Part shown: positions 1 through 46,769 of the stretch, piece by piece
Numbering within the stretch: position 1 is the stretch's first letter
Layout of the letters: every line of letters starts with the position of its first letter
Source: a virus
Taxonomy: Duplodnaviria; Caudoviricetes
Direction: 5' to 3' (one strand)
IMG/VR virus record: IMGVR_UViG_3300013132_000081
Location: 1-46,769 of that record
Length of the DNA: 46,769 bases
Notes under the pieces: generated by a model
Seen by the model: the letters and a program-made list of their open reading frames with translations, nothing else
Databases searched by the model: none
Told to the model about the DNA's origin: nothing
Translations under genes and position numbers: made by a program

Positions 1-9
1 CCCCGGCCA

Positions 10-27
10 CCCCCCCCCCCCCCCCCC
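10..27 (+). repeat. Poly-C tract (18 C)
   Basis: Directly visible homopolymer about 250 bp upstream of the terS candidate. Confidence 0.9.
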
Positions 28-276
28 AGGGCGCCATGCCGGCACCTCGCCCGTCGGTCGTCCGGACGCTCGCGACGGGGGAATGACTGCCGGAAGGTGA
101 GCGCACCGGGAGCGGTCCCGGAGGAGGCGGTTCGACCCCGCCCCTGCCGACCAGCACCGGACCGCCGGCCCTCCCGCCGGTGGTCCGCTGTCGTCTCCAG
201 CCGCGGCGCAACGGCGCGCCACGATCGGTCCGCAGCGCAACACGGCGACGGCAACAAGCGAGCGAAGGGGACGGCC

Positions 277-882
277 ATGGCGGACGACCGCGACGAGACC
301 GAGGACTGGGAGACCGTGGAGCGGCTCTTCCGCGGCGGGGCCAGCTACAGGCAGTGCGAGGCCGAGGTCGGCGGCCGGCTGACCTACTCGAGGATCCGTC
401 GCAGGGCGATCGCCGGGGAGTGGCGGGTCGAGGGCACCGAGCTCCGCGCCACTTCGACCCCGGACCAGCGCCGCGCCCAGACCGAGGCCGCGCGGCAGCA
501 GAGCCGGCTCAAGTGGGCCGAGGAGAAGGACCGCATCGTCTCGGACCTGGTCGCGACGGTCGACGGCCTCGTGGCCCAGGTGTTCGCGCCGGCCGTCCGC
601 AAGGAGGTCAAGGTCGTCGGCCAGGGCGAGGGGGTCAGCGACGTCCAGATCGTCGACGTCGAGCTGCCCCAGCCCACCGCGGCGGACCAGAAGGCGATGG
701 TCACCTCGGCGGCCATCCTGATCGACAAGATCCAGCTGGTGACGGGCGAGGCCACCAGCCGCAACGAGAACGGGCCCATCGACAGGGCCGCGCTCCAGGC
801 GAGGGCCGCCCAGATCCGGGACGAGCTGGCCGAGCGCAGGGCCGCCAGGGACGTCGGCGGCGAAGCGGCCGCCGAGGGCTAG
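277..882 (+). CDS. Putative terminase small subunit
   Basis: ATG at 277 after GAAGGGG; N-terminal HTH-like segment (WETVERLFRGGASYRQCEAEV..YSRIRRRA..GEW), helical middle; lies upstream of terL. Confidence 0.65.
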   Translation: MADDRDETEDWETVERLFRGGASYRQCEAEVGGRLTYSRIRRRAIAGEWRVEGTELRATSTPDQRRAQTEAARQQSRLKWAEEKDRIVSDLVATVDGLVAQVFAPAVRKEVKVVGQGEGVSDVQIVDVELPQPTAADQKAMVTSAAILIDKIQLVTGEATSRNENGPIDRAALQARAAQIRDELAERRAARDVGGEAAAEG

Positions 883-935
883 CCGCGGGCGTACGGTGGC
901 TCCCACGGCCACCACACGCGATCCTGGAGCACGCC

Positions 936-1046
936 ATGCACGACCTCACCGTCTGTCCATGCGGGGTGGAGTGCTGCCCCGAGAACGACCACCGCTTCTG
1001 GCCCCGGCCCGTCGAGCCCCTGCTCTGGGACGGGGACCAGGCGTGA
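936..1046 (+). CDS. Small Cys-rich hypothetical protein (MHDLTVCPCGVECC...)
   Basis: GGAG RBS then ATG at 936; stop overlaps the next GTG start (GTGA). Confidence 0.5.
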   Translation: MHDLTVCPCGVECCPENDHRFWPRPVEPLLWDGDQA

Positions 1047-1324
1047 ACGGCCGCGACAAGCGACGGGCCAGGGCCGAGAGGGCCAGGCAGGCCGAGCGGC
1101 CCGCAGGCCGGCACACGCTGACCCTGTTCCCCGGCGACGGCCTCGACCCGGTGGACCTCACCGCGATGCTGGCCGGCCCCTTCGACCACCGCAGGCCGAT
1201 CCCCGAGGTGGAGCGCCGCATCGAGGCCGAGCTCAGGGCCCGAAGGCAGGCCCGCCTCGAGGAGTCCCTCGCGATGCCGGTGATGCGGCCCGGCCGCAGC
1301 CCGCTCGAGGGACTGTTCCTGTGA
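1043..1324 (+). CDS. Hypothetical protein
   Basis: GTGA coupling at both ends; GC-rich third codon positions. Confidence 0.55.
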   Translation: MNGRDKRRARAERARQAERPAGRHTLTLFPGDGLDPVDLTAMLAGPFDHRRPIPEVERRIEAELRARRQARLEESLAMPVMRPGRSPLEGLFL

Positions 1325-1530
1325 TCGAGATGGACGGCCTCGGCATCCCCGAGGCGCTGACCTCGCCGGCACTGCGCCGGCAGCGGATCCCCACGGTGGT
1401 GTCCCCGGAGGCCGCCGCGCTGGACCAGGCCTACCAGGAGGCCAGGCGGCTCGGCCCCATGCCGGTGCCGCACGTAGACCGCGACCCCGCCGTCGAGGTG
1501 TGGGAGCTCATCATGAAGGGACTGCTGTGA
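1321..1530 (+). CDS. Hypothetical protein
   Basis: GTGA coupling at both ends. Confidence 0.55.
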   Translation: MIEMDGLGIPEALTSPALRRQRIPTVVSPEAAALDQAYQEARRLGPMPVPHVDRDPAVEVWELIMKGLL

Positions 1531-2396
1531 GAGGCGACAACACCAGCTCAGACGCCGGCCGTAGGAGCCGGCTCGACAGGCGCAAGGACCGAAGCCTGCC
1601 GATCAGGTTCCTGGGGATGAACATCAAGGGCACGCCGGCCATGAGCGCCAAGAGGGTGGGCCACGACCTGGCGATCCTGATGCGCATGTGCGACGTCGCC
1701 GCGCTGCAGGAGTTCCGCTGGCCCTGGTACTGGGCCGAGCTGCGCCGGAGGTTCGTGGCCGCGACGCGCAGGGTGGAGGCCGCCGTGATAGCCCCCGGCT
1801 GGCCGACGGCCGACCCGCGCTGGCGGTCCTCGCCGGGCCTGGCCCGCGGGAGGGCCAGGCCGGTGTCCGCGGCGCAGGCCGTCCTCTGGAAGGGGGCCCG
1901 GTTCAGGCGGCTCAGGACCTGGACCAGGCTCATCCACGGCGGCGAGGCCGGCATCAGCGAGGCCCGCTGGCTGCGCGCCGTCCGGCTGAAGGACCGCCGG
2001 TCCAAGATCGCCTGCTGGTTCTGGTCCACCCACTTCGTCGTCGGCGGCGACCAGGCCCACGACGGGCCCAAGCGCCAGGCCATGCTCCGGGAGAACCTCG
2101 CCGCGCTGGACGCCTTCCTGGCCATGTGCCGCCGCAGCGGCCACCCCGCCGTGGGCGAGGCCGACCTGAACATCCGCGACGGCTGGGCCATGAGGGAGCT
2201 GCTCAGGATCCTGGGCAGGCACGGCGCCCACATCGTCGGCAACGACAGGGGCGTCGAGTTCCTGATCGTGATGGACGGCCGCAGGGCCAGGGTCCGGGTG
2301 CTCAGGGACGGCGAGGTGCCGGCCAAGCGCCTGGAGACCGACCACGAGGGCCGCTGGGCCGACGTGGAGCTGGTGGCCGTGAGGAAGGCCGCCTGA
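1527..2396 (+). CDS. Endonuclease/exonuclease/phosphatase (EEP, DNase I-like) family protein
   Basis: Ordered EEP motifs: FLGMNI, AALQEF, STHF, GEADLN, TDHE. Confidence 0.7.
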   Translation: MRGDNTSSDAGRRSRLDRRKDRSLPIRFLGMNIKGTPAMSAKRVGHDLAILMRMCDVAALQEFRWPWYWAELRRRFVAATRRVEAAVIAPGWPTADPRWRSSPGLARGRARPVSAAQAVLWKGARFRRLRTWTRLIHGGEAGISEARWLRAVRLKDRRSKIACWFWSTHFVVGGDQAHDGPKRQAMLRENLAALDAFLAMCRRSGHPAVGEADLNIRDGWAMRELLRILGRHGAHIVGNDRGVEFLIVMDGRRARVRVLRDGEVPAKRLETDHEGRWADVELVAVRKAA

Positions 2397-2398
2397 CC

Positions 2399-2542
2399 GT
2401 GGGCAAGGACCCCATCCGGAGGCCGCGACGTCGTGTGAGGGCGCCGCGGCCCAGGCCCGTCCCGGCGGGGCCGCACGGCTGCGCCGCCTGCGAAGCGCCG
2501 CCGTACGGCTGGCACGCCCGTGGGTGCCGCGCCAGGGAGTAG
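2399..2542 (+). CDS. Small basic protein with CxxC..H..C
   Basis: Fills the gap between the EEP gene and terL; GCAACEAPPYGWHARGC. Confidence 0.35.
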   Translation: MGKDPIRRPRRRVRAPRPRPVPAGPHGCAACEAPPYGWHARGCRARE

Positions 2543-2551
2543 TATCTCCCC

Positions 2552-4036
2552 ATGGACGACCTGTGGCTGCCGAGCGACGAGGAGCTGGCCGAGCTCTCGG
2601 ACGAGGAGCTGCTCGAGGTCATGGAGCTGCTCGACGAGGCCCGCCTCGCCGAGGGCGACGAGGGCTGGGAGCCGCAGCCCAAGCAGGCGCTGGCCACCCA
2701 GCTGGCGACGCAGGCCGTCGAGACCCTGTTCGGGGGCGCGGCCGGAGGCGGCAAGTCGGAGTGGCTCCTGCACCACGCGCTGGACCAGATGCTGGCCCAC
2801 CCCTGGAACCGCGGCGTGATCTTCCGCCGGGTCTACCCGTCGCTGCTCGAGACCCTGATCCCCAGGTCCAAGAGGATCTACCCGGCGAAGGGCGGGGTCT
2901 GGAACGGCCAGAGCCACACGTGGACCTTCCCCAACGGGTCGGTCCTGGTGTTCGGCTCCCTGGAGCACGCCGACTCAATCTTCAAGTACCAGGGCGCGGA
3001 GTACGGCTTCATCGCCTTCGAGGAGGTGACCGAGTTCCTCGAGTCGCAGTACCTCGAGATGCTCGTCCGCCTCCGCCCGCCCGGCCCCGGCATCCGCGCC
3101 CAGGTCTGCTGCACGACCAACCCCGGCGGCCGGGGCCACCGCTGGGTGAAGCGCCGCTGGGTCAAGCCCAAGCCCGTCGACCACGAGGGCAGCCCGGCGC
3201 CCAAGCCGTTCGAGGTGTGGGAGCCGGCCCCGACGGCGGACAACCCCGAGCCGTCGTCCCGCGTCTTCGTGCCGGCCACGCTGAAGGACAACCCCAGGCT
3301 GCTGGCCCGCGACCCCAGCTACGTGAACAAGATCCGGTCGCTGGCCCAGGGCGACAGGGGCAGGGCGCTGGCCCTGGAGCACGGCGACTGGGACGCGATC
3401 GACGCCGTGCAGGGCGCCCTGTGGACGCAGGGGGACCTCAACGGCGGCCGCGTCACCAAGGACTGGGTCAGGGCCAAGGGCGTGCACCAGCGCGTCGTGG
3501 CCATCGACCCCTCCGACGGCAACGAGGACGGCCAGGGCGACGCCTTCGGCGTGTCGGTCTGCGCCAAGGGCCTCGACGGGGTCGGCTACGTGGAGTACTC
3601 GGCCGGCTGGCGGGCCTCGCCCTACCAGATGGCCAAGAACGTGGTCGCCCTCTACCACTCGACCGGCTCGGACGCCATCGTGGTGGAGAAGAACCACGGC
3701 GGCAAGTGGATCAAGACCGTGATCCACCAGGTCGACCCCTACGCGAACGTCGTCGAGGTCTGGGCCTCGGAGGGCAAGGTCACCCGCGCCAGGCCGGTCG
3801 CGGCCCTGTTCGCCAGGCAGGAGGACGACCCGGAGATGCCGTACCGGGCCCGGGTCGTCGGCACCGACATGGAGAACCTCGAGGAGGAGCTGACCACGTT
3901 CACCGGCCAGCCCGGCGAGGCCAGCCCCAACGAGCTCGACGCCCTGGTGTGGGCGCTGAGCTGGCTCCTGCTCGGCCTGCGCGCCGTCGGCAGCGGCGAG
4001 AAGTACAACGACGAGCGGCTGGCCGGCCGCAGGTAG
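2552..4036 (+). CDS. terL: Terminase large subunit
   Basis: Walker A GGAAGGGKS, Walker B FIAFEE, TTNPGG motif, nuclease residues AIDPS and PNELDA. Confidence 0.95.
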   Translation: MDDLWLPSDEELAELSDEELLEVMELLDEARLAEGDEGWEPQPKQALATQLATQAVETLFGGAAGGGKSEWLLHHALDQMLAHPWNRGVIFRRVYPSLLETLIPRSKRIYPAKGGVWNGQSHTWTFPNGSVLVFGSLEHADSIFKYQGAEYGFIAFEEVTEFLESQYLEMLVRLRPPGPGIRAQVCCTTNPGGRGHRWVKRRWVKPKPVDHEGSPAPKPFEVWEPAPTADNPEPSSRVFVPATLKDNPRLLARDPSYVNKIRSLAQGDRGRALALEHGDWDAIDAVQGALWTQGDLNGGRVTKDWVRAKGVHQRVVAIDPSDGNEDGQGDAFGVSVCAKGLDGVGYVEYSAGWRASPYQMAKNVVALYHSTGSDAIVVEKNHGGKWIKTVIHQVDPYANVVEVWASEGKVTRARPVAALFARQEDDPEMPYRARVVGTDMENLEEELTTFTGQPGEASPNELDALVWALSWLLLGLRAVGSGEKYNDERLAGRR

Positions 4037-4156
4037 CGCCGCCGCGGCGTAAGCGATTCCGCCGTTACCGTCCGGTTACCCTGGCCGCGGGGGACTACCA
4101 TTGCCACCGTGCGGGCCGAAGCACGGCCCCTGACTTGGGGAGTGGCCTTGGGATTC

Positions 4157-4378
4157 ATGGACGAGGTTCGCGAGGAGCAGGCCAGCCGGCTCGGCGGCGG
4201 CTCGAGGTGCCTGATGTGCACCACCATCGAGAGCTGGACGGGGCAGGACGCGAGGGACCTCGCCGAGGCCCTCGCCGACAGGACCATCTACGCCAGCACC
4301 ATCATCGCGGCGCTCAAGGCCCGCGGCGTCGAGGCCACCGACAACCAGGTGGGCAACCACCGTCGGAAGCACGTATGA
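4157..4378 (+). CDS. Small protein with CxxC...H...H (possible Zn-binding HTH), coupled to the metallophosphoesterase
   Basis: CLMC...VGNHRRKH; ATGA overlap with the next gene. Confidence 0.7.
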   Translation: MDEVREEQASRLGGGSRCLMCTTIESWTGQDARDLAEALADRTIYASTIIAALKARGVEATDNQVGNHRRKHV

Positions 4379-5607
4379 GCGACGAGGCCAGCAGCGACCC
4401 GGCGACCTTCCGCGAGCAGCTCGCCGAGGCGCGGGCCAAGAACCAGCCCCCGCCCGTGCCGAAGGGCTGGGAGCCGTACGCCGAGGAGTCCGGCCGCGTC
4501 GGCTCGGCCATCGTCCGGCTCCCCAGGCCGGGGGCCACGGAGCGGGACCTCCTGATCGGCGCCGGCTTCGACCCGGACTGCTGGCGGATCTACGGGCCGG
4601 TCAACACCCGGCGCTGGATGCGCTACGACCAGGAGTGGCTGTTCTACTACAAGTTCGACGTCGTCCAGGGCGAGAGCCCCGAGCAGGTCGAGATCCACGT
4701 CAAGGACCTGGTCAGGCACCTGAGGAGGCGCAAGCCGCGCACCGCCCTGGAGCTGGGCCTCAGCGGGGGCGGCGACGCCTGGCTGTACGACGCCAGCGAC
4801 TGGCAGGTCGGCAAGCGCGAGGGCGAGGACGGCTCCGCCCAGACCGTCGACCGCGTGGCCGAGTCCGTCGAGCTGGCCGTCAGGCGGGTCAAGGACCTGC
4901 GCCGCTGCGGCGCGCTCATGCCGCAGGGCGCCTTCGTCGGCCTGGGGGACCTCGGCGAGGGGACCTGCGGGTTCTACCCCAACCAGCCCTTCCTGATCGA
5001 CCTCAACCGGCGCGACCAGAACAGGGTCGTCCGGGAGCTCATCACCTACGCCATCGACGAGCTGTCGCCCCTGTTCGAGGTGTTCGAGGTCGCCACCGTG
5101 GGGGGCAACCACGGCGAGAACCGCGACGACGGCAAGAAGGCCACCGACGACGGGGACAACGACGACGTCGCCCAGTTCGAGGCCGTCAAGGAGGCCTACG
5201 ACCGGGCCGGCAGGGACCCCCACATCCGCTGGCACATCCCCAGGGACGAGCTGAGCATCGCCCTGGAGCTCGGCGGGGTGCTGAACGGGTTCACCCACGG
5301 CCACCTCTTCCGCAAGGGGTCGACGGTCCAGGCGAAGGCCCACGAGTGGTGGAAGGGCCAGGACTTCGGCTTCCAGGCCGTGCGCGGGACCCAGATCCTG
5401 CACTCGGCCCACTTCCACCACCTGAGCTGCGTCTGCTACGGCAGCCGCACCCACTGGCAGACGCCCCCCATGGACCCCGGCTCCAAGTGGTTCAGGGAGA
5501 CCTCCGGCGAGGAGACGCCCGCCGGGGCACTCACGATGAGGATCAGCGCGGAGGAGCCCCTCGGCTTCAGCGACGTGCAGGTCCTGGGAAGGCAGCACCG
5601 GAGATGA
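4375..5607 (+). CDS. Calcineurin-like metallophosphoesterase
   Basis: Motifs SDWQVG, GDLGEG, GNHGE, HGH, AHFHH; true start at ATG 4375 inside the longer 2524..5607 ORF. Confidence 0.88.
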   Translation: MSDEASSDPATFREQLAEARAKNQPPPVPKGWEPYAEESGRVGSAIVRLPRPGATERDLLIGAGFDPDCWRIYGPVNTRRWMRYDQEWLFYYKFDVVQGESPEQVEIHVKDLVRHLRRRKPRTALELGLSGGGDAWLYDASDWQVGKREGEDGSAQTVDRVAESVELAVRRVKDLRRCGALMPQGAFVGLGDLGEGTCGFYPNQPFLIDLNRRDQNRVVRELITYAIDELSPLFEVFEVATVGGNHGENRDDGKKATDDGDNDDVAQFEAVKEAYDRAGRDPHIRWHIPRDELSIALELGGVLNGFTHGHLFRKGSTVQAKAHEWWKGQDFGFQAVRGTQILHSAHFHHLSCVCYGSRTHWQTPPMDPGSKWFRETSGEETPAGALTMRISAEEPLGFSDVQVLGRQHRR

Positions 5608-5768
5608 TGACAGACGAGCAGGTCAAGGCGCTCTGCGACGACGACCTCCAGATCCTGGCCGCGAGGCTGGGGGCGGAGATGGCCGAGCGGATCGCCGCGA
5701 ACACGATCGACCCCGACCGCGGCCCGGCGGTCTCCCCGCCGCCGCCCCTGGGCCCCGCCGCGCCATAG
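5604..5768 (+). CDS. Hypothetical protein
   Basis: ATGA overlap with the previous stop. Confidence 0.5.
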   Translation: MMTDEQVKALCDDDLQILAARLGAEMAERIAANTIDPDRGPAVSPPPPLGPAAP

Positions 5769-5837
5769 GCGGCTGGGACCTCCGCAGCCGTACGATGACG
5801 GCGCACGCACCCCACTAGCGCAACGGAGGGCCCACCC

Positions 5838-7688
5838 GTGGCCGACGACCTCGTCTTCGACGCGTGGACGCCCATGGCGTTCAAGCGCCAGCTCGGATCC
5901 AGGTCGGCCACCTCCGGCGCCGGGGCCGGCTACGACCCCGCCCCGTGGGTCGGGGACGAGCACCGCCGCAGGCTGATGGCCTACGCCATCCTCCGGGCCT
6001 ACCAGGACAACGCGGCCCGCGAGTTCATGCTCAGCCAGGACCGCGCCGACATCGACAACAGGCGCGAGTACGGCGAGGCCGCCCTGATCGTGAACACGGT
6101 CCTGGGCGCCCTGCTGGGCGAGGACCAGACCATCGTCGTCGAGGGCCAGGAGGACGCGGCCGCCGGCGAGTCGACCGACGAGTCCACCGCGGCGGAGGCG
6201 CTGCGGGAGTGGCTCGAGAAGTGGGCCAAGGACGAGCGCCTCGGCCTCAAGATGATCGAGACCGAGCGCCGGGCCATCGGCCTGGGCGACGGCGTCTACA
6301 CGCTGGGCTGGTCCGAGTCGAAGGGCCGGCCCCGCCTCAGGGTCTGGGACCCGGCCTTCTACTACCCGGTGCTGGACGACGGCAACGAGGACGACTACCC
6401 CCGCAAGGTCCACATCGCCTGGGAGCTGCCCCCGGAGGACAGCCCGAAGGGGAAGACCACCATCCGCCGGATCACCTGGGAGATGGGCCCCATCGCGCCG
6501 GCCAACCAGCCCGGCCTGCTGATGGGCCTGTTCCGCGACCCCGAGTACCTCGAGGGCGACAGCGTCGACGAGGACGGCCGCATCACCAGGGTCTACCCCT
6601 GGAGCGACGAGCCGTCCAGCGAGACCTGCTACCTGACCGACGCGACCTGGGTCCTGGACCGCGCCGCCTCCACGATCGACGACCTGACCGAGGCGACGGC
6701 CAGGTACGCCGTCGACGAGGACGGCGAGGTCAACAGGCGCGACCTGGGCATCGACTTCATGCCGGTGGTCCACGTCCCCAACACCGTCTCCCTGATCGAG
6801 CACTACGGCCGGTCGGTGCTGGGCACCGTCCTCCAGATCCTCGACGACCTGGCCAGCGCCGACACCGACCTGGCCGCCAGCTCGGCCATGACCGGCCACC
6901 CCGTCATCGCGCTGCAGGGCGCCAAGGTCGAGCGCGACTCCAAGGGCCGCTCGACCCTGACCTACCGCCCGGGCGAGATCCTCGAGTCCGGCGACGGCAA
7001 GCTCACCGTGCTCGACACGGCGGCCGGCCTGAAGGCGCTGACCGAGTACATCGAGTTCCTGCTCAAGCGCCTGTCGGTCAACAGCCGCGTCGCCGAGTCC
7101 CTGCTGGGCCGGGTCAAGGCCTCGGAGGTGCCGTCCGGCGTCGCCCTGGCCCTGAGCTTCGGGCCGACGGAGCAGCTCGTCAAGGAGATGCGCCTGGTCC
7201 GCGACGAGAAGTACCCGCTCCTGCTCAAGTTCGCCCACCGCCTGGCGCTGGCCGGAGGCGCGGACGACGTGCCGGCCGAGTGGCTGCCGGCGCGGGTCGA
7301 GATGGGCTCCTTCCTCCCGCAGGACCGGGAGGAGGCCGTCGACCTGGTGACCAGGCTCCTGTCCGCGAAGGCGATCAGCCTGGAGACCGCGATCATCCAG
7401 CTCGTCGAGGCCGGCTTCCCCATCGCCGACGCCAAGGCCGAGGCGGAGCGCATCCAGAGCCGCGACTTCGAGGGCGCCTCCGCCCTGCTCGACGCCACCG
7501 GCGACCAGGCCCTGGCCTACGAGTACCTCGGCCTGGAGCCGCCCACCGACGAGGAGCTCGCCGAGCGCGCGGCCGCCCGGATCAAGCTCGCCCAGGAGGC
7601 GATGGGCGCGCAGGTCGGGACCGGCGAGGACGACGAGGACGAGCAGGACGACGACACCGACTTCGGGCCCGACGGCCAGCCCGTCTGA
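5838..7688 (+). CDS. Portal protein
   Basis: 616 aa following terL; GGAGG RBS; GDGVY, HVPN..HYGRS and SGVAL segments typical of portals. Confidence 0.88.
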   Translation: MADDLVFDAWTPMAFKRQLGSRSATSGAGAGYDPAPWVGDEHRRRLMAYAILRAYQDNAAREFMLSQDRADIDNRREYGEAALIVNTVLGALLGEDQTIVVEGQEDAAAGESTDESTAAEALREWLEKWAKDERLGLKMIETERRAIGLGDGVYTLGWSESKGRPRLRVWDPAFYYPVLDDGNEDDYPRKVHIAWELPPEDSPKGKTTIRRITWEMGPIAPANQPGLLMGLFRDPEYLEGDSVDEDGRITRVYPWSDEPSSETCYLTDATWVLDRAASTIDDLTEATARYAVDEDGEVNRRDLGIDFMPVVHVPNTVSLIEHYGRSVLGTVLQILDDLASADTDLAASSAMTGHPVIALQGAKVERDSKGRSTLTYRPGEILESGDGKLTVLDTAAGLKALTEYIEFLLKRLSVNSRVAESLLGRVKASEVPSGVALALSFGPTEQLVKEMRLVRDEKYPLLLKFAHRLALAGGADDVPAEWLPARVEMGSFLPQDREEAVDLVTRLLSAKAISLETAIIQLVEAGFPIADAKAEAERIQSRDFEGASALLDATGDQALAYEYLGLEPPTDEELAERAAARIKLAQEAMGAQVGTGEDDEDEQDDDTDFGPDGQPV

Positions 7689-7901
7689 CCCCCGCGAAGC
7701 CGGCGCCAAGGCGGTGGCCGGTAGTTCCAGGTAGCTCGGGAGGTGATCCACATCTCGGCGGCGCGCTGCAGTGCGTCGACCACAGGTCCGCCGCCGCGCA
7801 AGAATCGTCGACGTCGCAACAAAGCCCACCCGGGGGCCAACCGGGACGGATACGGGGGACCCGCACCCCAAGCACGCGGGAGCCAAGGAGGAGGCACACA
7901 G

Positions 7902-8621
7902 ATGCACAAGCGAGGACTGCCCAGTTGGGGCGTCAGGTACATCGAGACCCCGGAGCCGAAGGCCCCGGAGAGCGGTGACCCCGCACCCGCCGCTGGCGGC
8001 ACCGGCAAGCCCGAGGAGAAGACCTTCACCCAGGCGGAGCTCACGAGCATCGCCGCGCGGGAGAAGAACGAGGGCAAGGCGGCGGCCGAGAGGTCCATCG
8101 CCGAGCAGCTGGGGGTCCCCATCGAGGAGGCCAAGGCCATCGTCAAGGCCGCGAAGGACGCCGACGAGGCGAAGAAGTCCGACGCGGACAAGGATCGAGA
8201 GGCCGCGGCTCGCGAGAAGCAGGAGGCGGAGGCCGAGAGGCAGGCCGCCAAGGTCGAGGTCCACCAGGCCAGGCTCGAGAGGGCCTTCGGCAGGGAGGGC
8301 ATCGAGCTGGAGGACGGCGACGACAAGACGGCGCGCCTGATGCGACTGGTCACGGTCGAGGCGGGCGCTTCGTACGAGGACGTGCTCAAGGACGTCCAGC
8401 AGATCAAGGCCGACTTCCCGGCTCTCTTCGGCGGCGCCGAGGAGACCGACACCAGCAAGACCAAGCGGAAGGCGCCGAGCGGCGACCCCAAGGGGAACCC
8501 GCCCAAGCCGCCCGCCGGCGAGGACAAGTTCGCCGCTGGCAAGGCCAGGGCCCAGAAGCACCGGGCCCGCTTCCAGCAGAGGCAGATCGAGCCGGCACGG
8601 GGCACCGCGCACCAGTCGTGA
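7902..8621 (+). CDS. Capsid scaffolding protein
   Basis: KTFTQAEL motif, charged coiled coil, FPALF near the C-terminus; AGGAGG RBS; precedes capsid genes. Confidence 0.85.
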   Translation: MHKRGLPSWGVRYIETPEPKAPESGDPAPAAGGTGKPEEKTFTQAELTSIAAREKNEGKAAAERSIAEQLGVPIEEAKAIVKAAKDADEAKKSDADKDREAAAREKQEAEAERQAAKVEVHQARLERAFGREGIELEDGDDKTARLMRLVTVEAGASYEDVLKDVQQIKADFPALFGGAEETDTSKTKRKAPSGDPKGNPPKPPAGEDKFAAGKARAQKHRARFQQRQIEPARGTAHQS

Positions 8622-8668
8622 CCGCAGCACCCACCTGACCGACATCCGTCCCGAAAGGACACACCCCG

Positions 8669-9079
8669 ATGGCCATGAACCTCGGCATCAAGAGGGAGAC
8701 CCTCACCCCGAGCGAGAACCAGGAGTGGCTCGGCTCCGCCCACGGCACCCAGGAGATGGACTCCATCACCCTGGACGCGGCCCTGTGCCGCACCGCCTTC
8801 CCGACGGGCGTGATCCCGTCCGGCATCAAGCTCGGCAAGGTCACCGCGACCGGCCTGTACGCCCCCTCGCTCGAGGGCGCCGTCAACGGCACGGAGACCG
8901 TGGCCGGCCACCTCTTCACCACGGTCGACCTGACCGCCGGCGGAGCGATCGCCGTCGCCGACACCGTCGACACCCCCGCCAGCCTCCTGTGGCACGGCGA
9001 GGTCGTCACGGCCAAGATCCCCGCCCTCGCCGTCGGCGCCGTCCGCACCGCCGGTGCGGCCCTCATCAAGTACGTCTGA
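8669..9079 (+). CDS. Head decoration protein
   Basis: 136 aa directly before the major capsid gene; IPSG..LGKVTATGLYAP and AGHLF motifs. Confidence 0.8.
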   Translation: MAMNLGIKRETLTPSENQEWLGSAHGTQEMDSITLDAALCRTAFPTGVIPSGIKLGKVTATGLYAPSLEGAVNGTETVAGHLFTTVDLTAGGAIAVADTVDTPASLLWHGEVVTAKIPALAVGAVRTAGAALIKYV

Positions 9080-9115
9080 GCCTCGCTCAGCTAACCCGAG
9101 AAAGAGAGCACAGAC

Positions 9116-10150
9116 ATGGTGATGGTCCTCGACCTGGCCGACCCGCAGGAGCTCCTGGGGTACACCCGGGGCATCCAGGAGGAGCTGGAGGCCAACCGCT
9201 TCACGCTCAACCAGTACCTGCCCAACGACTTCATCGACGAGATCGAGTTCCGCATCACGCAGGGCAACCTGCGCGACGCGGACGCCGCCAAGATCCGGGC
9301 GTGGGACACCGAGTCCCCGATCGGCTCGAGGCAGGGTCTCAGCCGCATCTGGGGCGAGCTGCCCCCGATCAGCAAGAAGATCCGCCTCGGTGAGGAGGAG
9401 CGCCTCCGCAAGAGGGCCCTCGAGCGGGGCGAGAACTCCGCCCTCGTCGACGCGATCTACGACGACGCGGCCCAGATGGCCCGCGCCGTCATCGCCCGCG
9501 TCGAGCTGCTGAGGGGCGAGGCGCTCTTCAACGCCCAGCTCGTCATCAACGAGAACGGCGTCAAGCAGACCGTGGACTTCGGCCGCAAGGCCGAGCACTC
9601 GGTCACCGCCGCGACCCTCTGGTCCAACGCCGCGACGGCCACCCCGGTCGCCAACATGCGGGCCTGGACCGAGGCCTACATCGACACCAACGGCTCGGCC
9701 CCGGCCTTCGCCCTGACGTCGAACAAGGTCCTCAGCGACCTCCTGCTCAACAACGAGATCCGGCAGCTGGCGTACAACGTCGGCGGCGGCACGGTCCCGT
9801 CGTTCACCACGCCGGAGACGGTCAACTCCGTCTTCCGCGCCTTCGGCCTGCCGGAGATCCGGACCTACGACGCCAAGGCGCGAGTCGACGGCGTCCAGAC
9901 CCGGATCACCCCGGAGCGCCAGATCGTGCTCATGCCCTCGGCGGACGAGCCCCTGGGCGCGACGCTGTTCGGCGAGACGGCCGAGTCGATGGAGCTGGTC
10001 GAGGCCCGCGCCATCGACCAGGACCAGGCCCCCGGCCTGGTCGCCACGGTGCACAAGCTCGACGACCCGGTCTCCACCTGGACCAAGGTCGCCGGCATCG
10101 CGCTCCCCGTGCTGGTCAACCCGGACCTCACCTTCCGGGCCAACGTCTGA
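9116..10150 (+). CDS. Major capsid protein (lambda gpE-like)
   Basis: 344 aa; ELPPISKK, VDFGR, LPVL..P motifs; position; strong codon bias. Confidence 0.92.
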   Translation: MVMVLDLADPQELLGYTRGIQEELEANRFTLNQYLPNDFIDEIEFRITQGNLRDADAAKIRAWDTESPIGSRQGLSRIWGELPPISKKIRLGEEERLRKRALERGENSALVDAIYDDAAQMARAVIARVELLRGEALFNAQLVINENGVKQTVDFGRKAEHSVTAATLWSNAATATPVANMRAWTEAYIDTNGSAPAFALTSNKVLSDLLLNNEIRQLAYNVGGGTVPSFTTPETVNSVFRAFGLPEIRTYDAKARVDGVQTRITPERQIVLMPSADEPLGATLFGETAESMELVEARAIDQDQAPGLVATVHKLDDPVSTWTKVAGIALPVLVNPDLTFRANV

Positions 10151-10162
10151 CCGACGGCCAAG

Positions 10163-10200
10163 GACGGCCCCTGACCCACTTCCCCGGGCCAGGGGCCGTC
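10163..10200 (+). terminator. Hairpin terminator after the capsid gene
   Basis: GACGGCCCCTG...CAGGGGCCGTC inverted repeat. Confidence 0.7.
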
Positions 10201-10255
10201 CCCGTCTTGCGGCACACTCGAACAGTCGACACAACACCTTCACGAAGGAGCACCA

Positions 10256-10585
10256 ATGCCCGAGGTCAAGCAGAACGTCTACGTCCACCGCGAGGACGGG
10301 TCGTCCGTCTTCTACGCGGTCGGCGACGACATGCCCGCCAAGGACGCCAAGCTCGTGGGCGAGCACGTCTTCAAGGCGGACGGCGAGGACGCCGGCGACC
10401 TGCCGGCCGCCGGCCCCAGCCAGACCGCCCGCCGCAAGACGGCCGCGGAGAAGCGCGCCGAGAAGGAGGCCGAGGCAGCCGCCCAGGCCGCCCGCGACGA
10501 GGCCGAGCGCGAGGCCGCGGCCGAGGAGGCCGCCCGCAAGGCGGCCGAGGAGCAGGCCGCCAGGGACGCCGCCGGCCAGAGCTGA
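10256..10585 (+). CDS. Small post-capsid virion-associated protein
   Basis: AAGGAG RBS; short beta-rich N-terminus plus Ala/Glu-rich helical tail. Confidence 0.75.
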   Translation: MPEVKQNVYVHREDGSSVFYAVGDDMPAKDAKLVGEHVFKADGEDAGDLPAAGPSQTARRKTAAEKRAEKEAEAAAQAARDEAEREAAAEEAARKAAEEQAARDAAGQS

Positions 10586-10600
10586 CCGACGGCCCAGTAC

Positions 10601-10644
10601 CAACGGCCCCGCCCCGGGATCCTCCCCCCGGGACGGGGCCGTTG
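10601..10644 (+). terminator. Hairpin terminator upstream of the peptide gene
   Basis: CAACGGCCCCG-CCCGGG...CCCGGG-CGGGGCCGTTG. Confidence 0.75.
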
Positions 10645-10697
10645 CAGTCCGCCGCCGGTGGCAGGCGCGTGGACACCGGGCGGGGTAGCCTGGTCCC

Positions 10698-10802
10698 ATG
10701 AAGACCGTCAAGCGCGCCGTCCTGTCCGTCACCCTCGCCGTCACCGCCGTCCTCGGCTCCGCGACCTTCGCGGCCGCCAAGGACACCACCTGGGGGTACT
10801 GA
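10698..10802 (+). CDS. 34-aa secreted pro-peptide MKTVKRAVLSVTLAVTAVLGSATFAAAKDTTWGY
   Basis: Translated by hand; all 34 codons end in G/C; basic n-region, hydrophobic h-region, AAA cleavage motif; TAGCCT -10 box 6 nt before the ATG (leaderless). Confidence 0.85.
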   Translation: MKTVKRAVLSVTLAVTAVLGSATFAAAKDTTWGY

Positions 10803-10824
10803 CCCCCCACGGCGACCCGAGCGG

Positions 10825-10860
10825 GAGCCCCTAGTCCTCGTCGAGGGCTGGGGGCTCTTT
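10825..10860 (+). terminator. Intrinsic terminator after the peptide gene
   Basis: GAGCCCCTAGTCCTC...GAGGGCTGGGGGCTC followed by TTT. Confidence 0.8.
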
Positions 10861-10881
10861 CCATTCAGTTTGGATTGGGGG

Positions 10882-10911
10882 GTTACGTGCCGTCCATCAC
10901 CGTGGTACTCT
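10882..10911 (+). promoter_or_regulatory. Promoter GTTACG-N18-TACTCT (leaderless, for gene at 10918)
   Basis: Same architecture as the right-arm promoters; ATG 6 nt downstream of the -10 box. Confidence 0.7.
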
Positions 10912-10917
10912 TCTCAC

Positions 10918-11136
10918 ATGACCACCAACGAGAACACCTTCCTGCCGACCGACCGCACCTGGTCCGAGACCCCCGTCCCCGCCCTGAAGGCCGGCGACAG
11001 GGTCCACGTCGGGTTCATGTCCGCCCGCATCGAGTCCATCGACGAGGTCCTCGTCGGCCGCCGCCTCCACCTGAACGACGGCCGCACCCTCTTGATCCGC
11101 AAGACCGTCACCCTTCCCGTCGCCAAGGAGAGCTGA
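10918..11136 (+). CDS. Small beta-rich protein (LKAGD motif family)
   Basis: Leaderless ATG; PVPALKAGDRV motif shared with right-arm genes. Confidence 0.75.
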   Translation: MTTNENTFLPTDRTWSETPVPALKAGDRVHVGFMSARIESIDEVLVGRRLHLNDGRTLLIRKTVTLPVAKES

Positions 11137-11139
11137 CCC

Positions 11140-11493
11140 ATGGAGATCCAGACCTTCGCCGAGTCCGTCGTGCCCAAGGAGATCGTCCGCGGTCGCCGCG
11201 ACGCCCTCGTCCTTCAGGGCCTCGCCCCCGAGGACGTCGTCGGGTACTACACCCCCCGCGAGGGAGGGGAGATCCGTACGTGGTTCGCCCTGCCCGACGG
11301 CAGCGGCCACGGGTGCACCCACAAGGGGTGGTTCCTCAACGCCTGCCCCGCGTGCCGCGAGGCGGACGAGAGGATCGACGCCTGCAAGGTGTGGGGCCCT
11401 CACCGCCACTTCGTCGACTCCTCCGGCCGGTGGGTCGTGTCCGACCGCCTCGGGTACACCCGCCTCGAGCGCGAGGTCGTGGTGCCGGAGTGA
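11140..11493 (+). CDS. Hypothetical protein with C-x-H...CxxC
   Basis: AAGGAG RBS; GCTH..NACPAC. Confidence 0.75.
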   Translation: MEIQTFAESVVPKEIVRGRRDALVLQGLAPEDVVGYYTPREGGEIRTWFALPDGSGHGCTHKGWFLNACPACREADERIDACKVWGPHRHFVDSSGRWVVSDRLGYTRLEREVVVPE

Positions 11494-11618
11494 TCGCCCG
11501 CCTCATCGCCGGCCGGCGCCCGAAGGAGGCGCCGGCCCCCGCCGCCCCGGAGCGCGTGGCCGCCCCGTGGGAGTCGCACCCGATCACCTGTCGGTGCCGC
11601 AGCGTCTGCGGGTACTGA
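11490..11618 (+). CDS. Small Cys-tailed hypothetical protein
   Basis: GTGA coupling; ends HPITCRCRSVCGY. Confidence 0.5.
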   Translation: MIARLIAGRRPKEAPAPAAPERVAAPWESHPITCRCRSVCGY

Positions 11619-11661
11619 CCCGGCGGCGGCACGATGGTCCCCGAGACAGAGGAGGGCCACC

Positions 11662-11988
11662 GTGCCGCTGACCGCAGATCAGACCGCGTACTTCGAGAGC
11701 CGCCTGGGCACGCCCCTGGACGCGCCGGACCTGGAGACGCGGCTCCTGCGCCTCCTGACCGCCCCGAGGGTCGCCGTCGAGGTCCTGGAGATCCGCCTCG
11801 CGACCATGCTCCGCGACCCCCTGTCGTTCGCCATCCCCGGCGACTACCAGGAGGACAGGTCCCGGAACGTCGAGCACATCCGCTCGATGCTGGAGCTCGC
11901 CCGCGCTGAGGCCGTCGAGGCCGACGGCGGCACCGCCTCCTCGGTCCTCACCGCCGCGGCCCCTCCGGCCCCCCGCTGGGGCCGGTAG
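11662..11988 (+). CDS. Putative head-to-tail adaptor
   Basis: AGGAGG RBS; 108-aa helical protein between head and neck genes. Confidence 0.55.
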   Translation: MPLTADQTAYFESRLGTPLDAPDLETRLLRLLTAPRVAVEVLEIRLATMLRDPLSFAIPGDYQEDRSRNVEHIRSMLELARAEAVEADGGTASSVLTAAAPPAPRWGR

Positions 11989-11991
11989 CCC

Positions 11992-13764
11992 GTGCCCTCC
12001 CGGCAGCCGCCGGCCGCCTCCGCCGCGTCGCGGCCGCTCATCGAGGCCTACGCCCGCGCCTGGGAGCGGGTCGAGGACCTGCAGGCGTCCATCGCCGACG
12101 ACCCCCGCCGCTGGCGCCAGGCCGCCAAGCTGGCCGAGGCCCAGCGGGCCATCGAGGCGTCCCTGGACGGCCTTGACGCCATGGCCCAGGACTGGTTCAC
12201 CAACGAGTTCCCCAGGGTCCACGCCATGGGCGTGAACGCCGGGGCCCGCGAGCTCCTCGCGCCCGCCGGCCAGGTCTGGGACGCGATCAACCCCGAGGCC
12301 GTCAGCCGGCTGGCCAACGAGGGCTTCGACGACCTGCTCAGGTCCACCCGCCTGACCCGCAGGACGACCAAGGACCTGATCCGCCGGGTCGTCGGCGACG
12401 AGGCCCTGCAGAAGGCCATCCAGGGCGACACGGCCGTCGCGGCCGCGCGCCGGGCCAGGAAGCTGCTGGCGGACCACGGCATCTACTCGGTCGTCTACTC
12501 CGACGGGACCAAGGTCGGCCTGAAGCAGTACGCCTCCATGGCCGTCCGAACCAAGACCGCCCAGGCCTACAACCTCGGGACCATCGACGCCGGCAGGACC
12601 CAGGGCGTCGACAAGTGGGAGATCTTCGACGGGGACTGCGGGCTGACCACCCACGACGGCCCGACCTGCAACGGCCTCATCGTCACCGGCGACATCGCGA
12701 TGGCCTACCCGATCAGCCACCCGAACTGCCAGCGGGCCTTCGGCGCCCGGCCCGACCTGTCGGCCGGCTTCGACAAGCGGGTCAGCGACCAGGACCTCGC
12801 GGCCATGACCGACGAGGAGAAGCGCCTCGCCAGGAACGAGGCCAGCCGCCGGTCCAAGGCGAAGGCCAAGGCCCGCAAGGAGGCGGAGGCCAGGGCCAGG
12901 ACCCAGGCCCCGCCGCCGGCCGCGGCCGAGACCGAGCTGCAGAAGCTCCAGCGCGAGATGCGCGAGACCATGGCCAAGCGCAAGGCCTTGGCCCAGGCGA
13001 CCAGGGAGGCGGAGCGCAGGCTCGCCACGCCGCCGGCCAACCCCGGCTGGCCGCCCGCCCCGAAGTCGGCCAAGGCGTCCGTCCGCGAGGTCGACCTGCC
13101 TGACCCGCCCCCGCCCCCGAAGCCTCCCGACGGCTGGCCGCCTCCGCCGCGCGCCAAGGGCCGGAGCACCGACCAGACCAAGCGCCTCCCGCCCGACGCC
13201 GGCCGGACCCCCGCCGACGCGGCCCGGCGGAGCCGCTTCGAGCAGGAGCTCCCCGAGCTCGGGGACAGGTCCGCGGCCAACGCCCTGCGCGGGGCCAACC
13301 CCCGCTACCGGGACGGCCAGGAGTACCGGGTCAACTGCACCAACACCGTGACGGCGTACGAGCTCAGGCGCCGGGGCTACGACGTCTCGGCGGCCGGCCT
13401 GCAGAACAACACGACCGGCCGGTCCATCCAGGACTTCATGGACGCCTGGGGCGGGGACGCGCGGAGGGTGGCCGACAACCCGGCCTTCGACCGCGACGAC
13501 CTCATCAGGACGATCAAGGCGGACATGCCCGACGGCGCCCGCGGCTTCGCCATGGTGGTGTACAACTCCGGCATGCGCCGGGGCGGCCACATCTTCTCCT
13601 GGGAGTACCACGGCGGCAAGGTCCACTGGATCGACCCGCAGACCGGGCAGGCCTTCAAGGAGGCCGACAACTTCCTCTTCGACGGGGCTACCCGGGACCT
13701 GGTCATGTACGGCAGACTGGACGACATGGGCACCTACTCCGACCTGATGGAGCACCTGGCGTGA
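11992..13764 (+). CDS. MuF-like minor capsid protein with C-terminal papain-fold (Tox-PL-like) toxin domain
   Basis: MuF motifs YASMAVRT..AQAYN and HPNCQR; Pro-rich linker; NC..AYELRRRGY, GGHIF and IDPQ give a Cys-His-Asp triad. Confidence 0.85.
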   Translation: MPSRQPPAASAASRPLIEAYARAWERVEDLQASIADDPRRWRQAAKLAEAQRAIEASLDGLDAMAQDWFTNEFPRVHAMGVNAGARELLAPAGQVWDAINPEAVSRLANEGFDDLLRSTRLTRRTTKDLIRRVVGDEALQKAIQGDTAVAAARRARKLLADHGIYSVVYSDGTKVGLKQYASMAVRTKTAQAYNLGTIDAGRTQGVDKWEIFDGDCGLTTHDGPTCNGLIVTGDIAMAYPISHPNCQRAFGARPDLSAGFDKRVSDQDLAAMTDEEKRLARNEASRRSKAKAKARKEAEARARTQAPPPAAAETELQKLQREMRETMAKRKALAQATREAERRLATPPANPGWPPAPKSAKASVREVDLPDPPPPPKPPDGWPPPPRAKGRSTDQTKRLPPDAGRTPADAARRSRFEQELPELGDRSAANALRGANPRYRDGQEYRVNCTNTVTAYELRRRGYDVSAAGLQNNTTGRSIQDFMDAWGGDARRVADNPAFDRDDLIRTIKADMPDGARGFAMVVYNSGMRRGGHIFSWEYHGGKVHWIDPQTGQAFKEADNFLFDGATRDLVMYGRLDDMGTYSDLMEHLA

Positions 13765-14144
13765 GGGTCAACGACTTCGAGCAGGCCAGGGCCAGGGCCC
13801 TGGCCTGGGCCGGCGACTCCTTCATCAGCCGGGGCACCCTGGCCGCGCTGGACTCCGGGCAGGAGGACGACTGGTACTTCCGGGTCGTCCTGGGCGCCCG
13901 CGAGTGGCTGGTCGGGCGGGACCCGCTCTTCGCCCCGGCGGAGGAGCCCGTCATCCTGGTCGAGAAGGCCACCGGCCGGGTCTCGGTTCACAGCTTCGCC
14001 GAGGCGCAGGCCGGCCTGTCGCTCATGCGGCCGGTCGGCGCGGGCGAGGTCTTCGACCCCGTGCCGGCCGAGGAGGCCAAGCGCCGCGCCAGGCGCAGCG
14101 TAGAGGCCCGCCTGGCCCGCCGCAGGCGCTTCAAGGGCAAGTAG
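13761..14144 (+). CDS. Putative immunity protein for the MuF toxin (Imm35/YrhB-like)
   Basis: GTGA-coupled to the toxin; FEQARARA...PVILVEKATGRV pattern. Confidence 0.65.
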   Translation: MRVNDFEQARARALAWAGDSFISRGTLAALDSGQEDDWYFRVVLGAREWLVGRDPLFAPAEEPVILVEKATGRVSVHSFAEAQAGLSLMRPVGAGEVFDPVPAEEAKRRARRSVEARLARRRRFKGK

Positions 14145-14163
14145 CAGCCCGACAGGGCGCGGC

Positions 14164-14194
14164 GAGCCCAGATCGCGCCTGGTGGCTCCTGGCG
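14164..14194 (+). repeat. 31-bp repeat, copy 1 (inverted copy at 29222-29252)
   Basis: GAGCCCAGATCGCGCCTGGTGGCTCCTGGCG is an exact match to the reverse complement of 29222-29252. Confidence 0.9.
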
Positions 14195-14217
14195 GCGCCC
14201 CGGGGCACAATCGACCC

Positions 14218-14583
14218 ATGCCCACGCCACTGACTGTCCGGTACGCCCCTAACGGCGGCAAGGCCCAGCTCGAGGTCGACGGCAAGGACCTGTCCGAGCA
14301 CGTCGGCAGGGTGACCATCGACCACCACGGCGGCAGCCTGGCCCAGGTCTACCTGGAGCTCAGCCCGAAGGCCGACCTGGACGAGGTCCTGGTCGAGGGC
14401 ATGGTCCACGTCAAGGAGACCGTCCACGAGGACCCCGCCGACGCGACCCTCCGCTTCCTCGACCCGATCGACCCGGCCGAGTTCGAGAAGGCCGTGCTGT
14501 CGGCCATGGAGCTCGGCGGCCCGCAGACCTTCGGCGCGGCGGCTCTCCACGTCCTCCGCGGGTACGCCGGGGGCAAGCCGTGA
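14218..14583 (+). CDS. Hypothetical protein
   Basis: Leaderless ATG after CACAAT; GTGA coupling to the next gene. Confidence 0.75.
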   Translation: MPTPLTVRYAPNGGKAQLEVDGKDLSEHVGRVTIDHHGGSLAQVYLELSPKADLDEVLVEGMVHVKETVHEDPADATLRFLDPIDPAEFEKAVLSAMELGGPQTFGAAALHVLRGYAGGKP

Positions 14584-15914
14584 CGCTGATCCGCGGGTAC
14601 GCCCTCGACGAGGGCGCCGGCTCCACCGCCGCCGAGGTCGGGGGCGGTGCCGCGCTCACCGGCATCCCCGGCTGGGACGCCTCCGGCCGTCACGGCGCAG
14701 CGATGCGGGTCAACGGCGTCGCGGGCCCCACCTTCTCCCCCTTCGCGGCCGACACAGCCTTCACGATCATGCTGGACGTCTTCATCGTGGGGGGCGGGAC
14801 CGGCGGGGTCACCATGATCCTCAGCGGCTCGGAGCTGGGCAACCTCCAGGTGATCAATGCCTCTGGCATCGTCGAGTGGTACCTCGGCCCCTACCCGACC
14901 ACCCAGGCCGTCCCGCAGGCCCAATGGGTCAACCTCGCCATCACGGCGGACGGCACGACCCGCCGGGTGTTCATCGACGGCGCCCCGGCCAGTGGGGGCA
15001 GCAGCGCCTCGGCGCCGCGCTCGGGCACCTCCCCGATCCAGGTCGGCGGGTACTTCGCCGGGGGCTACTCCCCCAACATCCGCGTGGACAACCTCCGCGT
15101 CTTCGACACGGCGCTGTCGGAAGCCGAGGTCGCCGCCCTCGCCGGAACCTCGGTCGGGGAGCCGCCCCCGCCCCCCAACCAGCCCCCGTCCGTCAGCGCC
15201 GGCCAGGACCAGGCCGGGTACGTTGGGGCGCAGGTCACCCTGGCCGCCGTGGGCTCCGACGCCGACGGGACGATCGCCTCCTACGCCTGGACCCAGACCG
15301 CCGGGGAGGCGGTCGTCCTCGCGGGGGCGGGCGCCAACAGGACCTTCACCCCGGCCACGGCCGGGGTGCGGACCTTCCAGGTCGTGGCCACCGACGACGA
15401 CGGCGCCCAGTCGCCGCCCGACTCGGTCACCGTGACCACCCTCGACGTGCCCGAGCAGGGCGCGGCCGTGGCTGGCACCTCGGGCCCCAACCTGGCCGGG
15501 GCCCGGCGCGCGGTCGAGGCCCTGATGGACGACCGGTGCCGGGTCACCGCCCCGGTGGACCCGTCGTCCTGGGTCCTCGACGAGAACCTCCGCCTCGTGC
15601 CGCCCCCGGGAGCCCCCGCCCTGTACGAGGGGCCGTTCAAGTTCGGCCCCGACGGAGGCAGCCAGGACAGGTCCGTCGGCGGCGTGCAGCAGGCCGTGGT
15701 CGGCCAGCAGCTCGACTTCCCCGTCGACCGGGCCGTGGGCGACGTGGTGGTGCCGACCCCCGTCTTCCCGGCCGGCACCCTGGTCACCGTCACCGCCTGC
15801 AGGCGCGACCCGCTCGCCGTCGGGCAGACCTTCGAGGTCAGGGAGCCGGTGCTCAAGACGATGGCCGTCAAGCGCGCCTTCCTGGCCGACAGGCTGGACC
15901 GGACCGAGCCGTGA
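14580..15914 (+). CDS. LamG/ConA-like plus PKD/Ig-like domains fused to a head-to-tail stopper (DUF6093-like)
   Basis: YALDEGAGST...WVNLAITADG..VFIDG..DNLRVFDTALS (LamG); NQPPSVSAG..DADGTIASYAWTQ..TDDDGA (PKD); ALMDDRCRV..LYEG (stopper). Confidence 0.75.
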   Translation: MTLIRGYALDEGAGSTAAEVGGGAALTGIPGWDASGRHGAAMRVNGVAGPTFSPFAADTAFTIMLDVFIVGGGTGGVTMILSGSELGNLQVINASGIVEWYLGPYPTTQAVPQAQWVNLAITADGTTRRVFIDGAPASGGSSASAPRSGTSPIQVGGYFAGGYSPNIRVDNLRVFDTALSEAEVAALAGTSVGEPPPPPNQPPSVSAGQDQAGYVGAQVTLAAVGSDADGTIASYAWTQTAGEAVVLAGAGANRTFTPATAGVRTFQVVATDDDGAQSPPDSVTVTTLDVPEQGAAVAGTSGPNLAGARRAVEALMDDRCRVTAPVDPSSWVLDENLRLVPPPGAPALYEGPFKFGPDGGSQDRSVGGVQQAVVGQQLDFPVDRAVGDVVVPTPVFPAGTLVTVTACRRDPLAVGQTFEVREPVLKTMAVKRAFLADRLDRTEP

Positions 15915-16315
15915 CCCAGGTCAGCGTCGCCGTCGTCGGCGCCCACCGGGCGGCGCTGGACTTCATCGACGCCAGCCGCGAGAACGACGCCAAGCTCCGG
16001 GCCCTGGTCAGGCACCACGGCCACCTGCTGCGCACGGCGGTCATGCGGAACGCCTCCGGACGGCCCGGGCCCAACGTCATCACCGGCGACTACCGCCGCA
16101 GCATCACCGTCCAGTTCTACGAGGGAGACGGTAACTTCGTCGCGACGGTCGGGACCAACCTGCCCCAGGGCAGGCGCCTCGAGTTCGGCTTCCACGGCGC
16201 CGACTCCCTGGGCCGCGTCTACAACCAGCCCCCCTACCCGCACTTCGGCCCCGCGATGGACACCATCGGGCCCGACTTCAACTCCGGCATCGCCGCACTA
16301 GTCGAGGAGATCTGA
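15911..16315 (+). CDS. HK97 gp10-like neck/tail completion protein
   Basis: TGDYRRSI, VGTN, LEFG and PYPHFGPA motifs. Confidence 0.85.
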   Translation: MTQVSVAVVGAHRAALDFIDASRENDAKLRALVRHHGHLLRTAVMRNASGRPGPNVITGDYRRSITVQFYEGDGNFVATVGTNLPQGRRLEFGFHGADSLGRVYNQPPYPHFGPAMDTIGPDFNSGIAALVEEI

Positions 16316-16752
16316 TGACGCCCGACCGCTCCCTGGTCACCGAGTGGCTGATGGACCTCCTCAAGGCCGACCCGGCCGAGTACGGCGTCGGCGACCACAA
16401 GGCCCCGGCGGACGCCGCGCACCCCTACTGGGTCGTCTGGTCCATCCCCGGGGGCAGCCAGTCCGGTCCGCCCCTCGGCGCGATCCAGGCCGATGCCTCC
16501 TACGTCTACCAGGTCGACAGCGTCGGCCTGACCCGCGACCAGGCGGAGAAGCTGGCGACCCGGGCGCGCAGGCGGGTGGCCGACAGGCTCGAGACCGGCG
16601 CGTACGCCACCGCTGCGGAGCACCCGGCTGGCATGGTCGTCTCCGACAGAATCGCGGAGGGATCAGCCGGGGCGCCCATCCCGGAGGGTTCCTACCCCAA
16701 CGAGGTCTACACGGTCTCCGAGAGGTTCGTCATCAGCGTCAGCGCCAGCTGA
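16315..16752 (+). CDS. Tail terminator protein
   Basis: Position; AP...PYWVV and YQVDSVG..RDQA pattern. Confidence 0.75.
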   Translation: MTPDRSLVTEWLMDLLKADPAEYGVGDHKAPADAAHPYWVVWSIPGGSQSGPPLGAIQADASYVYQVDSVGLTRDQAEKLATRARRRVADRLETGAYATAAEHPAGMVVSDRIAEGSAGAPIPEGSYPNEVYTVSERFVISVSAS

Positions 16753-16778
16753 CAACCCAAACCGAGAGGGGCCATCGC

Positions 16779-17105
16779 ATGGCACTCATCCCCGAGGCGG
16801 TGGTCGCGCCGGCCGGCGCCACCCCGGCGCCCAGGGCAGCCGCGGCGAACGACACGGTCGTACCCGGCGAGGACGTCTACCTGCACGTAGACAACGCCTC
16901 CGCCGGGCCCGTCACTGTGACCGTCGTCGCCAAGCGGCCCTGCAGCCAGGGCTCGCTCCACGACTACTCCGTCTCCGTCCCCGCCGGCCAGAAGCGGATC
17001 ATCGGCCCGGTCGAGACCTACCGCTTCGCCGACCCGGTCACCGGGCTGGCTTCCGTCAACTACTCGGCGACCGCCTCGGTCACCGTCTACTCCGTGAGGG
17101 GCTGA
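16779..17105 (+). CDS. Small beta-rich virion protein
   Basis: GAGAGG RBS; YLHVDN...VTVTV...SVPAGQKRIIGP; located in the tail operon. Confidence 0.75.
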   Translation: MALIPEAVVAPAGATPAPRAAAANDTVVPGEDVYLHVDNASAGPVTVTVVAKRPCSQGSLHDYSVSVPAGQKRIIGPVETYRFADPVTGLASVNYSATASVTVYSVRG

Positions 17106-17108
17106 CCC

Positions 17109-17498
17109 ATGAAGATGATCCACCCCGACGTGGAGGCCATCGCCGACGTCGTCAGCGACCAGGTCTTCCACGCCGTCTGGGCCCCCCGGGGCTGGAAGCT
17201 CCTCGGCGACGCCGAGGCCTTCGCCTCCGAGGTCCTGGGCAAGCCGGTCAAGCAGGTCAACGACCTGAAGGTCGACGAGCTCAAGGCGCTGGTCTCGGCC
17301 CGCGGGCTCGAGTACCCCCCGACCACGTCCAAGAAGGACGAGGTCATCAAGACGTTCCGAGGCACGTTCGCCGAGGAGCCGGTCGCCGACGAGGCGCCCG
17401 AGGGTGAGGGCGAGGGCGACGGAGACGACGCCCCCGACGCCGACCCGAAGTCCACCAACAGCTCCGCCCCGGCGGACACCAACCAGAAGGGTAAGTGA
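17109..17498 (+). CDS. Protein with SAP/HeH-LEM-like helical motif
   Basis: DLKVDELKALVSARGLEY....KKDEVI; acidic tail. Confidence 0.65.
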   Translation: MKMIHPDVEAIADVVSDQVFHAVWAPRGWKLLGDAEAFASEVLGKPVKQVNDLKVDELKALVSARGLEYPPTTSKKDEVIKTFRGTFAEEPVADEAPEGEGEGDGDDAPDADPKSTNSSAPADTNQKGK

Positions 17499-17506
17499 GG
17501 TAAGCC

Positions 17507-17965
17507 ATGGCTCGCTTCTTCCGCCGGGGAGTCTCGAAGGTCAAGTTCCTCCCCGCCGTCGCCGGCACCAGCCCCACCAGGGCAGAGATCACGGCCGGCA
17601 CCGACCTGTCGCCCGCGATCGCCGGCATCAACGGGTTCTCGCTCAACAACAGCCCGATCACCACGCCGGACCTCGCCACGAACTTCGACTCGCAGATCGA
17701 CGGCCCCGACGCGGCCGGCGACTCGAGCCTGAACTTCTACGACGACGACGCGACCACGACCATGCGCACCGCGGTCGCCAAGGGCACGGCGGGCTTCATC
17801 GTCCTCTTCCCCTACGGCGACGTCTCCGGCAAGCGCTGCGAGAAGTGGCCGGTCAAGTCGACCGGGGTCAACGACGAGTGGGGCCTCGACGCCACCGCCG
17901 CGCAGTTCCAGGTCGGCTTCGCCGTCACCGGCAAGCCCGAGCAGAACGCGGTCACGCCGGCCTGA
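17507..17965 (+). CDS. Major tail (tube) protein
   Basis: PTRAEITAGTDLS motif typical of actinophage major tail proteins; precedes the chaperones. Confidence 0.88.
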   Translation: MARFFRRGVSKVKFLPAVAGTSPTRAEITAGTDLSPAIAGINGFSLNNSPITTPDLATNFDSQIDGPDAAGDSSLNFYDDDATTTMRTAVAKGTAGFIVLFPYGDVSGKRCEKWPVKSTGVNDEWGLDATAAQFQVGFAVTGKPEQNAVTPA

Positions 17966-18038
17966 CCCGCGCCGCATGATTAGAGCCTCGACCCTCACGG
18001 GCCGGGGCTCTACTCATTTCACCAGGGAGGAACTGGTC

Positions 18039-18524
18039 GTGGCACTGAAGGACGCGCTCAAGCGGAAGAAGCCCATCTCGGAGGAGTACTTCGTCCCCGA
18101 GGACGAGGCGCAGGCCGCCAAGCTGCAGGCGGCCGAGCAGAAGCTGGCCCTGGCCCGCTTCGCCGGCGAGGACGAGGACGTGGCCAAGGCCGAGGAGAAG
18201 CTGGAGGCCGTGCGGGCCGAGGTCCGCGAGACCGGCGTCTCCTTCCTCGTCACCTCCGTCGGGCGCAGGCGCTTCGACGAGCTCATCCTCGAGAACCCGC
18301 CCACCGCGGACCAGAAGGCCGACCCCGACTTCGAGGGCACCTTCGACCCGGCGACCTTCTGGCCCGCCATCCTGGCTGAGTCCGTCGAGGGCGGCCTCAC
18401 CCCGGAGGAGTGGACCTCCGACTTCCTCGACGCGCCCAACTGGGGCAGCGCCGAGGTCAAGGCCCTGAAGGACGTCGTCTTCCAGGTCCACACGACCACG
18501 AGGGTCGCTGAGCTGGGAAACTGA
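18039..18524 (+). CDS. Tail assembly chaperone (G-like)
   Basis: AGGGAGG RBS, GTG start; ends at a slippery heptamer. Confidence 0.85.
   Translation: MALKDALKRKKPISEEYFVPEDEAQAAKLQAAEQKLALARFAGEDEDVAKAEEKLEAVRAEVRETGVSFLVTSVGRRRFDELILENPPTADQKADPDFEGTFDPATFWPAILAESVEGGLTPEEWTSDFLDAPNWGSAEVKALKDVVFQVHTTTRVAELGN
18515..18521 (+). other. Programmed -1 frameshift site G GGA AAC
   Basis: X XXY YYZ heptamer immediately before the TGA; the -1 frame stays open to 18859. Confidence 0.85.
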
Positions 18525-18859
18525 TCTGGGGGGACGCGAGGCTCCACGTGGAGCTGGCGTACTGCGTCCCCCTGGGCATCCCCCACTCGGAGTTCCTGTC
18601 CTGGGACGTCGTCGACCAGGACAAGGCCCTGGCGTGGCAGCGCGAGCAGGCGAAGGTGTGCCGCGGTTGCGGAACCCGCAAGGAAGAATGGGACCGCGAC
18701 AAGTTCGCCTACGTGGGTGAGATCGAGTGCTGCCCCGGGTGCGAGCTTCTCGAGCAGGAGAAGGAGCACATGAAGGACCAGGAGGAGCGCGGAGCCCGCG
18801 GCCTCTCGGCCCGCCTGGTGCCCCGGGCCCTGGCCAAGGAACCAGACGACGAAGGGTAG
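18515..18859 (+). CDS. Tail assembly chaperone frameshift extension (T-like)
   Basis: -1 frame GKLIWGDARLHVELAYC...DQDKALAW..CxxC..CxxC; no clear RBS of its own. Confidence 0.8.
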   Translation, partial: GKLIWGDARLHVELAYCVPLGIPHSEFLSWDVVDQDKALAWQREQAKVCRGCGTRKEEWDRDKFAYVGEIECCPGCELLEQEKEHMKDQEERGARGLSARLVPRALAKEPDDEG

Positions 18860-18865
18860 CTGAGC

Positions 18866-21800
18866 ATGCTGGGTGGAGCCGGAGCCGGTGGCTTCAAGAA
18901 CATCCAGGTGCTGCTGTCTGCCAACAACTCGAACCTGAAGAGCGTCCTGGCCCAGTCGGCCACGTCGGTCGACATGTTCCAGAAGAAGGTCGACCAGTCC
19001 AACAAGGGCCTGGCGACCAAGAGCAACGCCCTGAAGGTCGGCCTCGCCGGCGGCGCCATGGCCGCCGGCGCCGGCCTGATGTACGCCGCGGCGCAGGCGG
19101 CCGAGTTCGACAAGGCCATGCGCAACGTCAACTCGCTGGCCGGCCTCAGCGAGACCGCCCTGGGGCAGCTCCAGGACCGGGTCATCGGGATGAGCACCAG
19201 GCTCCCGCAGTCGGCGGTCCTCCTGGCCGAGGGCCTGTACGACATCACCTCGTCGGGCTTCTCCGGCGCCGACGCGATGAAGGTCCTCGAGGCCGCCGCG
19301 CTCTCCGCCTCCGCCGGCCTGACCACGACGGAGATATCGGCCAAGGCCATTGCGGCCGTGCTCAACGCGTACGGCCTCCAGGCCGGCGACGCGGCGGACG
19401 TCTCCGACGTTCTCTTCCAGACCGTGAACGCGGGAGTCATCTCCTTCGAGGAGCTGGCCGGCGGGCTCGGCAACGTGGTCGGCGGAACCGCGGCGGCCAA
19501 GGTCGGCATCGACCAGGTCGGCTCCGCGATCGCCACCATGACCCTGGCCGGCATCGGGGGCGCCGAGGCGACCACCTCGCTCAACGCCCTGATGCAGAAG
19601 ATCGTCCAGCCCTCCAAGGCCTTCGCCCAGCTCCTGGGCGAGATGGGCTACGAGTCCGGTGCCGCCGCCCTGGAGGCCGACGGCCTGCGCGGTGTCATGG
19701 ACAAGGTCCGCGAGGCGACCGGCGGAAACATCACCACGATGCTCCAGCTGTTCCCGGAGATCCGCGCCGCCAGGGGCGCGCTCGCGCTCATGGCGAACGA
19801 GGGAAAGAACTACACCCGGGTCGCCGAGCAGATCGAGGACAAGACCGGCCGCGCCGGCGCCACCCAGTCCGTCTTCAACGAGCAGATGAAGGCGGCCAGC
19901 AACCAGCTGACCCTGTTCAAGAACCAGGTCGACGCGGCGGCCATCGAGGTCGGCACCGCGCTCCTGCCCTACCTGCTCGAGGGCATGGACCTGATGCGGC
20001 AGTTCGGCGGGGCGGTCAAGGACGGCGCCTCCGAGCTCAGCGACGTCTTCGGCCCCGGGCTGGAGGACCTCGGCCGCATCCTCGGCGACCTGTGGGACAT
20101 CTTCGGCGACCTGGGCATGGCCATCTGGGACGTGGTCGAGCCGCTGGCCAAGCTCGGCGTCGGCGCCGTCGCCGTGGGCTTCAACGCCCTGATGGCCGTC
20201 CTCGAGCCGATGACCGACCTGCTGGCCGAGAACGAGGGCCTGGTCATCGTCCTGGCCACCGCCCTGGGCGTCGCCCTCGCCGGCGGCGCGGCCCGGGCCG
20301 CGACCCAGCTCGGCTACCTGGCCGTCCTCGGGCTCGTCCAGGCGATCAGTGGGCTCATGGCCCTGCAGAGCGCCGCCACCCGCGCCGCGGCCGCCCTGGT
20401 GGCCATGGCGCCGGGCCTCGCCCTGGTGGCCGCGATCGGCTCCGTCGTCGTCGCCTGGCAGTCCTACACCAAGGCCGCGGACGCGGTCGACGAGGCCAAC
20501 AAGGCGGTCCAGAAGTCCTTCGCCGACTTCGACCTGGCCGCGGCCGCCCGGGAGACCGAGCGGCTCGTCGCCCTGGAGGACGAGCTGGTCTCCCGCCGGG
20601 AGGACCAGGCCAAGCTGACCGGGCCGGTGGACTTCTTCGACGACTGGCTGCGGTTCGACAAGAACTTCCGCCAGACCGCCCTCCTGGACGGCGAGGTCGA
20701 GCTGAAGGCCGAGGAGGCCAAGAACCAGCTGGACAACATGCGCGGCGCCGCCATGCAGCTGTGGGCCGCGATGGAGGACCCCTCCCAGAAGCAGATGACC
20801 CAGTTCATGGAGGACATGTCCGGGGCCAACGGAATCGAGGAGCAGGTCGAGGCCTTCGAGCAGCTGGACTCGATCGTCTCCAAGTTCGGGCCGAAGCTCA
20901 AGGACCTCGGGGTCGACCTCTCCGACGGCATCGACGCGTCCGAGTGGAAGATCATCAACGACGTGCTCTCCGACCTGGACGGCAACGCGGTCAGCGCGGC
21001 CGACGCCCAGGCGAACCTGGTCGACAAGCTCGGCGAGGTCGAGACCGCCATGGGCAACACCGAGGAGGCGGCGGACAACCTCAGCGACGCCCTCGACGCC
21101 CTCATGGGCGCCGCCATGGGCGCGGACGAGGCGGGCATCAAGTGGCGCGCCGGCCTGGCCGACCTCCGCAAGACCCTCATCGAGAACGAGGGCGCCCTCC
21201 TGGGCAACTCCGCCGCGGCGGGAGAGAACAGGCTCGCCGTCCAGGACCAGGTCGAGCTCCTGCAGGACCAGCTGGTCGCGATGGCCCGGAACGGCGCCGG
21301 CGCCGACAAGCTCAGCAAGACCCTGCTCAACGGGCGCGACGCGCTCATCGCCCAGGGCGTCGCGGCCAAGATCCCCAAGAAGGAGATGGAGGCGCTCCTC
21401 AACCAGTACAGGCTCACGCCCGAGCTGGTCGAGACCCTCATCCGCGAGCACGGCGGCAAGGACGTCAAGAAGCTCCTCAAGGACGTCAAGGAGGAGGCCA
21501 GCGCCCTCGAGGGCCTGCACCCGACCATCCGGGTCATCGCCCACAACGAGGACGCGCTGAAGGCGTTCATCGAGACGGAGAAGCAGAAGAAGCTCCTCGG
21601 CCTGCCGGTGAACACCGAGCTGCTGGCCGACGCGCGCCAGGCCCTGAAGGCCCTGCGCGACACCAAGAAGGCCGCCGAGGACGTCGACTCCCAGAGCCCG
21701 ACCGTGGACACCTCGGCGCCCGGCGCAGCGGCCACCGCCGCCCAGCTCTGGGACGCGTACGCCGCGGCCCAGAACCTCGACGGCAAGTCCGCCACCGTGA

Positions 21801-23626
21801 CGACCTACTTCAAGCGGGTCAACATCGGCGGCCCCCAGCCGGCGGCGGACGGCGGCGTGTTCACGCCCCTGCCCTCGCAGGCGAAGATCCAGGCCCCCAT
21901 GGGCCAGGGCCTGTACCAGTGGGCCGAGGCCGAGACGGGCGGGGAGGCGTTCATCCCGCTCGCCGAGGCCAAGCGCGGCCGCTCCACCCAGATCCTCGGC
22001 CAGGTCGCCGAGGAGTTCGGCTACGCCCTGACCAAGATGGCCAACGGCGGCAAGAAGGGCGGCAAGGGGAAGGGCAAGGGCAACCACGGCTCCTTCGCCG
22101 CACCCGCCAGCCCAGCGGGCAACGCCGACGAGCGCCTCGCGGTCCTCCAGGCCGAGCAGCGGGTCAAGGACCTCCAGCGCGACCTCGCCAAGTCCGGCAA
22201 GGGCGCTCTCAAGGGCCGCCAGCGCCAGCTCGCGCAGGCCGAGCTCGCCGCGGCCAGGGTGGCGCTCCGCCGCGCCCAGGACGCGGTTGGCCAGGCCAAG
22301 CGCGACCGCGCGGACGCCCGCGAGGACGCCCAGCGCCAGAGGGACGAGGAGGAGGCAGCCGCCGCCGAGGAGCGCGCGCGGGCCGAGCAGGAGGCCCGCG
22401 AGAACGCCTGGCGGGTCGAGCAGACCGGCCGGGAGACCGCGCGCCTGCAGGGCGTCGCCTCGGGCCAGTCCGGCGCCGGCCGCTTCGTCGCGACCCGGGA
22501 CGCCGGCTCCAGCCTCAGCGCGTACACGCAGGCCATGCAGGCCCAGGCCCAGGCCCAGGCCGAGCTCGCGGCACAGGCCAGCGAGAACCCGTTCGACTCC
22601 GCGGAGGACTTCTACAAGGAGCCGACCCTCAGCCTGCGCGACTACGGCGCCGCGCTCAAGGCGACGATGGACGTCTCCAAGGAGTGGGGCCGCGACGTCA
22701 CCGCCGTGGCCGAGGGCACCGGCCACGACGTGGTCGCCGCGCTCCAGGGCATGGGCGAGGAGGGCCAGGCGATCATCGAGAAGCTGGCCGACGCCTCGGT
22801 CGAGGAGATGCGGGCCATGGCCCAGCAGATCCGGGCCATCCAGTTCGAGGCCTTCAGCCAGGACCTCGCCCAGGACGTGGGCGCCCAGCAGCAGTTCCAG
22901 GCCAACCTGATGACCCTCGTCGGGATGGGCCGCGCGGACCTCGCCGCCCAGTTCCAGGAGATGGGCTACAAGGAGGCGGGCGGGCTCGCCGCGCACGCCG
23001 TCACCCTCTCGCCGGCCGAGCTCGCGGCTCTGGCCGGGCAGATGGACCTGCAGGACAAGCTCGGCGACCCCAGGATGGCCGAGGCGATCAAGCTGGCCGG
23101 GGCCCTCCAGAGCTCCCCGCGCCCGCTCGGGCTGGTTGGGCTGAGCCAGGCCACCGGAACGTCCCTGGCGGACGTCGTGGGCCTCCTGGAGACGTACAGG
23201 GGCCAGGTCTTCAGCAAGCTCCCGCCCGCCGCCCTGTCCCAGATCCTCGCCGACCAGCAGCTCGTCGCCGGCGGCGGCCAGCCGTCGGGCCTGGAGCACG
23301 GCGGCATCGTCACCGGGTCGAAGGCGTCCAGGGGCCTCTACTACCGCTGGGCCGAGCCGGGCTCCGGCGGCGAGTCGCTCATCCCGCACGCCCCCGACAG
23401 GCGCGCCCGGGCCCTCGAGCTCTGGGAGGCGACTGGCCGGATCATCGGCGCCCGCGGCGGGGCCGGCGGCGGCACGATGGTCATCGTCGCGCCGGGCGCG
23501 GTGTCGGTGTCCGTGGACGCCGCCGGGCAGAACCTCTCCGCCGCCCAGCTCGAGACCATCGCGAACCGCGCGGCCGACTCCGCCATGGAGGGCCTGGCGC
23601 AGAAGATCAGGACGGGAGCCAGGTAG
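18866..23626 (+). CDS. Tape measure protein (TP901-type core)
   Basis: 1586 aa, Ala-rich helical; FDKAMRNV...A.GLY...SSG core; follows the chaperones. Confidence 0.95.
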   Translation: MLGGAGAGGFKNIQVLLSANNSNLKSVLAQSATSVDMFQKKVDQSNKGLATKSNALKVGLAGGAMAAGAGLMYAAAQAAEFDKAMRNVNSLAGLSETALGQLQDRVIGMSTRLPQSAVLLAEGLYDITSSGFSGADAMKVLEAAALSASAGLTTTEISAKAIAAVLNAYGLQAGDAADVSDVLFQTVNAGVISFEELAGGLGNVVGGTAAAKVGIDQVGSAIATMTLAGIGGAEATTSLNALMQKIVQPSKAFAQLLGEMGYESGAAALEADGLRGVMDKVREATGGNITTMLQLFPEIRAARGALALMANEGKNYTRVAEQIEDKTGRAGATQSVFNEQMKAASNQLTLFKNQVDAAAIEVGTALLPYLLEGMDLMRQFGGAVKDGASELSDVFGPGLEDLGRILGDLWDIFGDLGMAIWDVVEPLAKLGVGAVAVGFNALMAVLEPMTDLLAENEGLVIVLATALGVALAGGAARAATQLGYLAVLGLVQAISGLMALQSAATRAAAALVAMAPGLALVAAIGSVVVAWQSYTKAADAVDEANKAVQKSFADFDLAAAARETERLVALEDELVSRREDQAKLTGPVDFFDDWLRFDKNFRQTALLDGEVELKAEEAKNQLDNMRGAAMQLWAAMEDPSQKQMTQFMEDMSGANGIEEQVEAFEQLDSIVSKFGPKLKDLGVDLSDGIDASEWKIINDVLSDLDGNAVSAADAQANLVDKLGEVETAMGNTEEAADNLSDALDALMGAAMGADEAGIKWRAGLADLRKTLIENEGALLGNSAAAGENRLAVQDQVELLQDQLVAMARNGAGADKLSKTLLNGRDALIAQGVAAKIPKKEMEALLNQYRLTPELVETLIREHGGKDVKKLLKDVKEEASALEGLHPTIRVIAHNEDALKAFIETEKQKKLLGLPVNTELLADARQALKALRDTKKAAEDVDSQSPTVDTSAPGAAATAAQLWDAYAAAQNLDGKSATVTTYFKRVNIGGPQPAADGGVFTPLPSQAKIQAPMGQGLYQWAEAETGGEAFIPLAEAKRGRSTQILGQVAEEFGYALTKMANGGKKGGKGKGKGNHGSFAAPASPAGNADERLAVLQAEQRVKDLQRDLAKSGKGALKGRQRQLAQAELAAARVALRRAQDAVGQAKRDRADAREDAQRQRDEEEAAAAEERARAEQEARENAWRVEQTGRETARLQGVASGQSGAGRFVATRDAGSSLSAYTQAMQAQAQAQAELAAQASENPFDSAEDFYKEPTLSLRDYGAALKATMDVSKEWGRDVTAVAEGTGHDVVAALQGMGEEGQAIIEKLADASVEEMRAMAQQIRAIQFEAFSQDLAQDVGAQQQFQANLMTLVGMGRADLAAQFQEMGYKEAGGLAAHAVTLSPAELAALAGQMDLQDKLGDPRMAEAIKLAGALQSSPRPLGLVGLSQATGTSLADVVGLLETYRGQVFSKLPPAALSQILADQQLVAGGGQPSGLEHGGIVTGSKASRGLYYRWAEPGSGGESLIPHAPDRRARALELWEATGRIIGARGGAGGGTMVIVAPGAVSVSVDAAGQNLSAAQLETIANRAADSAMEGLAQKIRTGAR

Positions 23627-25383
23627 TGGTCCAGGTCACCACCCTCACGCCCACGGCGGTCACCGCCCCGGGCTGGGACAACATCGGGGGCGCGGCCTCG
23701 CAGCTGGCCGCGATCACCGACAGCAGCGACGCCACCTACCTGCGACTGCTCCCGTCGCAGGCGAGCAGCACCATCGAGGTCACCCTGCCCGCGGCCACCC
23801 TGCAGGACGGCGCGGGCATCGAGTCGGTGGAGGCCGAGTTCAGGTGCGCCGCCGACACCGTGGGCCAACCGGCAGACTACCTGGCGGGCAAGGCCTTCTA
23901 CGCTGCGGCGCCGGACGTCTTCGCGTCGAACGGGTCGCTGATCCCCATGATGAGCACCACCCCGCAGACGCAGGTCGACGCCTCCGGCATCTACAACCCG
24001 GCCGAGGGTGCGGGCCCGTCCGCGGCGGCCGTCGCGGCCGGCCTGAAGATGACCGTCACCGGCTACCCGACTCCGCGGGAGAACGGGATCTTAGTCCACA
24101 AGGTGCTGGCCAGGGTGAAGTGGAGCCAGGCCCCGACGCCGTCCGCGATCGCGCCGGCCGCGGGCCAGGTGACGGCCACCACCCGCCCCCGGTTCGAGTG
24201 GACCACCACCAGCCCCGACGGCAAGGCCACGACCGAGGTACTGGTCGCCGTGTGGGCCCTGGCCGACGTGCAGGCGTACCCGGGCGGCCAGGCGGCCTTC
24301 GAGGCCTCCATGGACACCCCCTTCGCCGACGCCGCCGGCCAGGGCCGGCCATCCTACAGCTCGGGCGGGGTGAAGACCGCGAAGGCGTGGTCCACGACCG
24401 TCTCCGGCCCGTTCGGCTGGCAGGCCGTGGCCCAGCCACAGGCCGGGGCCAAGTACGCCTGGACCCCGAACCAGGACCTGCCCTTCACCGGCACCCACGT
24501 GGTCTACCTCCGCGCCGCCGGGCAGCTCGGCGGCCAGCAGCTGAAGCGGACCGCGGTGGCCGGTCGGACCTCGGCCAGCTTCACCATGAACGTGGGAGCT
24601 CCGCCCGTCGCCCCCACCTCCGTCGCCGCCGCCTGGCAGTACCCGGGCGCGGCGCTGGCCGGCAACCGAAACGAGCTCTACCGAATGAAGGTCGACGTGG
24701 TCGTGCCGACCCAGACGATGACCGGCTGGGACAAGGCCGTCCTGCAGGTGGAGCACGCCCCGCAGGGGTCGACTGACTGGCAGATCCTCCCGGTCGGCAC
24801 GGTCACCCCGGCGCAGGCGGCGGGCACCTACACCGTCTACGACACCCTGGCCGTCCCGGGCAGGGCGATGCAGTACCGGGCCCGGGTGGTCCTGTCGAGG
24901 TCCTCCGACGGGGCCGCCGCCGCGTCCGCCTACGCGACCGCCGGCTCCACCGTCACTGCGGTGTTTGACTGCTTCGTCCTGCGGGACCCGGCGTCCGTCG
25001 ACCTGGCCGTCCCGCTCCCGATCCAGGGGGACCTCGAGAGCAGCAGCGACGAGCGCCTCCAGGCGCACACGCCGCTGGGTGCCCCGTACCCGGTCACGGT
25101 GTCCGACGTGGTGGGAGCGGCCTCGTGGCCGATCACGGCGACCACCCGCTCCGCCGCGGCCGCCTCGCTCATCAGGGCCATCCGCGCCCGACGGGCCACC
25201 CTGGTCCTGCAGGGCGACATGGACGGCTGGTGGCGCTGGGTACGGTTCGGCCCGCAGGTGCAGGAGAGGATCCTCAGGTCGGCGTCCCGCAAGGCCGCCG
25301 CCACCCGCGCCACGCAGTTCACCTTCCAGCTGGACGAGGTGGCGCCGGCGTACAACCAGCCGCCGTCCACCTGGGGGGCCTGA
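23626..25383 (+). CDS. Minor tail protein (distal tail-like with Ig/FN3-like domains)
   Basis: GTG overlaps the TMP stop; Thr/Ala beta-rich; TTRPRFEW, APTSV, QYRAR segments. Confidence 0.8.
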   Translation: MVQVTTLTPTAVTAPGWDNIGGAASQLAAITDSSDATYLRLLPSQASSTIEVTLPAATLQDGAGIESVEAEFRCAADTVGQPADYLAGKAFYAAAPDVFASNGSLIPMMSTTPQTQVDASGIYNPAEGAGPSAAAVAAGLKMTVTGYPTPRENGILVHKVLARVKWSQAPTPSAIAPAAGQVTATTRPRFEWTTTSPDGKATTEVLVAVWALADVQAYPGGQAAFEASMDTPFADAAGQGRPSYSSGGVKTAKAWSTTVSGPFGWQAVAQPQAGAKYAWTPNQDLPFTGTHVVYLRAAGQLGGQQLKRTAVAGRTSASFTMNVGAPPVAPTSVAAAWQYPGAALAGNRNELYRMKVDVVVPTQTMTGWDKAVLQVEHAPQGSTDWQILPVGTVTPAQAAGTYTVYDTLAVPGRAMQYRARVVLSRSSDGAAAASAYATAGSTVTAVFDCFVLRDPASVDLAVPLPIQGDLESSSDERLQAHTPLGAPYPVTVSDVVGAASWPITATTRSAAAASLIRAIRARRATLVLQGDMDGWWRWVRFGPQVQERILRSASRKAAATRATQFTFQLDEVAPAYNQPPSTWGA

Positions 25384-25384
25384 G

Positions 25385-26524
25385 GTGCGCGCGGAGCCCC
25401 AAGGCCTGGACGCCAACGGCCTCCCGGTCCCGTTCCGCCAGGTCATCGGCCGACCGCACCGGGCCTACGCCTTCGCGGAGCTCACGGACCCGCAGGGGAA
25501 CGTCGCCACGCTGGCCATCACCGGCGGCTCCGTCAGCGTGAACCGCGGAGCCGCCGTGCGCCGGTCCTGCACGCTCTCCGTCTCGCCCGGCGAGGGCGGC
25601 TCGGCCATCCCGGCCGGGGCCCGCTCCCCGCTGGCACCCTTCGGGTCGACGGTGGCCCTCTGGTACGGGATCGACGTCCCGGGGGTACCGGGGACCAGCA
25701 AGTGGCCGCTGGGCGTGTTCAGGCTCAGCCAGGTGCCCGTCGAAGACCAGGGCTCGCCGACGCTGTCCCTGACGGCCTACGACTACTCGAGGACCGTCTC
25801 CAGGAACCGCCTGACGGCGCCCTGGATCGTCACCGCCGGCACCAACTACGGGGCCGCCATCGCCGGCCTGGTGTCCAACCGGCTCCCGGGCACGCGGGTG
25901 CGCCCGCACTCTGTGGCCGCCACGACGCCGCTCCTAGTGGTAGACCCGGAGGAGGACCCCTGGAAGGTGGTCACCGACTGGGCGACGAGCTGCGGGCAGG
26001 AGGTCTACTTCGACGCGGAGGGCTGGCTGGTCATCGCGCCGGAGCCCGACCCGGAGCAGGGGCTGCCGACCTGGACCTACACGGACGGCGCCGACTCGGT
26101 CATCGTCTCCGCCGGCAAGACCATGTCCGACGAGCCCGGCTACAATGGGGTGGTGCTCACCTCTGAGTCGACCACCCTGGCCACGCCCCTCCGCGCCGAG
26201 GTCTGGGACGCGGACCCGGCCAGCCCGACCTACCACCTCGGGGTCTATGGCAAGGTGCCCAAGTTCGTCTCCAGCCCGTACGTCGCTACCCAGGCGCAGG
26301 CGGACGCGGCGGCCCTGGCCGAGTACAGGCGCTCCGCCGGCGGGACCGAGCAGCTGTCCCTGACGATTGTCCCCAACCCCCTGCACCAGGTCGGCGACAT
26401 CATCAGGGTCGTGAGGCCGCTGTCCAAGATCGACCAGACCACCGTGGTGGATAGCATGACCGTGCCCCTCGGCCCAGGCTCCGGCGGGATGACCCTCGGC
26501 TGCCGCGCCAGGAGGACCCAGTGA
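25385..26524 (+). CDS. Minor tail protein (baseplate hub, DUF5047-like)
   Basis: GGSVSV....VRRSCTL, PLGVF, FDAEG, YNGVV, YGKVP, NP..QVGD motifs. Confidence 0.82.
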   Translation: MRAEPQGLDANGLPVPFRQVIGRPHRAYAFAELTDPQGNVATLAITGGSVSVNRGAAVRRSCTLSVSPGEGGSAIPAGARSPLAPFGSTVALWYGIDVPGVPGTSKWPLGVFRLSQVPVEDQGSPTLSLTAYDYSRTVSRNRLTAPWIVTAGTNYGAAIAGLVSNRLPGTRVRPHSVAATTPLLVVDPEEDPWKVVTDWATSCGQEVYFDAEGWLVIAPEPDPEQGLPTWTYTDGADSVIVSAGKTMSDEPGYNGVVLTSESTTLATPLRAEVWDADPASPTYHLGVYGKVPKFVSSPYVATQAQADAAALAEYRRSAGGTEQLSLTIVPNPLHQVGDIIRVVRPLSKIDQTTVVDSMTVPLGPGSGGMTLGCRARRTQ

Positions 26525-27243
26525 GCACCGGGCAGTGGGAGGCGGACCCGGGCTGGGAGGTTGACCCCGAGCGGGCGCTGTGGGCGGCGGGAAGGCCCGG
26601 CGGCCTGGGCGACGTGCTCCTGGCCGCGCTCAACCCAGACGGCAGCCGGCCGCTGGCCATGCGCCACGGCAAGGTCGTGTCCTTCTCCGCGACGACGTGG
26701 ACCGCCACCGTCACCGTCGGCGGGTCCTCGGTGCAGGTCCCCGGTGTCCCCCACCTCGAGGGCTATCAGCTGGCTGCGAACGACCCGGTCTGGCTGGTCA
26801 AGTACGGGCCTGGCTACATGGTCCTGGGCTCCCCGGCAGCAGCCTGGCGGGCCCCGTCAGGAATCCTGTCGCTGACCACCCTCGCCGCGAACAGCGCGAG
26901 CATCGGCGACGTCTACTGGGCGACGTCCTCCGCCGGCCTCGCGACCACGGACCGGCGGGTGCGCCTCGTCGCCGCCGGCCGGTTCCAACCGCCCGCCGCG
27001 GGGACTGGCATCTCGCTGCTGTTCGAGAGGTCCGTCGGAGGGGGCGCTTGGTCCACGGTGGGGTTCACCCCCGTGTTCATCGCCCCCACCGGGGGACTGC
27101 AGGGCTTCCACTACGAGTTCGTCGACACCCCGCCGGCGGGGTCCACGCAGTACCGTGTCCGGGCCGCCGCCGCCAACGCTAATGGGCAGGTCATCAGCAC
27201 GAACTCGCAGTTCGTCGTCGAGGACGTCGGCTCGGCCGCTTGA
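26521..27243 (+). CDS. Minor tail protein (spike-like N-terminus)
   Basis: GKVV...ATVTVGG..L.GY....DPVW.....MVLG; last gene of the tail cluster. Confidence 0.7.
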   Translation: MSTGQWEADPGWEVDPERALWAAGRPGGLGDVLLAALNPDGSRPLAMRHGKVVSFSATTWTATVTVGGSSVQVPGVPHLEGYQLAANDPVWLVKYGPGYMVLGSPAAAWRAPSGILSLTTLAANSASIGDVYWATSSAGLATTDRRVRLVAAGRFQPPAAGTGISLLFERSVGGGAWSTVGFTPVFIAPTGGLQGFHYEFVDTPPAGSTQYRVRAAAANANGQVISTNSQFVVEDVGSAA

Positions 27244-27291
27244 GCCAAAAAACGCGCACGGGCACGCGCGAGGGGGCGCACAATCGTCGCC

Positions 27292-27816
27292 ATGACGCAG
27301 TCTCGGACCGCCAGCCTGCTCCGGCGCATGTTCAAGCCCGCGGCCCGGTACCCGGCTGACCCCCGCGCGGTGTTCATCCTGGCCCTCTCGGTGTTCACCG
27401 GGTGCACGGCCCTGGCGCTGGGCGCGGCCCCGGAGAGCCTCGACTCCCTGCTGCCGCACTGGGTGGTCCTGGGCTGGGGCCTGCTCCTGACCGCCGGCTC
27501 GGCGATGACCCTGGCCGGGATGATGGTCCAGAGCGTCAACGGGATCGTGACCGAGCAGGTCGGCTCCGTCACAGTGGCGGCCACGACCATCTTCTACTCG
27601 GTGCTGGCCATCAAGGAGGTCGGACCCGACGCCCTGCAGAACGTGGGCATCATCCTCGCCTGGGGCGTGGCCTGCGGCATCAGGTGGGTCCAGCTCCAGG
27701 TCCTCATCAACGACGCCGTTGCCCGCGCGGAGAAGATCGCCTTCCTCACGGCGCTGGAGGCGAAGCTCGTCGCCAGGCTGGGCGACGGCCGCCCCCACTG
27801 GTGGGACGTCCACTGA
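27292..27816 (+). CDS. Membrane protein with about 4 TM segments (lysis cassette)
   Basis: Four hydrophobic stretches; leaderless start after CACAAT. Confidence 0.75.
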   Translation: MTQSRTASLLRRMFKPAARYPADPRAVFILALSVFTGCTALALGAAPESLDSLLPHWVVLGWGLLLTAGSAMTLAGMMVQSVNGIVTEQVGSVTVAATTIFYSVLAIKEVGPDALQNVGIILAWGVACGIRWVQLQVLINDAVARAEKIAFLTALEAKLVARLGDGRPHWWDVH

Positions 27817-28190
27817 TGGACTCCACCACGCTGGCCGCCTTCCTCGGAGGAGGCGGGGTGGCCGCGATCGTCACCGCGGTGGTCACCGGCCTGTTCTCCA
27901 AGCGGAAGCTCGGCGCCGAGGCGACCGAGATCATTACCAAGGCCGCGTCGGGTGTCGTCGAGCGCATCGAGAAGGACAACCTGGACCTGCGCGCCGAGGT
28001 GACAGGGCTCAAGGAGGCCCGGGAGCAGGACAAGCGGGAGTGGCGCCAGGTCACCCGCGACTGGCGCGCCGCGCTCCAGCTCCACGCAGCATGGGACGCG
28101 CTGGCCATCGCCAAGCTCCACGAGGCGGGCATCGAGATCCCCGAGCCGCCGCCGTTGTACCCGCCCCGTCCGCCGGACGAGGACGACTGA
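27816..28190 (+). CDS. Single-TM coiled-coil membrane protein (lysis-associated)
   Basis: N-terminal TM, coiled coil, IPEPPP tail; TGATG coupling. Confidence 0.75.
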   Translation: MDSTTLAAFLGGGGVAAIVTAVVTGLFSKRKLGAEATEIITKAASGVVERIEKDNLDLRAEVTGLKEAREQDKREWRQVTRDWRAALQLHAAWDALAIAKLHEAGIEIPEPPPLYPPRPPDEDD

Positions 28191-28201
28191 GGAGGAACCC
28201 A

Positions 28202-28741
28202 ATGACCGTGATCTACAGGGGCAAGCCGGCCTGCGAGTGCCTGGCCAAGTGGCTGCCCGTCTACGAGCGGGAGCTCCGGGAGACCGGGAACCTGCAGGGC
28301 GACCTGGTGGTCTACCAGCTCAACGGCAACGCCGCGGAGTCGGCCGGCACCCACACCGGGGGCGCCTACGACGTGACCGACGGCAGGCCCGACCAGGGGG
28401 ACGTCTGGATCGGCCGGCAGATGGGCGCAGCCGAGTGGCTCAGGACCCCGCCGAAGTTCGTCACCCACAGGCACGGCGTCCTGCGCGGCTGCCCCCACAA
28501 CCACGGCGGCCGGTACCAGATCGGCCTGCTCGACCAGGGCTTCGACGGCCTGGTCGGCAACGCCCCCGACAACGGGCCCAGGAACTTCCAGCCCCGGACC
28601 TGGCAGGAGGGCATCAAGTGGGCCCGCCGGCGCCAGCGCCGGCGCTGGGCGGCGAGGAAGCTCACCAAGCTGCGGGCCGAGAAGGCCAAGCTGCAGGCCA
28701 CGATCAACAGGCTGCGGAAGCTCCGCAGCGACCTCAAGTGA
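28202..28741 (+). CDS. Endolysin, M15-like zinc peptidase
   Basis: SAGTHTGGAYD (H-x5-D) and HRH motifs; GAGGAGG RBS; flanked by membrane genes. Confidence 0.8.
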   Translation: MTVIYRGKPACECLAKWLPVYERELRETGNLQGDLVVYQLNGNAAESAGTHTGGAYDVTDGRPDQGDVWIGRQMGAAEWLRTPPKFVTHRHGVLRGCPHNHGGRYQIGLLDQGFDGLVGNAPDNGPRNFQPRTWQEGIKWARRRQRRRWAARKLTKLRAEKAKLQATINRLRKLRSDLK

Positions 28742-28754
28742 AGGGACACACACC

Positions 28755-29153
28755 GTGACCGCGAAGATCTTCGGGCGCGAGCCGGCGGCGATCGCCGGCC
28801 TCATCGAGGGCGCGCTCGCCCTCCTGCTGGCCTTCGGCTGGCTGTCGTTCATCGGGCTGCGCGGCCAGGAGGACCTGGCCGTCGTCATGGCGGTCGTCTC
28901 CGGCGCCATGGGCGTCTACGTCGCCTGGGTGACGGACGAGACCCTGCTGGGCTACGTGCTCGGCCTGGTCAAGGCCCTGATCGCCCTCGGCGCCGTGTAC
29001 GGCCTCACGCTGTCCGCGGAGGAGACCGGCGCGCTCATCGCCTTCCTCACGGTGGCGCTCGGCTTCTGGCAGCGGGACAAGGTCGAGCCCCTGGAGCAGC
29101 CGACGTTCTCGTTCATCCGGCCCTCCGACACGCGTACAGTGGGCCACGACTGA
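28755..29153 (+). CDS. Holin
   Basis: IFGREPA N-terminus, multiple TM segments, RDKVEP tail; follows the lysin. Confidence 0.8.
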   Translation: MTAKIFGREPAAIAGLIEGALALLLAFGWLSFIGLRGQEDLAVVMAVVSGAMGVYVAWVTDETLLGYVLGLVKALIALGAVYGLTLSAEETGALIAFLTVALGFWQRDKVEPLEQPTFSFIRPSDTRTVGHD

Positions 29154-29172
29154 CGGCTCGCTACCTCAGGAT

Positions 29173-29209
29173 CGACTCAGCCCCGGCCAATGGCGCCGGG
29201 GCTGAGTCG
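29173..29209. terminator. Bidirectional hairpin terminator at the convergence of the two arms
   Basis: CGACTCAGCCCCGG...CCGGGGCTGAGTCG. Confidence 0.8.
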
Positions 29210-29221
29210 TCTCCGGGGCCT

Positions 29222-29252
29222 CGCCAGGAGCCACCAGGCGCGATCTGGGCTC
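29222..29252 (-). repeat. 31-bp repeat, copy 2
   Basis: Exact reverse complement of 14164-14194. Confidence 0.9.
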
Positions 29253-29384
29253 CTCCGGAGACCCGTGAGCGCAAGTACCAGCCGGAGACGGCGAGAGGCC
29301 CCAGAACCGAAGTTCTGGGGCCTCTGCCATTGGCCCGGCCGTGGGGAGACCTGGGGAGGACCTTCACCCCCGGCCGGGGGCATC

Positions 29385-29855
29385 TCAGCGGCGCTTGAGC
29401 TGTGCCAGCTTGGCCTTCAGGCGGGCGATCTTGGCGGCCTGCCGCTCGACCCGGCGCTGGATCCCGGCGTCGGCCTGGGCCGGCACCTCGACGGCCCGCA
29501 CGGCCTCGACGGTCCGGACCTCGGCCGGCTCGCAGGAGACCGGCGCCGGCGCGGCGGTCGCCGGGGCCTGGTGGTCGCCGGCGGGCGCGGGGTAGGGGTT
29601 CTCCCCGTCCCAGACCTCGCCGTCGCCGGCGCCGAGGCCGGAGCAGCCGGCCACCGAGTTGACGAAGGCGGTAGCCCGGTGGCCGCGCACGGCCTCCCAG
29701 GTCTCGTAGTCCTCCGCGAGGTGGGCGGAGAAGCGGCCGTCGTCCCCGAAGTCCACGCAGAGCTGCTGGACGTCGGAGGCATGGGCGGCGGGGGCCGCGC
29801 CGAGGGTGGCCCCCGCCACGATGGCGGTCACCAGGGCGACGATGGTCTTCTTCAT
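29385..29855 (-). CDS. Secreted protein with signal peptide and basic coiled-coil tail
   Basis: MKKTIVALVTAIVAGATLGAAPAAHA signal peptide; AAGGA RBS. Confidence 0.8.
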   Translation of the reverse strand: MKKTIVALVTAIVAGATLGAAPAAHASDVQQLCVDFGDDGRFSAHLAEDYETWEAVRGHRATAFVNSVAGCSGLGAGDGEVWDGENPYPAPAGDHQAPATAAPAPVSCEPAEVRTVEAVRAVEVPAQADAGIQRRVERQAAKIARLKAKLAQLKRR

Positions 29856-29965
29856 GGCTGTTCCTTGTCTGTGATTGGTGGTGCTGACTGGATTGGGTGG
29901 TGCTCAAGAGTGGGGCGGGGGCCGGCCGGCGGGGCGTAGCGCCGGGCCGGCCCCGCGCCAGTGGG

Positions 29966-30586
29966 TCACCAGCCGCGGCCGGCCGACTGGGCGGCCTTCT
30001 GGCGGTTGGTCACGATGGACTGCTGGATGGCGTTCTTCACCGTGAAGCCGCCCGACCACGTGGGGGCGTCGTAGCCGCTGATGCAGGCGTCCACGAGGGC
30101 GGCGGCGTTGATCCACTCGCCGCGGACGCGCTCGCTGGCGGCGAGCTCTGCCGCGTAAACGGCGACCTGCTCGTACCAGCCCTTGGCCATGTACTCGTCG
30201 AGCTTGGCCTTGTCGGCGGTGGGCTCGGCGGCGTTCTGGGCGATGACGCGGAGGGAGCGGTACTCCTCGAAGAGGACGGTCCGGCGAGCCTGCGAGTCCT
30301 CGGTGACGACCTCGCGCTGGACGGTCACGACCTCGTCGGTGTCGAAGCGCTTCTCGGTCTTGAGGCCCTGCATCTTGACGATGGCCTTGGTGCTGCCGAT
30401 CCTCTTGGCCTCGACGACGTCGCCGTTACGGAAGGTGTCGCCGGCGGCGAGCTGACCGGCAGGAACCTCGACGGTCGTGAGGCGCTTCTCGTTGGTGAAG
30501 CCGGAGTAGGCGGCCTCGGCGGCGTCGACGATCGGGGCAAGCAGCTCGACGTAGTCGACGGTCTCGTTGGCGGTGTTCTCGTTCAT
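29966..30586 (-). CDS. Hypothetical protein containing an LxxGD beta-rich domain
   Basis: ATG 3 nt after GACCTGGGGAGGTC; strong codon bias. Confidence 0.8.
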   Translation of the reverse strand: MNENTANETVDYVELLAPIVDAAEAAYSGFTNEKRLTTVEVPAGQLAAGDTFRNGDVVEAKRIGSTKAIVKMQGLKTEKRFDTDEVVTVQREVVTEDSQARRTVLFEEYRSLRVIAQNAAEPTADKAKLDEYMAKGWYEQVAVYAAELAASERVRGEWINAAALVDACISGYDAPTWSGGFTVKNAIQQSIVTNRQKAAQSAGRGW

Positions 30587-30589
30587 GGT

Positions 30590-30603
30590 GACCTCCCCAG
30601 GTC
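30590..30603 (-). promoter_or_regulatory. Palindromic start-associated sequence GACCTGGGGAGGTC (copy 1)
   Basis: Identical at four gene starts. Confidence 0.85.
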
Positions 30604-30732
30604 TCTGGCCGCTCGGGGCGAGCAGCTCGTAAGAAGAACATTGCCGTGGCGTGGACTGCTTGTACACCCCTTTGTGAGAACTTCTTCAAAGAACTTTCCG
30701 GCCGGCCCGGGTGAGGGGGCCGGCCGGCTAGC

Positions 30733-31473
30733 TCAGGAGAGGGCCTTGCGGCCGTTGCCGGCGACGTGGCCGCGCCCGCCCGACAGGTCGGCTCGGTTGG
30801 CCGCGTCCTCGCCCATGGCACCGGCGGCGGCGTTGTAGGAGACGCTGCGGGCCTTGGACTTCTTGGTGGACAGGTTCTCGTCCACCCAGTCCTGGACGAG
30901 GGCCTTGCGGCCCACGAAGACGAGCTCCTTGCCGGCGCCCTCGCCGGCGACGGTCTGCTCGACCTCCTTCTCGAGGCGCTCGGCGACGCGGGTGGCGTAG
31001 CCCCACGCGAAGCCGGAGACCCACTTGAAGCGGCTCAGGTCGGAGAAGGGGTATTCGGCCTTCCACTGCTTCCAGCCGCGGTTCCGCTCGGTGGCGTACT
31101 GCATGAGGACGGCCGACGCGAGGATCTCGACGAACAGGGCCTCGGACTCGTGGCCGACGATCCACACCTGGTCGTAGTCGTCGGTGGCGTCGATGACCTT
31201 GCAGTTGTTCGCCGCGGCGATCGCCGCGATGATGGTGACCCGCTGGCGGCTGACCTCGTCGCGCTTGCGGACCGAGACCTTGTGGTTGATGATCGGCTCG
31301 CGCTTCACGTCGTGGCCGGCGGCTATCAGCGCCTCCTCCTCGATGGAGTGCTTGGCCATGAGGCGCTGGGCCATGGCGAAGGCCGACTCGGCCTCCTCGG
31401 GGGTGCACCCGTTCTCCTCGGTCTTGGCGAGGAGGGCGCGGATCTTGTCGATGAGCTTCTGGTCGATGGTCAT
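30733..31473 (-). CDS. DUF2786-domain protein
   Basis: KLIDKIRALLAK.....TPEEAE.A...AQRLMAKHSI signature. Confidence 0.85.
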   Translation of the reverse strand: MTIDQKLIDKIRALLAKTEENGCTPEEAESAFAMAQRLMAKHSIEEEALIAAGHDVKREPIINHKVSVRKRDEVSRQRVTIIAAIAAANNCKVIDATDDYDQVWIVGHESEALFVEILASAVLMQYATERNRGWKQWKAEYPFSDLSRFKWVSGFAWGYATRVAERLEKEVEQTVAGEGAGKELVFVGRKALVQDWVDENLSTKKSKARSVSYNAAAGAMGEDAANRADLSGGRGHVAGNGRKALS

Positions 31474-31485
31474 GGCTGTGGCCTC

Positions 31486-31740
31486 TCAGGCGTCGAAGAA
31501 CATGCGGGGGCGGGGGGTGGCCAGCTCGGAGAGCGGCATGGAGAGGAAGCGGCGCTTGCCGGTGATCTTGTGGCCCTCGACGCTGCCCTCGACGCCCTCG
31601 ACGCCCTCGAAGGCGACGAGCACGGTGCCCTGCTTGACGGCCACGCCCATCGAGACGGCGCTGAAGGTGACGCCGTCCTCGGTCACCATCTCGTGGCGCT
31701 GGCCTCGGATGAGCTGCTCGCCGTTCACGGTTCCAAACAT
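31486..31740 (-). CDS. Hypothetical protein
   Basis: ATG 3 nt after the palindromic RBS. Confidence 0.75.
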   Translation of the reverse strand: MFGTVNGEQLIRGQRHEMVTEDGVTFSAVSMGVAVKQGTVLVAFEGVEGVEGSVEGHKITGKRRFLSMPLSELATPRPRMFFDA

Positions 31741-31743
31741 GTG

Positions 31744-31757
31744 GACCTCCCCAGGTC
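31744..31757 (-). promoter_or_regulatory. Palindromic start-associated sequence (copy 2)
   Basis: GACCTGGGGAGGTC. Confidence 0.85.
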
Positions 31758-31782
31758 GGTGTTGCGGTTGGTTGATATGAGA

Positions 31783-31812
31783 AGAATAGCACGCCGCTGT
31801 GAAGCGCGTAAC
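31783..31812 (-). promoter_or_regulatory. Promoter GTTACG-N18-TATTCT
   Basis: Repeated promoter architecture. Confidence 0.7.
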
Positions 31813-31830
31813 CCCCTTCTCGAAAGTTTC

Positions 31831-32139
31831 TCAGATGTCGAGCGAGAGGTGGCTGACGATCGCGGACAGGACCACGTGGACGGGCAGGTTCGAGACCTGC
31901 ATCTCGCCGCAGATGAGGCCGTTGCCGGTGAGGAAGACGAGCTTGAGGGCCTTGGCCTCCCAGTCCTCGACCGTGACGGCGACCATCTCGTCGCACCAGC
32001 GGTCCGCGCTGATGGTCATCTGGTCGTGGGCGTCGGCGATGTGGTCGACGGTGATGTTGTTCCGCTTGGCGGCGGTGGTGACCAGGCCGAGGACGGAGAG
32101 CAGCAGCTCCTGGCACATCTCGTGGTTGCGCTCGTTCAT
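31831..32139 (-). CDS. Hypothetical protein
   Basis: ATG 5 nt after the palindromic RBS. Confidence 0.75.
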   Translation of the reverse strand: MNERNHEMCQELLLSVLGLVTTAAKRNNITVDHIADAHDQMTISADRWCDEMVAVTVEDWEAKALKLVFLTGNGLICGEMQVSNLPVHVVLSAIVSHLSLDI

Positions 32140-32144
32140 GGCGG

Positions 32145-32158
32145 GACCTCCCCAGGTC
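32145..32158 (-). promoter_or_regulatory. Palindromic start-associated sequence (copy 3)
   Basis: GACCTGGGGAGGTC. Confidence 0.85.
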
Positions 32159-32189
32159 TGGCCGGCCCGTGTGGCCGGCTGATAAGGGA

Positions 32190-32220
32190 ACAGTACCGCG
32201 CCAATGAAGAAACGCGTAAC
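32190..32220 (-). promoter_or_regulatory. Promoter GTTACG-N19-TACTGT
   Basis: Repeated promoter architecture, preceded by a hairpin at about 32221-32249. Confidence 0.7.
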
Positions 32221-32261
32221 CCCCGGCCCAGGACTGGCCCAGGCCGGGGCTTACCCGCGCC

Positions 32262-32603
32262 TTACCCCCTCGTCTGCCGCTCGCCCCTCGAGTGCGCCGC
32301 GGCGTCGAACTCGGGCCACTCGACGAGGAGCACCCCGCGGCCGTAGGCCCGCGGCTCCCTGTCGTCCTCCCACTTCACGGAGGTGGTCCCCACGCCCCGC
32401 GGCTCGACCACGGTCCCGAGGGCGCACCTGTTCAGGTCCACCACGGGCACGGGGGTCTTGACGACGTCGCCCACGCGCAGGGAGCGGACGGGCACGCCCA
32501 CAAAGGGGCCTCGCCCCTCGCAGGAGGCGCACAGGCACTCGTCAGTGCGCGCGCCCGACAGGCCAGCGGCCTCGAGCTCCGCGATGGTCATCTCTCGCTT
32601 CAT
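32262..32603 (-). CDS. Hypothetical protein (CxCxxC plus LxxGD domain)
   Basis: AAGGAGG RBS; MKREMTIAEL...CLCASC...VRSLRVGDVV. Confidence 0.7.
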   Translation of the reverse strand: MKREMTIAELEAAGLSGARTDECLCASCEGRGPFVGVPVRSLRVGDVVKTPVPVVDLNRCALGTVVEPRGVGTTSVKWEDDREPRAYGRGVLLVEWPEFDAAAHSRGERQTRG

Positions 32604-32605
32604 CG

Positions 32606-32977
32606 TCAGTCCTCCTTGGGGTAGGGCAGTCCGTTGACCCACGCGGTCGTGGGGTCGTAGTCGACTGACCACGTCCACGAGTGGGACCCGAGGTCGTAGA
32701 GGCCGTCCTCGTCGGGCTCGATGACGTCGACCCACTCCTCCTCGTCGAAGGTCTCGGTCACCACGAGGGTGCCGTCGTCCTCCCACCTGTGGGAGTAGGA
32801 GTTGGGCAGCGCGGGCTCCTCCTCCGCGGCCTTGGCGAACGAGTGCATCACGGTCTCGACCGCGTGCGGGTCCATCCGCGGGGTCAGCCACCCGTTCCAC
32901 GTGTAGTCGAGTGGGTACTGCCCCATCACGGTGACCATCTCGTCGAGGCACACGGGCCCCGTGGCGAAGGCGCTCAC
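32606..32977 (-). CDS. Acidic hypothetical protein
   Basis: TWNGWLTP and GLYDLG..SWTW motifs; GTGA coupling. Confidence 0.75.
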   Translation of the reverse strand: MSAFATGPVCLDEMVTVMGQYPLDYTWNGWLTPRMDPHAVETVMHSFAKAAEEEPALPNSYSHRWEDDGTLVVTETFDEEEWVDVIEPDEDGLYDLGSHSWTWSVDYDPTTAWVNGLPYPKED

Positions 32978-33159
32978 TTGTCACCCTCCTCGACGAGGGC
33001 GACCTTGGTGTTGGTCGGCTGCGGGTAGGTGTTGACCCCGCCGCTCACGGTGTTGTTCACGGTGATGAAGGTCGTCTTGGCCGTGCGGCGGACTGCGAGG
33101 ACGCGGCCGCTGGCGAGGACGTCGCCCTTCTTGACGTCCGCGGTCTGAATGAACTTCAT
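32974..33159 (-). CDS. Small beta-rich protein (VKKGD motif family)
   Basis: ATG 3 nt after the palindromic RBS. Confidence 0.75.
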   Translation of the reverse strand: MKFIQTADVKKGDVLASGRVLAVRRTAKTTFITVNNTVSGGVNTYPQPTNTKVALVEEGDK

Positions 33160-33162
33160 TGG

Positions 33163-33176
33163 GACCTCCCCAGGTC
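33163..33176 (-). promoter_or_regulatory. Palindromic start-associated sequence (copy 4)
   Basis: GACCTGGGGAGGTC. Confidence 0.85.
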
Positions 33177-33199
33177 GTAGGCGTTGTTGCCGTGGAAGA

Positions 33200-33229
33200 A
33201 ACATACGCCGCCTGTGGTCCCTACGTAAA
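33200..33229 (-). promoter_or_regulatory. Promoter TTTACG-N18-TATGTT
   Basis: Repeated promoter architecture, preceded by a hairpin at about 33235-33272. Confidence 0.7.
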
Positions 33230-33312
33230 CAGTTCGGCCCGCCCCAGTTCCAGGGGGAACCGGGACGGGCCGTCGACTGGTGGCTCTCGGGCCAGCCGCC
33301 GGGTGGGGCGCC

Positions 33313-33699
33313 TCACTGGCCGGCCAGCTTCACCCGGGTGCGCCACTCGTCGATGACGGCGTTCACGGCGTCGCGGCGCTTCGCCTCGGGCTCGCCGATC
33401 TTGACCGGCCTCTTGTCGGCCGGCCCCATCACCTCGGGCTGGTAGAACCAGCCCGGCCTGTCCTCGAACTCGACCATCACCACCCGGCCGACGTGCTGGT
33501 CCTTGACGACCACCCAGAAGGCCGTCAGGCGCTGGCTGGGGAGGCGCGGGTCCTTGCGCCGCCGGATGGGCGCGAGGTCCATGGGCTTGCTCAGGTCGTA
33601 CGGGCTCGGCTCCAGGTGGTGGGCCGGCCTGCGGCCGGACCGCCTCGGTCGCGGGACCAGCCCGTCTGCCGTGCGGTCCTTCTCCTTGGTCATGGTCAT
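33313..33699 (-). CDS. Basic hypothetical protein
   Basis: AGGGAGA RBS; open ORF of about 128 aa. Confidence 0.65.
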   Translation of the reverse strand: MTMTKEKDRTADGLVPRPRRSGRRPAHHLEPSPYDLSKPMDLAPIRRRKDPRLPSQRLTAFWVVVKDQHVGRVVMVEFEDRPGWFYQPEVMGPADKRPVKIGEPEAKRRDAVNAVIDEWRTRVKLAGQ

Positions 33700-33832
33700 C
33701 ACTGTCTCCCTCACTCGGGCTCCCTCCCTGGGGGCCGGTAACAGGAGTGTGGCGTGAGTGTGATAGGCCCGTAAACGGCTTATGACTAATCTAAGCGATT
33801 CTGGCTAGTAATCACGCCGGCGTGCTTCCGGG

Positions 33833-36415
33833 TCAGCCGTAAGCCGGCGCCGTTGCCTCCATGAGCCTGCCGGCGCCGCCCGGCAGCACGTACTGGCGCT
33901 GCCTGGTGATCGGGTTGGCCCGCTTGTAGGCCTGCCAGTCGTTCTCCAGGATGTTGGCGATCGCGACCACGCCGCCGGGCAGGACGAAGGTGCCGGCCTT
34001 GTTGACCACCTGGACGAAGGACTCCAGCTGCACGATGACGTCGTCGCCGTGCACCTGGACGACGGGCTCGGTGGCGCCGTAGACGGTCTGGCCCTGGGCC
34101 CAGATCAGCGCCTCGGTCGTCGGGTCCGTGTGGTCGCTGACGTTGGCCAGGTAGGCGCCGAGGTTCGGCTGGCCCGGGTCGTTGCCGGTGGCGGCCTGGT
34201 AGAAGGACCTGAACAGCTCCCAGCCAACCTGGAGGATCTGCTGGTTGGTGGTCTGCCGGTCGATGGTCGTGTTGACCCTGAGGCTGGGCAGGGCCTGCGC
34301 CTGGTTGCCCTCCACGAGCCACCGGAGGTACGCGTGGCCGAGCCCGGACGTGTCGGTGGCCAGCAGGCTCTCGAGGTCCGCCCGGTTCTTGTCGGTGCGG
34401 TCGAGCTTGACCCAGACCATCCGCTCGATGTGCGAGGTCTCGGTGAAGGCGTCCTCGCCCGTCACGATGATGGGGGCCTCGGTCGGCATCTCGATGATGG
34501 CCAGCGGGTTCTTGTCCGACCCGCCGCCCTTCTTGGTGGGGCTGCGGTCGTAGGCGTCGCGCAGGACCTGGTCCAGGGCGCGCTTGGACTCCTCGCGGCT
34601 GCCCGGCCGGTACTCGTCGAACCAGACGGGGATGCCGTTGGAGACGCCGACCTGGGCGAGGATGGCGTGCGGCGTCGTGCCCGTGATCGTGGTGAAGATC
34701 TTCCAGCCCAGCTTGTCGAGCAGGGCGCGGATCAGGGTCGTCTTGCCGGAGCCCGACTGGCCGGTGACCGCCAGGAAGGGGAACACCTCGAAGGTCGACC
34801 GCAGGGGCGCCGCGAAGAGCCACGCGATGATGGGGTGCATGATCTCCGGCCGGCGGAGGTTCAGCATCAGGTCCAGGGCACGGGGGTCCCAGGGCCCCTC
34901 CTGGATCTTCAGGGACTTGCTCGACAGGCTAGCCGCCGGGGGGATGTACCGCCAGTAGTCGGGGCCGATGTAGCCGTCCGGCAGGACGAACTGGCCGTCG
35001 TGCCAGCCGAGCACCGAGGTGGCCCGGCCCCGCCCGAGGAAGGGCCCCTCGTTCTGGAGGTTGCCCAGGAGGGCCGCGGCGTCCCTGGAGGAGCCGAGCC
35101 AGTTGCCGCCGACGGTCTCGGCCCAGGCCTTGATCGACGCGTCGCTGCGGAGGTTGTGCGACTGGAGCAGGACGTCCTTGCCGTTGACCATGCCCTCGTA
35201 CGCCTTCGAGCCGTCCTCCAGCGCGAGCTCGCGCAGCGGGTCCAGGGCCCAGTTGCTGATGACGGTCTCGGTGTCTTCGTCGTTCTCGTCCCGCGCCGGG
35301 GTGGTCCGGATGTAGACCCCGCGCTCCCGGTCGTAGGAGACGTTGCCGACGCTGGGCGGGACCGCGCTGGCCTCCATCACGACCCGGACCAGGTTCGGCA
35401 CCGTGGCCAGGTCCTTGCCGTCGGGGAGGGTGGCGAAGCGCAGGCTGTTGGGCCCGCGGTCGGGCGGCATGTGGCTGAGCTTGAACCACCACTTCCTCGC
35501 GGCGACGCGGCCGGCGCGGTCGCCGTCGAAGGCGATGACCACGTCCTTGTCCTCGAGGAGCTTGACCCACGCCTCCTTGGGGTACGCGCTGGCCCCCGAC
35601 GGCAGGGACAGGACGTCTATGTCCTGGCCCCAGAGGGCGGCGCTGGCGCACCAGGCGTCGGACTCGCCCTCGCAGAGCAGGACCCGCTTGTGGCCCTGCA
35701 TCTGGTACTCGCCGTAGAGGTGGGCGAGGTCGGACCCCTTGCGGGCGATGAGGTGCGACCGCGGTGAGCGGGTCTTCAGGGCCTTCACCTGGGGCTGGCC
35801 CTCGGCGTCGCGGGACAGGTGGGGGACGACGGTCGTCCAGTCGTCGTCGACGCCGACGTGCCAGTGGGCCCGGAGGAAGTCCGCGGTCAGGAGGGCCCAG
35901 CCGGGCTCCCCCTTGACGTTGGCCTTCTCGTCGATCAGGCGGAGGACGGCCGTCTGGTCCGCCGCCGCGAGGGAGCTTGCCTGGCGGGCGATCGCGATCA
36001 GGTCGGCGGGGTCGGCCTTGGGCCTCGCGTGGGCGGCCTGCTCGCCCGCCTGGGACCTCCAGTTGGGGTCGGCCTGGAACTCCTGCAGGAGGGCCGCCGC
36101 GTGGTCCACGGCCTGCGCCAGGGGCACCTGGAGGAAGCGCTGGAGGAAGTCGAACAGGTCGCCGTTCTTGAAGTCGCAGCCCCAGCACCCGACGCGGCTG
36201 AGGGCGAGCTCGTCCCCCGGCTGGTGGAACACCGCGAAGGAGGGCGACTCGTCGGGGTGGAAGGGGCAGAGCGACACCAGCCGCCCGTCCCCCGACGGCT
36301 CGAGCATGACCCCCTTGCGGCCCAGCACCCACTCGACGGGCAGGGCCCGCTTGATGCCGTGCATGTCGTGGGAGCGACGCGGACTCGCGTGCTCGAGCAG
36401 GCCCCAGTCGGCCAT
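33833..36415 (-). CDS. DNA primase-helicase (CHC2 zinc finger, TOPRIM, P-loop helicase)
   Basis: CPFH..PSF..CWGC; CEGESD, FDGDRAG, GKDL; Walker A GQSGSGKTT, Walker B WFDEY. Confidence 0.9.
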   Translation of the reverse strand: MADWGLLEHASPRRSHDMHGIKRALPVEWVLGRKGVMLEPSGDGRLVSLCPFHPDESPSFAVFHQPGDELALSRVGCWGCDFKNGDLFDFLQRFLQVPLAQAVDHAAALLQEFQADPNWRSQAGEQAAHARPKADPADLIAIARQASSLAAADQTAVLRLIDEKANVKGEPGWALLTADFLRAHWHVGVDDDWTTVVPHLSRDAEGQPQVKALKTRSPRSHLIARKGSDLAHLYGEYQMQGHKRVLLCEGESDAWCASAALWGQDIDVLSLPSGASAYPKEAWVKLLEDKDVVIAFDGDRAGRVAARKWWFKLSHMPPDRGPNSLRFATLPDGKDLATVPNLVRVVMEASAVPPSVGNVSYDRERGVYIRTTPARDENDEDTETVISNWALDPLRELALEDGSKAYEGMVNGKDVLLQSHNLRSDASIKAWAETVGGNWLGSSRDAAALLGNLQNEGPFLGRGRATSVLGWHDGQFVLPDGYIGPDYWRYIPPAASLSSKSLKIQEGPWDPRALDLMLNLRRPEIMHPIIAWLFAAPLRSTFEVFPFLAVTGQSGSGKTTLIRALLDKLGWKIFTTITGTTPHAILAQVGVSNGIPVWFDEYRPGSREESKRALDQVLRDAYDRSPTKKGGGSDKNPLAIIEMPTEAPIIVTGEDAFTETSHIERMVWVKLDRTDKNRADLESLLATDTSGLGHAYLRWLVEGNQAQALPSLRVNTTIDRQTTNQQILQVGWELFRSFYQAATGNDPGQPNLGAYLANVSDHTDPTTEALIWAQGQTVYGATEPVVQVHGDDVIVQLESFVQVVNKAGTFVLPGGVVAIANILENDWQAYKRANPITRQRQYVLPGGAGRLMEATAPAYG

Positions 36416-36458
36416 GTGTGTGATCCTTCCCGCCAGGGACCCGCCCAGGTCCTTGGAT

Positions 36459-36515
36459 TGGTGGGGCGCAGGGAGTTGAACCCTATCCCGCGTCCGGCCC
36501 GGTGCCGGTCGCCCC
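36459..36515 (-). ncRNA. Truncated tRNA-like element (acceptor stem, T arm, CCA; no canonical anticodon arm)
   Basis: GGGGCG...TAGGG-TTCAACT-CCCTG-CGCCCC-A-CCA, 57 nt, intergenic. Confidence 0.6.
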
Positions 36516-36523
36516 CGGTGCTG

Positions 36524-36913
36524 CTAGTCGAACTGGGGAGCCTGGAAGCGCCCCTCCGCCTCGAGGGCGTGGAGCCAGGCCGCGCCCATGGCGGTCAGCT
36601 GGACGAGCTCCTCGCGCAGGGAGTCGAAGTCCCCGTTGTCGTAGGTCGTCCGTCGCGCGATGCGGCCGAGCTGGGCCTGGACCTCGTTGCTCTTGCGGAG
36701 CAGGAGGAGGGACACCTCCTCGGCGACCTCGCCGCCCTCCTCCATGAGGATCCCGAGCCGCTTGCCGGCGTCGTGGCCGGGTGCGGCCATCGACTCGGGG
36801 CCGTGCTTCCTGCCGGCCCTGAGGATCTCCTCCGAGACCTCGTCGAGGATGCCGGCCAGGATCACGCCGCTGACGGCGTCGGCCACCGTCCCCTGGACGC
36901 TCGCCACGCCCAT
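36524..36913 (-). CDS. MazG-like nucleotide pyrophosphohydrolase
   Basis: ILMEEGGEVAEE...LREELVQ.AM...W motifs. Confidence 0.75.
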   Translation of the reverse strand: MGVASVQGTVADAVSGVILAGILDEVSEEILRAGRKHGPESMAAPGHDAGKRLGILMEEGGEVAEEVSLLLLRKSNEVQAQLGRIARRTTYDNGDFDSLREELVQLTAMGAAWLHALEAEGRFQAPQFD

Positions 36914-37788
36914 CAGAAGCTCGCCTGGGGGGCCGCGGGCGCTCCGGCCTGGGGAACGCCGGGCGGCTGGGGCGCGGGGACCCCGGGCTGGCTCGGCGGC
37001 TGGAAGGCCGGCGGCGCGGCCGCGGGGGCGCCGGGCATGCCGGGCATCTGCGGCGGGGCCTGCTGGACCGGGGGCGCCTGCGGGGGCGCCATCGGCGGGG
37101 CCTGCTGCTCCTGGGCGGGCGGAGCCGCGTACTGCTGCGGCGCGGGCGGGGCCATGGCCGCAGCCTGGGCCGGGGGCGCCATGCCGGGCTGGGGCATCCC
37201 CGGGGCGGGCATGCCCCCGGGGGCCGGCGGCGGGAAGCCCCCTCCGGCCGGAGGGGCCTGGACCCCGGGCATCGCGGGCGGCGGCGGGGTGCCCAGGCCG
37301 AGCGAGCCCGCGGTCGGCGCGGCGGCCGGCTCCGGCGGGTCCACGCCGTCGTCCTCGGTGAACGACCCGAAGTTGTTCCTCGTCGCGTCGTTCTTCTGGA
37401 GCGTGGCGTTGGCCTTGCAGGCCCGGTTGACGAGCTGCTGGGCGATGAACTCGCAGTGCTCGCGGGTGATGGCCTGGTTGCCGAAGGACTGGATCAGCCA
37501 CTCCTTCGTGATGCCGAAGGCCAGCATGTCGCCGAGGAAGAAGCCCAGCGACTGCTCGGCCTTGTCGTCGTGCTGGTCGGGGAGGACCCAGTTGTGCCAG
37601 ACCTTCCGGCCCTTGGCCTTGCCCTCGTTGATGACCTCCATCTGCACGGAGACCATCTGCTTGCCCGACTGCGCGGTCTTGCCCTGGCCCGTGAGGATCC
37701 GGAACCGGTAGGTCGCGGGGGCGAGGGGCTGGAAGCCCGCGTTGGGCTGGACGTTCTGGAGCACTGCTCCCCAGGTCACGGAACTCAC
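36913..37788 (-). CDS. ssDNA-binding-like protein (DUF669-like) with long Pro/Ala/Gln tail
   Basis: FQPLAPATY...SGKQM...KGRKVW; follows the Sak4-like ATPase; GGAGG RBS. Confidence 0.75.
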   Translation of the reverse strand: MSSVTWGAVLQNVQPNAGFQPLAPATYRFRILTGQGKTAQSGKQMVSVQMEVINEGKAKGRKVWHNWVLPDQHDDKAEQSLGFFLGDMLAFGITKEWLIQSFGNQAITREHCEFIAQQLVNRACKANATLQKNDATRNNFGSFTEDDGVDPPEPAAAPTAGSLGLGTPPPPAMPGVQAPPAGGGFPPPAPGGMPAPGMPQPGMAPPAQAAAMAPPAPQQYAAPPAQEQQAPPMAPPQAPPVQQAPPQMPGMPGAPAAAPPAFQPPSQPGVPAPQPPGVPQAGAPAAPQASF

Positions 37789-38660
37789 TGCTGGATACCT
37801 CCGGTGTTTGCGGGGCCGGCGTTGTACCGGCCCTCGAGGATGTTGATGAAGTCGGTCAGGTCGTACCCGCCGGCCCCGGTGTCGATGTCCTTCAGCGCCA
37901 CGACGGAGCCGAAGGTCCGGGACAGGACGTGGGTGCGGTCCTTGGCCACGTATTGGCCGTAGGGCTGGATCATGAGCCGGCGCAGGAGGCCCTGCCCGTC
38001 GGCCGCCTGCTCGGTGTACAGGAACCCTACGAGGTCCACGAAGCCGGGCAGGGCCTTCTGCAGTGACCCCTGGAGGAACGGCCGGAAGAGGCCGCCGTTC
38101 TTGTCGTCGGTGAGCGTCAGGAAGATCACGTTCTGGAGCGGGTTGGCCGGGTCCTTCGCGATGTCGCGCATGCGGCGGACGACGGCCTCCATCTCGATCA
38201 GGAGGTCGCCCCAGTGCTGGGTCTGCATCCGCTCGGTCCCGCGGATGGCGTCGCGGCACCGCTTCTGGATCTCGGTCAGCGAGTCCAGGATGGCCGACTT
38301 GAACGGGTGCATCCCGGAGTCGAGCCACTGGTGGACGCGCGCCCAGGTCGCCCAGTCGCGGACGATGACCCGGACCGTCTCGGCGCAGACCTCCTGGCCG
38401 GGCTCGCAGCCCTGGACGCCCGGCGGGGCGTACAGCAGGGGGTTCCAGATCTGCTTGGGCCACGACGGCGTGTACTCGGAGCCGCCCTCCGCGTCGAGGA
38501 CCAGCCGGGGGCCCGGGACGCTGTCGGCCAGCGTGGACTTGCCGCCGCCCGACTCCCCGTGGATGACCGCCGTGAAGCTGCTCCTCTGCCAGGCCGCGAC
38601 CTCCGCGACCTGGGCGACCTGGGCGACGACGGCCTGCTGGTCGTACTGCTGCTGGGTCAT
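37785..38660 (-). CDS. AAA ATPase, Sak4-like recombinase
   Basis: HGESGGGKST, LVLDAEGG, ILDSLTE, AKDR motifs. Confidence 0.85.
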   Translation of the reverse strand: MTQQQYDQQAVVAQVAQVAEVAAWQRSSFTAVIHGESGGGKSTLADSVPGPRLVLDAEGGSEYTPSWPKQIWNPLLYAPPGVQGCEPGQEVCAETVRVIVRDWATWARVHQWLDSGMHPFKSAILDSLTEIQKRCRDAIRGTERMQTQHWGDLLIEMEAVVRRMRDIAKDPANPLQNVIFLTLTDDKNGGLFRPFLQGSLQKALPGFVDLVGFLYTEQAADGQGLLRRLMIQPYGQYVAKDRTHVLSRTFGSVVALKDIDTGAGGYDLTDFINILEGRYNAGPANTGGIQQ

Positions 38661-40192
38661 CCCTTCTCCACCTCTGTGTACCTCTCGTAGGGGTCGTGCT
38701 GGACGAACTCCAGCTGGACCACGGACTCTACGTCGGAGCCGTCGTCGAACTGGGGGCAGGTCATGAAGAAGGGGCAGTCCCACGAGCAGTCGCGCGTCGG
38801 GTTGGGGTAGGCCACCACCTGGTGGTCGGCGCCCTCGTCGAGGTACCGGCGGACCCGGAGGATGTCGGTGACCTCGCCCCAGACCCGCTTGTGGAAGTTC
38901 CGGTAGACGGTGTCGTTGTGGGACACCGACGCCCTGCCGTAGAAGGGCGGGTTGGACCTGGCAGTCCGCTTGACCTTGCGGAGCATGTTCCACATGCCGC
39001 CGCTGGCGAAGCGCTGGTCGGGCCGGCCCTCGGCGATCGCCTCCATCCGCTGGAGGAGGCCGTAGGTCTTGAGCTGCTCGTCGAGGGGCCCCGTCTTGGG
39101 CAGGTCGCTGAGGGTCTGGCAGGACTTGTGGTCCATGAACACCACGCGGCCGTCGGAGCGCAGCTCGGTCTCGGTGTCGAGCTTGCCGATGAGCCAGACC
39201 TCGGCGCCCTCGATGTGCCCCAGGTAGGCCTCGATCTCCCTCTCCGCGGAGAGGACGTTGATCTCGCTGTCGGCGCCCTCCTCGACCAGCCACTCGAAGT
39301 AGCCCCTGAGCATGATCTTGACCAGCTCGTAGTCCTCGAGCATGCGGCCGTGGAGGTGGTCCGGCAGGTTGGGGTCCTCGAGCCGGGCCTCGACGTGGCG
39401 GGCGAGCGGGGTCTCCCAGTCGAAGGTCTCGGGGTCGCGGGCCGGCTCGGCGTAGTACAGCTCGAGCGGGTGGTGGATCATGTTGCCGATGGAGAGCGGG
39501 CCCACGCCGTCGCGGCGGGGCGTGAGCTTGTGGTAGTAGGCCAGCCACCACTTGCGGCGGCAGCGCTTGAATGCCCGGAGCTCGGAGTTGCTGAACTTCA
39601 TGACGGGTGCCGAGACCGCGCCCTCCGCGAGGGTCGGCTCGGCGACGACTGGGTGGTCCACTGGTGATCCTTCCTGCGAGGGGATGCCCGTCCCCTCCGA
39701 CTCCTGAACAGTAGCGCGCGTGGTCGGCGCGTGGTCCCCGTGTGCGGCGGCCGCCTCGGCCCCCATCTCCCGGGCTCTGTCGGCCCACTCGTCAGCCCTC
39801 AGGTTCCCCGCGTTGTCCCGGTGGCCCTTTACCCAGACCAGCTCGCACTGGGCGCCCTGGTAGGCCCACAGGGCCTCCTGGACGAGCTCCAGGTTGGCCG
39901 GCTCGGTGCCGTCGGCCTTGCGCCAGCCCCTGGCCTCCCAGCCCGGCGCCCACTTCGTGAGGATGTTGACCCAGAGCTGGCTGTCGGTGTAGATCCTGGT
40001 GACGGGCGAGCCGTCGCCGGCCTCGCCGCACAGGAGCATGGCCGCGACCAGGGCCTGGCCCTCCATCGCGTTGTTGGTCGCCCAGTCGGCGGCGCCGAGC
40101 AGGACGGGGCCGGAGGCGTCGACGACGGCCCAGCCGCCGGGCCCGGGGTTGGTGGGCCCGGCCGACCCGTCGGTCCACAGCTCGTCCGTCAC
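38657..40192 (-). CDS. RNase HI fused in frame to a PD-(D/E)XK (Cas4/RecB-like) exonuclease
   Basis: WTDGS..NPGPGGW, TNNAME, YTDSQ, WVKGH..GN..AD; then SNSE...CRRKW, GKLD, MDHK, C.WDCPF...C; no stop codon between. Confidence 0.85.
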   Translation of the reverse strand: MTDELWTDGSAGPTNPGPGGWAVVDASGPVLLGAADWATNNAMEGQALVAAMLLCGEAGDGSPVTRIYTDSQLWVNILTKWAPGWEARGWRKADGTEPANLELVQEALWAYQGAQCELVWVKGHRDNAGNLRADEWADRAREMGAEAAAAHGDHAPTTRATVQESEGTGIPSQEGSPVDHPVVAEPTLAEGAVSAPVMKFSNSELRAFKRCRRKWWLAYYHKLTPRRDGVGPLSIGNMIHHPLELYYAEPARDPETFDWETPLARHVEARLEDPNLPDHLHGRMLEDYELVKIMLRGYFEWLVEEGADSEINVLSAEREIEAYLGHIEGAEVWLIGKLDTETELRSDGRVVFMDHKSCQTLSDLPKTGPLDEQLKTYGLLQRMEAIAEGRPDQRFASGGMWNMLRKVKRTARSNPPFYGRASVSHNDTVYRNFHKRVWGEVTDILRVRRYLDEGADHQVVAYPNPTRDCSWDCPFFMTCPQFDDGSDVESVVQLEFVQHDPYERYTEVEKG

Positions 40193-42066
40193 GCCGGCCC
40201 CTTGTGGCCGAGCATGCGCCGGAGGATGCCCTCGTCGTTGACGACCTCCTGGAAGTGCACCTCCTTGCCCTCCAGCTTCTCGATCTTGTCGAACTCCTCG
40301 AGGGTGCCCTCGGAGACCACCGTGATGATGGAGACCGAGCCGGCCTTCTGGCCGGGCCTGTCGACGCGGGCCTTGAACTGCTTGTTCTCGATCGGGTCCC
40401 AGGACTCCTGGAGGAACACCAGGGTGTCGGCGGCCACCAGCTCGTTCAGGCCCTCCTTGGCGGCGCTGATGACGCACAGGGCGACCTTGGCCGAGCCCTG
40501 CTCGAAGGCCCTCAGGTAGGCGTCCTGCTCGTGGTCGTTCATCCCGCCGGCGACGAGGCAGTACGGGATCTTGGCCTTGAGCAGGGCCTCCTCGCAGAGG
40601 GCGATGAGCTGGCGCGACGGGGCACCGAAGACGATCTGGCGGGACGGGCCCGCCTCCTTGGTGATGCCTATCTCCTCGACGAGCTCCAGCATGACCTTGA
40701 CCTTGTTCGACGGGGCCTTGAGCTGGAGGTCCAGCAGGGTCTCGCCGGTCTCCGGGTCCTTGCGCCCCTTGTCGACCATCTCGCCGTAGGCCTGGGACAG
40801 CTGGTGGAGGCGGCCGCTGGCCGTCATCTTGCGGGTGTCGACCAGCACGCCGCCGTCGAGCTCGGCCATCATGTCCTTGGCCATGGACGCGTACGCGGTC
40901 GCCTGCTTGGGCTCCATCGGCACGGAGAGGGTGTGCTCCATGACCTGGGGCTTGAACGGGTCGAACTGGACGCGGAGCCGGCGGATGCCGTACGGCTCGA
41001 AGGCCTGGTAGAACTCCTCGCGGGTCTCCGGCTTCACCCCGCCGATCTCCATCCCGCCGAAGGCGTTCCACATCGTGGTGGCGTACCTGTCGACCATCCT
41101 GGAGTAGGCCGGCCAGGCGACCTCGTCGAGGAAGTTCAGGATGGACCAGGCCTCGGCGCTGTTGTTGGACACGGGGGTCCCGGTCAGGGCGTAGCGGAAG
41201 CGGGCGGGCGTGGTGCCGACCCGCTGGGTGCCGAAGGCGATCGCCTTGAGGGCGCGGGTCTGCTTGGACTTGCGGTCCTTCGCCCGGTGCGCCTCGTCGG
41301 CGACGACCGTGGACCAGTCGACCTCGTTGAGGAGGTTGGGCTCCCGCTCCTTCGGGGTCATCTCGATGTTCCCGAAGGCCTCCAGGCGCGACAGGCCGGC
41401 GAGGCTCTCCCAGTTGGTCACGACGACCTGCGGCCGCTCGTCGGCGGGGACCTCCGGGTCGGTCAGGCGCGCGAGGAGCTTGCGCTGCTGGGCCTTGCCC
41501 TTGGGCATGACCTCGACGCGCAGCTCCCCCCAGAACGGGCCCTGGCCGTCGCGGTCGTCGTGGGCCTCCTTGACCCACGTGCGCCGGACCTTGTTCGGGC
41601 AGACGACCAGGGCCGGGAAGACCTCGTCCTCGCCGTGCAGGGCGACGGCCAGCTTCATGGCGGCCAGGGTGGTGCGGGTCTTGCCCCCGCCCATCTCGTC
41701 CATCTCGGCGTAGCGCTCGGCGAAGACCATCGCCCAGGTGGCCACGCGCTGGAGCGGCCAGAGGCGCTCGGCCGTCGGCCCCTGGAGCGGGAAGTCCTCC
41801 ATGTACCGGAGAGTCAGGAGCGGGCCGAAGCGGTGCTCCCAGTGGTGCTGGCCCCAGGCCACGTAGGTGGGGTCGGGCTCGATGGACCAGGCGAAGACGC
41901 CGTTGACGGCCACGTAGGCCGGCCAGGTGGCCGTGGCCACCCAGGCACCCTGCGGTCCGACGCCCGCCTTCCAGGTCGCCCCGGGCACCTGCTTGGCGAG
42001 GTCCCCCTCGTGCAGGCCGCACTCGAGGACGAAGGCGTCCATCGCCTGGTCGTACGAGGCCCTCAC
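40189..42066 (-). CDS. SNF2-family helicase
   Basis: DEMGGGKT, DEAH, LTGTP, EGLN, R.DRPGQ motifs. Confidence 0.9.
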   Translation of the reverse strand: MRASYDQAMDAFVLECGLHEGDLAKQVPGATWKAGVGPQGAWVATATWPAYVAVNGVFAWSIEPDPTYVAWGQHHWEHRFGPLLTLRYMEDFPLQGPTAERLWPLQRVATWAMVFAERYAEMDEMGGGKTRTTLAAMKLAVALHGEDEVFPALVVCPNKVRRTWVKEAHDDRDGQGPFWGELRVEVMPKGKAQQRKLLARLTDPEVPADERPQVVVTNWESLAGLSRLEAFGNIEMTPKEREPNLLNEVDWSTVVADEAHRAKDRKSKQTRALKAIAFGTQRVGTTPARFRYALTGTPVSNNSAEAWSILNFLDEVAWPAYSRMVDRYATTMWNAFGGMEIGGVKPETREEFYQAFEPYGIRRLRVQFDPFKPQVMEHTLSVPMEPKQATAYASMAKDMMAELDGGVLVDTRKMTASGRLHQLSQAYGEMVDKGRKDPETGETLLDLQLKAPSNKVKVMLELVEEIGITKEAGPSRQIVFGAPSRQLIALCEEALLKAKIPYCLVAGGMNDHEQDAYLRAFEQGSAKVALCVISAAKEGLNELVAADTLVFLQESWDPIENKQFKARVDRPGQKAGSVSIITVVSEGTLEEFDKIEKLEGKEVHFQEVVNDEGILRRMLGHKGPA

Positions 42067-42257
42067 AGGAGCCCAGCCCGGGGATCGATGAGGATTGCGG
42101 CCACGACCAGGGCGACCGCCAGGAGGCCGGGCAGCACGCCGACCTTGACGGACCGGCCGGTGCGGGCGTAGCTGATGCCCATCCCGATGATCGCCAGCTG
42201 CCAGAGGAGGGCAGCGCCGGCGAGGACGCAGAGGATGAGCTGGATGGTCATGGTCAC
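42063..42257 (-). CDS. Small two-TM membrane protein
   Basis: Two hydrophobic segments; GTGA coupling at both ends. Confidence 0.7.
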   Translation of the reverse strand: MTMTIQLILCVLAGAALLWQLAIIGMGISYARTGRSVKVGVLPGLLAVALVVAAILIDPRAGLL

Positions 42258-42721
42258 AGGAGGCTCCTGGGGTCGATGAGGTTCTGGCGGACTGCGTAGA
42301 CGAGGGCGTGCCGGGCTGCGTCGCGGCGGTGGCCGGCCTCGCCCTTGGCACCGTCCCACCAGCCGACGGCCTTGAGCTTCCGGCTCCCCTCGGCGAAGGA
42401 CTTGTCCGAGGGCAGCTGGCGGGCGAACGGGGTGTGGTACCAGCGGCAGAAGGTCTGCAGCACGCCGATCTGCTTGATGGACCACATGACCTCGTCGGAA
42501 GAGGCCTCCTTGGCGGTCCGCTGGTTGACGGTGAACCCCTCCATGAGGACCAGGTCCAGGTCGCCGGTCTGGATCCTCGTGAAGGCGTAGTCGATGAACT
42601 CGTCGTGCGGCAGCTCGCCGCCGCGGAAGGCGACCGAGCTCTTGTCCCCGACGGTCCAGGTGAGGTCGCCGTAGCCGGTCATCTTTCCGGGGTCGACGAT
42701 CAGGGCGGTGCGGTGCTCCAC
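42254..42721 (-). CDS. RuvC-like Holliday junction resolvase
   Basis: VDPGKMTG, LMEGF, HRRDAARH motifs. Confidence 0.75.
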   Translation of the reverse strand: MEHRTALIVDPGKMTGYGDLTWTVGDKSSVAFRGGELPHDEFIDYAFTRIQTGDLDLVLMEGFTVNQRTAKEASSDEVMWSIKQIGVLQTFCRWYHTPFARQLPSDKSFAEGSRKLKAVGWWDGAKGEAGHRRDAARHALVYAVRQNLIDPRSLL

Positions 42722-42771
42722 TGCTCTCCTTCCGGCCACCCGGTGCCCACCGGCGGCGCACATGGATCGTA

Positions 42772-44559
42772 CTAGGCGGCCTCGCCGTAGCCGTCGCCCC
42801 AGCGGCGGACCAGCTCGGCGTCCGTGGTGAGCGGGACCTGGAACTTGGTCCGCTCGGGCATGACCTCGTTGACGACGGCCAGCGCGTCGTGCGCGGCGTC
42901 CTCCGGCCACTCGAAGAGGACCTCGTCGTGGATGGGGAGGATCATCGTCTCGCCCACCCAGGTGCGGCTCAGCTCGACCAGCTTGGCCTTGAGCACGTCG
43001 GCCGCCGTCCCCTGGATGAGGTAGTTCACGGCCTTGTAGGCCTCGCGCGGCCAGCAGGGCTCCTTGCGCCCGTAGGCCGTCACCACGTGGGGGTCGCCGC
43101 TCTCCTGGTTGCGGACCCAGAGCTGCTTGGCCACGCGGCTGGGGAAGGCGTCCTTGCGGGTCTCGGGGAAGGCCCGCTCGTAGGCGCTGTTGGCCTCGCT
43201 GGCCTCCGCCAGGGTCAGGCCCGACGTCGCCGCGAAGGTCTCCAGCCCGGAGCCGTACATCTTGCCGAGCGCGACGCCCTTGACCTTCTTGCGGAGGGGC
43301 TTGGGGACCTCGTCCTCCCAGCCGACGCCGAACACCATCCGGGCCGAGTTGGACCACAGGTCGTAGCCCGACCGGCCCTGCGAGGCGAGGTGGTCGCCGT
43401 AGCGGACCATCTCCAGCATCCGCTGGTCCCCGGAGTAGTGGGCGAAGAGCCGGCCCTCGATCTGGTCGTAGTCGGCCTTGCCCATGTAGTAGCCCTCGGG
43501 CACCCAGAAGGCGTTGCGGATGCGGTCGTCCTTGGCCGGCAGGTTCTGGAGCGAGGGCCTGGACACGCTCATGCGTCCCGTGCGGGCCCCGAGCGGGTTG
43601 ATGCTGGCGTGGAGCCGCCCGTCGGGTCCGCAGAGCTCCAGGATGTTCCGGCCGTAGGTGTGGGTCATCTTGTGGTACTCGCGGTGGCCCAGGGTCAGCT
43701 GGGCGACCGGGTGGTCGATGGCCCGCAGGATGTCGTCGTCGAGCTTGGGGTTGCCCTTGTCGGTGAAGACGATCGGGCGCCAGCCGGTCTCCCGCTCCAG
43801 GGCCCGCATGACCTGCTGGTCGGAGTTGGGGTTGTGGACGTTGAACTGCTCCTTGAGCACGTGCCCGACGGCGGCCTCCTGGCGGCCCCAGTCCTCCATG
43901 GCCCGGGTCAGGTAGCCGCGGTCGATGAGGATGCCCCGCCGCTCCATGTCGCACAGGACCTGGGTCGAGGCGATCTCCAGGTCGTAGATCCCCTGGTAGC
44001 CCTGGGCGATCCAGGGGTAGAGCTCGTCGGCGAGCTGGGCGGTCAGCACGGTGTCGAAGGCGGCGTACTTCCAGAGGAGCTCGACGGGGACGGTGTCCCA
44101 GGTCCAGCCGCCGGCGGTCATGGCCTGCTTCAGCTCGTCCTCGCCGTGGAGCGCCCAGGGGCCGAGGACCTCGGCGGACTTCGGCTTCAGGCCGGTGCGC
44201 TTGGCCGGGTTCAGGATGTGGGCCATGGCGCGGGTGTCGTGGACCAGCCACCGCTTGAGCCGGACGCCGTTGACCTCCAGGAAGTGGGTGTCGAACTTGG
44301 CGTTGTGCATCGCGATGGGGCCGTCGTAGCGGTTGAGGGCCTCGATGATGAGGCCGGCCCAGCGGTCCCACTCGATGCACCAGCCGTGGTGCCTGTCCCC
44401 GAACTGGACGGTCCGCAGCCGGTCGCGCCACCAGTCGAAGCCGCCGGTCTCGGTGTCGACGGCGAGCCAGGTCCTGCGCTGGCCGAGCCAGTGCATGAAG
44501 TCGTTGGCGTCGGAGAGGGTCTCGACCCAGTGGAGCTCGATGTCTGTCGTGCCTGGCAC
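42772..44559 (-). CDS. polA: DNA polymerase family A (3'-5' exonuclease plus polymerase; no 5'-3' exonuclease)
   Basis: DTET, HNAKFD, YAAFD; TGRMS..PSLQN, ADYDQIE, K...LG..YG, IQGTAAD, HDE. Confidence 0.96.
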   Translation of the reverse strand: MPGTTDIELHWVETLSDANDFMHWLGQRRTWLAVDTETGGFDWWRDRLRTVQFGDRHHGWCIEWDRWAGLIIEALNRYDGPIAMHNAKFDTHFLEVNGVRLKRWLVHDTRAMAHILNPAKRTGLKPKSAEVLGPWALHGEDELKQAMTAGGWTWDTVPVELLWKYAAFDTVLTAQLADELYPWIAQGYQGIYDLEIASTQVLCDMERRGILIDRGYLTRAMEDWGRQEAAVGHVLKEQFNVHNPNSDQQVMRALERETGWRPIVFTDKGNPKLDDDILRAIDHPVAQLTLGHREYHKMTHTYGRNILELCGPDGRLHASINPLGARTGRMSVSRPSLQNLPAKDDRIRNAFWVPEGYYMGKADYDQIEGRLFAHYSGDQRMLEMVRYGDHLASQGRSGYDLWSNSARMVFGVGWEDEVPKPLRKKVKGVALGKMYGSGLETFAATSGLTLAEASEANSAYERAFPETRKDAFPSRVAKQLWVRNQESGDPHVVTAYGRKEPCWPREAYKAVNYLIQGTAADVLKAKLVELSRTWVGETMILPIHDEVLFEWPEDAAHDALAVVNEVMPERTKFQVPLTTDAELVRRWGDGYGEAA

Positions 44560-44685
44560 GGTGTTCCTTCCTCGGGGGCCGCCGCCCAGCGGCCCTGCGG
44601 TGCTCGGGGTCCCGGCCCGACGGGGGCTAGCCGACTGAGCGATGTGTGGTTCAGCGTGCGCCCTGGCTCGGGCCGGGTCCCGGGC

Positions 44686-45120
44686 TCAAACCCTGCCGCG
44701 GGCCCTGACCACTTCGGCCACCCTGGCGGCCGCCTCGTCCGGCCGGTCGTGCTCCCAGACGCGGACGACGGACCACCCCGCCGCCGTGAGCCTCTCGGTC
44801 GTGTCCAGGTCCCTGGCGCGGGTCCGCTCGATCTTCGCCCGCCACCAGGCCTCGTTGGCGCCGGAGGGCCTGAAGTGCTCGGGGCACCCGTGCCAGTAGC
44901 ACCCGTCGACGAAGACGGCGACCCGGGCGCCGACGAAGGTGACGTCGGCCTTGCGCCTCAGGCCGTCCAGGCCGAGCGGCCGGTCGAGCCGGTAGCCGGT
45001 CAGCCCCAGGCGCCGGAGGTGGAACCGCAGCTCGACCTCCGGCTTGGTGTCCCGGACCTTGACCCGGCGCATCCGCTCCGACACGGCGGCGGAGGTGGCG
45101 GGCGGGTCGCCCCAGCTCAT
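44686..45120 (-). CDS. vsr: Very short patch repair endonuclease
   Basis: SERM..V..RDTKPE, VFVDGCYWHGCP, GW.V.RVWEH. Confidence 0.92.
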   Translation of the reverse strand: MSWGDPPATSAAVSERMRRVKVRDTKPEVELRFHLRRLGLTGYRLDRPLGLDGLRRKADVTFVGARVAVFVDGCYWHGCPEHFRPSGANEAWWRAKIERTRARDLDTTERLTAAGWSVVRVWEHDRPDEAAARVAEVVRARGRV

Positions 45121-45710
45121 CGGATCTCGACCCCGAGCTCGTCGAGCCGCTCCAGGTAGGCGTACTCGGCGCGGGACGGGCGCCAGGCCCGGATCTCCAC
45201 GCCGAGCGGCTCCAGGTCGTCGGCGGCCCAGCGGTGCTTCTGCGGCCTGAGGACGGCCCTCTTCTCGTCGAGGATGATCCTGTTGTCGGCGTCCCTGACG
45301 GAGGCCGGCATGACCGGCTCCATGAACCGGCCGTGGTCGGCCCCGCCGGCCGGGACCCCCCACTCCGTCTGCAGGCCGAAGCGCAGGGCGACGGCGGCCA
45401 TGACCTGGCCCTCCAGCTCGGAGAAGGCCGGCAGCTGGTGCTTGAGCGGCCGGACCATGTCCCCGACGTAGGCCTCGGTGGCGTCGTGGAGGAGGGCCCA
45501 GAGGGCGTCCTCCTCGGGCACCGCCCGGCTCATCAGCACGCAGTGCTCCGCGACGGAGTAGAACCGCTCGACGTGGCCGCCGTACCGGCAGAGCATGGAC
45601 AGGGACCGAGCGATGTCCCGGGGCTCGACGAGCATGGGCTCGGGCTGGGTCGGCCAGAAGCGGCCGCCGGTGTGAGTCGCCATCCAGGCGTTGGTCAGGT
45701 CCTGCGTCAT
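45117..45710 (-). CDS. HD-domain phosphohydrolase (YfbR/YfdR-like 5'-deoxynucleotidase)
   Basis: DIA.SL..CRYGGH..FYSVAEH, LLHDATEAY.GD..P.K motifs. Confidence 0.88.
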   Translation of the reverse strand: MTQDLTNAWMATHTGGRFWPTQPEPMLVEPRDIARSLSMLCRYGGHVERFYSVAEHCVLMSRAVPEEDALWALLHDATEAYVGDMVRPLKHQLPAFSELEGQVMAAVALRFGLQTEWGVPAGGADHGRFMEPVMPASVRDADNRIILDEKRAVLRPQKHRWAADDLEPLGVEIRAWRPSRAEYAYLERLDELGVEIR

Positions 45711-46192
45711 CGCTGGGTCCCCTCGTGGGTGATGGTGAGCCCGGAGTCCCTGTAGACCCCGGCGATCCGGAGGGCGTCGGCCTGCCGCCAGTCCTCCCAG
45801 TCCGGGCAGACCAGCCTGGCCACCCCGGAGTTGGCGACCGCCAGCGCGCACTTCCAGCACGGCGCCGCGGTCACGTAGACGGTCCCGCCGGCCCTCAGGC
45901 GCCGGTCGGACTGCATGAGGGCGTTGACCTCGGCGTGGATGGCCACGCACGGGACGCCCCGGACCTCCTCTGAGCCCCGACCGCCCTGAGGGCAGTAACT
46001 TGCGCACCCGGAGTCGTCCGGGAGCCCCAGGGAGCCCCTGAAGCCCGCCGGGGGCCCGTTGTAGCCGATCCAGTGGTCGCGGTTGTCGGGCGAGACGACG
46101 ACCGCCCCCACCCGGCGGACCCCGCACGCGGAGCGGGCGGCCACGTCGGCGGCCACCCGCATCCACGTGGCGTCCCAGCTGGGACGGGTCAC
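45707..46192 (-). CDS. dCMP deaminase
   Basis: RS.C..RRVGAV, GYNG, HAEVNA, PCWKC. Confidence 0.92.
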   Translation of the reverse strand: MTRPSWDATWMRVAADVAARSACGVRRVGAVVVSPDNRDHWIGYNGPPAGFRGSLGLPDDSGCASYCPQGGRGSEEVRGVPCVAIHAEVNALMQSDRRLRAGGTVYVTAAPCWKCALAVANSGVARLVCPDWEDWRQADALRIAGVYRDSGLTITHEGTQR

Positions 46193-46473
46193 GAGGCGAA
46201 GTCCGAGTCTCGGAGGCGCCGGGCGTTGTAGGCCACCTCGAACAGGGCACCAGGCCAGAGCCGCAGCTCGACGGACGCCTGCTCCAGGGTCGGGATCTCG
46301 TAGCCGTTGGTCCCGTCCTCGTCGACCACCGGGGAGGTGAGCTTCCGCCAGGTCTCGGTGGACAGCTCAGAGTCCTTGACGATCCTCCGGTAGGAGTGGT
46401 GGTTGGCAAGGGCCTGCTTGGCCTCCTCGACCGCCTTGACCAGTGCGCGCTGCTGCCTGTCGTTGACCTTCAC
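46189..46473 (-). CDS. Hypothetical protein, possible degenerate HTH
   Basis: GTGA coupling; SYRRIVKDSELSTETWRKL...TLEQ...L.L.PG.L. Confidence 0.55.
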   Translation of the reverse strand: MKVNDRQQRALVKAVEEAKQALANHHSYRRIVKDSELSTETWRKLTSPVVDEDGTNGYEIPTLEQASVELRLWPGALFEVAYNARRLRDSDFAS

Positions 46474-46769
46474 TTCCCCAGCCCGTCCCCGGCGTCCCAC
46501 GACAGGTGGACCTGGTGGTCCCGCTCCCTGCCGCAGATCAGCCCGCCGAACTCGGTGACGCAGGCCCAGAAGGTGTCGGGGTCCTCGCCGTCGGCCTGGA
46601 AGGGGTGGCACTCCCGGGTGGGGGTCGGGGAGGACTCCAGCTCGCGGGCCCGGCGCCGGGCATGGCAGGCGCCGTCGATGAGGCCCTCGTACCAGTTGAC
46701 CAGGCCCTCCTTGTTCTGGGTGGCGCCGAGGATCCGGAACAGGTGCTGGAGGGTCCCCATCTGGTCCTC
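46470..46769 (-). CDS. Hypothetical protein, probably cut by the window edge
   Basis: Frame open to the window end; GTGA coupling downstream. Confidence 0.55.
   Translation of the reverse strand, partial: EDQMGTLQHLFRILGATQNKEGLVNWYEGLIDGACHARRRARELESSPTPTRECHPFQADGEDPDTFWACVTEFGGLICGRERDHQVHLSWDAGDGLGK

Follow-up and report, generated by a model that had tools for sequence, protein, structure and literature searches.

In the arbitrium system, a Bacillus phage gene encodes a pro-peptide that is secreted and has its short core at the C-terminus (PMC7790227, partial text). The receptor, AimR, is encoded by the phage next to the peptide gene, belongs to the RRNPP/TPR class and controls lysogeny. 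The chromosomal RRNPP systems Rap-Phr, PlcR-PapR and NprR-NprX are units of a pro-peptide and an intracellular regulator; they are described in Bacillota, and the signals of Actinomycetota are typically small molecules made by enzymes (PMC10075063, partial text). The Clostridioides phage phiCDHM1 carries agr signal-making genes without the response regulator; the role proposed for these genes is to signal to the host community (PMC7790227 and PMC11945551, partial texts).

The DNA analysed here (the window) is a whole virus record of 46,769 nucleotides. It comes from a tailed phage that encodes terminase, portal, capsid, tape measure, holin, DNA polymerase and primase, and it contains a short pro-peptide gene. 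The locus resembles arbitrium in being a phage-borne gene for a predicted secreted pro-peptide with a short C-terminal core. It differs in two respects: searches found neither a receptor nor an integrase, and the regulatory partner of the peptide family, unlike AimR, is TrmB-like with a LuxR-type HTH. Among known cases of a signal that lacks its response regulator, phiCDHM1 agr comes closest; however, phiCDHM1 is temperate, keeps AgrB/C/D and depends on AgrB processing and a membrane kinase, whereas the present phage has a single 105-nt gene and no integrase was found in it. No AgrB/AgrC-type family was seen among the phage ORFs in a general Pfam scan. The related D-x-x-W loci of host chromosomes resemble RRNPP systems as two-gene units of pro-peptide and regulator with strain-varying cores, but their receptor gives no TPR match, their precursors often hold several cores and the two genes are convergent in Nocardioidaceae. 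Strain-varying cores and the control of secreted proteases are features of the PlcR and NprR systems. The phage peptide would work like Phr, PapR and AimP but is not RRNPP or arbitrium, because no TPR receptor and no lysogeny module were found.

With respect to gene-encoded peptide signalling, the D-x-x-W core appears from the sequences to be new, the receptor fold of the family is a different one and the phage form is signal-only. No published description of a D-x-x-W peptide family was found in the literature searched (mostly non-subscription articles, main texts). TrmB is absent from the main text of PMC3466318, and Streptomyces and actinobacteria are absent from the partial text of PMC13389391.

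The peptide gene and its flanking signals

The 34-codon pro-peptide ORF lies at 10698-10802 (+), where the first-pass annotation had placed it, and its product is MKTVKRAVLSVTLAVTAVLGSATFAAAKDTTWGY. G/C occupies 33/33 third positions, as had been claimed, and 19/33 at positions 1 and 2; the chance of such a third-position count is approximately 2e-5 at the flanking GC content of 72%. Third positions were likewise all G/C in 10 of the 49 window ORFs of 25-45 aa. The other short ORFs of this kind, where they could be placed, were antisense shadows of long genes; the peptide ORF is located in an intergenic gap. A head-tail connector-like gene (phrog_6587) precedes it, and head genes follow downstream. 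Its neighbours are head genes and ORFs without a family, with no adjacent gene for a TPR-type receptor. The peptide has no family in Pfam, PHROGs or NCBIfam and its gene forms a singleton cluster; the best ESM Atlas match (0.86) was to unnamed clusters and was taken as a lead.

The hexamer TAGCCT at 10686..10691 (+), 6 nt before the ATG, is a candidate -10 element of a leaderless promoter, as had been proposed. The pattern TANNNT-N5-7-(ATG/GTG) has only five occurrences in the 46.8 kb, both strands counted, each of them before a frame with GC3 >= 0.91, and two of the five sites are the starts at 10698 and 10918. No Shine-Dalgarno site was seen before the peptide ORF, and a sigma-70 scan found no promoter. 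The start at 10918 belongs to a neighbouring 72-aa ORF (10918-11136) of no known family, which has its own extended -10-like site (whole feature 10903..11136, +). This ORF lies outside the cassette, since a relative that lacks the peptide still carries it.

Strong hairpins had been described on both sides of the ORF and both were recovered. The upstream hairpin (10601..10644, +) has a C-rich loop and a z score of -4.09, with 0/200 shuffles as good; it likely terminates the capsid/connector transcript and so insulates the cassette. The downstream hairpin (10825..10864, +; stem approximately 10825-10857) is intrinsic-terminator-like with a T-rich tail and has a z score of -2.49 (3/200 shuffles). 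The loops of both long hairpins of the capsid region (10150-10215 and 10601-10644) are C-rich and resemble the anti-Shine-Dalgarno sequence.

Residues 1-27 (10698..10778, +) were called as a predicted Sec signal peptide by inspection and alignment. Three of the first six residues are basic, the hydrophobic stretch is 16 residues long with a best 11-residue hydropathy of 2.35, and the segment ends in A-A-A directly before K. The predicted mature core, K-D-T-T-W-G-Y, is encoded at 10779..10799 (+). This agrees, by inspection, with the earlier description of a Sec-type signal peptide followed by a C-terminal peptide of about seven residues. A small pro-peptide with a predicted signal peptide and a short core is an RRNPP/arbitrium feature, and on the same inspection and alignment the phage peptide has it. 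A signal peptide followed by a D-x-x-W core also places it in the family described below.

The first-pass annotation had made its reading depend on stronger conservation of the C-terminal DxxWG than of the signal region, and this was found. D and W of the core are invariant in alignments A5 and A2: D29 and W32 are kept in 26/26 and 21/21 other rows respectively, and most signal positions are below 30%. Alanine is aligned to A27 in 26/26 other rows of alignment A5.

Genome, lifestyle and probable host of the phage

CheckV rated the window record 56% complete. Window positions 32941-46769 recur virtually unchanged in a second record, G610, which continues for a further 9,542 bp. The extension carries a thymidylate synthase gene and two WhiB genes, the latter marking the phage as actinobacterial, as had been suggested earlier, and ends in a poly-C tract resembling that at the left end of the window. 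The two tracts (window 1-30 and L442 12300-12371, the right end of G610) are probably one assembly break. The genome would then be approximately 56.3 kb and nearly all of it has been seen, with closure at the poly-C tract as we infer it.

No tyrosine integrase (PF00589) or resolvase-type serine recombinase (PF00239) was matched in the window or G610, and the phage is therefore likely lytic. The first-pass annotation had reported no RRNPP/TPR receptor in the window; searches for TPR_12 and for regulators found none in the extension either, and in the window and G610 TPR_12 gave no match over the cut-off and one sub-cut-off match inside the tape-measure gene. Taken together as a genome of presumptive closure, the window and G610 showed no lysogeny module of the arbitrium type. 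Searches of these approximately 56.3 kb turned up neither a regulator nor a TPR protein nor an integrase, and so there is no evident lysogeny switch.

The host was approached through the endolysin-like gene beside the holin (28202..28741, +), which was used for host-family inference only. Its product has 119 homologues and no Pfam or PHROGs family; the best organism-named match is a Nocardioides protein (53%). Relatives were present in 7/301 Nocardioidaceae genomes (four at E < 1e-20), 2/301 Streptomyces-family genomes (best 1e-8) and 0/50,697 phage records. The capsid protein is 44% identical to those of Streptomyces phages and at most 37% to those of Nocardioidaceae prophages; the latter comparison took in the unpublished genome G018 and carries no main claim. 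On these comparisons the host is probably a member of the Nocardioidaceae.

Many phage ORFs have no family. The endolysin-like protein ends in a basic coiled-coil-like tail, and similar tails were seen in the ORF at 29385-29855 (-) and in one ORF of the fragment L291. At 11992-14144 (+), a MuF-like minor head protein whose C-terminal domain is a papain-fold toxin (PF15644) is followed by an immunity-protein-like gene (phrog_3585), forming a phage-borne polymorphic toxin pair; relative L001 differs in the C-terminal part. A Vsr-like endonuclease gene (44642-45363, -) has the DNA polymerase gene on one side and the dCMP deaminase gene on the other.

The cassette as an accessory unit

L001, whose capsid protein is 71% identical, has no peptide ORF at the corresponding position. 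In a contig of soil run X3, from a relative approximately 96% identical over the capsid gene, the segment 10575..10992 (418 nt) is replaced by 217 other letters, and 10574 is joined to 10993. Run X10 of the same study contains the identical joint with a shorter side. The net difference of approximately 200 nt matches the size of the promoter-ORF-terminator unit, and on this comparison the peptide cassette is accessory. Exact-core DNA patterns gave 0 matches in viral contigs, among which the peptide is rare.

Searches for the peptide family

Homologues were sought by short query, by pattern and by profile. Pattern and profile searches found the family, whereas the 34-mer and two longer homologues, used as tblastn queries, had no match among 50,697 phage records. 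The tblastn search was insensitive, having missed Chymera gp30, which inspection places in the family.

Scanning viral contigs for the motif gave 104 loci and 13 in-frame matches; three of the loci hold real precursors. Each precursor combines a signal peptide with DTTWG units, two or three in number, and is divergent from a gene of approximately 370-390 aa with a GerE/LuxR-type HTH. One of them, used as query, returned 28 homologues, the named ones being from Streptomyces; D-T-T-W is invariant over 22 aligned rows and the signal region drifts. DTTWG is the dominant core of the Streptomyces phage-plasmid precursors. Two 32-aa proteins with no known context, P0030 and P0031, have the same minimal form as the phage peptide and end KDITWG and KDTTWGY.

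A pattern scan of genomes (135 loci) gave 28 in-frame matches, which included six chromosomal precursors and an ORF of phage G004. Four Nocardioides chromosomes carry precursors ending KDITWG or KDISWG; these are convergent with the gene for a 348-aa regulator, which is 25% identical to the Streptomyces one. A metagenome scan (49 loci) gave 50 matches, of which two were new and one was the window's own record, and a further scan (26 loci) yielded one paired peptide-regulator system. The pattern scans returned mostly chance matches. One scan used a pattern whose final codon let TGG through as well, and its tally was discarded; of 20 regions retrieved by its coordinates, 2/20 held a peptide-regulator pair.

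Host peptide-regulator loci

The regulator profile matched in 72/121 Nocardioidaceae genomes at 1e-20, and a close orthologue (E < 1e-78) was present in 47/121. The first tally takes in the unpublished genomes G029 and G046, on which no main claim rests. Among the best 30 Nocardioidaceae regulator loci, a fixed filter detected an adjacent, convergent ORF for a signal peptide plus D-x-x-W in 29/30; in the one remaining locus a frame ends in DTSWG. The same filter gave two hits in 89.7 kb of control loci, which include one from the unpublished genome G084. At viral regulator loci a peptide was found in 19/22 by filter and in 21/22 after a second look, three of the 22 being records that built the query. 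The Nocardioidaceae site is usually by pckG and tRNA-Ser/Arg genes, a conserved chromosomal position.

The 30 host precursors contain 15 different core units, and 19/30 repeat the unit two to four times. The cores vary from strain to strain, as pherotypes do. DTTWG occurs in 1/30. On the Nocardioidaceae chromosome G231 (L378) a peptide beside the regulator carries DTTWGY twice, a hexapeptide identical to that of the phage. The G231 regulator (L378:744-1742) is a candidate cognate regulator, and G231 itself is at most a putative host. The chromosomal D-x-x-W peptides proposed in the first-pass annotation do exist beside a LuxR-type HTH regulator, but the HD-GYP/GGDEF neighbours proposed with them were not seen in the peptide loci inspected. 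The one constant neighbour is the transcription regulator; modifying enzymes showed no such constancy in the loci seen.

The regulator model (pLDDT 88) comprises an N-terminal helical/wHTH-like part, a long helix, a PLD-like domain and a C-terminal LuxR-type HTH. The known effectors of TrmB proteins are sugars. The model matches TrmBL2 with a profile E of 3e-7 and a fold E of 2e-12; it shares the first three parts with TrmB/TrmBL2 (PDB 5BOX, 5BPD, 3QPH) and differs in the added LuxR-type HTH and in its putative peptide ligand.

A 22-bp box, TGCA-N6-TGCA-N-TGC, lies approximately 110-160 nt upstream of 24/30 host peptide genes and suggests autoregulation of these genes. Exact matches were found at ten places in five genomes, four at peptide loci and six at or between gene ends. 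Of these six, one precedes an M6 protease gene, one an RHS protein gene, two C-rich-loop sRNA-like sequences and two nothing nameable. These targets may give a weak hint of regulon content, one that rests on the six exact sites because one-mismatch matches were at chance (48 vs 54 in the control). The phage shows no such box: the best score in the window, 8.8, is inside the shuffled range of 2.3-11.4.

A downstream sRNA-like motif was present at 11/32 host loci and was not found in the phage. The segments L452:1500-1720 and L457:1500-1700 are non-coding, with C-rich loops and a GAGACG-GGAC motif, directly behind a regulator-type box. Such elements also occur downstream of the host peptide genes in L328-L355 and are likely sRNAs.

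Receptor-less and paired forms in phages

Family, profile and six-frame searches of the window and G610 (approximately 56.3 kb) revealed no TrmB-like/LuxR-HTH regulator; as a positive control, the same profile finds L378 at E 1e-150. An unrelated phage of 60,269 bp, G004, rated 100% complete, also carries a receptor-less version. Its ORF (L230:5001-5087, -) has 28 codons, a ribosome-binding site and a terminator-like hairpin, and encodes three different cores (DSSWG, DTGWG and DISWGY) with no signal peptide, making it a candidate cytoplasmic multi-pherotype mimic. No regulator was matched in the whole G004 record (by profile, in 60,000 of 60,269 bp), and no integrase (PF00589, PF00239) was found in it.

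Two further instances come from fragments too short to show regulator absence. In L291 (3.9 kb) a holin gene adjoins an ORF for a signal peptide plus KDITWG, while L287 (1.5 kb, 59% GC) encodes a 168-aa secreted protein (L287:392-898, -) with repeated DITWG and a cysteine-containing C-terminal part. Receptor-less copies beyond the window are few: one further complete genome, these two fragments and the two context-less proteins P0030 and P0031. The paired form is present in the cultured temperate Streptomyces phage Chymera (L424:2394-3669), where gp29 is the regulator and gp30 contains two DPGWG units; the pair adjoins the integrase and immunity repressor. The regulator was adjacent to the peptide gene in every paired case seen.

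Proposed function and alternatives

Our preferred reading, to which we give slightly better than even credence, is that the phage gene is a signal-only copy of a host D-x-x-W peptide that acts on the host regulator. Host polymerase would read the leaderless promoter, placing the gene outside the host feedback loop. The precursor would be exported by Sec and cleaved after A-A-A to (K)DTTWGY, which would re-enter cells and bind the middle, PLD-like domain of the chromosomal TrmB-like/LuxR-HTH regulator. In hosts that share its core type the peptide would be an agonist and in others possibly an antagonist, and regulator activation would switch on a density-type programme. The link between ligand and receptor is suggested by gene neighbourhood, and host-signal mimicry itself, as the first-pass annotation proposed it, is what we infer from the sequences. 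In its favour are the gene with its flanking signals, the stronger conservation of the core than of the signal region, the close linkage of family members to regulator genes in hosts and temperate elements, the hexapeptide shared with G231, and the failure to find a regulator, TPR receptor, integrase or host box in the phage. The unrelated complete phage G004 and the L291 holin fragment are independent receptor-less cases. Against the proposal, DTTWG is rare in hosts (1/30) but common in Streptomyces phage-plasmids, the capsid protein is closer to Streptomyces phages, the record is rated 56% complete with presumptive closure, and receptor-less copies are few.

The gene could instead be a captured and trimmed host peptide gene that travels as a passenger and now has little if any effect on the phage. 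Its absence from close relatives, its singleton cluster and its rarity in viral contigs fit such an origin. However, all 33 third positions are G/C, a promoter-like site and terminator of its own replace the host box, the same minimal form recurs in P0030, P0031 and L291, and an unrelated phage has a differently built version. We regard a passenger gene as unlikely, though the best placed of the alternatives.

The dominance of DTTWG in Streptomyces phage-plasmid precursors points to another target, namely co-resident temperate phages or phage-plasmids using the same pair, whose lysis, lysogeny or transfer decisions the peptide would alter. Pairs occur at 21/22 viral regulator loci and also beside the Chymera integrase and repressor. 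Against this, the A-x-A-(K)-D junction and terminal Y fit Nocardioidaceae chromosomal peptides better, and the endolysin points to Nocardioidaceae, whereas the host-named DTTWG elements are from Streptomyces. A target of this kind seems distinctly unlikely.

The AimP-like architecture would also suit an arbitrium-like signal between phages, with its own receptor encoded in an unseen part of the genome or having a fold outside those searched; the 56% completeness rating and the many ORFs without a family leave room for one. Adjacency of the regulator in every paired case speaks against it, as does the lack of a regulator, TPR protein or integrase in both the approximately 56.3 kb seen here and the complete G004, and we consider it improbable. 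Least probable of all is that the product is not a diffusible signal, either because it stays in the membrane uncleaved, with superinfection exclusion as one conceivable role, or because its D-x-x-W unit serves as a substrate or inhibitor of a host enzyme: 27/34 residues are signal-like, the cleavage site was called by inspection and the G004 version has no signal peptide, but selection acts on the core and not on the hydrophobic part, host precursors (19/30) repeat the core, and the constant neighbour is a transcription regulator rather than a modifying enzyme.

The signal-only copy of a host peptide, generalized, would imply that Actinobacteria hold a widespread, undescribed quorum-sensing class of D-x-x-W peptides and TrmB-PLD-like-LuxR regulators, and that lytic phages have repeatedly evolved signal-only forgeries: an exported, single-core form here and a cytoplasmic, three-core form in G004, which could address several host pherotypes from within the infected cell. 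We hold this wider proposal tentatively, at somewhat less than even confidence.

Significance

If peptide signalling of this kind is indeed common to Nocardioidaceae and Streptomyces elements, the small-molecule view of Actinomycetota signalling would change. A phage that keeps only the signal would be natural evidence of which residues are active and of the importance of the signal during infection. The question is directly testable with a cheap 6-7-mer ligand, the candidate cognate regulator of G231 (L378) and the cultured phage Chymera, which has the paired version. If the proposal holds, phage communication would extend beyond the arbitrium systems of Bacillota to forged host signals in apparently lytic phages.
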